Positions 1 through 64,000 of a stretch of DNA of 64,000 nt are shown here, piece by piece. The stretch comes from Macrostomum hystrix (lineage: Eukaryota; Animalia; Platyhelminthes), in contig CATNEN010000038.1 in assembly GCA_950097015.1 (NCBI GenBank), positions 24,304,001 to 24,368,000 on the forward strand, read 5' to 3'. The position numbers and the translations under genes are program-made. Within the stretch, counting starts at the first letter, position 1. Every line of letters starts with the position of its first letter. The notes beneath the pieces were generated by a model, which was not told the origin of the DNA, searched no databases, and worked only from the letters and a program-made list of their open reading frames with translations.

Positions 1-586
1 AATTGACCTTATTTTGTCCTTTAGTAATCAATTATTTCGTTAATTTGAACAAATTCTTGTTTGACATAAAGTATGTATATTAGCTTCTTGCCTGTTAGCA
101 GTTCTTGCTCCCTGGTACTTATAAGCTTTAAAAATTATTAAGACCATTATAGACCAAATAGGTAGCTAAAATATAAATAATTAGTTATTATAGCTATATG
201 GACACTATGTTGTGCATGCAGCAAGCTTAGAACTTTAATATTAATTAGTATGTTTATTAGGATTTGAATTATAATTAATTAAAAATATTCGAATCTTAAT
301 TATACTTTAAGATACACAATGTATTCAATTTAGCAGTGTATTTTAGTATCAGTGGTGACTCATAAAAAGGCTTAGTTTTTATATTGACAAGTTAAAAGTG
401 GCTTAGTTTACTATTGCTTCCTGCAGAGGATCAGAAAGAAATGCTATAAAACTAATTTGCCTGGAGGAATTTTTTATTCCTTAATGATATAGATGTGGTT
501 TATTTCTTTTCATTCCAGCCTTTTAAAATCAATCAATCAATCATTTTCTCTAGTCATTGTTTTGTCAATAAGGCTCTGATTTGAGC

Positions 587-3500
587 ATGACTTCCGGCTC
601 AGCTATCAATCATGCTCAACTAGCTGAGCTACCAGCGGCTCCTGTTTTGAACCCAACTCTAGACTACTTGGAAGATCTGGCCAGCTATCTATCTGAAGTG
701 GTTAGGCCACAGCTGAAAACCTCTAATGAACATTGTCTAATGTGTAAACTGGTGCTGCCAGATCAGCAGGCATTTGAAGACTGCTCAGATGCTGACTGCG
801 ACTCTGCTGAAGCCGACGACCAGAAGAAAGGATGGCGCCCACCGTCATTCTGTTTGGATCTTGATTTACTCAGATTTCCACCTTCTAGGCAGAGAATTGG
901 CGGCAAAGGTGGCGGCGTTTTTAACGTGCAAGGCCTGGGACCCGAGTGTCACTTGGCTGCGTTTGTTGCGCGCGCTGAAAATTCTCAAACTACTGCTGCC
1001 GGAGTTGCCGAAAGCAGCTCAGCTCAGCCTAGTATTGTGGAAGCCGAATTTTGGCGACTGTTTAACTCTAGTGAGTGACACTTTTCACATCCTGTCCATC
1101 ACCAGTAATCCACTAATCATTCCTCTTCAAATCCTGTCCAATCAGATCGATCGACTCTAAAACCCACCCCTCATTCGCTCCTCAGATCGTTTCTAATCAG
1201 ATCGATCGATTCTAAAAACCCACCTGTCATTCCCTCCTCAGATCCTGTCCAATAAGATTGATCGACTCTCTAACCCCACCAGTCATTCCCTCCGCAGAGC
1301 CTGTCCAATCAGATCGATCGACTCTCTAACCCCACCAGTCATTCCCTCCGCAGAGCCTGTCCAATCAGATTGAATCAGATTGATCGACCCTCTAACCCCA
1401 CCAGTCATTCCCTCCTCAGATCCTGTCCAATCAGATCGATCGACTCTCTAACCCCCACCAGTCATTCCCTCCTCAGATCCTGTCCAATCAGATCGATCGG
1501 CTCTCTAACCCCCACCAGTCATTCCCTCCTCAGATCCTGTCCAATCAGATCGATCGACTCTCTAACCCCCACCAGTCATTCCCTCCGCAGATCCTGTCCA
1601 ATCAGATCAATTGTCGTTTTGTTTTATTATTATTGATCCGTAAGTAAAATTCTATTTCGCCTTAACATTTCAAGCCTCGACGTCAGTCTTAGTTGAACAC
1701 GGCGATAAATTTCTGCCCGTTAGCGAAGATGACGGCTGGGAATTAGCGTCTAGTCTAGCCGATTGCGCCAACTTTGCCAACATTGCTGCTACATCGTTGG
1801 CGTCAACTACTAGTACTAGTTCATGGTGGCGCTGCCATATCGGCTCTAGATTAGTGTCCTCGTGTGGTCAAGGTCAAGGTCAAACGGACAACATCTTTCA
1901 ATCTGATTGGTCCGGAGTTGTGTCCTATCTGCACTGGGGCGAGCCGAGAATTTGGTATTGCTTATCAGGCGATAAGAATTCTAGCCAATCCGAGCTAAAC
2001 GGCTGGCGATCTATTCAGATGCCCGGCGAGTTTATTGTCCTCCTACCGGGAGCTCGTTACGCTTGGATTGACTGCGGCGTCAACTTTATGGAATCCGCTC
2101 GCTACTGTCCGCTTGCCTGGCTATCAGAGGCTCGTCTAGCTGGACTGCCGGCCGCTGTTGAGCGACAGGCTTTGCTAGAGGCCCTGGAAACAGCCATTGT
2201 GGAATCTGATTCTACCAATACTGGGCAGCAGCAGCAGCAACAGCTGCCTGCCAACTTAGCTGACATGCTTCTGGAAGAACTTAAGGTCAGTACTTTGACG
2301 CTTCTGACACTTATCCCAAAATCTTCTGACACTTTTCCTACATTTTACTGACACTAGGTCGCTATTATGGCAAATATAAAACTTGTACAATGTCCTCAAA
2401 TTGTTTAAAAAAATCGCAGCTATTTAAAACTGCCGAAGATGAATTGTCCACGGACACCAGTCAGCTGCTAACGTCGGGTCGAAGCTACCTGACCAATCTG
2501 CGCGACAGGTACACCAGCTGGCAAGTAGCTGTCAGCGCCATCGAACCAGCTGATGATTCAACTAATAGTAAGCCAACTCTTGCCCAACTGGAACAGCTCG
2601 CCTGGCAAGGCTTTGCCGAGCTCCGCCTGTCCCCAGTCGCCTGTCCGTCGCTGGCTCGCCTCCGCTGTCGAATTTGTTCGGCTAGGCGAGCCCGTCAAGT
2701 GGTTGCCGCACTCCTAGCCTTTCATCAGCTAGAAGATAAAGAGGATAGCAAGGACGCCAACTGCTCTAGGGATAAAGACAATCTTGGCGATGACGCCGAC
2801 AAAGAGGTCGAATCTATCGGCGTCAAGAAATCGCATCGCGCCGACGAGCACGAGGATGACATCGACGGTCAGGGCGAAGCTTCTAGACTGCGCCAACTTC
2901 GAAAGCGGCTGCGATTTCCCCGCTGCGGCGCTCGCGTCGGACGTTGCGTCAACAAAATCTCCGAGGCCAGTTTTGATGCCGTCTGTCGCCGACTCGATCG
3001 CCTGTCGTGTCGTCTAGCCGAAGATGAGGAAGACAATTTTGCTTCGCTAAGATTGCGTGTTGATAGCTGGCGCGAGAACTGCTCAGAATTAATGAGCACA
3101 GGTACGAATCTTGGGGTAGAAATCATTTCATAATTTTTGGTGGTACTTTGGGTTCGTGTACCAATGAAGGTCGAATGCTGCTCGACGAGAATGTCTATGG
3201 CCAGAACTAGCTGTTTCTGTCTTCTTCAACTGCCCATATTACTTTAGGCCATAGACACTTTCATCAATTCCTTGGTCTTTGGTTATATGTTTGATAAGTC
3301 GACAGAAAAACTGAATACCTGATAAGTAAGATAATAATTGATTACAAATTAGGTCCATGGACTGTGGGGGAGGGGCGCCACAACAATGATTTCCCCATTT
3401 AACAGCTGGGTGAACTGAAGCAACATAGAGTTAGGCGGCTTACTAACGACGCTTATTGTTTCATTGGAGTCGGGAATCGAACCTCTGACCTGCAGGCTTC

Positions 3501-6500
3501 TAGCAAGCTCAACGGAAAGCTTTTTGAACTGAGGAATTAAAAATGTTTTTTAATGAAAATTTTGAGATTCGAACCGACGACTTCGCTTTCATTTTTATCT
3601 TGATTATCGACTCTGGTTATTGGACTAAAACCTCTCCTGCGCAGGTGAGCAAGACGAATTTGAAGAGCCTGACGCTTCGATTGTAGCGTCCCTAGCAACT
3701 GAAGCGCGTCGCCTACCCGTTGCTATGGACGCTTGGCCATGGCTAGCGGCCGTCTATGAGAGACAATTGTTTTTAGCCGAAGCTCAAACAATACTACTAA
3801 GCGATTCAGCTGCCGGCAGAGATCAGTTAGCGACAAGGCTAAAATTGTTTCCAAGCGAATTGTCCCAGCTGTGCGCCAAAGGAGCTTCCTTGAGATCGCA
3901 GACACCCAGTTCTGAGGCCGCCGTGGCTCAACTGCTGGAGTTGCTAAAAGCTGGGCAGGAGTTGGAGACAAGGTAAACACTTTTAGCGACAGTTTTTTCT
4001 TATCTTAGATGCTATTTTCTTAATACTAACTCTACTCTAACTTCTACACTGCCATTTCCCTAATTCTACACTGCCATTTCCTAAAGTCTACACTGCCATT
4101 TCCTAAAGTCTACACTGCCATTTCCCTAATCTACACCGCCATTTAATAAAGTCTACACTGCCATTTCCCTAATTCTACTCTGCCATTTCCCTACTTCTAC
4201 ACTGCCATTTACCTAATTCTACACTGCCATTTCCTTACTTCTACACTGCCATTTTCCAAAGCTAGGCTGCCATTTTCCTAATGCTAGACTGCCATTTTCC
4301 AAAGCTAGGCTGCCATTTTCCAAAGCTAGGCTGCCATTTTCCTAATGCTAGACTGCCATTTTCCAAAGCTAGGCTGCCATTTTCCAATTGCTAGACTGCC
4401 ATTTCCCTAATTCTACACTGCCATTTTTCCAAAGCTAGGCTGCCATTTTTCCAAAGCTAGGCTGCCATTTTCCTAATGCTAGACTGCCATTTTCCAAAGC
4501 TAGACTGCCGTTTTCCAAAGCTAGGCTGCCATTTTCCTAATGCTAGACTGCCATTTTCCAAAGCTAGGCTGCCATTTTTCCAAAGCTAGGCTGCAATTTT
4601 TTCAAAGCTAGGCTGCCATTTTCCTAATGCTAGACTGCCATTTTCCAAAGCTAGTCTGCCATTTTCCAAAGCTAGGCTGCCATTTTCCAAAGCTAGGCTG
4701 TGATTTTCCAAAGCTAGACTGCCATTTTCCAATGCTAGACTGCCATTTTCCAATGCTAGGCTGCCATTTTCCAAAGCTAGGCTGCCATTTTCCAAAGCTA
4801 GGCTGCCATTTTCCAAATCCAGATTTCCGTTGAGTTTGAATCAAATTATATAATATTTCTACATTTTATACAGAGCTCGTCGCGTACTAGACACACGTCG
4901 GCGTTTACAACAAATGCAGCATCAGCAGTTGCAATTGGCCTCTTCAAATTCTCAACAGCAACAACAGCAGCATCAGCAGCAGCAGCAGCAGTTGCAGGCC
5001 TCACTATTAGATATCGAAGATATTCAAAGGCTAGTTGAAGATGGAACCAAATTGCCGTTGCGTTTAGCTTCAGTTGCAGTCACTGCGGAGCTGTTAGCCA
5101 AGATTCGCGACTGGTCGGAGACTGTGGCCTCGGAAACTGGCAACGGTATTGGCTTGCTGGCCTATCCAACATTGAGCACCCTGGAGCGTCTGTTGGATGA
5201 AGGCAGAAAATTTTGCGTCAAATTAGACCAATTGGGCGAGTTAGAGAGTCACGTTGCTCAAGCCAAAGGCTGGCTAGATCGAACCGCTAGAAACTTTCTA
5301 AAGAAGCATTCGCCACTGACGCTAATTCAGGTTGGATTTGTGAAACAGTTTTGTTAGCTTTGTAAATTCGTTACTTTTCCAAATTCGTTAATTTTCTAAA
5401 TTCGTTACTTTTCCTAATTCGTTACTTTTCTTAATTCGTTACTTTTCTTAATTCGTTACTTTTCTTAATTCGTTACTTTTCTTAATTCGTTACTTTTCTT
5501 AATTCGTTACTTTTCTAATTTCGTTACTTTTCTAAATTCGTTACTTTTCTAAATTCCGCGCTTTAAGGGCTTGCCGTGCAATTCGCGCCCTTGAGGGCCA
5601 ACCTCCAAGGCACAGTGAGAGTGTACTAACGATGTGCCGTTGCAACTAATATTATTCATTACTTCTCGAAAAGTAACTATTAAAAAGTAACGATTTTAAG
5701 TCTGTTTCTATTAGTAATGAAATTTACTTTTTTTAATTAACGTTTTCTGAGTTTTCAAGTAAAGTCTATTGTCACTGACTATAATTATCCTCCTATAATG
5801 TAAGGGTTCTTTACGTAAAAAAAGTAACAATTAAATCTCGACCAATTTATTTTTCAAGGTACTTTTGCCGCGTTCGCCAAAATCGTTTCTACGCGACTAC
5901 ACCAAATCTCCGAATAGTAACGCTTCAACTGTAGGCGCCACTGCCGCTAATTGTGCCCCTAGTCAAACTTTGGCATCGAATAAGAAAGGCTCGAGAAAGT
6001 CCGCTCAGTCGGCAGCCTCGTCAGCTAATCAGGCCTCGTCTACTAAGGTTGAAGCCAATCAGAGTGCGGCTGATCAGCAGCAGCAGGCTCTGGAACCTGT
6101 CGATCAGTTCTCGGCCGATATAACAGATGCGGAGCGAGTTTCACTCTATCAGGAATTGGCAGTCAGCGAACTGCAAGCTGCTATGGCTGCCAGGTGATGA
6201 TACATTTGTACATTTTTTTCTTTGAGGGCGGATAGCTCAGTCAGTAAGGTGTCGGACTCTGGATCAGATGGTCCTGGGTTCGACTCCCGACCTAGTCTAG
6301 AACTATTCGTGCAGCCTTTGGCAAGCTGCTTTGCCCTGATGTGCACAGTCTACTCAGCTGCAAATGAGTACCGACATTTCATCGGGTAGTAATAATTCCG
6401 GCTTGCGTGGAGTGGAATAAAGCAGTTCTGTGCGGCAATTCTGTGGGGTTTGGATGCTGCCGATATGTTTGGGAAAAACAAATTCCATGGCTGACACGCG

Positions 6501-8379
6501 GCTGTCAACCGGTGTCCGAGAGAGCCGGGAGTACAATAGGTGTGCAGTCCCCACCTGCTAGTGTGCTAGACACAACACCTGCACTGGCCCTTGGGTCTAG
6601 TGTCTTTAGGTGAAAATACCTAATTTTTTCTTTAGGTATTTCCTACTCAAAACTCGCCACGAACTCGAATCCGCGTCGACTCCACATAAATTTTGGTATT
6701 TTCATAAAATTTCTCCCCTTTAGGGTCTAACCCGCCAGGGCACAGATAGGTTTGACACTGCCTGACGATGAGAAAGAATTCTCACTTATAAAGATTCGAA
6801 TCTGACACAATAAAAACAATTTTTTATCCACTCTATTGACCTAAAGTTCTTCAAAGTTAAGCCAATTGCGAAGTTTCGGCAGCTATTCCGGTACCCCGTG
6901 AAGCCTTAATTATCCAAATATTTGTACTATCACTGAGCCTTGGAGATTGTCACTCGAGGACACAAACGCTCCGCCAGTCACCCTCCCCATTTGAGTCTTT
7001 GTCTTTGTACATCTGTTCAAACACCCACACCTCTACAGGCACCGCACAGGTCACGAACTGACCCTGGCGTCCACTTGCATCTGTGGTCAACGCAGCGGCG
7101 GCGGTGGTTTCATGCTGCAATGCGAACTTTGCCGTCACTGGTACCACGCTCAGTGTGTCACTCTGCCGAAGTACCTGAAGCCGAAGACACTCGCCGGAGG
7201 CGCAGCCTCAGTCTCTGCGATGCGGGCGGCACTTCGCGATTTAAAATATCTCTGCCAGGCCTGCGAGCGCGGTCGTAGACCGCGTGTTGAAACTATTCTA
7301 AGCCTGCTGTTGTCGTTGCAACGCCTGCCCTGTCCGCTACTGGCTGGCGTAGCCCTTCAATGCCTGACTGAGCGGGCAATGTCCTGGCAGGATCGGACTC
7401 ACTGTCTACTGTTGAGCAGTCCCGAACTTCGCCGAGCTCTCGTCTGTTTGGCGCGCACAATGAAATTGCAACTGCCCGATAAACTGCTGCGCCAGCTAAA
7501 CACCATGATTACAACTAGCGCTAGTGGCGCCGTCAATGCTCCTGCCGAAGCTTTAATGCCTGCTTCTAGTAGCTTGACAACTTCTGCTTCTGCTGTCGTC
7601 AACGCTGGCGCTTCTTCTTTAATCCAAGCCGGCGGTGGCGGCTCATCGGCCAGGAAGCCGCGCAAGTCACCGCTATTTCCTCGGGGGCCGGGAGCTGCCG
7701 CTGCCGCAGCCGCCGCAGCCGCAGCCGCCGCAGCAGCCGCAGCCGCTGCATCATCCGGATCGGCAGTATCCATGGGTTTGGGGAGCCTTGGCTTAGTCAG
7801 CCGAGAATCTCTAGCCATGCCTGGCTCGTCTCCTCCGTCTAATTCCATATCCGACGGTCCGTTCGGCGGCGCATCTCCGACATCGTCACTGATGCCTGCC
7901 AGGCGGCCTAGGATTGTTCTAAGCTCAGCAGCTCGATCTCAACTCGAATCGGCCATGCTAGAAGGCGACTTACTGGAGGTGTCGATGGAGGAATCGACCT
8001 GGTTGTGGCATCTGTTGCAGGCGAGCGCCCCAGATTTCGTTGCCGACTTTGATCAGGAAGAAGCTGCCATTGTTGTTAATAGACAGTTGGATTCTAGCGA
8101 TGAGGATGACGAAGCAGATGATGATGATGGTGAAGAAGAGCTTGCTGATGATTCAGACAATGAAGAAGACATGAAAAACATTGACGAAGCTGATGCTGAT
8201 GACAGCGACATTGATGCCGCCGAAGATGCTTACGGTGACGGAGATGTCTCCGATGCTTATTCAACTTCCGCCATCGCTTTGGCTCCTGTTATGCTGCCCT
8301 CGGCTGCTGCCGCTGCTGCCGCTGCTGCTTTGTCGGCTTCAAAACGACAGCCGAAGTCCTCAATGAAGCAGCAACAGCA

Positions 8380-8440
<61 letters not shown>

Positions 8441-11400
8441 AAGTATCAAAAGCAGCGTTGGCAGTCCAAAGCGAAGATTGCTCTGCAGCGCGGTCGGCAG
8501 CCAGTCAACAGACGCTCGTCCGATAGTGGCTCAGGGGCGGGTGGCAAACGGCCCGCCAGCTCCAGCGTGTCCTCCGCCGCCGCGGCATCGTCTGGCATCG
8601 TTGATAAACGACGGCGTCATGTGCGAACGCCAATGGAAGCGGTTGGTGCATTGTTTGATTGGTTTTTAATAATTGTGCAGCCGACAGCACAGCCGCAGCT
8701 GTTGCGTAGCGCATCTGAAGGCTGCGTGCGGCTGTTCAGTCCATGGACTGGGGGGACGCCACACCCACCTTCAATTACCCCAGATAATGCTTGTACTTTG
8801 TTAGCCCGGTTGCCAAAAAAAGTTGAATGGGCCACATTTTTTGGCCCACTAGTGGGCCAAAGTTTGGTTCTGAGCGGCCCACAGAAAGCCCACATTGACC
8901 CAGAAAGTGTTTAATGGCAGACACCGGGTCACACGGCGGCTCATACGGAGGCCCGTACAGGCCCGTACACGGCGGCCCACACAGGCCCATAAACGGCGGC
9001 CCTTACAGGCCCATACACGGCGGCCCATACAGGCCCGTACACGGCGGCCCATACAGGCCCATACACGGCGGCCCATTTTGGCTTGTATACACTGGCCCTT
9101 GATGGCCCATATTGGCCCACAAATACTGCCACATATACCGGCCCACATTGGCCCACACATACTGGCCCATTTTGGCCCACATATACTGCCACATATACTG
9201 GCCCATATTGGCCCACATATACTGGCCCATATTGGCCCACATATGCTGCCACATATACTGGCCCATATTGGCCCACATATACTGGCCCATATTGGCCCAC
9301 ATATGCTGGCCCATATTGGCCCACATATACTGGCCCATATTGGCCCACATACGCTGGTTCATATTGGCCCACATATGCTGGCCCATATTGGCTCACATAT
9401 ACTGGCCCATATTGGCCCACATATACTGGCCCATATTGGCCCACATATACTGACCCATATACTGGCCCATATTGGCCCACATATACTGGCCCATATTGGC
9501 CCACATATGCTGCCACATATACTGGCCCATATTGGCCCACATATACTGGCCCATATTGGCCCACATATGCTGCCACATATACTGGCCCATATTGGCCCAC
9601 ATATACTGCCACATATACTGGCCCATATTGGCCCACATATACTGCCACATATACTGGCCCATATTGGCCCACATATGCTGCCACATATACTGGCCCATAT
9701 TGGCTCACATATACTGGCCCATATTGGCCCACATATACTGGCCCATATTGGCCCACATATACTGGCCCATATTGGCCCACATATACTGGCCCATATTGGC
9801 CCACATATACTGCCACATATACTGGCCCATATTGGCCCACATATACTGACCCATATTGGCCCATATTGGCCCACATACGCTGGTTCATATTGGCCCACAT
9901 ATACTGGCCCATATTGGCCCACATATACTGGCCCATATTGGCTCACATATACTGGCCCATATTGGCCCACATATACTGACCCATATTGGCCCATATTGGC
10001 CCACATATCCCAGCCTATATTGGCCTACATATACTGGCCCATATTGGCCCACATACGCTGGCCCATATTGGCTGGTCCATATATTATAGCGCATAGGGCC
10101 AAAGTAATTACTAATTACTATAAAAAACAAGTACCTATTTCTCTTTAATACGGCTTGGCTCTTAAATATTTACTTGCCATGTAACTAATTGTGAATGGAT
10201 TGTGAATGAGCAATGCTTGTATTGCGCAAAACTTGCACAGCAACATGTGTAGGATACAAGTAGGAAACAAATTAATAGAAAGATTGTAACGCATGGATTG
10301 ATTGGTTGACTGAAAGGTTCAGTCATGTAGGACACATTTGGTTTTCATAACCACATACTCTCCGCTGCATCTATAGTCTAGGTTTTCTTCTTCGCTTCAG
10401 CAGCTGACAGATCCCGCAATGGCCGCTTACGACGAGGCAACGACTTCATAGCTTCGATAGGCGCTTCAGGGGGTGTAGGGGGCATCTCGATTGCCCAAAA
10501 CTGGGCATCGCCAGTTCGAATCTTCGGCTGGTTGCTGCGATGCCTGCCGGCCACCTGTAGCCTCTTTCTTCGACTCTCAGGCGACAGATCGGCAAACCAG
10601 GCCTCGCAGTCCGGACAACAGTGCGCCTGGAGCTCCAGTCTGTCCTCTTTGCGTCGGCAGACATGCACACAGGCCGGCCCGGAGCTTCTCTCTGGAAGCC
10701 GATTGTAATCCGCTCGAATTTCAGCCGCCGTCTTTCCTTCGAATATGCCGCCTAAGGCGTGCCGACGAACCCCGTCTCTGGGGCCTGCGGCCTCAGACCC
10801 ATCATCGCCGCACTCGCCGGGGCCCTGGGTCTCAGACCCATCATCGCCGCATCATCATCATATATATTCTCGGGATCGGGATCGGGATTGGGATATATAT
10901 ATATACTCGGGATCGAGTACCTTCAACCCTTAATCGATACTTTATCACTTTGAAACCTTCAAGACGAACAAATCAGTTACAAAATCACTGCGGGGAACAA
11001 TCGCTTAAGGATCGATATCGGCGGCATCGTTTTCGCCGGCTCCGGCGGCAACAGTGGCAGTAGCTGCGGCGCCAGCGTTGTCGCCGACAACGGAGGCACC
11101 AGCTGCCGCGGCAGTCGGGACATCGGCGGCGGTAACGGTCTGCAGTCCCCTCTGCGTACGGGCCGTGCGCCTGAAAACGCTGCCCAGTAGAGTATCCGGC
11201 AAGCGTTTGGTCTGTGTGAGAACGAAGAAAGTGAAGTAATGAAAAACTAATATTCTAACAGTTTATATACAATGTATTCCGATGCTGTAGACATGACGCT
11301 GCACTAAATCGCCCAAAATAGTAGTACAACTAGTGTAGAACAGCAATGCACATAATATTATGTACTAAAGAAAAGAAAAAGAAAAAGAAACAGTTAGTGT

Positions 11401-14400
11401 ACAGCTTACGTCCAATTTTTTCTCTAGTAGATAAGCTCGGATGGCCCGCTTTTTCGTCTCGTCCAATCCCGGCCTGTTTGGCTTGTTTGATTTTTTGCTC
11501 TGGCGCCCTTCCCAGGAAGAGCCACTGAAGTCGGCAACAGTCAGGACGCCTCGGAAAAGTGTGCGGAGCATCGTGCCGCGCAGCTTTTGGCTGGTATCCG
11601 CCGCCTTGTATGCGCTGACGGCGGCCTCAATTTTGTTTAGCTTAGTGGTGGAAACCGTCACAGTAGGGATGCTGCTTACTAAGGGCACAAGGACATCGGC
11701 ATCCGCGATGGCATGAGCGGCTGTCCGCTGAGCAGCTGACGATCGCGATAGTCCCATTGAATCTATTGCCGCTGAGATGCCCAGCTGGCACACAAATGAA
11801 GATCTGCCGGCATCGTCGGTGCTGGAGTCGATGCTAGACGGCAAAACTGTAGCGTCGTGGGTATCTGACGGAAGTACATCAGAACCAACACAGTTGCTAT
11901 CTGCAGACACAGCAGGCCCTCCGGTTGAATGCGCCATTATACTGTTGGGTAGTGCTTCCCATGTGGCGTTTAACTGCCTCAATAGTTCGTGGCCATATTG
12001 CAACGCCTGCTTGCCTGAGTCGACCATAAGTCGGGCAACTCTGTCGGCCTGCAGTGTACTGCGGCCCAGGGTGCGTATAGCGTTCGTCAAACGCTCGTTG
12101 AAATCAACGGCAGTCTGTAGGCGAGTGTCGTAGTCAGCCAGTAAGTCGTGATTCTGGGTTATTACGGCGTCTCTATCTTTGAGATCTTGAATCAGAGTCT
12201 CGTTCAGATTTTTGAGAGCCTCAAGCTCATCATTTAGGCGCCTGTTTGTTTCAATTTCTGCGTCTGTTCGCTTCTGGGCATCCTGAACGCCGCTGCGGAG
12301 CTTGTGACACTCAACTTCCAGATTTCTGCAGCGTACGCAGTCACCGTCTGGCACATTAATTGTCGTCGTGCTAAGGACGCTTCGATTACTCGAATTAGGG
12401 CGGCCTGTTGACGACGAAGCGGCGGTGGAAGCCTGGTGCACGATGCGGCCCATGGCAGACGTTGCATCCTTTCGTATTCGAAAGGGGCCTGCGGTAATAA
12501 AAGCGCGATGCTTTTTGGCGCCAATGCTGCGTCCCGTGACGACATCAACCGCCGCGCCGATAGCTCGTTGGGCAGGTACGGCCGGCGAGACAATGTTTTT
12601 TGCGCTCACAACCTGAGAATGTAGATCAGTGGCATTCAAGTGGGATCGTGGAATCCGATCATGATATCGACATGTCGGTATACTGCACACGTACATCTGC
12701 ATCTGCATGTAGGGATGCTAAAATTTCAGATTCGCTCACCTGCAGAGAATTTGAAGAGCAGTAAGTGACTACCCAGAAGCTGTCACTCTGGATAGCAGGC
12801 GCAGCGATGGCAACTGGACTAGCGGAAGCATCAGCAGGCGGAATCTTCCGCTGCTGTAGCGGAAACCGTTTAGCTTTTCGGTTCTGTTGACCATCCTCGT
12901 CAGTTACGTCTGCAGCAGCTGATGCGCTCGGCGGCAGTGGGTCTTCCGTGCACCGGACCCGCTTGGATTCAGCGCTGCACTCATCAATTGCAGCTGCAGA
13001 CCTCTTCAGCTGGTCTGTGTGGTCTGCGTGGCCGAAGTTGCTGTTGGCGTCCAAGTCGACATTCTTGCGTACAGCGGGTTTCCTTGGCTTGGCCGTCTGA
13101 GCCGCTTTTTCGGAGGCCTTCTGCTGCTTAGCCGTGGCCTTGGCTTATATTTCATTGTGATATTAAACAAAGTTACATCATTTGCGCTGTGCAACTTGGA
13201 CTTTAAAGTCATAAAAAACGTATTCGAATGCTAGTGAAAAAACAATCCATTTATCTAGCCATTGACAAGCATACGCATTGGCTATTTAAATCCTTTTGCA
13301 TGAGCCAATATGGGCCAGTATATGTGGGCCAATATGGGCCAGCATATGTGAGCCAATATGGGCCAGTATATGTGGGCCAATATGGGCCAGCATATGTGAG
13401 CCAATATGGGCCAGTATATGTGGGCCAATATGGGCCAGCATATGTGAGCCAATATGGGCCAGCATATGTGAGCCAATATGGGCCAGTATATGTGGGCCAA
13501 TATGGGCCAGCATATGTGAGCCAATATGGGCCAGTATATGTGGGCCAATATGGGCCAGCATATGTGAGCCAATATGGGCCAGTATATGTGGGCCAATATG
13601 GGCCAGCGTATGTGGGCCAATATGGGCCAGTATATGTGGGCCAATATGGGCCAGTATATGTGGGCCAATATGGGCCAGCGTATGTGGGCCAATATGGGCC
13701 AGTATATGTGGGCCAATATGGGCCAGTATATGTGGGCCAATATGGGCCAGCGTATGTGGGCCAATATGGGCCAGTATATGTGGGCCAATATGGGCCAGCG
13801 CATGTGGGCCAATATGGGCCAGTATATGTGGGCCAATATGGGCCAGCATATGTGAGCCAATATGGGCCAGTATATGTGGGCCAATATGGGCCAGTATATG
13901 TGGCAGTATATGTGGGCCAATATGGGCCAGTATATGTGGGCCAATATGGGCCAGTATATGTGGGCCAATATGGGCCAGTATATGTGGGCCAATATGGGCC
14001 AGTATATGTGGCAGTATATGTGGGCCAATATGGGCCAGTATATGTGGCAGTATATGTGGGCCAATATGGGCCAGTATATGTGGCAGTATATGTGGGCCAA
14101 TATGGGCCAGTATATGTGGGCCAATATGGGCCAGTATATGTGGCAGTATATGTGGGCCAATATGGGCCAGTATATGTGGGCCAATATGGGCCAGTATATG
14201 TGGGCCAATATGGGCCAGTATATGTGGCAGTATATGTGGGCCAATATGGGCCAGTATATGTGGCAGTATATGTGGGCCAATATGGGCCAGTATATGTGGG
14301 CCAATATGGGCCAGTATATGTGGCAGTATATGTGGGCCAATATGGGCCAGTATATGGGCCAGTATATGTGGGCCAATATGGGCCAGTATATGTGGCAGTA

Positions 14401-15018
14401 TATGTGGGCCAATATGGGCCAGTATATGTGGCAGTATATGTGGGCCAATATGGGCCAGTATATGTGAGCCAATCTGGGTCAGCATATGTGGGCCAATATG
14501 GGCCAGCGCATGTGGGCCAATATGGGCCAGCATTCTTGGGTCACAATAGTGGGCCGAAAGTGGGCTGAATTGGACATTCGGCTCGTTATATGGGCCAATT
14601 ATTAATGGGCTCTTAATGGGCCTATGTGGGCCACTTGTTGGCCCATCTATATGTGGGCCGAAACTGGGCAAAAAGCCCGCAAATTGGGCTAAAAGGCACT
14701 GGCCCACTGTTGGCCCACTGAAAAGCCCATACTTGCATGAAAAAAGCCCTTTGGTTTGGCAACCGGGTAGGAATCATTTTTATTCTGTCACATTTCACAT
14801 TGCAGACTTTTGGATTAACGTCCTTTTACCAGCTATTTCCCAATATTCTCAAGTTCAGAAGGGTTGTCTCTTTATTTTCCCAAGCCATATTCCTAGCATT
14901 TATCCATCATTCTTATGCTTGTTTCTAGGCAGCTGAACGACGCCGCAAGCACTATACTCAGCAGTCCTGGCAATCCACAGTTCAGACAAACACATCTACC
15001 GCTCCGATTGCTAAGCAA

Positions 15019-15092
<74 letters not shown>

Positions 15093-15926
15093 ACGACGGC
15101 GAGGCTGGAACGACGATTGCGCCGCTCCAAATTGTCGTCAACCCGCTGGCAATCAGGTTTGGTTTATGACCACTTGTTAGCATTGGGTTTTATCCCATTG
15201 TTTATAATCCCTTTAGAGATTGTTTTTGGATTTTTATCGTATTCCAAATCCTTGTCCTTTAGGAGTTTTATCCTATTGTTTCCACTCGGGGTCTTTTGGG
15301 ATTTTTATCTCACTGTTCCCACTCCGAGTCTTTTGGGTTTTTTCCCACTGTTCCCACTCCGTACTTTTATCGCAGTATTCTCACTCCGAGTAAGTTAGGA
15401 TTTTTTATCTGATCTACCCCGATCCTAGGGTCTTTCTGTAGTTTTTCCCATTTTTAAGCATGAATAGTTTGCATTTCTCCAGGTCAATTGGGTCGAATGT
15501 GACCAATGCCAGCAGTGGTTTCATTGGATCTGTGTTGGCGTCTTATCCGATGACGAACTGGCTGACTCCTACCTGTGCCCCACCTGTCTGCAATCTGGAA
15601 ATGCCAGCGCCGATCAACCACCTGATGAAGCCGACGATGTTAAATACGACACTAAAGAATTTTCGCCGCATCGTCCGGCTGAATTTCCAGTCAAAGCGAC
15701 GGACGCTGACGTGATCGACGAAGATGACGACGACGAGGATGACGACAGCGATATCGAGGAGTTGCTGCCAACACCGGACGGTGAGGAAGAAGACGACGAA
15801 GAAGATGACGACCCGGAGGATTCGATGGCGCAGAAGGACGCGCCAGAGGATGATGACGTCATTGACGAGGACAACGATGACGAGGAAGCAAACACATCGG
15901 GGGATGTGGCATTGGCCGACGCTTGA
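587..15926 (+). CDS. KDM5: KDM5/Lid-like (JARID1) protein, divergent: JmjN, degenerate JmjC, PLU-1-like region, PHD2, PHD3; about 9 exons (approx. 587-1070, 1675-2285, 2420-3101, 3645-3972, 4874-5330, 5859-6193, 7039-8641, 14929-15156, 15483-15926)
   Basis: JmjN-like [10 protein letters not shown]...[21 protein letters not shown]; VEAEFWRL; [12 protein letters not shown]; [11 protein letters not shown]; PHD2 CICG...[15 protein letters not shown]...YLCQAC followed by [19 protein letters not shown]...[14 protein letters not shown] and LEGDLLEVS; PHD3 CAAPNCRQP|[19 protein letters not shown]...YLCPTC. GT-AG junctions keep frame where checked. Confidence 0.88.
1085..1610. repeat. Intronic minisatellite, about 59-60 bp unit
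   Basis: Repeated AGATCCTGTCCAATCAGATCGATCGACTCTCTAACCCCCACCAGTCATTCCCTCCTC. Confidence 0.9.
3350..3505 (-). mobile_element. tRNA-derived SINE family A, partial copy
   Basis: Reverse complement resembles 28840-29040 (B-box GGTTCGATTCCCGACT; GCTTCAGTTCACCCAGCTGTTAAATGGG; AGTCCATGGAC). Confidence 0.7.
4040..4815. repeat. Intronic minisatellite, about 21 bp unit (CTGCCATTTTCCAAAGCTAGG and CTACACTGCCATTTCCCTAAT variants)
   Basis: Direct tandem repetition; explains spurious ORFs 4586-4844. Confidence 0.92.
5365..5556. repeat. Intronic minisatellite (AATTCGTTACTTTTCTT-type unit)
   Basis: About 10 tandem copies. Confidence 0.9.
6224..6620 (+). mobile_element. tRNA-derived SINE-like element
   Basis: Head GGCGGATAGCTCAGTCAGTAAGG...GGGTTCGACTCCCGACC (A/B boxes) followed by CAGTCTACTCAGCTGCAAATGAGTACC, related to the core of the 28840 copy. 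Confidence 0.7.
8672..8797 (-). mobile_element. SINE family A fragment adjacent to the TIR element
   Basis: Reverse complement closely resembles 28981-29100 (GCATTATCTGGGGTAATT...CCCCCAGTCCATGGACTGAACAGCCG...GCTGTGCTGTCGGCTGC). Confidence 0.8.
8930..10080 (+). repeat. Left subterminal arrays: short 24-bp ACACGGCGGCCCATACAGGCCCAT-type array, then 24-bp GCCCATATTGGCCCACATATACTG array with 12-bp CCACATATACTG inserts
   Basis: Tandem units read directly; they generate the [16 protein letters not shown] pseudo-ORFs. Confidence 0.95.
10378..10851 (-). CDS. CtIP/Sae2 (RBBP8/COM1) C-terminal domain-like module carried by the transposon; open frame lacks an in-frame ATG upstream of the domain (5'-truncated or a spliced exon)
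   Basis: [81 protein letters not shown] aligns by eye with CtIP [63 protein letters not shown] (CxxC, RHR, FW). The frame is open to 10851. Confidence 0.8.
   Translation of the reverse strand, partial: CGDDGSETQGPGECGDDGSEAAGPRDGVRRHALGGIFEGKTAAEIRADYNRLPERSSGPACVHVCRRKEDRLELQAHCCPDCEAWFADLSPESRRKRLQVAGRHRSNQPKIRTGDAQFWAIEMPPTPPEAPIEAMKSLPRRKRPLRDLSAAEAKKKT
11005..13140 (-). CDS. Spliced transposon-borne gene: N-terminal beta-rich segment, coiled coil and C-terminal BEN-like domain (exons about 13140-12740, 12612-11410, 11211-11005; start unresolved)
   Basis: Canonical phase-0 introns 12739-12613 (CAG|GTGAGC...CATTCTCAG|) and 11409-11212 (GAC|GTAAGC...CACACAG|) join three ORF-track fragments. 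CxxC plus heptad segment [14 protein letters not shown]...; BEN-like [54 protein letters not shown]|[21 protein letters not shown]. Confidence 0.72.
13296..14535 (-). repeat. Right subterminal array: same 24-bp unit in inverted orientation (CAGTATATGTGGGCCAATATGGGC)
   Basis: Reverse complement of the left-array unit. Confidence 0.95.
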
Positions 15927-16139
15927 ATGTTAAATATTTTGTTATCAATTTGTGCATTATTTGTTTCATATAGTTTTGCGGCCGGTAATTTCCATGTTCA
16001 ATGTGAAAATTTCATTAAAACTTTTAAACGCTGTTTTCTTGTATAACTTTTGTGGGCTGTTTTAGATTACAAGCATTTTTTAACCGGCTTTCTAGGTTCT
16101 TCAATTCGATTCATCTAATTCACCACAGGAAACTGTATT

Positions 16140-16460
16140 CCCCCGAAGTACCCTCTAGATTTCCCCTGAAGGTACTTTCTGGATTCCCCGGTTAACCTTC
16201 TGGATTCCCCGGGGTACCCTCTGGATTCTCCGGGGTACCCTCTGGATTCCCCGGGGTACCCTCTGGATTCCCCGAGGTACCCTCTGGATTCCCCGGGGTA
16301 CCCTCTGGATTCTCCGGGGTACCCTCTGGATTCACCGGGGTACCCTCTGGATTCCCCGGAGATACCCTGGATTTCCCGGATTCTCCGTTGTTTCGTCTGG
16401 ATTCCCCCGGTTCCCCCGGATTCCCCTTCTGGAATACCCTGGTTTCCAATGGATACCCCG
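16140..16460. repeat. 21-bp GC-rich minisatellite (CCCCGGGGTACCCTCTGGATT)
   Basis: Tandem units. Confidence 0.85.
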
Positions 16461-17457
16461 GGTTTTCCTCATGATTACTCTAAGGTTTCCTTAGAGTTTT
16501 AGTTTCCCTTAACTTTTTAGTTGGGATTTTGCTGCAAGGTGTCCTCGTTATATTTGAGGTGGAGATTTTCCCTCTGGATTCCGGAGTTACTGATAAAACC
16601 ATGTGATTTTATCGAGTCAAAGGTTCCTAAACCTAATAAAGCCATTTGATTTAACAGCTTTTAAAATAAGAAAGAAATTTGTTTTTACTTTTCTGGTATG
16701 CACTTCTCTATAACAGAACAATTTTTTTACTTTTTACTTTTAAATAAGTCGTTTTGTAGTAGTTTTTCGAAATTCGAAATTTGTCGCTAATTACGGCATT
16801 TTAGTTTATCTTTGCTGGATTATATTATAACAAATAAAATACTTTAAAAAGTCTGTAGCGCTAAAAGAATTGTAATTTAATGGAGCCGGCCGCCGTACGT
16901 CTGTTCAGATCATGGCTAAGACTTAATGGGAATCGAGAATCGAACCCCCGACCTTTAAGTCGTTAGTCTGGCGCTCTAATAAACGTCTTTACTAGTAATA
17001 ATACAAAAATATGTACTGTACTGTATGGAATTTAATTTTATAATGCTATGTTTTTTAGTATGAGTTTGTCTTACAATTATTGCATATCCGATGCGTTTAT
17101 TTCTCTTGTCTTACTGCTATAATTCTACCGTACTTTGATTATGTCCAGTAAACAGTTTGTTTATATTCGTGCTACTAATTAATAAAACAACGCAAATATA
17201 AAAGCGATTGTAGCCTTTTTTAGTCTTCTAATAAATAAGCACACATGCTTCACATTGTTGTAATTTTTGCCTGAATTTTATACCAAAATATTTTAGACAA
17301 AGCAAATCTACCTTACAAATCAGTTGTAGTTTATATTTAGTTGCAGATAAAACTGTGTAGTTATTAATTAACCAAGGTAAAATAAAACAACTGGTTCTTT
17401 TGTTAATATATTTTGTTTATTTTTTCCAGAGCCACTTCCATGCTGTAATGAAACTTC

Positions 17458-18429
17458 ATGTCATCTGTAGCCACTCTGCCGCAGTCATTCCAGTTGGGTA
17501 AGATAATAGCATTTATTTCTGAGGCTTGTGACATTCAAATAGGAATCACCCTGGGATTATCCCCTGGAAATCACCCTGGATTCTCCACCGGGAATCACCC
17601 TGGGATTCTCCACCGGGAATCACCCTGCGATTCTCCACCGGGAATCACCCTGGATTCTGCACTGGGAATCATCTAATATTATCCAATAGAATTTACCAGG
17701 GATTCTCAAATAGGATTCACCCTGAGACTCTCAAATTGGAACCGCCCTGGGATTCTCCTATTGGATTCAACCTGGGATTAAATGCTAGGAACCTGACTTG
17801 AAATAAATTTTGAAACAGAAAAAACACTAGAAATACTTGTTAAGTTTACATATAGGAGTTCCCTAATGGGAATTCCCTACGAGGAGTTCCCCAATCCAAA
17901 TTATCTTCTAGGATTTCACATTCGAAATTCCCTACTAGGTGTTCCCCAATCGGAATTCCCTACTAGGAGTTCCCCAATCGGAATTTCCTACTAGGTTTAC
18001 CCCAATCGGAATTCCCTACTAGGTGTTCCCCAATCGGAATTCCCTACTAGGTGTTCCCCAATCGGAATTCCCTACTAGGTGTTCGGCAATCGGAATTCCC
18101 TACTAGGTGTTCCCCAATAGGAATTCTCGATGAGTTTCTCCAGTCTTATTTCCTATTTGATCTGATGCACCATTTTAATCCCAATGTTTTGGCAGACGCG
18201 CGCCATCTTTGCCGCGGTGCCTCACGCCTGGAGCGCAGCTTCGCGGATCTCTACGCTGAGGGCACGGGCAGCAGCCGCAGCAGCAGCAGTAGCTGTCGAG
18301 AATTGCTGTTCCAATTTCAGCGCTATCTGCAGCAGTGCGGACAGCGCCATCTGCTTCAGTTCTGCTTTGAAGCAGATTCATTTAGAGCCTCCAGTGGCTG
18401 CCGCTTGTCCGCCGTCATCACTAGCTCGG

Positions 18430-18462
<33 letters not shown>

Positions 18463-21400
18463 ACGAAACTTCATTGCCTAACATAAAGTCAGAGGCTGAA
18501 CGATTACGCGACTGTCAGTTGTTCTTCATTCATTCGTAATCCTTCTATTCTAAGCTTAATGGCTTGTAAAATAATTACTAATTAAAGCGAATCTATTTTC
18601 AGTAATCAAATCAGACGCGGTGTCGCTCTACAAAGCTTATTTGGCACCCGAGGCTACCCCTAAATTGCCAATCGATGAAGCTATTAAAGTGCAAATTATC
18701 GGTAAGTTTATTTACAAGTTTTAACTAATTTTCTAACAGTTTTCAGTCTTACAATTTGATGACATTTTTTACAGAATCGATTTGCTCCGAGACCAACGGT
18801 TGCATTCAACCTGGAAGTTTTGATGCAGCTAGAGAAGCTGTCTATCAATTATTAGCTACGCGGTGAGTTTCTACACTTGTTTTGTTTGTGCTATGCTAAT
18901 TGATACCGAGAGGAATTCTATGTGTTAGTGTAATTTTAGATTACTAACGGTAGAAAGACAATTAGTTCAAATAACAACTGGCTATATAACGGTAGCTCTC
19001 AAACTAATGACTGATTTTCGTAAAAGTCCACCATAAGGACCAAAATTTTCCGATATTTACGATGAACTAGCTTTCAAAGCAGTCTGACGTCAGCATCGTC
19101 GAGTTATTCAGCAATTCTTGTCTAAGACATTTGTGACAAGGACAGCATAAAAAGACATAATAATAATTATTATTGTAGGAGGGCTGCTGGCAGTGGAACA
19201 TCATTTGGTGACACTAGACCCGCAGCCAGCGAGGAGGCAATTCTGCCCACTTCGCTGACTCCTGAGCACACAGGCACACAGATATTGTACGCAGGCACAC
19301 GCTCTCACATGTGTGTACATCTGCCCTGACTTTCTCATCGTCAGGCAGTGTAAATTTACCTGGATGTTGGCCCTCAAGGGCGTAAATTGCACGACAAGCC
19401 CCAAAGCCTTCTCTCCGCGACTGCGCCCCAAATAAATGTGGCCTCGCCGTGGAATCGAACTTAGGGACCTTGGCGCGAGAGGCAAACGCGTTAACCGCTT
19501 TGCCACCGACCCCCTAATACAATATAATACAAAAGTACACTCTTAATTACATGTACTTTTCAAACTAAGTTAAATTACAATACGTTTTAACAAACTTATA
19601 TTTGTTTTAGATATCAGAAAAAACACACACTACCCGCTTAAGAACTTTTATTTGATTAAGCTTCAATAGTTAACACGGAAGCTGTGAATGTAAAGAGACT
19701 GAACTGGTTGCATTTTCCGTTACAGCAGCTAAATATGACACCTTTACGACAATACGCTGATAGTACAGTGTTTTATTTGTATAAAACAAATAGTCCATTT
19801 TCGTGAATTCAGCGACTGAGCCATATTGCGTGTCAACAAAATTTACAGGCACTACAACGACTTTCTGTCCAGTCCAATCCTTGCAGAGTATCAGCTAGAT
19901 TTTCTAACTAATAGAATTAACGAATTAAACATATCCGATATTGTCTACTGCAGCTCGCTGCTTTTCAATTTTATGGAGGTGAGTCGGCGATATTTTTTTA
20001 TCCTACGCTTTACACCTTCAATTTAGTTTCTCGCCCGAAAAACTAAAAGGTAAACCAAAAGCTTTTTTAGTCTCAAAGTTTCATAATATATTTTTTATCA
20101 ATCGATCGATAAAATATAAAAATGACAGCCAACCCAGTTGTGCCAGATGATCAGTCAGTGCCACAGCCCCCTGAATCTTCCTTATCTCAACTCCTCTCTG
20201 TATTATCTCTCCCATGTCTCATCTGTCCCCTGTCTCATCTGTCCCCTGTCTTATCTCTCCCCCTCTCATCTCTACCATGTCTAATATCTCCCCTTTCTCA
20301 CCTCTCCCGTGTCTTATCTCTCCTTTTTCTTATCTCTCCCCCGTTTCATCTCTACCATGTCTAATATCTCCCCTGTCTCATCTCCCCTGTCTTATCTCTC
20401 CCATGTCTCATCTGTCCCCTGTCTCATCTCTCCCCTGTCTCATCTCTCCCCTGTCTTATCTCTCCCCTGTCTCATCCCTCCCCTGTCTTATCTCTCCCCT
20501 TTCTCACCTCTCCCGTGTCTTATCTCTCCTTTGTCTTATCTCTCCCCCGTCTCATCTCTACCATGTCTAATATCTCCCCTTTCTCACCTCTCCCGTGTCT
20601 TATCTCTTCTTTGTCTTATCTCTCCCCCGTCTCATCTCTACCATGTCTAATATCTCCCCTTTCTCACCTCTCCCGTGTCTTATCTCTCCTTTGTCTTATC
20701 TCTCCCCCGTCTCATCTCTACCATGTCTAATATCTCCCTGTCTCATCTCCCCTGTCTTATCTCCCATGTCTCATCTGTTTCCTGTCTCATCTGTCCCCTG
20801 TCTCATCTCCCCTGTCTCATCTGTCCCCTGTCTCATCTCTCCTGTCTCATCTCTCCCTGTCTCATCTCTTCCCTGTCTAATCTCTCCCTTGTCTTATCTC
20901 TCCCCTGTCTAATCTCTCCCTCGTCTTATCACTCCCCTGTCTCATATCCCGTCTTATCTTTCCCTTGTTTTATCTCTCGCCTCTCTCATTCGTTCAATGT
21001 CTCGTACTTACCCTCTTACTCCTTCCCTCTCTTGTCTAACTTCTCTTCTGTCTCGTCTCTTCTTTATTTAGTTTCTTGACTGTAAATTCACAGTTAAACC
21101 AAACTGCCGATAAATTTGCTGTAACCAACTAGTCTACAACTAATTAAGAAGTTTATATAGTACTTTAAGTAACGAACGAGTAAGTTTCTATGGCCTTTTC
21201 TACCATTTACCAACGCAGTTCATGGACAGCTTGGGCGGATCTAGATTTCTTCAATTTCTATTCGACGTCAGAAATTTTGAGTCCTACTCAACGGAAACAT
21301 CCGGCTTAGGGTCCGCAGAGACGCGAACTGCAGCGGCGGACGATGCGTTCTGCCTGTACGATCGATATTTCTCCTTGCAGGCCAGCTGTCCGCTTGGCTT

Positions 21401-22907
21401 TGACCATCAGTATAGAGTGGAAGTGGAAGTCGCATTGTGTCCCAGTGAGGCTGGGGTTGGAGTGAGATTAGACTGCTTCGAGAGAGCCAAGCAACTCGTG
21501 TTACAGTATCTGCAGGCGGTAATTGCTTTCATAATACTGTATGACATTCTACTCAATAGTTTGCCTGTCCCCCAGCCTTCTGATCCGTTCTACTCAATAG
21601 TTTGCCTGTCCCCCAGCCTTCTGATCCGTTCTACTCAATAGTTTGCCTGTCCCCCAGCCTTCTGATTCGTTCTACTCAATAGTTTGCCTGTCCCCCAGCC
21701 TTCTGATCCGTTCTACTCACTTGAACAAGAACCAACTTGCCAGCCCTTCAGACCGTCGAGATATTCAACGGTTCTGACCGAAGGTCGGATTTTTCCCATA
21801 AGCGCTAGTGTATTTCATGCACCCCTATACACAGAATTAGCACTGTGCCCTAGTGCGGCCTTGCCAGGCCTTCAAAATTTATCAGCACGTCACCCGAATG
21901 TGCCTGCGTCATCTCCGACTTCGGTGGTCACTTGCTTTTATCTAGACGGAGCTGCCGGACCTTCAACAAGTGGCACCAGCCGAGTATGGACAGCCTGATG
22001 TAAATTTCTATTATTTCGCTGATCAAGCCTCAATATGGCACGAAGGCTCAACCACAGGACCTTCGCCTAGTTTGTCAACAAATCAGTCACCACCCGACGC
22101 CGTCAGCAGAGAGCCTCCAGCTGGCTATGGAGTCGCTAAAGCGATTTTTTCTACTTTCGCTAATAAAGCCTCGATATTGGCCTATACTCAACTATTACTT
22201 GTTGAAGGTCAAGCAGCTCCGTCTAGATAAATGTGTGTGGAGATGATGCAGGCACATTCGGGTGACGTGCTGATAAAGTTTGAAGACGCGTCCTCATTCG
22301 TTCCTAGGCCTCAGAGACTAAATTCTTTATAGCACTTTCAAAGGCTTTTTCAGATTCTCAGACTCTCAGTCGTATTTCTCTGAATTTGTTTGAACTCTCT
22401 TAAAATATGACAAAAGACAAAAGAAAAAATCACTGCTCACCCACTCTATCAATAAATTTTCAGGCCTACGTGCCGGCCTACATAACTAGCGGTATGCTCA
22501 GCAATCACTTGGCCAGTTTAACTTATTTAGTAGACACCGCCTATTTGCGTTCCGCTAAATCTAAAAAGCAACAGCTGGAACTGCAGCAGCAGCAGCAGAA
22601 ACTGTTTCATCGGCACAATTCAGTGTCTACCCCGACGACACCTGTTGGCGCTGCCGCCGCCGCCGCCGCAGCTGTCACCAGCGCAGCCGAGGCCAACGCC
22701 AATGGCAGTGTACATTCCGAGCCAGTGGCTAGCACAGATTACCAGCCCAGTATCGTTAATTTTGGTCGGGTCGATCATCTGGGCCGATTTCACTCCGATT
22801 TAGATCCCATTGTTGGCCGAGATGGAAACAGCGGCGCGTCTTCCATTGCTGGCAGATTTTTTCAACGTTTTGCTCCGAATTTGGATCTGAAGACGCAGTC
22901 TAGGCCT

Positions 22908-22950
<43 letters not shown>

Positions 22951-23024
22951 CGGATCCTAGTGCAGTCGCTGAGTCAATCATTAACGAGGTGCGCGCTTTG
23001 TCTAGAAGAGCTGGGCAGCACTGA
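17458..23024 (+). CDS. AKAP10: AKAP10/D-AKAP2-like protein with two RGS domains and a C-terminal PKA-anchoring helix; exons approx. 17458-17497, 18196-18513, 18603-18701, 18774-18862, 19849-19978, 21219-21518, 22464-23024
   Basis: ASRLERSFADL...LLFQFQRYLQQCGQRHLLQFCFEADSFR; IKSDAVSLYKAYLAPEA; HYNDFLSSPILAEYQLDFLT...ISDIVYCSSLLFNFME; DDAFCLYDRYFSLQASCPLGFD...RVEVEVALC; FGRVDHLGRF; terminal AVAESIINEV helix. Confidence 0.85.
17540..18125. repeat. Two adjacent intronic minisatellites (GGAATCACCCTGGGATTCTCCACC-type; 28-bp GGAATTCCCTACTAGGTGTTCCCCAATC)
   Basis: Tandem units. Confidence 0.85.
19158..19515 (-). mobile_element. tRNA-derived SINE family B, near full length
   Basis: Reverse complement matches 31284-31625: head GGGGGTCGGTGGCAAAGCGGTTAACGCG...AAGTTCGATTCC, (TAA)n-type tail. 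Confidence 0.85.
20180..20990. repeat. CT-rich compound minisatellite (TCTCATCTCTCCCCTG-type)
   Basis: Tandem pyrimidine-rich units; source of spurious LSPVSSLPCLISP ORFs. Confidence 0.9.
21545..21720. repeat. About 41-bp tandem repeat, about 4 copies
   Basis: TTCTACTCAATAGTTTGCCTGTCCCCCAGCCTTCTGATCCG. Confidence 0.88.
21771..22110. repeat. Dispersed repeat family C (other copies about 37215-37620 and 55321-55650)
   Basis: Shared CCGAAGGTC..ATTTT(T)CCCAT..., CACCCCTAT.CACA, AGTGCGGCCTTGCCAGGC, TCACCCGAAT, TTTATCTAGACGGA, ATCAGTCACCACCC. Confidence 0.8.
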
Positions 23025-23814
23025 GCTATGCCTTTTTAAGGGGCATGTCGTGTACACGATATGTATCGAAAAAAGTTTTTTTCTAGAACTTGAAAAAAAG
23101 CTTTTGTGCAATCATATATGCCTGATCTGTATAAAAATTATTTATTTCCTAAATTAATAATCCGAAAGTTTCTATTATTTAGTTTAAAAAATCTAATGGT
23201 TTAATGTCATAATCCGATATGTTGCGAAAATTGTATCCTCAACTAACTACCTTTTGTTTTGATTTTTTTAATCCAGCTTTAAGTACGTTTGGCTATGTAA
23301 CTTTCTAGCAGATATGGCTAATCGAATATGGATTTATTTACATTTTATTTTCGTTTCCTGTTTATCACTCATGCCAATGCCGATAAATTAATTACAGAAA
23401 AATGAGAAACATTTTTTTACAAATCTTTCGTTTCTGAACTTTCATTTTAAAACGCTGTCTTCCACTATGTTTTAGTTCTGTTTAGTTTCAGAATTTTGTT
23501 TAAACGTTTAGCTTTCCTGAAAAATTGCTTGCCCTTGACTTTGATAAACTGTTAGTTACAATACTTTGTATATTATAAAGATTTCCTTCGAGCCAAAATC
23601 ATATTTACTGATATAATAAATATCAGATGTAACTCATTGTTTGCTGAAAACTAACTTAGTAAGTAAAAATTTTCCCATACTAATATATTATATACTTTTT
23701 TCTTACATTCATTCCAGTGTCCTAAAAAAGCCAGTCAGTGATTTATGATTAATCCCTGTTGGTTGCCTTAACTTCGCCTTAGAAGATAAATAGTTTTTTA
23801 TGATTATGTATATA

Positions 23815-25150
23815 ATCTCCCATCTCTCCCATCTCTATTCTCCTCATCTCAATCTCCCATCTCTATTCTCCTCATCTCAATCTCCCATCTCTATTCTCCT
23901 CATCTCAATCTCCCATCTCTATTCTCATCATCTCAATCTCCCATCTCTATTCTCCTCATCTCAATCTACCATCTCTATTCTCCTCATCTCAATCTCCCAT
24001 CTCTATTCTCCTCATCTCAATCTCCCATCTCTATTCTCATCATCTCAATCTACCATCTCTTTTCTCCTCATCTCAATCTCCCATCTCTTTTCTCCTCATC
24101 TCAATCTCCCATCTCTATTCTCCTCATCTCAATCTCCCATCTCTATTCTCCTCATCTCAATCTCCCATCTCTATTCTCATCATCTCAATCTACCATCTCT
24201 TTTCTCCTCATCTCAATCTCCCATCTCTATTCTTCTCATCTCAATCTCCCATCTCTATTCTCCTCATCTCAATCTCCCATCTCTATTCTCATCATCTCAA
24301 TCTACCATCTCTTTTCTCCTCATCTCAATCTACCATCTCTATTCTCCTCATCTCAATCTCCCATCTCTATTCTCATCATCTCAATCTACCATCTCTTTTC
24401 TCCTCATCTCAATCTCCCATCTCTATTCTCCTCATCTCAATCTCCCATCTCTATTCTCATCATCTCAATCTACCATCTCTTTTCTCCTCATCTCAATCTC
24501 CTATCTCTATTCTCTCATCTCAATTCCCATCTCTATTCTCCTCATCTTAATCTCCCATCTCTATTCTCCTCATCTCAATCTCCCATCTCTATTCTTCTCA
24601 TCTCGATCTCCCATCTCTATTCTCATCATCTCAATCTACCATCTCTTTTCTCCTCATCTCAATCTCCTATCTCTATTCTCTCATCTCAATTCCCATCTCT
24701 ATTCTCCTCATCTTAATCTCCCATCTCTATTCTCCTCATCTCAATCTCCCATCTCTATTCTCCTCATCTCAATCTCCCATCTCTATTCTCATCATCTCAA
24801 TCTACCATCTCTATTCTCATCATCTCAATCTACCATCTCTATTCTCCTCATCTCAATCTCCCATCTCTATTCTCATCATCACAATCTACCGTCTCTTTTC
24901 TCCTCATCTTAATCTCCCATCTCTATTCTCATCATCTCAATCTACCATCTCTTTTCTCCTCATCTCAATCTCCCATCTCTATTCTCCTCATCTCAATCTC
25001 CCATCTCTATTCTCATCATCTCAATCTACCATCTCTTTTCTCCTCATCTCAATCTCCCATCTCTATTCTCATCATCTCAATCTCCCATCTCTATTCTCAT
25101 CATCTCAATCTACCATCTCTGTTCTTCTCATCTCAATCTACCATCTATAT
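23815..25150. repeat. 28-bp minisatellite (CTCAATCTCCCATCTCTATTCTCCTCAT)
   Basis: About 47 tandem units. Confidence 0.95.
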
Positions 25151-25547
25151 TCTCCTTATCTGTATTCTGTTCATATTCCCATCAATAGAATTGAAAAAGC
25201 GCACCAAACAGATAATATTCTCATTCATTTCAACGCATGCTTGTTAATTCTTTGCAAAATATTATGTCTTAAAGGAATTTTCCTTGCATAGACAGATAAT
25301 GGTCTTGCAATTTTCTATTTGACTGCAATGCAAAAACCAAATACAGATGTTTGATTGTATTTTAATAAAAACCGGTAAAGTTCTACTGTCCGATTAAATA
25401 TTTACTTCATAGATAATCTTCCAGTGTTTATAAGAATTTTGTGTGACAATGATTCGTGTAAATAAATTCTATTGTAATTGTTTGCTAATTATGCTGCCTT
25501 CTGTTTTTTATTTCGTTTCTTTTAGAGAAGGAGGCATTAGGAAATAG

Positions 25548-26318
25548 GAGAGTGACAGGGTGAGATAAGAGAGTGACAGGGTGAGATAAGAGAGTGACAG
25601 GGTGAGATAGGAGAGTGACAGGGTGAGATAAGAGAGTGACAGGGTGAGATAAGAGAGTTACAGGGTGAGATAGGAGAGTGACAGGGTGAGATAAGAGAGT
25701 GACAGTGTGAGATAAGAGAGTGACAGGTGTGATAAGACAGTGACAGGGTGTGATAAGACAGTGGCAGGTGTGATAAGACAGTGACAGGGTGTGATAAGAC
25801 AGTGGCAGGTGTGATAAGACAGTGGCAGGTGTGATAAGACAGTGACAGAGTGTGATAAGAGAGTGACAGGTTGTGATAAGAGAGTGACAGAGTGTGATAA
25901 GAGAGTGACAGGGTGGTATAAGAGAGTGACAGGGTGTAACAAGACAGTGACAGTGTGTAATAAGAGAGTGACAGGGTGTGATAAGAGAGTGACAGGGTGG
26001 TATAAGAGAGTGACAGGGTGTAACAAGACAGTGACAGTGTGTAATAAGAGAGTGACAGGGTGTGATAAGAGAGTGACAGGTTGTGATAAGACAGTGACAG
26101 GGTGTGATAAGACAGTGGCAGGTGTGATAAGTGAGTGACAGGGTGGTATAAGAGAGTGACAGGGTGGTATAAGAGAGTGATAGGTGTGACAAGACAGTGA
26201 CAGAGTGTGATAAGACATTGACAAGGGTGTGATAAGAAAGTGACAGGTTGTGATAAGACAGTGACAGGGTGCGATAAGACAGTGACAGAGTGTGATAAGA
26301 GAGTGACAGGGTGTGATA
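25548..26318. repeat. About 21-bp minisatellite (GAGAGTGACAGGGTGTGATAA)
   Basis: Tandem units. Confidence 0.93.
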
Positions 26319-26747
26319 ATAGAGTAAAATAATGAGAAAAAAACCATTTTTTACAAAAGAGACGAATTAGTTAAGGGGGTATACGATTGGAGTTTTAAGT
26401 CTTTGTCCGAATATAATTTTGCGTTTTTTTCACATTGAGTATTTCCTTAAGGGCAGTACCAGTTTGTCTTCTGTTTCGCATATTTGTCTTCTTGCTTTTA
26501 TCAGTAAAATATTGTGTGGCTGTGTGTGCTCTTTTGTCTTCGACAATCATTCATTAGATCCAAACTCTAGTGATAGAAATATGAAACAGTATTAAAAAAC
26601 ACAAAGCAGGCGTCACAGTCCAGATGTTAGTCGTACACAGGTCTCAGTGCTGATAAGGAACGCCCGAACGATTGTATATTATACATGTGTGGCACTTCGG
26701 TAAAACAGTAAATCTTCGTATCAAAGACTCCATAACGAAAGCAAGCT

Positions 26748-27539
26748 ATGCCTCCGAGCTTCACTCTTTCCTGTGCAGTCTTTGCCGCTCTCGCCGTAAG
26801 CTCTATCCTCGCTTCCTCGATCGTCTGCACCAAGGAGTATCGTCCAGTTTGCGGAGTGGACGGCAGCACTTATCCGAACGCTTGCTTCGCGGAGGCGGCT
26901 GGAGTTGAGATTCGTCACAATGGGCCTTGCATCTCATTGTGCTTAAATATCTATCGTCCAGTGTGTGGAGTTGATGGCAAAACTTATCCTAATGATTGCT
27001 TCGCTAAGACAGCCGGGGTTGAACTTCAACACCTAGGCGAGTGCCCTGCTGAGCTGTGCCTCAATATTTACCAGCCTGTGTGCGGTGTTGACGCCAAGAC
27101 CTACTCAAATGAGTGCTTCGCCAGGGCTGCCGGAGTTGCAGTCAAGCACGTTGGCGAGTGTCCATCCAATAAGAACATTTGTATCAATATCTACCAGCCT
27201 GTGTGCGGTGTTGACGCCAAGACCTACTCAAATGAGTGCTTCGCCAGGGCTTCCGGAGTTGCAGTCAAGCACGTTGGCGAGTGTCCATCCAATAAGAACA
27301 TTTGTATCAATATCTACCAGCCTGTGTGCGGTGTTGACGCCAAGACCTACTCAAATGAGTGCTTCGCCAGGGCTGCCGGAGTTGCAGTCAAGCACGTTGG
27401 CGAGTGTCCATCCAATAAGAACATTTGTATCAATATCTACCAGCCTGTGTGCGGTGTTGACGCCAAGACCTACTCAAATGAGTGCTTCGCCAGGGCTGCC
27501 GGAGTTGCAGTCAAGCACGTTGGCGAGTGTCCGAAGTAG
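26748..27539 (+). CDS. Secreted multi-domain Kazal-type serine protease inhibitor (6 domains, intronless)
   Basis: Hydrophobic signal peptide; six C-x7-CGVD-x2-TY-x-N-x-C...G-x-C units; the last domains are near-identical 123-bp repeats; AATAAA at about 27606. Confidence 0.92.
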   Translation: MPPSFTLSCAVFAALAVSSILASSIVCTKEYRPVCGVDGSTYPNACFAEAAGVEIRHNGPCISLCLNIYRPVCGVDGKTYPNDCFAKTAGVELQHLGECPAELCLNIYQPVCGVDAKTYSNECFARAAGVAVKHVGECPSNKNICINIYQPVCGVDAKTYSNECFARASGVAVKHVGECPSNKNICINIYQPVCGVDAKTYSNECFARAAGVAVKHVGECPSNKNICINIYQPVCGVDAKTYSNECFARAAGVAVKHVGECPK

Positions 27540-28620
27540 TGGACTGAGGTTTTCAGTCGCGTTCAGTCGGGTTTCAGTTTAGGTTTTCAGTCGTTCAGAC
27601 TTTCTAATAAAAGTCGAAATATAAGAGAATATATTGCGCGTCAAAACTCTGCACTTCTCGTACTTGTGACTGCCAATGCTAAATTGAAGCAATTAAATAC
27701 AATCAAAACTTGAATAAAGACAGGTTTTCAATAATCCGAGACACCAGTTGATATAAGCGTGGAGGGAAGGCTTGGAACTTTTGGTCCCAGTAACCACAGA
27801 TACCTCAGGCATCCTAAGCAATAAAAATCCATGGCAAGCGACGCTATTAAATTGTTTTAAACGCATTAAAAGATGGTGTGCCTAAATGTGTTTGAGAAAC
27901 TGTTTAAAAAATTCCAGTTAATAATTTTTTTGCAATTTCCTTTATGAGACTTTCGATACCTTTCTGAGACGTCTTTGAGGTTTGTGGTCTTGAAGTATCT
28001 CGAAATCACGACAGCGTATTAGAGTTTCTCTTCTACGCTTCTCTTAAGGGTCTTAAAATCGTGCTCACAGTAGTAAGACCACGCTTTTCCCCCTGGGGGT
28101 ATCTCGAATACCCGCTGCCTCCTTCACGAACTGAAGCTCTCAAACTAAATGACCTATTTTGGTGGAAGTCCACCATATGGATCTAAATATCCCGCTTTTT
28201 ACGATGAACTCACTTTCAAAGCCGTACGACGTCAGCGTCGTCAAGATATTTGGCGATTCTTGTTGAAGACAAGTTGGTGACAATGACAACTTGATATGGC
28301 CGAAATGGTGGTTTTTGCCACCACACACCCCGTCAAGAATCGTTGAATATCACGACGATGCCGATGTTTTGTGATTCTTAAAGTTGTTTAATAGGATAGA
28401 CCGGAAAGTTTTAGCCTGTGATCTGGATTTTTACGGCGATTGGTTGAATATTTTGGAAGATACAGAAAATGTGGAAAATCACCAACATACGAGTATAATG
28501 AATATAATATTTGTAGCTAACCATTTTTCGCCTTCACTCTTTCAGTAAACCTAAAAAATCTTTCGCGAACTTTTGAAAACAAGGCAGTTAAGGAAACAAA
28601 ATACACACAATTTTCAATAA

Positions 28621-29826
28621 ATGGACGAACACTTGGCTGCCGCGCGCGACCGTCGGCGTCGTGCTTTGGGTCGTTTGAAACGACCGTTGCGCAATTTCGG
28701 CTGCGCTCACCTGGTCTGCGGCCTGCTGCTGGGCGCCTGCGAGATCGCTATCTTTGCTAAATTGTCGGGTCCCGAGCAGGTGCGTCATCTTCATCTTTTT
28801 TCTGATTCTCCAATCATCTAGTTCGTCTGAACCTCTAAAGAGGTTGTAGCCTTGCGTTTAGAGCGTCGGGCTCACGACTTAAAGGTCGGTGGTTCGATCC
28901 CCGACTAGACTGAAACAATCTGTGTCCTTTTGCAACACACTTAACTCTGCATTGCTTCAGTTCCCCCAGCTGTTAAATGGGTACCAGCATTATCTGGGGT
29001 AATTAAAGGTGGTTGGGGCGTCCCCCCAGTCCATGGACTGAACAGCCGAACGCAGCCTTCAGATTCGCCACGCATTAACTGCGGCTGTGCTGTCGGCTGC
29101 CCATGTGGCCCAATCGGGGCAGGTGTAATCGGTTATATTAAATTATTCCATTATTTTTCTAAATTTTTTTTATTAGCTCTACAGGATCGCTACAATTTTA
29201 CCACGTTATTATGCCGCCGACATCACTCGCAGGTACCGTCTCGCAGCCTTCACCAGCTAGTTGTATTCCTATCGCCAGTATTCATCCTAACTGGCCTACT
29301 ATCTCTAGGCTTCTATTTTACTCCCCCGGCTTCGCTGCGTCGACTGGCAGTTTTAAGCGTTGTAGCCGCCGCCGCCGCTCTGTGCTGCTCAGTTGTTGGC
29401 ATCTCCGTTGTGTCCAACAGTCTGCAAGGTCACGCTACGGCTACCGCATCCATGCCTGTTGCCGTTGTTAGCGACGGCTCAAGCTTCTCGATGGCGATGC
29501 ACGGCGTTGAAGCCGCCCTATTGGCTATTGAAACTCTGGCCAGTATTGGTCACCTAATCCTCGGCTGTCGCCAGTTCTGCTGTCGCGAGCTGCATCCAGT
29601 TGGCGACGCTGAAGCTGGCGCGGCTGCCGACGATGATATCGAAGTAGCCGATTCCAACGAGCTGGCCCAGCGCACTGCTGTGGCTCGCAGCGCCAGTCGA
29701 GACAGTCGCTTGTCGCCTTATTACGAGCAGAGCAATCGCAGCTTCTTGGAAATGGCTAAAGAACGCGAGAAGGAGCGAGATAGAGAGGCCGCTGAAGCTG
29801 CGAAAGATATCGCTGCTAGTGATTGA
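28621..29826 (+). CDS. Small spliced putative multi-pass membrane protein; exon structure not fully resolved
   Basis: Exon 1 has hydrophobic FGCAHLVCGLLLGACEIAIF; last exon has LAVLSVVAAAAALCCSVVGISVV and MHGVEAALLAIETLASIGHLILGC. Middle-exon phase is uncertain. Confidence 0.5.
28840..29140 (+). mobile_element. tRNA-derived SINE family A, most complete copy
   Basis: GTAGCCTTGCGTTTAGAGCGTCGGGCTCACGACTTAAAGGTCGGTGGTTCGATCCCCGAC head; related copies at 3350, 8672 and 53790. Confidence 0.8.
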
Positions 29827-29989
29827 AGTTGTGAACAGAAATAATCGATTATCGATTTTACTTCAACTCAATTATTAGTGGAATTTTTTTATTCAGAACA
29901 CTGGCTATTATTTATGCTTGAATGCTTATGGGGCAGCTGCTTTGCTTTTCTCAAAGCTTTTTTGTTTCTGCTTTTAAGTAATAAGTAAC

Positions 29990-30085
29990 GCTAAGGTACT
30001 CTGTTTCACAAAAGGTAAGGCAACTCTGTTTCACAAAAGGTAAGGCAACTCTGTTTCACAAAAGGTAAGGCAACTCTGTTTCAGA
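29990..30085. repeat. Short tandem repeat (ACTCTGTTTCACAAAAGGTAAGGCA, 25 bp, about 4 copies)
   Basis: Tandem units. Confidence 0.85.
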
Positions 30086-31283
30086 AAAAATGGCGTGAAG
30101 TTTTTTTGCACTTTGGGTTCACTGAAAAATGTGCATATTTTATATCAACTTGGCTATTTGGTCGATTTGTCTATGATCAAACAATAACAGAATATTCTAG
30201 TTTTTTACCATAGACGTTTCGAACAATGACGTATATTTAATTATTTTAATGATTGTATAAAGTTAATATGAACAGAGGACGATAGAAATTGTCTGTCTGT
30301 GATTCTTTAAATTGAAATTTTTATTCATAAGAAACGTTTTATCGATCAGTTTTTACAATACTGCATAATCGCTTGCTATTATGTTTATTAACTATTTAAT
30401 ATGCACCTGCATTTACGTCTACATTCTTATATTTAACACTCGCTCAGCTCGTTTAGTCATTGCATTACAAATATTATTATTCCGTTTTAGCGACGCAAAC
30501 CGCTTTAACAAAAATTGTTACATTATATCTAACAGTTTTTTATCTTTCCAGTATTATATAGTGTAGTTTACTATTCAGTTCTCAATCGTTCAGTATTAAC
30601 AAATTTCTAGTCAACATATTTATGTAAAATATTTTATACAAGCTTTTTTGCAGTTGTATTTATCATGACATTGCTTTGCTCTTTTCACTTTTAGTCTCTA
30701 ACAGGTTTTTTTACATTACGTTTTTCAGTTTTTTAGGTTATATTTTATACTCTTTTAAGTAAATTTTGCACTGGCTTTTTGCCGGCCGCACCAGCAATTA
30801 ATAAAATGTTAAATATCGGCTTTGCTTTTCTCGAGTTTGTTTCTGTTGTTTAATTGATTATTTTGTTTCTTAACAGTCGACTGGAACTTATTACAAATTA
30901 GTACATATGTTTATCTAACAGTGTAGCGATCGTTTTTTCCACGAAATCATCAGTGAAGGTCTGCAAGAATTATTTTTAGCAAGTTAATAACACCAAGTAG
31001 GGTCGCTATTTTTGCTATTTTTAGGATTTCTAAAAATAGCAATAACTTAAGCTCTCAATGAACCATTAACTCTAATCGTTATTTTTCACAAAAGTTCCTT
31101 TTTAGTTCCCCGACTAAAAAAACTGATTATTATCGCTTGTTGTCCCTGGACACTAGCGCATAAATTGTCTAGAGTCGAACCACCGCCAAATAGGAGGTCA
31201 TTCCGCCCATTCCACTGACCCCTGAGCACACAAACGTACACGAGTATGTACGCAGGCACATACCCGGGTGTGTACATCTGACT

Positions 31284-31627
31284 TAGGGGGTCAGTGGCAG
31301 AGCGGTTAACGCGTTTGCCTCTCGCACCAAGGTCCCTAAGTTCGATTCCACGGCCAGGCCACATTTATTTGGGGCGCAGTCGCGGAGAGAAGGCTTGGGG
31401 GGCTTGTCGTGCAATTTACGCCCTTGAGGGCCAACCTCCAAGACACAGTGAGAGTGTAGCGACGATGAGAAAGTCAGGGCAGATGTACACACCTGTGTGA
31501 GCGTATGCCTGCGTACAGTATCTATGTGCGTGTGCGCTCAGGAGTCAGCGAAGTGTACGGAGTTGCCTCTGCCGTCACCAAATGATGTGCAATTACCCCA
31601 AGCCCTCCTTCAATTATTATTATTATC
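31284..31627 (+). mobile_element. tRNA-derived SINE family B, inserted into an older opposite-strand copy (about 31165-31281 and 31634-31705)
   Basis: High similarity to the reverse complement of 19158-19515; the flanks are the two halves of an antisense copy. Confidence 0.82.
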
Positions 31628-31835
31628 ATGCTGCCGTGACCTTCTCATTGTTAGACCTTCTCATCTTACGGCCCTTTAGGCGTAAATTGCACGATAGGCC
31701 CCACAAGGTTCCCAAAAAATCGGGATTTGACGCGGATTCGAGTTTAGTGACGTTTTCTGCAAAATATGTTGCTTATTTGAATTAGTTTTTTTTCATTTCC
31801 AGCAGTAAAATTGAACAAAGCCAAACCCGCCTAAC

Positions 31836-32768
31836 ATGGAGCTGTCGGTGCAGACGAGGACCTACCTAGTCCTGGGCATCATGGTGTGCTGCTTTGCCGT
31901 ATTATATCCGAAAATCTTCCACCCAATGATCATGGCCTGCCTAGGCATGCGCCAGTCATCCTCATCGTCGGCATCTTCGTCAGGCGACTGGCCAGACAGC
32001 GCGGCTCATCCGAGACTGCGCCGACCGATGCCCGGTGGCGCCAGTTCTGGCGGACCTGGAGGCCCTGGAGGCCGCATGGCGGCTGAGCACGCGGCCTCGA
32101 TGCAGGCCCGCCAGCAGAGCGGCGGCTTTGGCGGCAAAGGCAACGTAGTAGGTCTAATTCTACCGGTGTACGCTATCGGCATTGTGCTTTACCTGGTGTA
32201 CACCTTAGTTAAAGTAATGGGCGGCTTCAAGTCCAATAATGCTAACGGCAACAATGGTCGCAACGGGAATAGCTCCGTTAATGATTATTATAAAAATTTT
32301 CATTTCGATCCGTTGAGCGGCGAATTTGTTGATAATAACGGCGGCAACGAAGGCCCGGGTGATCGTCGACGCAACGGCAACCATTTCAGTGGCGGCAGCG
32401 GCGATGTCGGTAGCGCCGTTGACCCCGCCGGCTCAGACCAGAATCGATACGAAAGAATGCACAGAGATTTGGAGAAGCTGCTGCGTCGAGTGGACGATCA
32501 GGACATCTCGGAGAATGAGCTGGTGCAGCTGCGCAGCAGACTAGAAGAGACTGAGCGACAGATGACTACCATCCTGAGCGCTATGCAGAATCTGCAACAC
32601 AAGCAGGCTTCAAGTGCTGCCGCCACCGCCTCTGACGCTGTTGCATCAACTTCCGCTTCGCCGGAAGCGGTTAAAGAAAATGACGCAGCATCTAATTCGC
32701 CTGCTAAAGAGGCGGATGAGTGCGAGACTCGACATAGAAAGGCCTACCCGTTGGCCTCGGACGAGTAG
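31836..32768 (+). CDS. RIC3: Resistance to inhibitors of cholinesterase protein 3 (nAChR chaperone), single coding exon
   Basis: IMVCCFAVLYPKIFHPM; second TM LILPVYAIGIVLYLVYTLVK; coiled coil ELVQLRSRLEETERQMTTIL. Confidence 0.92.
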   Translation: MELSVQTRTYLVLGIMVCCFAVLYPKIFHPMIMACLGMRQSSSSSASSSGDWPDSAAHPRLRRPMPGGASSGGPGGPGGRMAAEHAASMQARQQSGGFGGKGNVVGLILPVYAIGIVLYLVYTLVKVMGGFKSNNANGNNGRNGNSSVNDYYKNFHFDPLSGEFVDNNGGNEGPGDRRRNGNHFSGGSGDVGSAVDPAGSDQNRYERMHRDLEKLLRRVDDQDISENELVQLRSRLEETERQMTTILSAMQNLQHKQASSAAATASDAVASTSASPEAVKENDAASNSPAKEADECETRHRKAYPLASDE

Positions 32769-33419
32769 AGAAAACTAGAGTCGGGAAAGTTCCAGGCATT
32801 ATCGATCGGTTGAAGATTATTCGATTCGGCTAAGGACAACCTTAAATATTGTTAACTGAGACTACAAATAAATACAAACAAGTTTTAGTTAGGCAATCGA
32901 TATATATAACAAATATCGTCACTGTTCTGTTATTCTATTACTCGAATCTGTCTGTCTAAGCGTTCTTTTTTTATTGGCTTTATCGATTCAAATCTTACAC
33001 TGAACACAGAGAACTTTTTAGTTTAGTAATTCTTTTTTTTAATAATAATTATTTCTTTTTTTTGCACTTAAAAACATAAAAATGGTTTATTAATAATGCA
33101 TGTTTATACTCACATATACATGCGCAAGTAGCACTTGCACTTACACACACTGCTGACATAAATATTCTTGATTTTTGTTTAACTTTTTTCTTTGTAATTT
33201 TTAGGTATTTGAGTTTATTTCAGTTCAGCTCTGCATTAGTCATACGGCATGTCTTATAGCTGATTTGTTATCCAGTGACTTTCCTAACCACATTATTTGC
33301 GGGGAGCAACTTGTTTTCTGAAACAACTGTTTGTTCTTTATTTGTTGGGCATATTTCTGTAATGACTTTCATGCAACATTTTCAGTCTAAAGTGAACCCC
33401 CCAAGATACGTTTAACGCT

Positions 33420-34250
33420 TAAAAAACCGCTACCTCCAAAAACGCCCTACTCCCGAAACAGCCCTAGCCATAAAACACCCAGCCATCAAAATTCAAACGC
33501 TTAAAAACACCTCTCTCACTTCAAAGCACCCCTACCCTCAAAGCACCCCTCCCTTAAAACACCCCAAACCCAAAATTCACCCTCACTCCCAAAACACCCC
33601 TTCCCCAGAGCACCCCTTCCCCAGAGCACCTCTACCCCAAAACACTTCTACCCCAAAGCTCCCCTACCCCAAAAACACCCCTACCCCAAAGCACCCCTAC
33701 CCCAAAACACCCCTACCCCAAAAACACCCCTACCCCAAAAACACCCCTACCCCAAAGCTCCCCTACCCCAAAAACACCCCTACCCCAAAGCTCCCCTACC
33801 CCAAAGCACCCCTACCCCAAAGCACCCCTACCCCAAAGCAACCCTACCCCAAATAACCCTTACCCCAAAGCACCCCTACCCCAAAGCTCCCCTACCCCAA
33901 AAACACCCCTACCCCAAAGCTCCCCTACCCCAAAAACACCCCTACCCCAAAGCACCCCTACCACAAAACACCCCTACCCCAAAGCACCCCTACCCCAAAG
34001 CAACCCTACCCCAAAGCACCCCTACCCCAAAGCTCCCCTACCCCAAAGCACCCCTACCCCAAAGCAACCCTACCCCAAATAACCCCTACCCCAAAGCACC
34101 CCTACCCCAAAGCTCCCCTACCCCAAAAACACCCCTACCCCAAAGCACCCCTACCACAAAACACCCCTACCCCAAAACACCCCTATCCCCAAATCACCCC
34201 TACCCCCAAGCACCTCTACCCCTACACCACCCTACCCCCAAAAAGCACGC
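33420..34250. repeat. C-rich minisatellite (CACCCCTACCCCAAAG, 16-17 bp); G-rich on the minus strand
   Basis: Tandem units with two C4 runs each. Confidence 0.93.
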
Positions 34251-34952
34251 CTATGTCAACGTATATCAATGTCATGTTGAGTTTTAAAATGCTGCTTAAG
34301 TAGCTTATTTTTACCATGTTTTTTGTTACGTACCACTACATTTTTCTTTTATTTTTTCTTTTGTTATATAATTGTTCTTTCTGTTGTGTTCTACTTGCGT
34401 TTTTGTAAGTTAACTTATTGGTATTATCATTACCATGTATATTTCAAGTCTAGTCAGGCTTCATTTCTAGGCTCACCTTGCTTGTAGATTGAAGACAATT
34501 TTTTAATACTTTTTAAGAGTGACGCTTCTTATTGATACATTATAGTCTGTCTGCATGCATAAAATACACACACTGAACTAATCTCACGTAACTATTCATT
34601 TGGATGTTTATTGAATTTATCTATCCATTTCAGATTTTCAACAGCATAGTGACTCATTGAATCCCTTTAATCCATATCAATTTTTTATTAAATTAAATGT
34701 GATTATCTTACCTATTTCGCTATTCAATACATTTTCTCACTTTTTTACTCAACTTTTAGGCCATTATTTACTTAATTTACTTTAGTTAATTCTTTGTCAG
34801 CTATTATCCACCGGTAATTCCGTAATTATATTCCCAATCTCATTTACCAAAATCCATTTATAATTTATAGTTTCTGATTTAATAAGTAGTGAAATATACT
34901 CAACGTTGTTCATGTATTAATTTCAGGATTTCCATCAGGTTGCCGCTTGGCC

Positions 34953-36236
34953 ATGTCTGAATCGGGCGCCAATTCTCAGCACCAATTACTGCAGTGTCTG
35001 CAGGCTCAGGTGTCTGAATTGGACCTATTGCTTAGTATGTATCCTAACCAATCAGAGTTGGCCATAGACGATTGCGCCGCAGTTGACGAGCTTAGACGTT
35101 TAGTTGCGGAGTGTGAAAATGATGCTGCTAAACTGTTAGAAAGCTGTCACTGGCGCATCGGTTTTACATTTAGGATTAGCGTAAAGGAATCTGCATCTAG
35201 AGTTGTCGAATGCGTCTGCAGGCTTCCTGGCACCTATCCGGCCTTGAAGCCGCCTGGCTTGTTCCTGCGCTCTGATTGGCTGAGCCGAGAACGTCTGCGA
35301 TTGGTCAGCGAAGCCTTGGCCAATGAGATGGAGTCTGTGTTTACACCGGGCGAGCCACTGCTTTATCAGGTGTGGTGGAGCTAATAAATATATAATAATA
35401 TGGTCATACTAGACCTGAATGCCGTAGGAATTTAACTCCTCATGTATCCATTGACCATATAGGAAGGGCTTCCACCACAGAAGTTACAAAAACTTATAGA
35501 AATTTCTCAAACCCGAAATTTCATAACGGCGAATCGCGCTGCAGCAATAGAAAACCTCACGACGTCGACTTTGACTGCAGATATAGGAGAATTAACGACG
35601 TCATAAAGTCTCCTAGCGCTGCGTTGCGATTCGATGCCATAGCCTGGTAGTCTCCTTGGTTTTATATCAACCGATTGCAGACTCAACCTTGCTCTCCCAT
35701 TTTAGGTGTTGAGTTGGCTATCCGATTTCGTCTGTACTAACGTCTACGTCTCCGAAGAATTGTCAACTTCAGCTTTGTGTAGTACAGCGACAGCCTCGCC
35801 AAAGACGGGCGCTGTGTCGCCAAATCTGTGCCGATTGTGGATCCACAGTCATCATATTTACAATAGTTTGAAAAGACGGGACATTCTCAACTGGAGTCAC
35901 GAACTTCGCCTAACTGGCTTCTCTATTGTTGGCAAACCTGGTGTTGTGTGCGTCGAAGGCGCCGAGTCTGCAGCCGAAGAGTTCTGGCAGAGGCTGCGTC
36001 GATTAAACTGGAAGAAGCTCACCTTGAAAGAAAAGGACACGTGTTCACCAGATTGTTCGACTAAAGAACGCGAGCAGTTCTGCAGATTTGTTGATTTTCG
36101 CGAATTGTCCTTCAACGCTAGGCCCGGCCGTGGACGCGAGGTGCTACAGGACTGGGGTCTGGTGATTCGATTCCTTGAGGATAGAGGCTTGGGCCATGTT
36201 ATACCATTGTACTTTGGCAACCTGACTGCCAAGTGA
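34953..36236 (+). CDS. RWDD2B: RWD domain-containing protein 2 (RWD + DUF1115); exons 34953-35369 and 35706-36236
   Basis: LQAQVSELDLLLSMYP...LPGTYP; RLWIHSHHIYNSLKRRDILNWSHELRLTGFSIVGKPGVVCVEG...FWQRLRRLNWK; phase-0 GT-AG intron. Confidence 0.88.
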
Positions 36237-37214
36237 CTTTTATCTTTGGTACTATGCCTTTCATTGCTGATGCATTCCTATTGACTTTACTATTTATAAT
36301 TAACGATACAAAATAGAACCAAAACTTAAGTAACTAATTTACTTTAGTAACTAGCATTTAATTCTACCAATAAAATAGAGAAAAATGATACCTAGCCAGC
36401 TAGACCAGATGTGAAGTACAAAAATTGGACTTACAAAAAGGCTGCGTACAGCTAGCTGTTCAATCCGTGAACTGGGTAGGCCATCACAAATATAAAAATT
36501 TCCACTCCAGCTTATGCCCTTACCCATTTTACAAATTAAATGTCTACTAAATTCGAACTCACGAAGTCTCAGTCAAAAGTCCGACACTCGAACCACTGGC
36601 CTACGACATACAAGCTCCCTCCTCATTTAAGGTTAAATTTACATAATGTATCTTAAAGCCTGTCTACTTACCAATAGATTGGGTGCTCATACACCTACCT
36701 GTCAAATTAACTGTAATGGTTGTGTTTTGTGTAGCTCTCGCTATTTGCTTTTACTTGCTAGTCGGCTTTCACTGTGTCAGCCATGTGCAAAATATGTACA
36801 CGTATTATTAACGAACACGACCGACACAAACGACAACTACTGATACCTAGTTTTTTGCCTAGGTATTGTGTATTAACTGGCGATTTCACACTTTTAAAAC
36901 AAGAAAAAGTCGTGTCGTGTAGGGCAGGAAAACAGTTATATTCCGAAATGGCTTACTAAATATAAAGCATGGGGTGAGGGCTTAGCTGTTTTGGGGTTGA
37001 AGTTGTTTGAAATGATCCAAGATTTAAAACAAACATGGCGATAATATTTTACAATTTCACAATAAAAACATCTCGGGGTTAGGTTATAAATAGCAATGAA
37101 GCCTTTTAAAATTTTTAACTTTTAAAATTCAAGTCCGCGAGGACGAAATAACGAAACCGCGGCCTCCACCGCGCGATTTAACAGTAGGTAAAACTACCAA
37201 GGTGGAGGACAATT

Positions 37215-37620
37215 TTCCCGAAGGTCATAGATTTTCCATTAGCGCTAGTGTATGTCATACACCCCTATGCACAATGCACCTCAGTGCGGCCTTGCCAGGC
37301 AGCCAGCATGTCACCCGAATATCTCTAAATCTTCGTCTTCGGTGGTCACCTACCTTTATCTAGACGGACTGCTGGACCTTCAAGGGCTACAACAAGTGGA
37401 AATAGGCCACTATGGATGGACACCCTGACGCGAATTTCTCCAATTTCACTGACCAAGCCGAAATATTAGGCGCAGCTCAACCACAGTACAACATTGCCTA
37501 GTCTGTCAAGCAATCAGTCACCACCCAACGCTGTTAGCATTCAGGCGCTGCCAAAAAAAATCAGCGCCTTTTCCCCCTTGGTATCAAAACGGGCGGCAAA
37601 ATAAATGGCTTGGTAGTCTT
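37215..37620. repeat. Dispersed repeat family C copy
   Basis: Homologous to 21771-22110 and 55321-55650. Confidence 0.78.
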
Positions 37621-38034
37621 ACTGGTAATGGTAATCAGTCAAACGACTTTCCCCTGCAGCAGTACTTGCTGCGTCCTGCGAGCGAAAAATATTTACCACG
37701 AAGCTTTTTAAAAATAGACACGCGTTATAGTTGTAAAAAGCTCTTTGTCTTCATTCTTTGGTTGTTTGACTGCAACATGAAGCTAATCTAAACCGTTAGG
37801 GTAAAGTAACGAATCGATTTCGATAAGTGTAGTAAATTAGAAATTCAGGACACACTTGTGGGCACAAGAAAAAAAATTTGGGGTAAACTCGAGTCAAAAT
37901 CAACACCGCCTAAAGTCCGTTTTTTCTGCACATCGTTGTTTATTGTTGTTTTCTTTAGCTCCAGAGAGTCTAAACCCTAGGACCTAGACAGTGTTTTTTA
38001 TTAGTATATAGTCGCAATTTATCTATAGCTGAGT

Positions 38035-38690
38035 GAAAACTCCAACTTGGGGTGGTGGCGTTACGATAAGATAAGACAAATGAAAACTCCAACTTGGGGT
38101 GGTGGCGTTACGATAAGATAAGACAAATGAAAACTCCAACTTGGGGTGGTGGCGTTACGATAAGATAAGACAAATGAAAACTCCAACTTGGGGTGGTGGC
38201 GTTACGATAAGATAAGACAAATGAAAACTCCAACTTGGGGTGGTGGCGTTACGATAAGATAAGACAAATGAAAACTCCAACTTGGGGTGGTGGCGTTACG
38301 ATAAGATAAGACAAATGAAAACTCCAACTTGGGGTGGTGGCGTTACGATAAGATAAGACAAATGAAAACTCCAACTTGGGGTGGTGGCGTTACGATAAGA
38401 TAAGACAAATGAAAACTCCAACTTGGGGTGGTGGCGTTACGATAAAACAAGACAAATGAAAACTCCAACTTGGGGTGGTGGCGTTACGATAAAACAAGAC
38501 AAATGAAAACTCCAACTTGGGGTGGTGGCGTTACGATAAGATAAGACAAATGAAAACTCCAACTTGGGGTGGTGGCGTTACGATAAAACAAGACAAATGA
38601 AAACTCCAACTTGGGGTGGTGGCGTTACGATAAGACAAGACAAATGAAAACTCCAACTTGGGGTGGTGGCGTTACGATAAGATAAGACAA
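38035..38690. repeat. 47-bp tandem repeat, about 14 near-identical copies
   Basis: GAAAACTCCAACTTGGGGTGGTGGCGTTACGATAAGATAAGACAAAT. Confidence 0.95.
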
Positions 38691-38944
38691 AAAGCGACTG
38701 CGAGTCATGTACACCAGAGTATGAGAGAGGCTTCGAAAGGGTAATGATAAGACGACCGATCTCGTTTGCCTAACTATTTTCAGTAGGCTCAAGATATCAT
38801 TTGTTAAAGGGGAGCCAAATAAACAAAATATACTAGAAACACTTAAAACGAGCCCACCATTTTATTTATCCATTTACTTATTTACGTAAAATTTATAAAT
38901 TTTAACACATTCTTTTTTCAGGTTTAAATATTCAACTAATTATA

Positions 38945-40291
38945 ATGCGTCGGCATAAACAAACATCGCCAGCTGATCTGTCAGATCGGAATGATGGAAT
39001 ATTTCATAATACCAACAACGTTAGCAATAATAATAATAGTTTAGCAGCCAATCGGAATCTTCTAGCCGACGATTACACCGGCCTGTTTAATGCTGCCTGT
39101 GGTCACGTGGTTTGCGGCCTACTGTTCATCTTGTGCATGAGTCAGTGCGGCATATTCGATGTTGTGCAAACCGATACAGATCTAAGTAGATACGCCGAAC
39201 GGCACAGCGTCAACTGGCTGTCCTCTTGGCTGCCGATGCCATTTAACACCTTTGTTAATGTCGGCTATAGCTTGTGCGGTCTATACTGGCTGGCAAGGGT
39301 CAAGCGACTGTTTCTTGCTGGTGAGTTTCTAAAGGCTTTTCATGATAACAATTATGTTTTCTTAGGTCTGGACTCTAGAAGTAGCTTCTATTCTATAGGC
39401 ATCGCATCTGATAGTTGGATGAACTCAAGCAATGGAGTCAAAAGATGGGAGTCAAGTTTCTTGCGAAATTACGCATTTTTCAGTAGAGTCAGGAATCAAT
39501 CGAACCACGAATTTTAAGTCACGAGTACAACTCTCTTGACTGGATCTCTCGATTTAGACATATACAAGCGTGTTTAAGGGTTAGGAAGTTAAAATTTATC
39601 TATACAAAAGTATAATCTAGCTTCGTAGTTCATTCACAAGAAGGTCGAAAGACCTGACCAAAAATACATACAGAGAATATGTTTCAAATGGCATACTGAT
39701 CTCCTCACCATAGGTCGACTGAGCCGCGACACGGCCTATCTATTTAGCGTATTCGCCGCAATGTCAACCGCCTACGGCCCCGTTCAGTTGGCTCGGATTA
39801 TGCGAATGTCACACAGTCTGGCAGTTGTTGACCAATGGGTCACTCTACCATTCTTTGCCTGGGTCCCAATCTGGGTCGGCGCCACCGCTATTGGTCGACT
39901 ATCGGCTGGTCCTGCTCTGTTAGTTATGGTGGCCTCTTTGCTTAGCTACTTACTGGCAGTAGTAACCGACGTCGGATTCGAATTAGCTCTAACTTTGCAC
40001 GTCGCCGGAGCTCTTGGAGCTGGAATATTTCTCTGCCTTTATCCGGGCTTGTCGAATTCGCCCGGCCTAATTAGAAATGTCGCCCTAGCCGGCATTAGCT
40101 GCGTCGGTTTTGTGGGCTTGAAACTGTTGGACCACGAATTGGCGGCTTTGTCACCGATGTTCCGCATTGTCTCTGGTCATTTTGCGTCAAAGGTGGCCGA
40201 CATATTACAGATCCACTATGTTTGCAGGGCTTTTGAGTGCGTTGCGTTAGGCGACGTACAATGCGGCGCCGGCGGTAGAAAAATGGCTTGA
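38945..40291 (+). CDS. TMEM187: TMEM187-like multi-pass membrane protein; exons 38945-39320 and 39714-40291
   Basis: YAE...WLPMPFNTFVNVGYSLCGLYWL; AYGPVQLARI...VVDQWVTLPFFAW; GFVGLKLLDHELA...SGHFASKVADILQIHY. Confidence 0.85.
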
Positions 40292-42367
40292 CTTGTCAGT
40301 CATTGATTAAAGACCTACATATTATTTGTTTTGTGTCGCAAATCGCAAGGCTTTTTAATGGGAAGTTTCTTAAAATACAGCTGTAAATATTCAGATGTAA
40401 TTATTATTTTAGTCAGATGCTTTCTCGGCAGCCGAATTGTATAGGCCTTCTGACAAGGCTGTTGATTTTCTGTGGGTTTCTGGTAACTTCTTTTGGCTTA
40501 TGAAGAGTTTTTGTGGTTTCCAATGGTCTGTATAAAATGCGATTGCTTATTTAATCGTTAAAAAAATTGTTCTATTCTGAGCCGGGAATGTGTTGTCTAT
40601 GGTAATTTTTGGTGAGATTATTTGACAAAAAACCAGGATATTATATCATATACTCTCCTCGAAATAAGGAGCATTATATGGAACATTGAATTGAACTTTG
40701 AATTCGGCTTTTACGTTTTGCCACCACTGACTGACTGGCTGCTTCGTGACTGTATCTTCGTGAGAAATTTATTTTTTTGTCTATGGTCGGAATCAAATGG
40801 TCTAAACCTATGTCTATCAATCAGATGGGATGCCCCCGAAGAATAAGCAATCGAATTTCATCTATGGTAAATGCCGTTTAATTCATCATAGTCTATGGTT
40901 AGAATGTCCGAGGCTGTGGAAAGCTACGCTCGCCTCGAGACCATTAAACGCAGCCTCGGACATTCTAACCACAGAATGTGAATTAAACGGCGTTTATTAT
41001 TTACGTAAACGCCGCAACGGATTCTATTTCCAAGTAATGGGTAATGGGTAATGGCCAAATAGGTATCAATTAAGTCCACGTACATGTCGCAATAAAAAGA
41101 CTATATCACGTACTCTGCTTTGACCCATGGGACTTGATAATAAATATAAATTTATGTTAAATTATGCTGATTTAAATTGACTCTTTCAGAGGCGTTCATC
41201 ATTAAACGTGCAAATACCTACGGTATAGCATATATTAGTTGATTGAGTAGTTGTTTAAATTTCGATACTCGTTTCGAGCTGCGCAAATATATAATGTAAA
41301 ACTATCGTTGTCGAAGTTGTCGAAGCAGTATCGCTTAGTCTTATCAAAAGTGCTCCCTTGTGGTCCGTTGCGGTGTCTTCACAGACCGCTTTAAGCTTTC
41401 TGAAAAGTTTCTTGGGAGTACTCGTCTGTGCCGACGAGCTTGCGGCTGGGCTTCTGGGTAATTTTTATGATTTTACTTATTTTACACATACTTTTTTTAA
41501 TTTACCTACTACGATATATATATTTCCGTACTTATCAATAATTATGAATCGAGAACTCTGCTTATTATGTACTTTTAACACATGGTTTGTGAATAATATT
41601 GTCTTAGAGTGTTAACTGCCGTGTCAATATTTCAAAAAAATTATTCAAGTGTGATGGCATTAGTAAACACGAAGCCATTTTGTTATAAATATGACCAACA
41701 AATGCTAATTTAATAAGTGGTGATCTTGATGTCATGAATTCATTCGATAATATAACAATATGGATAGGCTGCTTAGGGAAAAAATGAGCGAAATGGTCGA
41801 GGCCTCGTAGCCCTAAGCAGCCTATTCATATAATAAGGCAAAGCAGTCTGGAATTATTGTGAAACAATCTAAAAACGTGTCCCCTTTCACATAATTTCCT
41901 CGTGCAGCTTCTTCGATCTTTCGGTGTATGTTCTTAAAACTCCGGAAAGTAATGCTTAACATTTAGCTTTGTCTGTGTGAATTTACAAAGTATTTGAGTA
42001 ATCTTGATAGGGCGTCTTTTGTGCTTTCCACAAAAGTGGGCAATGTGTTGATCTTCGCCATAGCGACGAAGCGAAATGAATAAAATGAAAATGTAAATAA
42101 CAAGTGCTGCCAATTTAAAAAACAAATGTTTATAGGTTTTAAAGCACAAATGTTTCTTTTTCGGGTGTACTTTGGTTGGTGTTGTTTATAACGAAAAAAT
42201 GCGACTCTGGGCCACAAAATATTCTGTGACCAAAGGACTTCTTTCCAATGTTGAAAGTGCTACTCTTAAACAGGGATTTACTTTTTAATGGAAATGCGGC
42301 ACGGAAGTTGCAACATTTCGTTAATGTTGCAACTTTTCTCGGCCTTGCAAGATTCAAGCAGGATATA

Positions 42368-45007
42368 TCAGTTAATGAACTGCTTACTGTTCTTTCTACT
42401 TGTCCAGTTGCCAACCATTAGGGGCACAAAATTCATGGTAGAAGTCTTAGACCAATTTTTAACTTCATCGTGGAATTTATTGCCGCGACAACTACCGAAG
42501 GCCGAGGTCGAGTGGGCCGCAGTGTTTGACGTAGTCACTGGGGCAACTGCCGGAGGTCTCTTAGTCCTACTTGTCTGATGCCTTACATTGGCACTGTTGG
42601 GTGTAACCACTTGAGTAACTCCTGCGCTGACACGCCAGTCCAACACACCATCCAGTGGTCGAATTTTTCGCAGAAAATTTGTCAACTCGCCGCTGCTGCC
42701 GTATCTATAACAGCTCGGCTCGAAATCTCGGTAAAAAAACTCATTCGGATTATCTTTCGGGCAGTGCGTAGGCCGTCTCGATGATCGCGACTGCTGCGGC
42801 ATCGGTCGCTGTTGCTCTAGGACCCGTCCATCGTAGCGTACCTGTTGCTGGTCGTCATACTGCTGTTGCTGCTGTTTTTGCCTTCGGTGTGGAATCAACC
42901 CGCGCAGTCGTTTGTTGCTCTCATTGCACCTCAGTGCGTTGTTTTCGTTTGCCGCAGATTCACTTTCTTTTTTCTCGAACTCGCTAGGAATTTCTTGCGA
43001 CTCCTCGGCTCCGCTCTCGACGCCATTGCCACCTTCGACATCAGCTCCGCCCACGACTCCGCTTTCCGCTTCGCTATCTTCAACAACCTCGCCTCTGTAT
43101 TCTTCCCTGCTTTCATCTGCGCTCTCCGCTTCGCGATCTCGATCGTCAATGACTTCTTCTTCCACTTCTGAGATTTTCCTGCTGCTTTGCCGATTCGCAT
43201 CAGTGCTCTCTTGACTGCTTTGACTCTGGACTTCGCTGCCAGCTTGACTGTTTCGATGCTGGAGTCCACTGCTGGGTCGGCTGCTTAGTCGCTGGTAATC
43301 GCTGCCCACTCGACTACTTTTTCTCTGGATCTCGACGCTGGCATAACCTCCATCACTGCTTGCCTCGCTGCCTTCACTCTCGATTGGACTTATTTGCCGC
43401 TGGACTTCGCCGCTAGGTCGACTGCTTTGCCGCTGGACTCTGCTGCTGGGTCGACTGCTACGCCGCTGGACTTTGCCGCTAGGTCGACTGCTACGCCGCT
43501 GGACTTCGCCGCTTGGTCGACTGCTACGCCGCTGGACGTCGCCGCTTGGTCGACGGCTACGCCGCTGGACTTCGCCGCTTGGTCGACTGCTACGCCGCTG
43601 GACTTCGCCGCTTGGTCGACTGCTACGCCGCTGGACTTCGCCGCTTGGTCGACTGCTACGCCGCTGGACGTCGCCGCTTGGTCGACTGCTACGCCGCTGG
43701 ACTTCGCCGCTTGGTCGACTGCTACGCCGCCGGACTTCCTCGCTGTGTCGACTGTTTTGACGCTGAGCGTCACTGCTCCCCACTCGACTTCTATGCCGTT
43801 TTTCTCTACTTAAGGCTCGACTGCTTTGCCTCTTAGCCTCTCTGCCGCTATTCCGCTGGACTGCATAGCTTAAATTAGAGCTCCGTTGACTATCCTCACT
43901 ACTGGAATTGCTGCCATGGTAACTGCCTTCGATCTCGGATATACTGCTTTGACGATAAATGTCTTTGCCGTATATACCACTATACCACTTGACCTTGATG
44001 CGGTCATCAAGACTTCCTCCACTGTCGCTTTCGCTGTCCCGATCACTACCGTCACTCAATGCTGAACTGCTCCGTCGATGGGCCTCGCTGCGCACTAGAC
44101 TGCTTTGACGCTGTACTTTGTTGCTGGGACGACTGCTTTGCCACTGTACTTTGTTAATGCGACGACTGCTTTGCCGACGGGCTTCAGTTTCATATCGAGC
44201 AATTGGGCGCTGGGTTTCAGTGCCATTTCGTACACTTTGCCTATGGGTTTCAGTGCCATTTCGTACACTTTGCCTATGGGTTTCAGTGCCATTTCGTACA
44301 CTTTGCCTATGGGTTTCAGTGCCATTTCGTACACTTTGCCTATGGGTTTCAGTGCCATTTCGTACACTTTGCCTATGGGTTTCAGTGCCATTTCGTACAC
44401 TTTGCCTATGGGTTTCATTTTCGAGTCGTCTGCTTTGCCGATAGGCTTCTTGTCCGCTTAGTCGCTGAGTGCTCCGTCTATCACCTTCACTGACGCCATG
44501 ACTGACTCTCCGTTTACTATCCCTAACGGATTGAATGCCCATGCTATCGATGTCACTGACTTCTTCAATGTCCAGGTAATCACCTTCACTGCCAAATTGT
44601 GCGGTCCGGCTATAGTCTTCACTATGTGCTTGTGTGTTGCGGTGATAGCCATCACTTCTGGCTAGACTGCTGACGCCTTCCTTGTCTTGTTTGCTGCTGA
44701 CTTGACTGCCTGCCTGCCGGCCTTCTTCAATACTAGTTATACTTTCCTGGCGCTTGCTTTGAAGGCCTCGTTGAACGCCCACAGGCTTGCCTTTAGTGTC
44801 GTAGTGACTGACGCCATCAGGGTCTATAACTTCACCATGATTCCAGCCGACTGGCTCATCAAGCACACGGTTGCAGATCGTGTTCCACAGGTCTTGCTGG
44901 AAGCGCCGCTTGCATTGGTTAATGTCCGGTTCCATGGCTCTTAAATTGACGCCCAGATCCACTGGGAACATGTCGCGAATTCGGCATCGACACGCCGCCC
45001 AGTGCAT
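42368..45007 (-). CDS. Intronless 879-aa Ser/Arg-rich low-complexity protein of unknown function with 11-aa repeats
   Basis: Long ATG-initiated open frame with non-repetitive N- and C-termini; 33-bp repeats ETHRQSVRNGT and VQRRSSRPSGE. Confidence 0.7.
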   Translation of the reverse strand: MHWAACRCRIRDMFPVDLGVNLRAMEPDINQCKRRFQQDLWNTICNRVLDEPVGWNHGEVIDPDGVSHYDTKGKPVGVQRGLQSKRQESITSIEEGRQAGSQVSSKQDKEGVSSLARSDGYHRNTQAHSEDYSRTAQFGSEGDYLDIEEVSDIDSMGIQSVRDSKRRVSHGVSEGDRRSTQRLSGQEAYRQSRRLENETHRQSVRNGTETHRQSVRNGTETHRQSVRNGTETHRQSVRNGTETHRQSVRNGTETHRQSVRNGTETQRPIARYETEARRQSSRRINKVQWQSSRPSNKVQRQSSLVRSEAHRRSSSALSDGSDRDSESDSGGSLDDRIKVKWYSGIYGKDIYRQSSISEIEGSYHGSNSSSEDSQRSSNLSYAVQRNSGREAKRQSSRALSREKRHRSRVGSSDAQRQNSRHSEEVRRRSSRPSGEVQRRSSRPSGDVQRRSSRPSGEVQRRSSRPSGEVQRRSSRPSGEVQRRSRRPSGDVQRRSSRPSGEVQRRSSRPSGKVQRRSSRPSSRVQRQSSRPSGEVQRQISPIESEGSEASSDGGYASVEIQRKSSRVGSDYQRLSSRPSSGLQHRNSQAGSEVQSQSSQESTDANRQSSRKISEVEEEVIDDRDREAESADESREEYRGEVVEDSEAESGVVGGADVEGGNGVESGAEESQEIPSEFEKKESESAANENNALRCNESNKRLRGLIPHRRQKQQQQQYDDQQQVRYDGRVLEQQRPMPQQSRSSRRPTHCPKDNPNEFFYRDFEPSCYRYGSSGELTNFLRKIRPLDGVLDWRVSAGVTQVVTPNSANVRHQTSRTKRPPAVAPVTTSNTAAHSTSAFGSCRGNKFHDEVKNWSKTSTMNFVPLMVGNWTSRKNSKQFIN

Positions 45008-46590
45008 TTAGGACTGTTGTTGGTTTATAAGCAAACTAAAATAGCTTTGTTAATCACAAAGCGAAAACGATTTCAGCTTTCGCTATTTGCCTTTGTCTTT
45101 TGTATACTTTTATTTTTGCGATAGACATGTCAATTCTGGTCTGCCGACAGAAAGTCTATGGCACTTAAATATACCTTCTAGAATGGGTGCAAATGTCACA
45201 TTGGTCATGCGTAGAAGAATGAGCTTGAATTAACTCTAGTAGAAAAATGCCTACTGCAATTTTTATCCCGTAAGGATAAAAATAAACAAGGAAGGATAAA
45301 CAAAGACATTAGCTCCCATAAGTACCATCCCATATCTAGATCCCAAACATTATATCACAAAACTAGATCCTAAATTTGCCAATGCTAGAAGTGCAGAACG
45401 TCAAAATTTGTTGTTTAGGATTTACTTCAACGCAGTTTAAGTGGAACCCATTGCACTTTTTGTACGATTCAATAGTAAGCCAGAATGTCTTCAGATTCGA
45501 CCAATCCTATTCAAGGATTACATTTAATTCTTGTTTTCTTTTTCTTTGAAATCTTTAAAACTGCAATACTAGAAGTAAGTAAAATATCTATAAAAATTAA
45601 ACAAGTCTGTTCGGTGAATATGCACTAATTTATTGTACGAGACTTAATCATGCGATAAGAAGTCTTATCAAAACCGCAAGGTACAGAACTGGCTATCAAA
45701 TTGAAGGTTTGAATTAAATATCACGTAAAAATCATTATTCTCATGGAAAGTACGAAAATTTAACGAAAATGTGATTAAGTACAACTTCTATTTCTATAAA
45801 TGAATGAGTTTTTTAATGAACTTTCAATTACCGATTCGTATTGCACACTAAAATTTACTACTGAAATACAAATCGAATGTAATTAGAAATCGCATTGCGA
45901 AGGAGTATTTTTATTTCAAAGCAATCTACTTTTAGTAGCCATTGAAAACAAAAAACAGCATGTTTAAGTAAGGATGGAAAGCTAATTTTTTATTGAGGTA
46001 AGAAAAAAATAGAGCTAATGAAAATCTGCTGTACTATGCAAGAATTCGAACATTTCAAAAAAAGCGAAGTAAAACAAACGTACGTGAGCCCTTCTTGGAT
46101 CCAGAAGCTAATAATTTTCGCTGACAAAAGCAAAACTCTCATCAAAGTAATGTAAATCAAAAGCAGCCTTCATTCCATATGAGTTCATGTCTTCATTTTC
46201 TAATCTGCAAGTGGATTTGTAGATTTTTGAGAAGTGAAGTTCGTAACACTGTGTTTCTCTGTTTCTGAAGGGCTGACTACGAAATGCATTTAGGAAAAGA
46301 TTTGCCACCTGGCCAAAAAGAGTAGCAGTAGAATATTTCAAGTTAGGTTCATTCAAAGGATTTGGTATTTATTTAATTATTGATATTACGTTTGCGATGT
46401 TGCAGGTTGCAATTTAGCAAATCACATTCGAATTCATGCGAATATAGGAATATTACATAACATTGTACATTTTAAGCCGATTAATTTTTAAAACTTTTTT
46501 GTTACATAAAAGAAAACTTCGACTGAATGAACAGTAGCCAACTGCAATTGGAAAGCATCATCGTTTGTAAATTCATTGTCGTATGCAGCT

Positions 46591-49500
46591 TTACAGGTGT
46601 GTGACTCCTTCTTCGACCTCCTCCTTGCAGTCGGCTAGTTCGCACAATGTCCGATGATGTTGCACTGGCACTGAACCAACGCCAGAGCTGTTCAACGCTG
46701 TGTAGTCACTATTATAGGCTGTGGCGCAGCTGATTCGTCTGTCTGTGTCGCCTCCACTAGCTGGCCCGACGTCGTACGTCACTCGGGACCTCGGCTTCCA
46801 AATCGGACTGGCTGCGGCGGCAGTGGCGCCGGCGGTGCTTCCGGTAGCGAATTTCAGAGGCGTTGAACTGGCGTAGAGCAGCCTAGCCGAGTTGCGCCCA
46901 GTGTCTGCGCTATTCAAGGAACTATTGTACAGTGTTGATGAACTCGACGCTGCCGTGGCTTGCGGAGGCGGAGGCTGCTGATGCGGCAGCGGCGGCGGGG
47001 AAGACTGGTGCTGCGATGGTAGCTGCGGTAGTGGCGGCCTTGCGGCCTCGTCAGCAGCGGCCGCTGTGATGAGGTCCGAGCAGGTCTTACTTCTGGCTGC
47101 GGCTAGCAGCTGCTCCGTGGCCGCCACTGCGTCTGCAGCCGTAACGGCACCGCTGACGCCATAGGCTCCGCCGCTGCCGCTGAAGTTTCCACTGTGTCGA
47201 GAGGTGGTCAGCTGAATCGGCGGATCAGGACGTGCCGTCAGACGATGATCACTGCCTCTGCCGTATGAGGCCAACGATCGCGACTGATGCTCGCGATGCG
47301 GCTGCACCGCTGGCAGACTCATTTGGCGCACGCTGTCACGAATCATCTGCCGGATAGTCTTCAGGAAGTCATTTCTAGCAGCCACAGATCTGCATTCATT
47401 TAGAATAATTATTTATAGACTTTTAGTGTGAAATTGCAAATATTTTGGTTGAATGCCCAAGGGATTTTAATATAGTTAGGTAAACACGCAGCTAACGATG
47501 CAAAGCTGTTAGCGATCTGGCGATCTGACGATCTGGCGCCCCATGGGAAATTAAAGTGGAGTGGAAACTCGATGATGGAGCAGCAACTGTTCCACTTTAG
47601 ACCATCAGGGGACAATTCCCCTGAGGATTTTTTCCAGGGGTGTTAAATAACTGCTAAAGAAACTATTAACAATTACAGGGAAAGTGACATTTTGCCAACT
47701 ACCGACCTCACTGCTATCAAACGTACTCCAAGTTCGAGCACTTTGAGTATATTTTTTATGAAAACCAACGATCCTGGTACGACCATCGACTAAAATATAA
47801 AAGAGTGCTGCTGAGCACTACGAGCCTGTTAGACACGAACGAGCCTGTTAGACACTAACGAGCCTGTTAGACACTAAGTAGCTTGTTAGACACTAACGAG
47901 CCTGTAAGACACTAAGTAGCTTGTTAGACACTAACGAGCCTGTTAGACACTAACGAGCCTGTTAGACACTAACGAGCCTGTAAGACACTAAGTAGCCTGT
48001 TAGACACTAACGAGCCTGTTAGACACTAAGTAGCCTGCTAGACACTAACGAGCCTGTTAGACACTAACGAGCCTGTTAGACACTAACGAGCCTGTTAGAC
48101 ACTAAGTAGCTTGTTAGACACTAACGAGCCTGTAAGACACTAAGTAGCCTGTTAGACACTAACGAGCCTGTTAGACACTAAGTAGCCTGCTAGACACTAA
48201 CGAGCCTGTTAGACACTAACGAGCCTGTTAGACACTAAGTAGCCTGCTAGACACTAAGTAGCTTGTTAGACACTAACGAGCCTGTTAGACACTAACGAGC
48301 CTGTTAGACACCAACGAGCCTGTTAGACACTAACGAGCCTGTTAGACACTAAGTAGCTTGTTAGACACTAACGAGCCTGTTAGACACTAACGAGCCTGTT
48401 AGACACTAACGAGCCTGTTAGACACTAACGAGCCTGTTAGACACCAACTAGCCTGTTAGACACTAACGAGCCTGTTAGACACTAACGAGCCTGTTAGACA
48501 CTAACGAGCCTGTTAGACACTAACGAGCTTGTGAGACACTTACGAGCCTGTGAGACACTAACGAGCCTGTGAGACACTAACGAGCCTGTGAGACACTAAC
48601 GAGCCTGTGAGACACTAACGAGCCTGTGAGACACTAACGAGCCTGTTAGACACTAACGAGCCTGTTAGGCACTAACGAGCCTGTTAGACACTAACGAGCC
48701 TGTTAGACACTAACGAGCCTGTTAGACACTCACGAGCCTGTTAGACACCAACGAGCCTGTTAGACACTAACGAGCCTGTTAGACACTAACGAGCCTGTTA
48801 GACACTAAGTAGCCTGTTAGACACTAAGTAGCCTGTTAGACACTAACGAGTCTGTTAGACACTAAGTAGCCTGCTAGACACTAACGAGCCTGTTAGACAC
48901 TAACGAGCCTGTTAGACACTAAGTAGCCTGCTAGACACTCACGAGCCTGTTAGACACTAACGAGCCTGTTAGACACTAACGAGCCTGTTAGACACTAACG
49001 AGCCTGTTAGACACCAACGAGCCTGTTAGACACTAACGAGCCTGTTAGACACCAACTAGCCTGTTAGACACTAACGAGCCTGTTAGACACTAACGAGCCT
49101 GTTAGACACTAACGAGCCTGTTAGACACTAACGAGCCTGTTAGACACCAACTAGCCTGTTAGACACTAAGTAGCCTGTTAGACACTAACGAGCTTGTGAG
49201 ACACTTACGAGCCTGTGAGACACTAACGAGCCTGTGAGACACTAACGAGCCTGTTAGACACTAACGAGCCTGTTAGGCACTAACGAGCCTGTTAGACACT
49301 AACGAGCCTGTTAGACACTAACGAGCCTGTTAGACACTCACGAGCCTGTTAGACACCAACGAGCCTGTTAGACACTAACGAGCCTGTTAGACACTAACGA
49401 GCCTGTTAGACACTAACGAGCCTGTGAGACACTAACGAGCCTGTTAGACACTAAGTAGCCTGTTAGACACTAACGAGCCTGTTAGACACTAACGAGTCTG

Positions 49501-52500
49501 TTAGACACTAACGAGCCTGTTAGACACTAACGAGCCTGTTAGACACTCACGAGCCTGTTAGACACTAACGAGCCTGTTAGGCACTAACGAGCCTGTTAGA
49601 CACTAACGAGCCTGTTAGACACTAACGAGCCTGTTAGACACTAACGAGCCTGTTAGGCACTAACGAGCCTGTTAGACACTAACGAGCCTGTTAGACACTA
49701 ACGAGCCTGTTAGACACTCACGAGCCTGTTAGACACTAACTTGTTTGAGACTACAAAACATAAAAGTCCGCAAGAAACCCCTTAGACAAGTTAAAGCCTG
49801 TCAGACATTAACAAGCGTGTTGTAAATTGCTTACTAAAACTGTTGTACGCTCACACACCTGTTAGACAGCTGGTAGACTTTTTCCGGCCGTCGCTCCGCG
49901 TCAGATCGCAGATGAACCAACTCCCACAGATTCAGGTCCATGCTGGTAGTACCAGGACCTCTGCTTGAAGATGAGCGAGTCCTAACTGCAACTTCGGCCA
50001 CCGGCATCACGGTTTGAAATCGCACCACAGCACGCCCGCCATTGCTTGTGTTCTCGTAGTTACTTCCGACTGACTGTTGCTGCGAGTTTATTTTGCTGCG
50101 AGTTTATTGCTAAGCTGCGAATTTTGTACACAAAACCCTTAATAGCAATGAAAACCTAGAACGCTGGCTAAAATTTTCCGGTCTATACGATGAAACAACA
50201 ACCAAAACCACAACTTTGGTTTTGCTGGGCATAACTTTTCTGCTCACAAAATGTCACCGAGGAACCATGTCGGCTATGATTGTTGATTGATTTGTTTGAT
50301 TATTGTTTTGAAGTTGTTACTTTTTTTATGATTAAACCAATATGAATTCGCAATATAGCGTGGTATTTATAGCGTGGTATTTATAGCGTGGTATTTATAG
50401 CGTGGTATTTATTGCGTGGTATTTATAGCGTGGTATTTATAGCGTGGTATTTATAGTGTGGTATTTATAGCGTGGTATTTATAGCGTGGTATTTATAGCG
50501 TGGTATTTATCGCGTGGTATTTATAGCGTGGTATTTATAGCGTGGTATTTATAGCGTGGTATTTATAGCGTGGTATTTATAGCGTGGTATTTATAGTGTG
50601 GTATTTATAGCGTGGTATTTATAGCGTGGTATTTATAGTGTGGTATTTATAGCGTGGTATTTATAGTGTGGTATTTATAGTGTGGTATTTATAGCGTGGT
50701 ATTTATAGCGTGGTATTTATAGCGTGGTATTTATTGCGTGGTATTTATAGCGTGGTATTTATAGCGTGGTATTTATAGTGTGGTATTTATAGCGTGGTAT
50801 TTATAGCGTGGTATTTATAGCGTGGTATTTATCGCGTGGTATTTATAGCGTGGTATTTATAGCGTGGTATTTATAGCGTGGTATTTATAGCGTGGTATTT
50901 ATAGTGTGGTATTTATAGCGTGGTATTTATAGCGTGGTATTTATAGTGTGGTATTTATAGCGTGGTATTTATAGTGTGGTATTTATAGTGTGGTATTTAT
51001 AGCGTGGTATTTATAGCGTGGTATTTATAGCGTGGTATTTATAGCGTGGTATTTATAGCGTGGTATTTATTGCGTGGTATTTATAGCGTGGTATTTATAG
51101 CGTGGTATTTATAGTGTGGTATTTATAGCGTGGTATTTATAGCGTGGTATTTATAGCGTGGTATTTATCGCGTGGTATTTATAGCGTGGTATTTATAGCG
51201 TGGTATTTATAGCGTGGTATTTATAGTGTGGTATTTATAGTGTGGTATTTATAGTGTGGTATTTATAGCGTGGTATTTATAGTGTCGTATTTATAGTGTG
51301 GTATTTATAGCGTGGTATTTATAGCGTGGTATTTATAGCGTGGTATTTATAGCGTGGTATTTATAGCGTGGTATTTATCGCGTGGTATTTATAGCGTGGT
51401 ATTTATAGCGTGGTATTTATAGCGTGGTATTTATAGTGTGGTATTTATAGTGTGGTATTTATAGTGTGGTATTTATAGCGTGGTATTTATAGTGTCGTAT
51501 TTATAGTGTGGTATTTATAGCGTGGTATTTATAGCGTGGTATTTATAGTGTGGTATTTATAGTGTGGTATTTATTGCGTGGTATTTATAGCGTGGTATTT
51601 TTTGCGTGGTATTTATAGCGTGGTATTTATTGCGTGGTATTTATAGTGTGGTATTTATAGTGTGGTATTTATAGCGTGGTATTTATAGTGTCGTATTTAT
51701 AGTGTGGTATTTATAGCGTGGTATTTATCGCGTGGTATTTATAGCGTGGTATTTATAGCGTGGTATTTATAGCGTGGTATTTATAGTGTGGTATTTATAG
51801 TGTGGTATTTATAGTGTGGTATTTATAGCGTGGTATTTATAGTGTCGTATTTATAGTGTGGTATTTATAGCGTGGTATTTATAGCGTGGTATTTATAGTG
51901 TGGTATTTATAGTGTGGTATTTATTGCGTGGTATTTATAGCGTGGTATTTTTTGCGTGGTATTTATAGCGTGGTATTTATTGCGTGGTATTTATAGTGTG
52001 GTATTTATAGCGTGGTATTTATAGCGTGGTATTTATAGTGTCGTATTTATAGTGTGGTATTTATAGCGTGGTATTTATAGCGTGGTATTTATAGTGTGGT
52101 ATTTATAGTGTGGTATTTATTGCGTGGTATTTATAGCGTGGTATTTTTTGCGTGGTATTTATAGCGTGGTATTTATTGCGTGGTATTTATAGTGTGGTAT
52201 TTATAGTGTGGTATTTAGAGCGTGGTATTTATAGTGTCGTATTTATAGTGTGGTATTTATAGCGTGGTATTTATAGCGTGGTATTTATAGCGTGGTATTT
52301 ATAGCGTGGTATTTATAGTGTGGTATTTATAGTGTGGTATTTATAGTGTGGTATTTATAGCGTGGTATTTATAGTGTCGTATTTATAGTGTGGTATTTAT
52401 AGCGTGGTATTTATAGTGTGGTATTTATAGCGTGGTATTTATAGTGTGGTATTTATAGCGTGGTATTTATAGCGTGGTATTTATAGCGTGGTATTTATAG

Positions 52501-55500
52501 TGTGGTATTTATAGTGTGGTATTTATAGTGTGGTATTTATAGCGTGGTATTTATAGTGTGGTATTTATAGCGTGGTATTTATTGCGTGGTATTTATAGCG
52601 TGGTATTTATTGCGTGGTATTTATAGCGTGGTATTTATAGCGTGGTATTTATAGCGTGGTATTTATAGTGTGGTATTTATAGTGTGGTATTTATAGCGTG
52701 GTATTTATAGTGTGGTATTTATAGTGTGGTATTTAAAGCGTGGTATTTATAGTGTGGTATTTATAGCGTGGTATTTATAGCGTGGTATTTATTGCGTGGT
52801 ATTTATAGCGTGGTATTTATAGTGTGGTATTTATAGCGTGGTATTTATAGTGTGGTATTTATAGCGTGGTATTTATAGTGTGGTATTTATAGTGTGGTAT
52901 TTATAGCGTGGTATTTATAGTGTGGTATTTATAGTGTGGTATTTATAGCGTGGTATTTATAGTGTCGTATTTATAGTGTGGTATTTATAGCGTGGTATTT
53001 ATAGTGTGGTATTTATAGCGTGGTATTTATCGCGTGGTATTTATAGCGTGGTATTTATAGCGTGGTATTTATCGCGTGGTATTTATAGCGTGGTATTTAT
53101 TGCGTGGTATTTATAGCGTGGTATTTATAGTGTGGTATTTATAGTGTGGTATTTATAGTGTGGTATTTATAGCGTGGTATTTATAGTGTGGTATTTATAG
53201 CGTGGTATTTATAGTGTGGTATTTATAGTGTGGTATTTATTGCGTGGTATTTATAGCGTGGTATTTATTGCGTGGTATTTATAGCGTGGTATTTATCGCG
53301 TGGTATTTATAGCGTGGTATTTATTGCGTGGTATTTATAGTGTGGTATTTATAGTGTGGTATTTATAGCGTGGTATTTATAGTGTGGTATTTATAGTGTG
53401 GTATTTATAGCGTGGTATTTCTACAGCTAAAAGCGTCCTCATACCTTGGAGTTTTTTTTCGGCTTGCTGCTCGGGCGAGTCACCGGCTCGCAGCACAGCA
53501 GGACCACCACACTCTTGAACACTAGGCAGGTGGTCTCGAGTTCGGTGTTCTTTTTTAGCTTGCCGAGATTGTCGCCAGCGTTGAGCCAATCAACTCTGCC
53601 GCACATCTGTAACTCGCCAATGCTCAAGTCGACGTTCTGCTTTCATAAGCGGGGGATTTTAATTCAATATTTGTTAGCTATGTAGAAAATTATCTTTTAA
53701 CTACACTGAAAGCGTAAAATCTGGTAACTCAAGCTTACAAGCTTTGCGAAAAACTTTGAGACTTTGAGCAGATATTTCAAATATGCAAAAGATAGTGCAG
53801 GGTAAATAGCTTAAATCACGATTTAAGAAGGTCGTGAGTTCTTTCCCCGACTCCACTGGAACAATTTGTGTCGTTTAGGAAGACACCTAACTATAGGGTC
53901 CATGGACTGAACAGCCGTACGCAGCCATAATTTTTCTTTCCTTGTGACAGAAAAATCAAGTGGTCAACATAGAACGAAAAAAGCACTTTATTTTTAAGAC
54001 ATCTTTTACCTTTTTATTAGGATACGATTCGCGGAAAATGCGACTCAATTCTTCGACGATTTCGCCAAACTTTTCAAAGATCCGCTGCATTTCGTTGATG
54101 TGCCCGGCAGCGATTTGCATGCCGCGATGAGCGCCTGATTAGAATTATAATGCATGTGCAATAACTTAATTTACCATTGATAGATTTTACTGGAAATATT
54201 CACACCATTCTACTCACTAAGTAGCAGGTTTTGCTCTTCGCTTCCGGCGACCAGTTGCGAGCTAATATTTTGCAAGAGTAGCGGATATCTCCCAATTCGC
54301 TGAATAGGCTTGATCAGCAGAGAATTCAACGAGGAGGATTGTTGATCCTGTTGAGGATTTCGGCTAGCCAGGAACTCCTTTAGGATCAGATTTTGGCCTG
54401 TAAAAGGTAAGCACATATTTTGGATTTAAAAATATGATTAAACCAATCCTGCCACTCCTGCCTTCTCTGTCACTCCTGCCTTCTCTGTCACTCCTGCCTT
54501 CTGTGTCACTCCTGCCTTCTCTGTCACTCCTGCCTTCTCTGTCACTCCTGCCTTGTCTGTCACTCCTGCCTTGTCTGTCACTCCTGCCTTCTCTGTCACT
54601 CCTGCCTTCTCTGTCACTCGTGCCTTGTCTGTCACTCCTGTCTTCTCTGTTACTCCTGCCTTCTCTGTCACTCCTGCCTTGTCTGTCACTCCTGCCTTCT
54701 CTGTCACTCCTGCCTTCTCTGTCACTCCTGCCTTCTCTGTCACTCCTGCCTTGTCTGTCACTCCTGCCTTCTCTGTCACTCCTGCCTTGTCTGTCATAAT
54801 GACTAGGTCAAAGCTATGTAAAAAATCTCATCACCTTCGCAGCGCAGTCTCACCTGAGTTAATCAGCCTCTGACACTTTGTGTAGGAGGCGCAGAAAGTG
54901 CTGTACAGCTTGAAATTATCGGCGTGGAGAATAAAAGAACCGGCCAAATATTGTAAAATATTCTGCGGAATAAAAAGGCACAGTTTCAGTGACCAATATC
55001 AGTTGGTCAGTTGGCTTCCTTCGATTGGGCTAAATATTTATGAGCTTAGAATAAGAAATATTACAGCGACTTCTGATTGGTTGTTATTCCGGAGCGCCAT
55101 TCTGACGTTTCAAGTGAATTATTTAGCAATTTAATTAATGTAGACACAAGTATTAACAGTAGAGCTACCAAGGGGGCAGTTCATCTACCAGAAGCTTTTT
55201 GTTGCACCCGAACGGAACAACGCAAGCACACGTCAAGAACGTCACAGGCCAAAATTTTGTGCTCATCTTTTTAAACAAGAATCAATTCGCCAGCTCTTCA
55301 AACTGTTGAAATATTTGACGTTTCTGGCCGAAGGTCAGATTTTTCCCATAAGCCTAAGTGCAGTTCATACACCCCTATACACAAATTAGCACTGTGCCTC
55401 AGTGCGGCCTTGCCAGGCCTTTAAAATTGATCAGCATGTCACCCGAATGCCTGCATCATCTCCGTCTCCGGTGGTCACCCACCTTTATCTAGACGGACTG

Positions 55501-58500
55501 CTGGACCTTCAAGGGCTACAACAGGTGGAACTAGGGCACCATCGCCTAATCTGTCAACCAATCAGTCACCACCCAACGCTGTTAGCATTCAGGCGCTGCC
55601 AAAAAAATTCAGGGGGTATAAAACGGGCGGCAATATTGCTTGGTAGTCCAACTGCCTTCCTCAGCTTCCTCAGAGGTTTGGCAGTTCCTCACCTTGAACT
55701 GCCCGGGCTCTGTGAACCGTTGCATATTCGGCTCCGTTCTCACAGCGTCCTCCAGTGACGTAAGAAACATCTGCTGAAATTGCAAAATCTCTTCCGTTGT
55801 TTTGGTCAACTGTTCCAGCTCCTCGTATTTGGGCAAGCCGAGCTGTCTCATTGGCAGCAGATAGGTTTGCAGAAGAAAGTGTAGGTAGCCAACAAAAGTC
55901 CGCTCAGTGTCCAACAATTCAAAGATGCCCCGGCGCAGTCGCTCTTGACTAGGCAATTGCGATTGGTCGTGCAGCTCTGAACCGTCGCGAGATTGGTCAG
56001 ACAAATCCGAGTCTCGATTGCGATTGGCTGAGACTGACACACCGGAAAATGCCTGCCGAGAGAAATTTATTGAGGCTTGTTATTGGCGAATCCAGAAATA
56101 AAGTGCATTGGCTGCAGGATCTTTTAGAAGGGATTAGGAAGTTCCTGTTAATCTTTCAGTGATCATAATGCAATACCACCTGGCTCTTGATCAAAGATTT
56201 GCCAACTTGCCTAGATACCACCTGGTCCTTCACACCGATTTATAAAAAGGGTTCCCGTAGTGACCCCAAAAACTACAGACCCATAAGCGTGCTGCCTGCC
56301 CTGGCTCGCCTGTTTGCCTCACTTATCTATGAAAAGCTAGAAACTCATATTCGCACCCTCGACTTGCTTTCAGCCAGTCAAATAGGAAATAGAAAGGGCT
56401 ACCGAACTTCAGACCACATTGCCACTCTCTTGACGTTGATCCACAACAAAAAGCGTCGCAAAAGACCATTTCACTTAGTGTTCTTTGACTTAAAAAGCGC
56501 ATTTGACATGGTCCACCATCCAACACTTTTCCAACGACTTAGGGAGTTAAAGGTCAGCCCAGAAATAATCGAAGCAATACAAGCATGTACTCAGGAGCTA
56601 AATTCCAACTGAAGATCTCAGATGGCCAAGCAACTAAGGCAAGGAGCATAACAAATGGAGTAAGACAAGGCTGTCCCCTATCCCCTCTACTCTTCTCACT
56701 CTATATAGATCCTTTGAGCACAATGCTAAGGGATTCATTTCGCAGCGACACCTTCATTAAAGATGAACAAATCAACAACTTGCTATACTGCGATGATTTT
56801 GTGATCTTTGGAGAGAATCCTCGAGAGTTGCAGAAGGGCCTCGATAAAGTGTCAGAATTTTGTCAGAGCCACAAGCTAGAAATCAATATGCAAAAAACTA
56901 AGGTTATTAGCTGTTGCCCTGACCCATCAAAGACGGCTAACAAACTATTTCTGCAGGGACAACTGTTAGATAGCGTCAAAGAATGGAAATATCTTGGCTT
57001 TCACATCAATGCTAAAGGAACCGTGGATTCCCATGCCACAGAGATTAACAAAAAATGTGGATATCCTATTCTTCTCTTAAGGAAATTAGCCAGCCATGGG
57101 GCGGTCAGATACAATCAGCTCATGCTGTACTGCACAGCAATGATAGAAAGCATAGCTCTGTACGCCTCTGAGGCCTGGGGGGCTTTTGTCTCGTGGAACC
57201 TGGGTCCTTGGGACCGCTGTCTTTTTGAAAGAGTAAACATCAGGTGCTGTAAAGCCATACTACAAGTCAGCCAAAATACGGATGGCAACGGGGCCCGCTC
57301 GGAGTTAGGCAGATTGCCTTTATTATACAACATCCAGAAAAGAAGCATTTCGTACTGGGCCTCCATAACAAGCCGGCCGGACTCCATAATTTCCAAGTTA
57401 TTGGCGGACCAAACATACAGTGATTTTGGAATCAAAGCAAAGACCAACAATGACGTTATGCTGAACTGCAGAGGCATTAGTCCTGCAAAAGCAATTGGAA
57501 ACCACAGGAAAAATTTCGTTTCTCAGTTCGATACCCATTGGAGACAAAGGACACAGAACTCAAGCAAGCTAAGTCACTTCTATTACTCCTTCAAGCAATA
57601 TTATTCAGCCGAAAAATATTTACAACAAATATACAACCCGGAGTGGAGACGTACCAAATCCTCGTTTAGACTAGGAAACCATAAGCTAGCTTGCGAAACA
57701 TTGCGAACTGCGAGACCGAAAATTCCGTATGTAAATAGATTATGTAGTAAGTGCAAAACAGAAGTTGAAAACGAGGTCCACTTCCTTTTTAAGTGCACTT
57801 GGAATAAATATAGCGCAGCACGTTCGAAATTTGAGACGGAAGTTTCTGGGAAAACCCCCAATTTCATATCCTTAACAGCAGAAGAAAAATCTAACTACAT
57901 AATGGCTCAAGACGATAGGGAAACCGCTGAAGCTTTAGCAAAATACATCATAGAAATATCTAAAATAAGGGAACAGCTGCCCTGAGACTACGAGATCTTA
58001 CTAGCATTCAACAATAGATATTTCATATTTTGTTTTATCCCTGCCGTCCCTTGTGTTTTTACTGCTCTTATTTTTAATACCTTTGCTTTCCCTTCCCAGC
58101 TCGATATTTGATTCCTACTAAACTTCGCTTTTTATGTTGCTTTTCGTTGTTCATTTAAATGTGTTGTTAAAAAAAATATAATAAAAAAAATCAGCACCCA
58201 TAGATGGCGTGCGCGTTTTAATAATAATAATAATAATAACACTAACAATTACTACCCGATTTTTTACCTGATATTAACTTATTAACAAGGTTTATTTAGC
58301 ATATTATACGAGCGTATGTGTTCCATGATGCATTAGTAATTTACCGTGTCATTTAAAATAGGTTGACTCGGTTTTGAGGGCGTCTGCACCTGCGACATTT
58401 GCATCGCAGCAAACTGCTGCTGCTGCTGTTGTAGCAGCTTCTGTTGCTGCTGCTGCTCCGAGGATGACAGTGGCAACGATTGCGACGGCGGTGGCAACGA

Positions 58501-61500
58501 CTGCAGCTGCTGATTTATCGGACCCTTGCACGACCAAACCAGTAGAGTCAAACTCGAGCTCTGCTCAAACAGATCCTCAATGTAGCCCATGTCCAACCGG
58601 CGAACAGGACTGTCGTTCACCATGACGATTTCGTCTCCAATGTTTAATCCGGCCTCTTCAGCGGCGCTGCCTGGCTCAACCTCGGCTACGAAGACGCACA
58701 GATCGTCCCGATGCTCGACATCTTCGCACAGTTCAGCCTCGACAGTCATGCCGTAGTGCCGGTTGCCAGCCTTTTTGTGGATGACGCATTCGTAGACCCA
58801 CTTTTCGCACAGTTCAGCTAGTTGAAACTCCTGCAGATGTTTTTCATTTCGATCTAGAAATAAACTTATGTTGATCGTGTTTAAAATCTGGAAATAAACA
58901 AAATCACTTTGTTATAATCATTATATATATATCGGAAGTCACTAAAATGACGCCTGTACATGAACATCATGCTCTTTGTATTAAATCGTAGCTAATCTAA
59001 ACGTTTGTAAAACTAATGTACGTGCATCATCGATTTTGTTTTCCTGTTTCCGCGCGCATCTTATAGAACATCACACCAACCTCACTCCACCAGCAACCCC
59101 ACTCTGTGTACTCATTGCACGATACACATGCGTGTACGAAAATAGCACAAAGATCACTGACCAATCGGTGAATCGTGTGTGAGTTTATTTAGGTCGAATT
59201 GTGAACTCACAACTGCTAACACGTGTCTAATAGTGTGAAAATACTCGAACTCCAGTGAAATAACGGTTGTTTTACATGGATATTTTTGTGTAGGTTTACT
59301 CTCTCAGACAATTAGCGTATAATGATTGAGCTGTAGATAATTGAAGTGAAACATATCAACTGTGCTTCTGTACCAGCAGCTAAAACTATTGGTTTTCATG
59401 CCGTGTACAAATTAGATATCGCCTGGCCGTCTGGTCATTCGGTAATTCTGTCCCTCTGTCATTCTGTCCCTCTGTCATTCTGTCCCTCTGTCATTCTGTC
59501 CCTCTGTCATTCTGTCCCTCTGTCATTCTGTCCCTCTGTCATTCTGTCCCTCTATCATTCTGTCCCTCTATCATTCTGTCCCTCTGTCATTCTGTCCCTC
59601 TGTCACTCTGTCCCACTGTCATTCTGTCCCTCTGTCATTCTGTCCCTCTATCATTCTGTCCCTCTATCATTCTGTCCCACTGTCATTCTGTCCCTCTGTC
59701 ATTCTGTCCCTCTGTCATTCTGTCCCTCTGTCATTCTGTCCCTCTATCATTCTGTCCCTCTGTCATTCTGTCCCTCTATCATTCTGTCCCTCTCTCATTC
59801 TGTCCCTCTGTCATTCTGTCCCTCTATCATTCTGTCCCTCTGTCATTCTGTCCCTCTATCATTCTGTCCCTCTGTCATTCTGTCCCACTGTCATTATGTC
59901 CCTCTATCATTCTGTCCCTCTGTCATTCTGTCCCTCTGTCATTCTGTCCCTCTGTCATTCTGTCCCACTGTCATTCTGTCCTTCTGTCATTCTGTCCCTC
60001 TGTCATTCTGTCCCTCTGTCATTCTGTCCCTCTATCATTCTGTCCCTCTGTCATTCTGTCCCTCTATCATTCTGTCCCTCTGTCACTCTGTCCCACTGTC
60101 ATTCTGTCCCTCTGTCATTCTGTCCCTCTGTCATACTGTCCCTCTGTCATTCTGTCCCTCTGTCATTCTGTCCCTCTGTCATTCTGTCCCTCTGTCATTC
60201 TGTCCCTCTGTCATTCTGTCCCTCTGTCATTCTGTCCCTCTGTCATTCTGTCCCACTGTCATTCTGTCCCTCTGTCATTCTATCCCTCTATCATTCTGTC
60301 CCACTGTCATTCTGTCCAAATGCTCTAAAATTATCTACACACACTGCAGACACTATTAAAATGCTACAGACGGGTTTATAAAGGTGTGCGAGTTAAAAGC
60401 TAACAGTAATCTACAGGCGGAGATAAAGGTATAAGCTATCTACCACTCAAGAGATGTGAAGCAACCGGTTTCTAAAGCTACTTACTCGAAATATCCACTG
60501 ACGTTACATAATCTTCGTGGAAAATATACAGATGGCATAGCGAAGATAAAAAAGCAACACTACTTTTTGAGACCTACAATGAGCTTGCTGCAAATGCTGA
60601 TAGACTGATCACAGTCCGGACACACCAGCGTCTGTTGAAATTGTGTTTCGCGGTCGCGATCGGTTAGTTAAGATTTTCTAAAACTTCTGTTTTTAACTAT
60701 AAAAGTGAAATAAGCATATTATAGTGTGCACTTTTACCGGAATGTAAAAGTTGCAAGTTAGCAGAAAATTAACAGTATAAATATTGTCTTTAATCTTCAT
60801 AAGTTAACTATATGCAGCTCATGAAGTCGTTAGTACTAAACGCTCTTCTACCTAAAAAGCTGTAGAAAACTGGTGTCTTACTTCGAGTAGTAGTATAAAC
60901 GTCGAAGTTATTGGATTATTGTGCAATTTTATCAGTACGCACATCAGAAAGACATAAAATTTGCAGGTCAGATAATTAGGTATCTTACTAGTACTAAATT
61001 CAATTAGTGTCGTTATTGAACAGACTTATTAATACTGGTCAAGAGTTTATTTAGTGCTTTAATTAGGATAACTGAAGTAATCTTGATGCGTTTCTTAAAC
61101 TAATTTTTTATTATTAAAGTTTATAAAGCCTCCAGAGCTTGAAAAAAAATTGTTTGGCATTGGTCCGTTGATAAGCGTTAATGAGTGTTATTTTTTCCTA
61201 ACTTTTAGTGGTCTTACATTGAACTTTTAGGCTTTTAGATCTTTTTACTTAAATTTCAAGTTTTTTCCTAATTTAACGACTGCATGGTGTGGTCCGTCAG
61301 TTAATTTCTAAGTTTCTCGAAGTTTTTTTTATCTCCGGAAATGTGTAAATCGGGGAAGCCTTCTCTTCCTTCCGGATTTATTTTTACGATAACGACAATC
61401 GTTTTTGCGTAAATGCGTAAGTGTTTAAATACTCATATTATTCAAATAAAATTAAAGAATGGTGTAAACTAGGTGTATGTCACGTTTTATTAAAGGCTTC

Positions 61501-63969
61501 TGACTTAAAACTTTAATTGAACTTGATTATTTATTATAACACTCTCGTCTATTCCTATATTTATATTTATAAAATTTCTCTTGTAACGAAATTTAAAGTT
61601 AGAAGTTTATTTTTCTTCAACGCTTTTTTACTTTATTTATTTACGTTTATTTACTAAACAAAGTTAAGAACATTATTTATGCCCAGCACTGTGAAAAAAG
61701 ATTTCGTTCATTCAACACTTCATGATGTTTTTTCGAGCTATAATGGCTCACCTGATTCTCGAACACCGTATAGTTTTTGGGAATGATGTCCCATCCGCGC
61801 TCGCTAAACCGGAGCCGGATGAAATGCTGACGAGGATCCAAGCCACACTGACTGCAGATCAGGTTGAGAATCTCCTGAACTGTCATGCCCTCTTGCACTT
61901 CAGTTGTTTGGATCTGCAAATGAAGCAGTGGCTCGCCTAATTATACCTTTTCTTTTCTGTGGAATATAAAATTTTACCGATGTTTTTAAGCAGAAAATTC
62001 ACCTTCCCGGTAGGCAACCGGACGCCAACTACACTACTGCCGATGCCGCTGCCACTGATCCCACTGGCGCAGTCATCTGGTTTAGCTGGTTGTCCGTAAG
62101 ACATCTCAGACGGTGACGAAGTGTTATCAGTCACGCCGGAGCTTGTTGACTTTCGAATGTACCAATCAGACTTAGTTCTAGGCTGAGGATGCTGATGCTG
62201 TTGACATTGTTGCTGCTGCTTAAGATGCTTCTGCTGATGCTGCTGACGTGGCAGAGTGGTGCAGCTGACTGCACCCGTCATAGCGTTACTGACAACAGCT
62301 GGTGAATTCTCGCGACAACTTTGCTGTCGTCTGGGTGCTTGAGTGCGCATTGGTACAAAATTGTCCTGTAGCGCTGAGCGTTGTTGCACCTGATCCTCCT
62401 CGCGAAAGTCGTCAAGTAATTGCTGATTCTGCTGTTGCTCTTGATACTGCTGCTGCGGAGGCTGCTGCTGCTGCTGTTGTTGCTGTTGCTCCTGATGAGA
62501 CTCAGACCTTTTATCGCTGGCACCGTTGACGAACTTCATGGTGGCTGTGGTTAGCGGCGCACGTGCGCAGACAAGCGCATGAAAGGAGGTCAAATTGAAC
62601 ACATCCAGCTTGCTCAAGATCAGCTTGGATGACTTCGATGCGTTTGATAAGATATTCTAGAGGAATGAAAGGTTGCGTTTTGCTAAATTTTTCCAAGATA
62701 ATTGAAATCAAATTACATGACTGTACCATTTTGCAGCCATAGTTAAACGTACAAGCACTCAATTTAATCGCGCGTTGGCGCAGGCGGCAGCAATGCTGCA
62801 GCACTCGCTCCGCCAGCTGTCTATGGCACAGAGTGGTGGAAGAACGGCAAGCAAAATCCGCAAGCTTATACATTTATTGGACGTTAAATATACAGGCTTC
62901 TTCTATGAATGAAATCAGCTGTCTATGGTTCAAACAGTTCGGTTCCGGGACCATTAAACGATTCAATGGGTGCGGAATGAATCGGAATGAATCACATAAA
63001 TGTCGTTTTAATTCATCATAGTCTATGGTTAAAACGTCCTCGACCCCATTCTATATTAAATTGCTTGCCTGCAGGCCGATACAATTTCTTACCATAGACA
63101 GCTGACGGAGCGGGTGCTGCTGCTTAGCTGCACCAATGCATGATTAAATTGAGTGCTTGCAGGATCGAATTGGCTCCAAAATGTTGTTATATAAAAAATT
63201 AATCTCTAATTTGTTTTCAATTTGACAAAAAATCTTAAAAAGGCATTTTTTAACCTGCGCTTGATTCTGGACGCAAGCGCACCGGAAGTGATGAACAGAC
63301 TATTTTTAGCTGCAGGCTAATATTACCCAATTAGGAGTTTATTTTTTGTTTCAGTGCGTTTCGCGTTCACCTACCAGAATAAATGTTTTGGGGCGCACTA
63401 GGCAAGAATTTAAAAACGACTTTTGAATCGAAACATAAGATTTTGTAGTTTATATTCCTAAAATAAAATTCGCTCTCACTTGGGAGCGAGAGCGAATTTG
63501 CTAGTCCATAATACAAAGTTTTCAGTTTTCCGAATCGATCGTTTATCTCACAGCATTTACCTTCGGATTAGGAAGCTCCTGGCCTAGCAACGAGGCCATG
63601 TAGCATTTGTGTCGATACAGCTCAACCAAGAGCCGCTCCAGATTCTCCTCCCATTGCTGGATGTTACGCAAAATCGTGTGCCGACTGCGACTATCACTGA
63701 CAGCAGTTAGCTGTAGTTCCGCCATCATTTTCATCTTGCTGTCCTGTAGATTGAAACGCGCATTTCAGATTAGTTCAAAACTTTTAAACGCATCCAATTA
63801 CCTTGTCAGTACATCAAAGCTTACCAAATCGACGTTGCTCTCCAGCTTTCTGATCTCCGATTCCATTAGACGAATTGTGTCCAATTTGCTGCGCTGTCTC
63901 GCTATGTGGGACGCGCAGGCCGAATGAAATGACATCACCCAGCTGTCCAAATCAGCTTTTTCTGAAGCC
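46591..63969 (-). CDS. TIAM1: TIAM1/still life-like Rac GEF, 3' portion (PH end, CC-Ex, RBD, PDZ, DH, PH); continues beyond the window
   Basis: [19 protein letters not shown]; MKMMAELQL...[29 protein letters not shown]; [16 protein letters not shown]; [23 protein letters not shown]; [31 protein letters not shown]; [46 protein letters not shown]; [23 protein letters not shown]. Confidence 0.92.
47817..49741. repeat. 19-bp satellite (GAGCCTGTTAGACACTAAC), about 100 copies, in the last TIAM intron
   Basis: Tandem units. Confidence 0.96.
50355..53420. repeat. 14-bp satellite (AGCGTGGTATTTAT), over 200 copies, intronic
   Basis: Tandem units with C/T and A/T variants. Confidence 0.97.
53790..53930 (+). 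mobile_element. Degenerate, internally deleted SINE family A copy
   Basis: GTGTCGTTTAGGAAGACACCTAAC and GTCCATGGACTGAACAGCCGTACGCAGCC match the 28840 copy. Confidence 0.65.
54450..54797. repeat. 18-bp minisatellite (CTCCTGCCTTCTCTGTCA)
   Basis: Tandem units. Confidence 0.93.
55321..55650. repeat. Dispersed repeat family C copy
   Basis: Homologous to 21771-22110 and 37215-37620. Confidence 0.8.
56095..58240 (+). mobile_element. 5'-truncated non-LTR retrotransposon (LINE; RTE-X/CR1-group-like) with frameshifted RT, antisense in a TIAM intron
   Basis: [61 protein letters not shown]; C-terminal RLCSKC...[10 protein letters not shown]; frameshift near 56590; A-rich/(TAA)n tail. Confidence 0.9.
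59445..60318. repeat. 16-bp minisatellite (TTCTGTCCCTCTGTCA)
   Basis: About 54 tandem units. Confidence 0.95.
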
Positions 63970-64000
63970 TGGTAGTTTCGTTTTTTCGGAGAAATAATTT

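What the first reader, a model, noticed from the sequence alone, without database searches (positions are those of the whole stretch)
10378..10851. Transposon-borne CtIP/Sae2 C-terminal domain with core motifs kept but CDK and ATM/ATR sites altered
Seen: [18 protein letters not shown]...RHR...FW..MP preserves the CxxC and RHR motifs. At the position of the CDK site (human PPNT847P) the sequence reads KIRTGD (no TP). At the PIKK site (FPST859Q) it reads MPPTPP (no TQ). No N-terminal CtIP oligomerisation domain is present in this frame. Known: T847/T859 phosphorylation controls CtIP stimulation of MRE11 endonuclease. Inference: either a cell-cycle-independent MRN activator or a dominant-negative mimic that modulates host end resection.
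Basis: partly seen in the sequence, partly recalled or inferred. Interest (0 to 1): 0.85.

Follow-up and report, generated by a model that had tools for sequence, protein, structure and literature searches.

The report
Transposon carrying captured CtIP tail
A jumping gene in a flatworm carries a long-conserved copy of the tail of the host DNA-repair protein CtIP, which would likely help repair the break the element leaves when it jumps, but the missing control sites are also missing in the host's own CtIP and no protein product has been shown.

Summary
The frame at 10378-10851 (minus strand) is a real CtIP/Sae2 C-terminal domain. It lies in a 5,963-bp element with 13-bp inverted ends and a TAG target duplication, inside a KDM5 intron. 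Its closest relative is Macrostomum lignano CtIP (58-62% identity; tree support 99/97). What remains is still unusual. Silent sites are near saturation against the host while 28 of 37 core residues are kept, which points to long purifying selection. The frame has no upstream in-frame ATG and lies 153 bp behind the stop of a spliced BEN-like gene. Some sister copies have lost the domain. Best reading: a captured accessory module that would act on MRN at the element's excision break; translation is unshown. No transposon-borne CtIP turned up in four literature searches or in this scan's notes.

The parts
8805..14767 (.). 5,963-bp non-autonomous DNA transposon (internal deletion derivative, no transposase seen) in a KDM5 intron
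   Evidence: Perfect 13-bp inverted ends and TAG on both flanks; the only 13-bp inverted pair between the two flank regions tested; host intron is 321 bp without it
8802..8804 (.). left copy of 3-bp target site duplication (TAG)
14768..14770 (.). right copy of 3-bp target site duplication (TAG)
8805..8817 (+). left terminal inverted repeat, begins CCC
14755..14767 (-). right terminal inverted repeat
8945..10083 (+). left subterminal array of 12/24-bp units
   Evidence: 71 of 76 forward core motifs of the element lie here
13304..14530 (-). right subterminal array, same unit in opposite orientation
   Evidence: 88 of 90 reverse core motifs lie in the right arm
10378..10851 (-). open frame of 157 codons; codons 46-155 (10387-10716) are the CtIP/Sae2 C-terminal domain; first 46 codons not detectably host-like; no in-frame ATG before codon 124
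10805..10850 (-). short repeated unit at the start of the frame; about twice the neighbouring depth in runs, so other copies likely carry extra units
   Evidence: inference from contig depth
11005..11211 (-). last exon of BEN-like gene, stop at 11007-11005
   Evidence: spliced joint 11410/11211 in contigs of X2 and X5; open frame after splicing
11410..12612 (-). large exon of BEN-like gene (coiled-coil-like region, BEN-like domain at its end)
   Evidence: Pfam BEN 16.4-16.5 bits, below cutoff 23.2; Atlas 0.92 to BEN clusters, family on 15-33% of members
12740..13143 (-). first retained exon piece of BEN-like gene; its 5' part is missing in this copy
   Evidence: GT..AG joint in X3; loose ends at 13143-13145; no match to that upstream sequence in the window
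13145..13146 (.). breakpoint of the internal deletion of this copy
   Evidence: X1 contigs branch here into the window form and a longer form
10144..10149 (-). ATTAAA, the only polyadenylation-like hexamer in 10080-10378; none of AATAAA/ATTAAA type between the BEN stop and the CtIP frame
   Evidence: X5 cover stops at 10151, weak hint only
6995..15926 (+). 3' exons of the host KDM5-like gene (exon ends 8641; next exons 14929-15156 and 15483-15926), opposite strand to the element genes
   Evidence: JmjC and PHD hits; exons join without stop

Best explanation
A DNA transposon of a Macrostomum flatworm carries a copy of the last ~110 codons of a CtIP gene behind its own BEN-like gene, and this likely captured tail would, if translated, dock on RAD50-MRE11 without needing CDK phosphorylation (as predicted for the host's own CtIP tail) and likely help process the double-strand break left when the element excises. 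Shown: the element, the domain, its kinship to host CtIP, the shared loss of T847-P and T859-Q, and an excess of silent over replacement change. Inferred: capture from the host lineage; selection acting while on the element; translation as a second cistron (trans-splicing with the leader's AUG, or a splice from an upstream exon or ATG into one of the weak in-frame acceptors); a monomeric zinc- and DNA-binding module that stimulates MRN on hairpin or protein-blocked ends and favours resection and gap repair from the sister chromatid, which would restore the element at the donor site.
For: Element anatomy. Sister to M. lignano CtIP at 99/97 in a 22-row tree. 28 of 37 residues and 17 of 17 core residues identical to host while 14 of 20 flanking third positions differ and the 51-nt core has 6 differences (hand count on the host-gene loose ends); neutral simulation at 0.3 changes per site leaves the core unchanged in 1 of 20,000 runs and an unbroken 111-codon frame in 6%. 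Frame identical in X1, X2, X3 and X5, so the stops before it are not an assembly error. A spliced contig runs from the BEN exons through the stop into the start of the frame (X5 record 27). M. lignano has operons with spacers peaking near 100 bp (PMC8629364, passages) and flatworm leaders end in AUG (PMC12582326, passages). The isolated human tail is a monomer that binds DNA and probably zinc (PMC11317151, passages); a 15-residue Ctp1 tail peptide stimulates Mre11 without CDK phosphorylation, and Ctp1 has a non-phosphorylatable residue at the T847 position (bioRxiv 2023.08.05.552090 and 2023.03.25.534200, passages).
Against: No in-frame ATG; all 8 ATGs in 10700-11010 are in other frames, and the 5 in-frame AG acceptors have only 6-8 pyrimidines in 18 nt against 13-15 for the two real introns. 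No joint or leader into the frame in any of 8 runs laid (contigs drop rare forms). One sister derivative in X1 leaves the frame at 10507 (codon 115 onward kept only) and the organism C copy leaves it at 10658, before CxxC. The silent divergence could have built up in a donor gene (paralog or other species) before a recent capture. The 37-codon block was found because it is the most alike, which inflates the core figure. No transposase was seen, so the excision chemistry is unknown. The single-sequence fold was low confidence (pLDDT 47).
Confidence: 0.45

Rival explanations
1. Passive cargo: the CtIP piece was picked up like a Pack-element fragment from an already diverged CtIP copy, or was once used and is now an untranslated relic in the 3' UTR of the BEN-like gene. 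It makes no protein today.
For: No in-frame ATG, three stops directly upstream, weak acceptors; continuous cover from the BEN stop across the frame with no joint; two kinds of sister copy lack the domain; first 46 codons are not host-like (374 of 2000 shuffles score as well).
Against: Only one host-type CtIP sequence showed up in the runs and in the protein searches, and it is far diverged at silent sites; the frame stays open over 111 homologous codons without frameshift.
Confidence: 0.37
2. Decoy: the tail is made but, lacking the tetramerising N-terminus, occupies the CtIP site on RAD50 and damps resection, protecting element ends or favouring end joining at insertion sites.
For: No N-terminal coiled coil; the isolated human tail binds but cannot bridge DNA (PMC11317151); other RAD50-binding motifs inhibit MRN by competing at this site (bioRxiv 2023.03.25.534200); the third zinc-ligand Cys is Ala in the element and Cys in the host.
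Against: Short Ctp1 tail peptides stimulate rather than block; 9 of 38 other CtIP relatives also lack that Cys, so its loss does not mark a dead domain.
Confidence: 0.12
3. One reading: the element evolved specific loss of CDK and ATM/ATR sites to free the module from cell-cycle control.
For: 38 of 38 anchorable non-Macrostomum relatives keep S/T-P at the T847 position, so the loss is rare; element (G-D, with a one-residue insertion) and host (Q-A) differ in the residues they carry there, so two losses are not excluded.
Against: Host CtIP lacks the same two sites; element and host are sisters and the next relative P0004 keeps T-P at T847, so one loss before capture is the simplest history.
Confidence: 0.06

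Closest known systems
Macrostomum lignano CtIP-like protein BOX15_Mlig004387 (PAA54340.1, PAA88737.1)
   Same: 58-62% identity over the tail; identical 17-residue CxxC core; no T847-P; T-P at T859 position; same basic C-terminal end
   Different: Host has an N-terminal coiled coil and a ~200-residue linker, and keeps the third zinc Cys; the element copy has neither, has a one-residue insertion after RHR, and has no start codon of its own
CtIP/Ctp1/Sae2/Com1 family C-terminal domain (Pfam PF08573)
   Same: CxxC...RHR module and the F-[WF] RAD50-docking tail
   Different: Stand-alone tail on a mobile element; CDK site absent (kept in 38 of 38 other relatives counted)
Schizosaccharomyces pombe Ctp1 C-terminal peptide
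   Same: Natural precedent for a CtIP tail without the CDK site that stimulates Mre11 on its own (passages)
   Different: Ctp1 is a full host gene; its partner Rad50 has a matching change, which could not be checked for Macrostomum
CACTA/EnSpm (CMC) DNA transposons and Pack-type derivatives
   Same: Short terminal inverted repeats, 3-bp target duplication, long subterminal repeat arrays, a DNA-binding accessory gene (arrays and accessory gene as family traits are recalled, not from a call)
   Different: Ends begin CCC, not CAC/CA as given in PMC12730594 and PMC6004678; no transposase in this copy, so the superfamily is not established
TET/JBP-carrying fungal DNA transposons (PMC12730594)
   Same: DNA transposons that carry a host-type enzyme gene as cargo, thought to help the element (abstract and passages)
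   Different: Cargo here is a DNA-repair cofactor domain in an animal, and it is a gene fragment

Membership tests
CtIP/Sae2 C-terminal domain (PF08573) | Profile match at the curated cutoff | tested here: met
   20.5 bits vs 19.8 for residues 41-157; 19.6 for the whole frame; borderline, backed
CtIP/Sae2 C-terminal domain (PF08573) | CxxC and RHR motifs | tested here: met
   C79xxC82, R103-H104-R105
CtIP/Sae2 C-terminal domain (PF08573) | Third Cys of the C3H1 zinc site (human C835 per PMC11317151) | tested here: not met
   Ala101; host Cys; Cys in 29 of 38 other relatives
CtIP/Sae2 C-terminal domain (PF08573) | CDK site S/T-P four residues before the F of F-[WF] | tested here: not met
   G-D in element, Q-A in host, S/T-P in 38 of 38 others
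CtIP/Sae2 C-terminal domain (PF08573) | PIKK site S/T-Q eight residues after that F | tested here: not met
   T-P in element and host; S/T-Q in 29 of 38, S/T-P in 6 of 38 others
Full-length CtIP/Ctp1 orthologue | N-terminal tetramerisation coiled coil | tested here: not met
   Absent; stops directly upstream
Full-length CtIP/Ctp1 orthologue | Binds RAD50 and stimulates MRE11 endonuclease | not testable with these tools
   No host RAD50/MRE11 sequence in hand; needs biochemistry
Cut-and-paste DNA transposon (TIR class) | Terminal inverted repeats and target site duplication | tested here: met
   13-bp perfect TIR, TAG duplication
Cut-and-paste DNA transposon (TIR class) | Several related copies in the genome | tested here: inconclusive
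CACTA/EnSpm (CMC) | 5'-CA(C) termini | tested here: not met
   Ends begin CCC against the termini given; CCC-ended animal members are recalled only
CACTA/EnSpm (CMC) | 2-5 bp target site duplication | tested here: met
   3 bp (range)
CACTA/EnSpm (CMC) | DDE transposase with C(2)C and H(3-4)H motifs | not testable with these tools
   Not in this copy; the missing internal segment could not be retrieved (no genome held)
BEN domain (PF10523) | Profile match at the curated cutoff | tested here: inconclusive
   16.4 bits vs 23.2, domain split by an intron; Atlas 0.92, 10 of 10 named best hits agree

The most novel reading that the evidence does not exclude
An animal DNA transposon family has made the MRN-activating tail of CtIP its own accessory protein, expressed as the second cistron of a trans-spliced element operon, and uses it to steer repair of its excision breaks into resection and gap repair that restores the donor copy; in passing it records that Macrostomum CtIP itself has shed the CDK switch.
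Probability: 0.25. Interest if true: 0.85.

Novelty: new variant of a known kind. Interest (0 to 1): 0.5.

Why it matters
How cut-and-paste elements bias repair of their donor site towards copy gain is a long-standing question, usually put down to passive use of host repair. An element that carries its own MRN cofactor would be a direct, testable case of active control. Separately, host Macrostomum CtIP lacks the T847-P site that 38 of 38 other relatives counted here keep, which predicts a Ctp1-like, CDK-independent RAD50 interface in a regeneration model animal. If the frame is an untranslated relic, the find is an ordinary gene capture with an interesting cargo.

Tried and rejected
No whole genome was held, so copies, empty sites and the transposase could not be searched directly. 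Word-based protein searches: nothing at 86-275 aa for the frame, one hit among longer proteins, nothing at 247-788 aa for the BEN-like exon. PDB sequence searches gave only chance ribosomal hits. Single-sequence fold too poor to use; no fold search was run. No complex prediction was run, as no host RAD50 was in hand. Metagenome scan gave 2 loci, both chance matches in prokaryotic contigs; viral scan none. Assembly error as cause of the upstream stops: rejected, no indels there in X1, X2, X3, X5. Loss of the third Cys as sign of decay: rejected, 9 of 38 relatives lack it. Similarity of the first 46 codons to the host linker: not significant. Parts without cover in single runs (for example X13 below 10658 apart from its loose end, X15, X16) were not used as evidence. 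In the 42-row tree the unnamed 92-aa protein P0015 joined the element on a very long branch (95/64) and broke the element+host pair; it was left out with 19 other long or near-copy rows, so its place is unresolved. Literature searches that found no transposon-borne CtIP/Sae2: (listings only; most subscription papers and Repbase reports are not covered).

Full report
Observation. It is a CtIP/Sae2 C-terminal domain: Pfam SAE2 19.6 bits for the whole frame and 20.5 for the last 117 residues against a cutoff of 19.8; ESM Atlas first hit a SAE2 cluster at 0.92; 42 phmmer hits at E<=0.001 among 1.84 billion proteins, of which 20 were looked up and several are named RBBP8 or Ctp1 C-terminal. One hit (P0034) is a repeat-driven false match.

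The element. The frame lies inside 8805-14767, bounded by a perfect 13-bp inverted repeat beginning CCC and by TAG on both sides; this is the only 13-bp inverted pair between the two flank regions tested. Arrays of a 12/24-bp unit fill about 1.1-1.2 kb at each end in opposite orientation. The element sits antisense in an intron of a KDM5-like gene; the flanking exons join without a stop and the intron is 321 bp without the element. No transposase was seen. The anatomy resembles CACTA/CMC elements, but the CA(C) terminus given in two papers (passages) is not met, so the superfamily is open. Upstream of the CtIP frame on the same strand is a spliced gene with a BEN-like domain; both introns are seen as joints in run contigs and the spliced frame is open for 603 codons. 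Contigs of run X1, which may be the source of the window, branch at 13145 into the window form and a longer form, and at 10507 into a form that skips most of the interior. So this copy is an internal deletion derivative of a small, nearly identical family; depth 317-514 against 92 for the host CtIP contig hints at several copies but is not a count.

The host comparison. The best protein hit is Macrostomum lignano BOX15_Mlig004387, whose longer model has an N-terminal coiled-coil-like stretch, a long low-complexity linker and the SAE2 tail: the usual CtIP layout, so I take it as the host orthologue (inference). Element and host are sisters at 99/97 in a tree of 22 rows (20 of 42 rows left out as long branches or near copies; in the full tree the long-branched unnamed P0015 fell between them). 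Anchoring on the conserved F, the host has Q-A where CtIP relatives have T-P, the element has G-D, and both have T-P where most relatives have T-Q. Among 41 other hits, 38 could be anchored: 38 of 38 have S/T-P at the CDK position, 29 of 38 S/T-Q and 6 of 38 S/T-P at the PIKK position, 29 of 38 the third zinc Cys (P0015, P0029, P0034 dropped). The CDK-site loss is thus rare but belongs to the Macrostomum lineage, and the PIKK change is common. S. pombe Ctp1 is a published precedent for a CtIP without the CDK site, with a matching change in Rad50 (bioRxiv 2023.08.05.552090, passages).

Selection. Runs X1, X2, X3 and X5 hold a second sequence that matches 10576-10626 with 6 differences and whose loose ends translate to the host residues. 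By hand count over those 37 codons, 14 of 20 flanking third positions differ, and the 6 core differences fall in 17 codons with identical residues if that contig encodes P0002 there; 28 of 37 residues are the same. The third-position distance is about 0.96. Neutral evolution of the element copy over 0.3 changes per site leaves the core unchanged in 1 of 20,000 simulations, over 0.1 in 2%. So most of the path from host gene to element copy was under purifying selection. Limits: the block was found because it is the most alike, and the selection may have acted in a donor paralog or species before capture. The organism C copy differs at 3 places in the frame (2 silent, 1 replacement) and then leaves the frame at 10658, before CxxC.

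Expression. The frame has no in-frame ATG before codon 124; all 8 ATGs between 10700 and 11010 are out of frame, and the in-frame acceptors are weak. A contig of X5 is spliced at the second BEN intron and runs through the stop to 10817, and cover goes on to 10151; these runs are not on record as RNA, and contigs show no strand or single transcript. None of the 8 runs laid (of 16 listed) shows a joint into the frame. The 153-bp spacer fits M. lignano operons, whose spacers peak near 100 bp (PMC8629364, passages), and flatworm leaders end in an AUG that can start translation (PMC12582326, passages), so a second cistron is possible but unshown.

Mechanism. The isolated human tail is a monomer that binds DNA and probably one zinc, and cannot bridge DNA (PMC11317151, passages). 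The Ctp1 tail peptide alone stimulates Mre11 (cited; the original paper was not read). Sae2-stimulated MRX cuts hairpin and protein-blocked ends (PMC11662671, search listing). I therefore commit to a captured, phosphorylation-independent MRN cofactor that would process the element's excision break and favour gap repair (0.45), against an untranslated relic (0.37), a RAD50 decoy (0.12) and element-specific escape from kinases (0.06). That excision leaves such ends and that gap repair raises copy number is recalled general knowledge, not tested here.

Novelty. Host-gene cargo on DNA transposons is known (TET/JBP in fungi, PMC12730594). Four full-text searches (listings only) showed no transposon-borne CtIP/Sae2, and five look-ups in this scan's notes showed none on other DNA; two notes describe CtIP-tail duplications by ordinary gene duplication in other genomes. 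Supplements were not read.

Noticed in passing
P0002/P0003 (M. lignano BOX15_Mlig004387): The host CtIP itself lacks the CDK site kept by 38 of 38 other relatives counted; predicts a Ctp1-like apolar contact with RAD50 in this flatworm.
   Followed up: partly
window 13100-13144: A contig of X1 at depth 1080 matches here with 7 differences in 45 bases: a more abundant related element family seems to exist in the genome.
   Followed up: no
window 13133-13145: Three different upstream continuations of the BEN-like gene appear in runs (X1/X2/X3, X5, X4/X13), pointing to further 5' exons and alternative splicing in the longer element.
   Followed up: partly
P0015 (unnamed, 92 aa, 910-bp contig): Short CtIP-tail-like protein without T-P that groups with the element copy on a long branch; possibly another element-type copy in another organism.
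   Followed up: partly
window 10080-13300, runs X4, X9, X10, X11: Four wastewater metatranscriptome runs of one study hold 52-73% of the words of this flatworm element; X4 carries an unspliced intron, so DNA carry-over is possible. Unexplained.
   Followed up: partly
window 56169-57985 (+): Non-LTR retrotransposon reverse transcriptase in two overlapping frames (Pfam RVT_1), inside an intron of a minus-strand RhoGEF/PDZ gene (55612-58911).
   Followed up: no
window 26736-27539 (+): Single-exon protein with six Kazal domains, the last ones from a 123-bp tandem repeat at 99% identity.
   Followed up: no
window 42368-45007 (-): 879-codon Ser/Arg-rich frame with 33-bp repeats and no Pfam match.
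   Followed up: no
window 18051-40291 (+): Closely spaced host genes on one strand: RGS-domain, RIC3, RWD/Prp3_C (RWDD2-like) and TMEM187; many introns of the window are filled by long minisatellites.
   Followed up: no

Follow-up and report, generated by a model that had tools for sequence, protein, structure and literature searches.

The window analysed here, 64,000 nucleotides of a Macrostomum hystrix contig, contains a transposon-like element whose ends are packed with the hexamer GGCCCA, and within the element lies a split gene. Is this gene the element's own, with a product that would act on the repeats at its ends, or is it cargo? The element is 5,963 bp long, with 13-bp inverted repeats that have CCC ends, a TAG duplication and 159 GGCCCA sites; its parts are as follows.

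8802..8804, plus strand: TAG, left copy of a 3-bp direct repeat, likely target-site duplication (chance ∼1/64)
8805..8817, plus strand: left terminal inverted repeat (TIR), 13 bp, starting with CCC, a perfect match to the right one
8818..9102, plus strand: outer left subterminal region, differing from the right end, with GGCCC(A/G) pairs 10 bp apart retained
9103..10072, plus strand: left array of 24-bp units, each holding GGCCCA twice (spacing 10/14), with a 14-bp near-palindrome
13304..14530, minus strand: right 24-bp array, inverted relative to the left array
14755..14767, minus strand: right TIR, 13 bp
14768..14770, plus strand: TAG, right copy

Of the GGCCCA sites, 71 belong to the left end and 88 to the right end, and the remaining 58 kb of the window has 9. 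Almost all of the sites are oriented the same way when read inward from the ends, and even the diverged outer repeats still hold GGCCCA-type pairs at the 10-bp spacing.

Short, perfect TIRs beginning with CCC, as well as subterminal or internal tandem repeats, are traits of animal CACTA/TRC (CMC) transposons; CCC-ended TIRs of animal TRC elements are described in PMC1636069 and PMC4298943. The 3-bp TAG duplication, based on one copy with no empty site observed, departs from the 2-bp duplication of described TRC elements, for which the ends gave no match; it falls inside the range of 2–5 bp given for the wider CMCT clade in PMC12730594. Reading frames and a profile search of the window revealed no transposase, including the Transposase_21 type, in this copy. 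We infer that an animal CACTA/TRC transposon gave rise to the element by internal deletion, and that transposase is supplied in trans. A Harbinger origin was also weighed, given the 3-bp duplication and the BEN/Myb likeness; Harbinger ends are GGG, and this assignment was dropped because the element ends in CCC. Searches of JGI metagenomes found no loci either by protein query (168 stretches rejected) or by repeat-pattern query, and viral contigs yielded no matches (270 rejected).

The gene runs on the minus strand between the two arrays.

12740..13143, minus strand: exon A, with no in-frame ATG, beginning after the AG acceptor at 13145-13144
12613..12739, minus strand: intron 1, 127 nt, GT-AG, phase 0, skipped in runs X7, X8 and X9
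11410..12612, minus strand: exon B, 401 codons, stop-free
11212..11409, minus strand: intron 2, 198 nt, GT-AG, phase 0, skipped in runs X6, X7 and X9
11005..11211, minus strand: coding part of exon C, with the last BEN helices, an Ala-rich tail and the stop (spliced contigs extend to 10817)
11007-11005, minus strand: stop codon of the BEN frame

The initial annotation had joined three reading frames through two canonical phase-0 GT-AG introns (12739-12613 and 11409-11212), and both introns were found exactly there; of the span it proposed, 11005..13140, the end at 11005 held, while the exon begins at the acceptor, 13143, rather than at 13140. The splice check used contigs of eight public runs (X1-X3 and X5-X9) aligned to the window. 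The junction evidence that the annotation had called for exists at both introns, each being skipped exactly in contigs of three of the eight runs. Intron 1 is crossed unspliced in X1, X2, X3 and X5, with X6 having no cover there; intron 2 is crossed unspliced in X1, whereas contigs of X2, X3 and X8 read into it and X5 has no cover there. All splice support thus comes from the single study X6-X9, which is not recorded as RNA; we take these runs as RNA because the GT-AG skipping is exact. The three runs that are recorded as RNA (X1-X3) show unspliced contigs only, and no run has cover at 13203-13290. Comparison with a homologous protein, P0003, picked the same joints: the donor/acceptor pair of intron 2 ranked first of 231 GT-AG pairs scored, and the intron 1 join was joint first of 348 joins. 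The gene is spliced and transcribed.

Three parts of the encoded protein could be delimited.

12481..12778, minus strand: small conserved block of a family not recognised, split by intron 1 (alignment to P0003)
11965..12339, minus strand: CxxC, then a predicted coiled coil of ∼120 residues (heptad count); P0003 has the CxxC and the beginning of the coil in common
11137..11682, minus strand: BEN-like domain, residues ∼445-560, split by intron 2

The only convincing homolog is P0003 (PAA66355.1), a 'BEN domain-containing' protein of Macrostomum lignano, whose HMMER alignment spans both joints. It has 616 residues against at least 603 in the window protein, and the three conserved blocks (joint-1 block, CxxC with coil, BEN) come in matching order at ∼30% identity; the N-termini, on the other hand, cannot be aligned, and P0003 has a start of its own. 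Identity in the BEN region reaches 32% over 108 residues spanning intron 2. A second HMMER match, P0002 (E 4e-8), was rejected as a homolog; it is a repetitive bacterial-type protease with no common domain. Word-index searches returned none of 7,997 candidates for exon B and, for P0003, only P0003 itself.

Pfam BEN (PF10523) scored 19.7 bits on the exon B part alone (E 0.001) and 15.2 bits on P0003, both below the curated cut-off of 23.2. Via P0003, however, there is whole-domain homology to a protein that is named (UniRef) and clusters (Atlas) as BEN: Atlas neighbours of its domain are BEN clusters at 0.93, and the best ten neighbours with a family agree in 10 of 10 cases. The structure models had pLDDT of 57-59. 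BEN structures took ranks 1, 2, 3, 5 and 9 of 48,161 for the predicted P0003 domain (pLDDT 57), the best match having Z 6.5 (<8), rmsd 3.3 and 94 aligned residues; the proteins matched by fold were NACC1, BANP, BEND6, Bsg25A/Elba1 and Insensitive (PDB 8yzs, 7yuk, 7yul, 4x0g and 4ix7). These likewise have a basic C-terminal helix; but they are host factors, at 11-25% identity. For the exon B model of the window protein BEN appeared at ranks 11 and 31 only (Z 4.3 and 3.9) and was not singled out, and Foldseek at E 0.001 found no match for either model. A two-row profile run against PDB sequences gave two matches, both to the NACC1 BEN domain (E 0.18 and 0.24). Each BEN score is weak individually; we describe the protein as a predicted coiled-coil plus BEN protein. 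The splice contigs and the homology to P0003 bear out the earlier proposal of a spliced, transcribed coiled-coil and BEN gene inside a CACTA-like element.

The 5′ part of the gene is missing from this copy. The frame of the first exon has no ATG, hence no start codon of its own.

12451..12453, minus strand: first in-frame ATG, at residue 188 of the 603, preceded by six ATGs in other frames

A start at Met188 would yield a 416-residue product retaining CxxC, coil and BEN. Two distinct upstream exons, both absent from the window, are joined to 13143 in RNA contigs. In X1-X3 the contigs switch at 13133 to yet another upstream sequence, whose in-frame ATG codons (judged by eye) suggest a longer element form having its own start. 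None of the three upstream sequences taken from the contigs was found in the window, and a search inside the element for an ATG-bearing micro-exon splicing in frame to 13143 gave none with a strong donor. The acceptor at 13143 may be fed by exons of other copies, of a longer parent element or of trapped host genes; alternatively, translation of the derivative would start at Met188.

The initial annotation had taken the intact frame as a sign of recent selection. This claim we could not uphold: the copy is without a start, and young copies stay open without selection. Of four coding differences in X1-X3, three alter the residue, too few to decide. At the level of the lineage, the three conserved blocks common with P0003 indicate that there is long-term constraint on the BEN gene.

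What could such a protein do for the element? Plant CACTA elements encode TnpA, which binds subterminal repeats; from one element to another, TnpA-like proteins share no homology (PMC2613891). The likeness to TnpA drawn in the initial annotation is a reasonable analogy because a spliced coiled-coil plus BEN gene lies in an element with GGCCCA-packed ends. According to PMC2613891, maize En/Spm (TnpA) and Tam1 (Tnp1) likewise have a spliced second gene and numerous oriented subterminal repeats at their ends; a spliced element transcript is present here too, though its 5′ exon is outside this copy. The comparison differs in that no homology to TnpA or Tnp1 is shown and the window protein has a predicted BEN fold; also, repeat binding and a requirement in transposition are established for TnpA (PMC2613891), whereas for the window protein they are predicted by analogy.

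Among animal elements the nearest likeness is to TRCs: SmTRC1 of Schistosoma mansoni, those of Aedes and Tribolium (PMC1636069) and Hydra Spongebob (PMC4298943). The available parts of these two papers describe, in common with our element, short CCC-ended TIRs, internal tandem repeats, transcribed truncated copies, spliced transcripts for a non-transposase protein and a flatworm host, but report no second protein with coiled coil and BEN. The window copy differs further: it has no Transposase_21 gene, carries CtIP-like cargo and is flanked by a 3-bp duplication. A literature search pairing the BEN domain with transposons, EnSpm, CACTA or transposase showed no such arrangement among the matches listed.

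With an even chance of being right, then, we read the BEN gene of this CCC-ended element as the family's own TnpA-like helper, whose protein would bind the GGCCCA repeats at the ends, the present copy being a deletion derivative. The protein of a full element would form oligomers by way of its coiled coil, as suggested by the heptad pattern only; its BEN domains would coat the ∼160 GGCCCA sites, and the coating protein would help to join the ends or recruit the transposase. The derivative would be moved by transposase provided in trans. The repeat unit contains CCAATATG, one base off the ELBA BEN site CCAATAAG (7/8 bases); we regard this resemblance as a lead only.

One could argue instead that the protein, although the element's own and bound to the arrays, does not join the ends but regulates transcription or works as an insulator, so that the element is silenced or shielded; we consider this reading unlikely. 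BEN proteins whose function has been characterised work at promoters and at boundaries (PMC3510454 and PMC11514455), and TnpA also regulates positively and negatively and, on defective elements, blocks polymerase by its binding (PMC2613891). The genomic position of the copy would fit such a role.

8642..14928, plus strand: predicted intron of a KDM5/Lid-like host gene, holding the element antisense (in-frame join predicted)

JmjC and two PHD profile matches lie in the flanks of the element, which thus appears to sit antisense within an intron of the KDM5-like gene. The motif, however, reaches both TIRs, and its inverted arrangement is the layout of transposition cis-elements. Regulation and end joining are not mutually exclusive.

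An equally improbable reading, in our estimate, has the gene as a passenger: a 5′-truncated host gene for a BEN-type transcription factor, captured at the DNA level in a Pack-TIR element and having no role at the arrays. It gains from a second frame in the element, which is host-like.

10378..10851, minus strand: CtIP/SAE2-like C-terminal frame that retains CxxC and RHR; the domain has no ATG ahead of it
10144..10149, minus strand: poly(A) signal candidate ATTAAA; in seven runs, with both studies represented, contigs stop at 10151-10233

Pfam SAE2 scored 19.6 bits on this frame (E 0.002; cut-off 19.8), and identity to the M. lignano protein P0006 is 58% over 70%. The frame contains CxxC and RHR, the C-terminal motifs of CtIP/Sae2 proteins. 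A literature search for CtIP capture by TIR DNA transposons gave no match. Contig ends cannot show an RNA end, and those near ATTAAA are a weak hint. The derivative as a whole has a gene-trap anatomy (acceptor, two introns and candidate poly(A) signal) plus a DNA-repair gene fragment.

The BEN gene, too, has introns and is without its 5′ end here. Animal Pack-TIR elements are in many cases transcribed and give chimeras with host exons (PMC8277862), which fits the two upstream exons; like them, our element has TIRs and a transcribed host gene fragment and is apparently joined to outside exons, but the principal gene it carries probably belongs to the element itself. Against capture of the BEN gene, its ∼30% block identity to the M. 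lignano homolog is far under the 51-58% of the CtIP piece, as expected of a mobile-element gene and not of a host ortholog. The in-frame ATGs upstream of 13133 also argue against it and, weakly, so does the P0003 cluster, with three near-identical members on different contigs, which genome duplication could explain.

The CtIP-like frame itself is probably a piece captured from the host that goes untranslated, lying in the 3′ UTR of the BEN gene. That a transcript might fuse the coiled coil, with or without BEN, to the CtIP-like C-terminus, giving an oligomeric CtIP mimic at excision breaks, is very improbable: the two frames share strand and frame at a gap of 153 nt, spliced BEN contigs extend to 10817, within the CtIP frame, and that frame is open for 157 codons, ends in alignment where the host protein ends and has four phase-0 AGs inside its start, but these AGs have weak pyrimidine tracts (6-8/15), seven in-frame stops intervene between the BEN stop and the CtIP-like frame, no joint into that frame was seen in any of the eight runs (contigs drop rare forms), and an X9 contig (10206-10903) runs through the stop cluster unspliced. 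The fusion transcripts that the initial annotation had suggested looking for were, accordingly, absent from the contigs. Its idea that the BEN protein supplies the oligomerisation that the CtIP module lacks is unsupported as well; an N-terminal oligomerising coiled coil in one polypeptide with the CtIP domain was not found (no ATG, upstream stops, no fusion joint), and the host CtIP-like homolog P0007 has a coiled-coil-like N-terminus of its own (by eye).

The literature covered does not pin down which second protein binds the ends of animal CACTA elements. The TnpA-like candidate described here comes with an RNA-confirmed structure and a strongly enriched simple motif, a 24-bp unit with GGCCCA paired at 10-bp spacing. 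One could speculate, as a long shot, that in animal CACTA/TRC elements coiled-coil plus BEN proteins are the equivalent of TnpA and a likely source of host BEN factors, with the flatworm family adding the host's CtIP C-terminus to this transcription unit, to be translated from a rare splice form and so steer repair of the excision breaks. If the proposed role is true, BEN would be the animal counterpart of TnpA, tying BEN chromatin factors to transposons.

The BEN gene (a spliced coiled-coil and BEN gene enclosed by the element) is read from three frames:

13143-12740, minus strand, exon A frame, stop-free in the sequence
12612-11410, minus strand, exon B frame, stop-free in the sequence
11211-11005, minus strand, exon C frame, stop-free in the sequence

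Its introns (127 and 198 nt) are both GT-AG and both phase 0. Nine public sequencing runs (X1-X9) match the stretch, and eight of them were compared with the window, all as assembled contigs. Intron 1 is exactly skipped in X7, X8 and X9 and crossed unspliced in X1, X2, X3 and X5 (X6 has no cover there); intron 2 is exactly skipped, with 11410 joined to 11211, in X6, X7 and X9, crossed unspliced in X1 and entered unspliced by contigs of X2, X3 and X8 (X5 has no cover). X6-X9 belong to a single study and carry no library record, their RNA nature being taken from the splice joints; their contigs show zero differences from the window. Against the homolog P0003, the intron 2 splice pair ranks first among 231 alternatives and that of intron 1 joint first among 348. 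The initial annotation had joined the three frames through these introns and named spliced junctions as the evidence to look for; exact skipping and the top-ranked splice pairs confirm the structure, and the BEN gene is a real, RNA-confirmed gene. X1-X4 are wastewater metatranscriptomes in which the element interior is present at ∼99% identity; the X1-X3 contigs compared with the window are unspliced, with pre-mRNA, DNA carry-over and another population as candidate causes.

The exon A frame lacks an ATG. In the 603-residue product, the earliest in-frame ATG falls at residue 188, after six out-of-frame ATGs; farther upstream within the element, no micro-exon combining an ATG and a strong donor was found. 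Spliced contigs enter exon A at an AG (13145-13144), the sequence upstream of it in X6 differing from that in X7 and X8, while X1-X3 depart from the window at 13133 into a third sequence with in-frame ATG codons (by eye). None of these three upstream sequences, joined at 13133-13146 in the public contigs, is present in the 64-kb window; therefore, the observed transcripts derive from exons outside the window or from other copies that are nearly identical, and the element likely exists in more than one structural form. The upstream exons may belong to the parent element itself or may be host exons that were trapped.

HMMER search with the BEN protein over 1.84 billion representatives gave two matches, P0002 and P0003; P0002 was rejected as a homolog, being a repeat artefact. 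P0003 is a Macrostomum lignano protein of 616 aa, named ‘BEN domain-containing’, from a cluster of 3. It aligns with the spliced product in three blocks that span both joints: a small block over joint 1, the CxxC with the start of the coiled coil, and the BEN region (32% identity over 108 aa). Compared with 300 shuffles the blocks reached z of 6.1, 7.4 and 22.8, for windows picked after the alignment was known; the N-terminal part did not align to P0003 (z -1.5, 300 shuffles). In Pfam, BEN was the top family for exon B, with a score below cut-off; in the Atlas, neighbours of the P0003 domain were BEN clusters at 0.93, with BEN on 20-33% of members. A model of this domain (pLDDT 57) placed NACC1, BANP, Bsg25A, BEND6 and BEND3 at ranks 1, 2, 3, 5 and 9 of 48,161 chains, with a low best Z of 6.5; Foldseek gave no significant match for it, with Insv-BEN at rank 2, and with a model of the exon-B fragment alone, in which the last helices are missing, BEN did not stand out among structures. 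As these individually weak sequence and model tests are mutually consistent, we consider the BEN assignment highly probable. The coiled coil is predicted because one heptad register stands out clearly, with 18 large hydrophobics at a/d versus 3-7 in four other registers.

The surrounding features are:

8805-14767, element, perfect 13-bp TIR starting CCC, TAG at both flanks
9103-10072, left 24-bp array, inverted relative to the right array
13304-14530, right 24-bp array, inverted relative to the left array
1644-15926, plus strand, KDM5/Lid-like gene with JmjC, two PHD fingers and long poly-Q/poly-A tracts, its predicted intron enclosing the 6-kb insertion

The element lies antisense in that predicted intron (8642-14928), and no transposase was found within it. 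Read inward, GGCCCA occurs 71 and 88 times in the two ends versus 2 and 3 times in the opposite orientation; counting both strands, there are 9 copies in the remaining 58 kb of the window. The two ends have diverged from each other over their outer 300 bp but retain GGCCC(A/G) pairs 10 bp apart there, which favours GGCCCA, the motif of the initial annotation, as the putative conserved unit. Each array unit contains, in addition, a 14-bp near-palindrome; its core, CCAATATG, differs from the ELBA site CCAATAAG at a single base (PMC3510454), and as a second candidate site it is only a lead. Minisatellites are very dense across the window (57 TRF rows), several of 1-3 kb with strong strand skew. 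Elsewhere we saw an 879-codon minus-strand frame with 33-bp repeats (42368-45007; zero Pfam matches at E 0.001), tandem Kazal-domain repeats from a nearly perfect 123-bp repeat (26736-27539, plus strand), and matches to RIC3 (31815-32768), TMEM187 (38906-40291, two frames), reverse transcriptase (56543-57985) and Tiam CC-Ex (61937-62656).

Beyond the BEN stop lies a further frame:

10851-10378, minus strand, CtIP/SAE2-like C-terminal frame, Pfam SAE2 match just below cut-off

It matches an M. lignano CtIP-like protein (58% over 70% of length), the sole match among 1,000 longer candidates, with homology extending to the final residues of the host protein. This protein and P0003, the two best protein matches, are both from M. 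lignano and show 30-58% identity, so that the host is likely a related flatworm. The CtIP-like domain has no preceding ATG. Spliced contigs of X6 and X7 continue beyond the BEN stop to 10817, an X9 contig covers 10206-10903 with no skip, and in 7 runs contigs end at 10151-10233, near ATTAAA. The simplest reading would be that the 3′ UTR carries a fragment captured from the host, akin to the host fragments captured by animal Pack-TIRs (PMC8277862); its open frame would fit either recent capture or selection. A 39-bp two-copy repeat at the frame start (10790-10850, minus strand) resembles a host DDEGSET stretch; X1-X3 contigs have an extra unit, thus copies vary there.

Animal TRC/CACTA elements end in CCC, contain tandem repeats, have truncated copies that are transcribed, yield spliced products other than a transposase, and give 2-bp duplications (PMC1636069, PMC4298943); the present element is alike in ends and repeats and differs in duplication length (TAG). 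In the literature searched, which did not include Repbase, we found no description of BEN genes in such transposons, nor, in the same literature, of CtIP capture by such an element; BEN domains go unmentioned in the available portions of PMC12730594, PMC6431247 and PMC6004678. In maize, TnpA is required for transposition, binds to subterminal repeats and regulates its element, and TnpA-like proteins vary from element to element (PMC2613891); the DNA motifs recognised by BEN domains are short (PMC11514455, PMC11601247). By functional analogy with TnpA, homology not being claimed, we give roughly an even chance to the BEN gene being the family's TnpA-like helper. That the protein binds GGCCCA sites chiefly as a regulator appears unlikely, and a captured host passenger is similarly doubtful. 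Fusion of the BEN protein to the CtIP module, for which the initial annotation had suggested looking, is very improbable, as seven stops intervene between the two in-frame pieces and no joint into the CtIP frame was seen in 8 of 8 runs, compared as contigs, which lose rare forms. As a helper, the BEN protein would oligomerise via its coil and attach to the phased GGCCCA sites of both ends to assist a transposase provided in trans.
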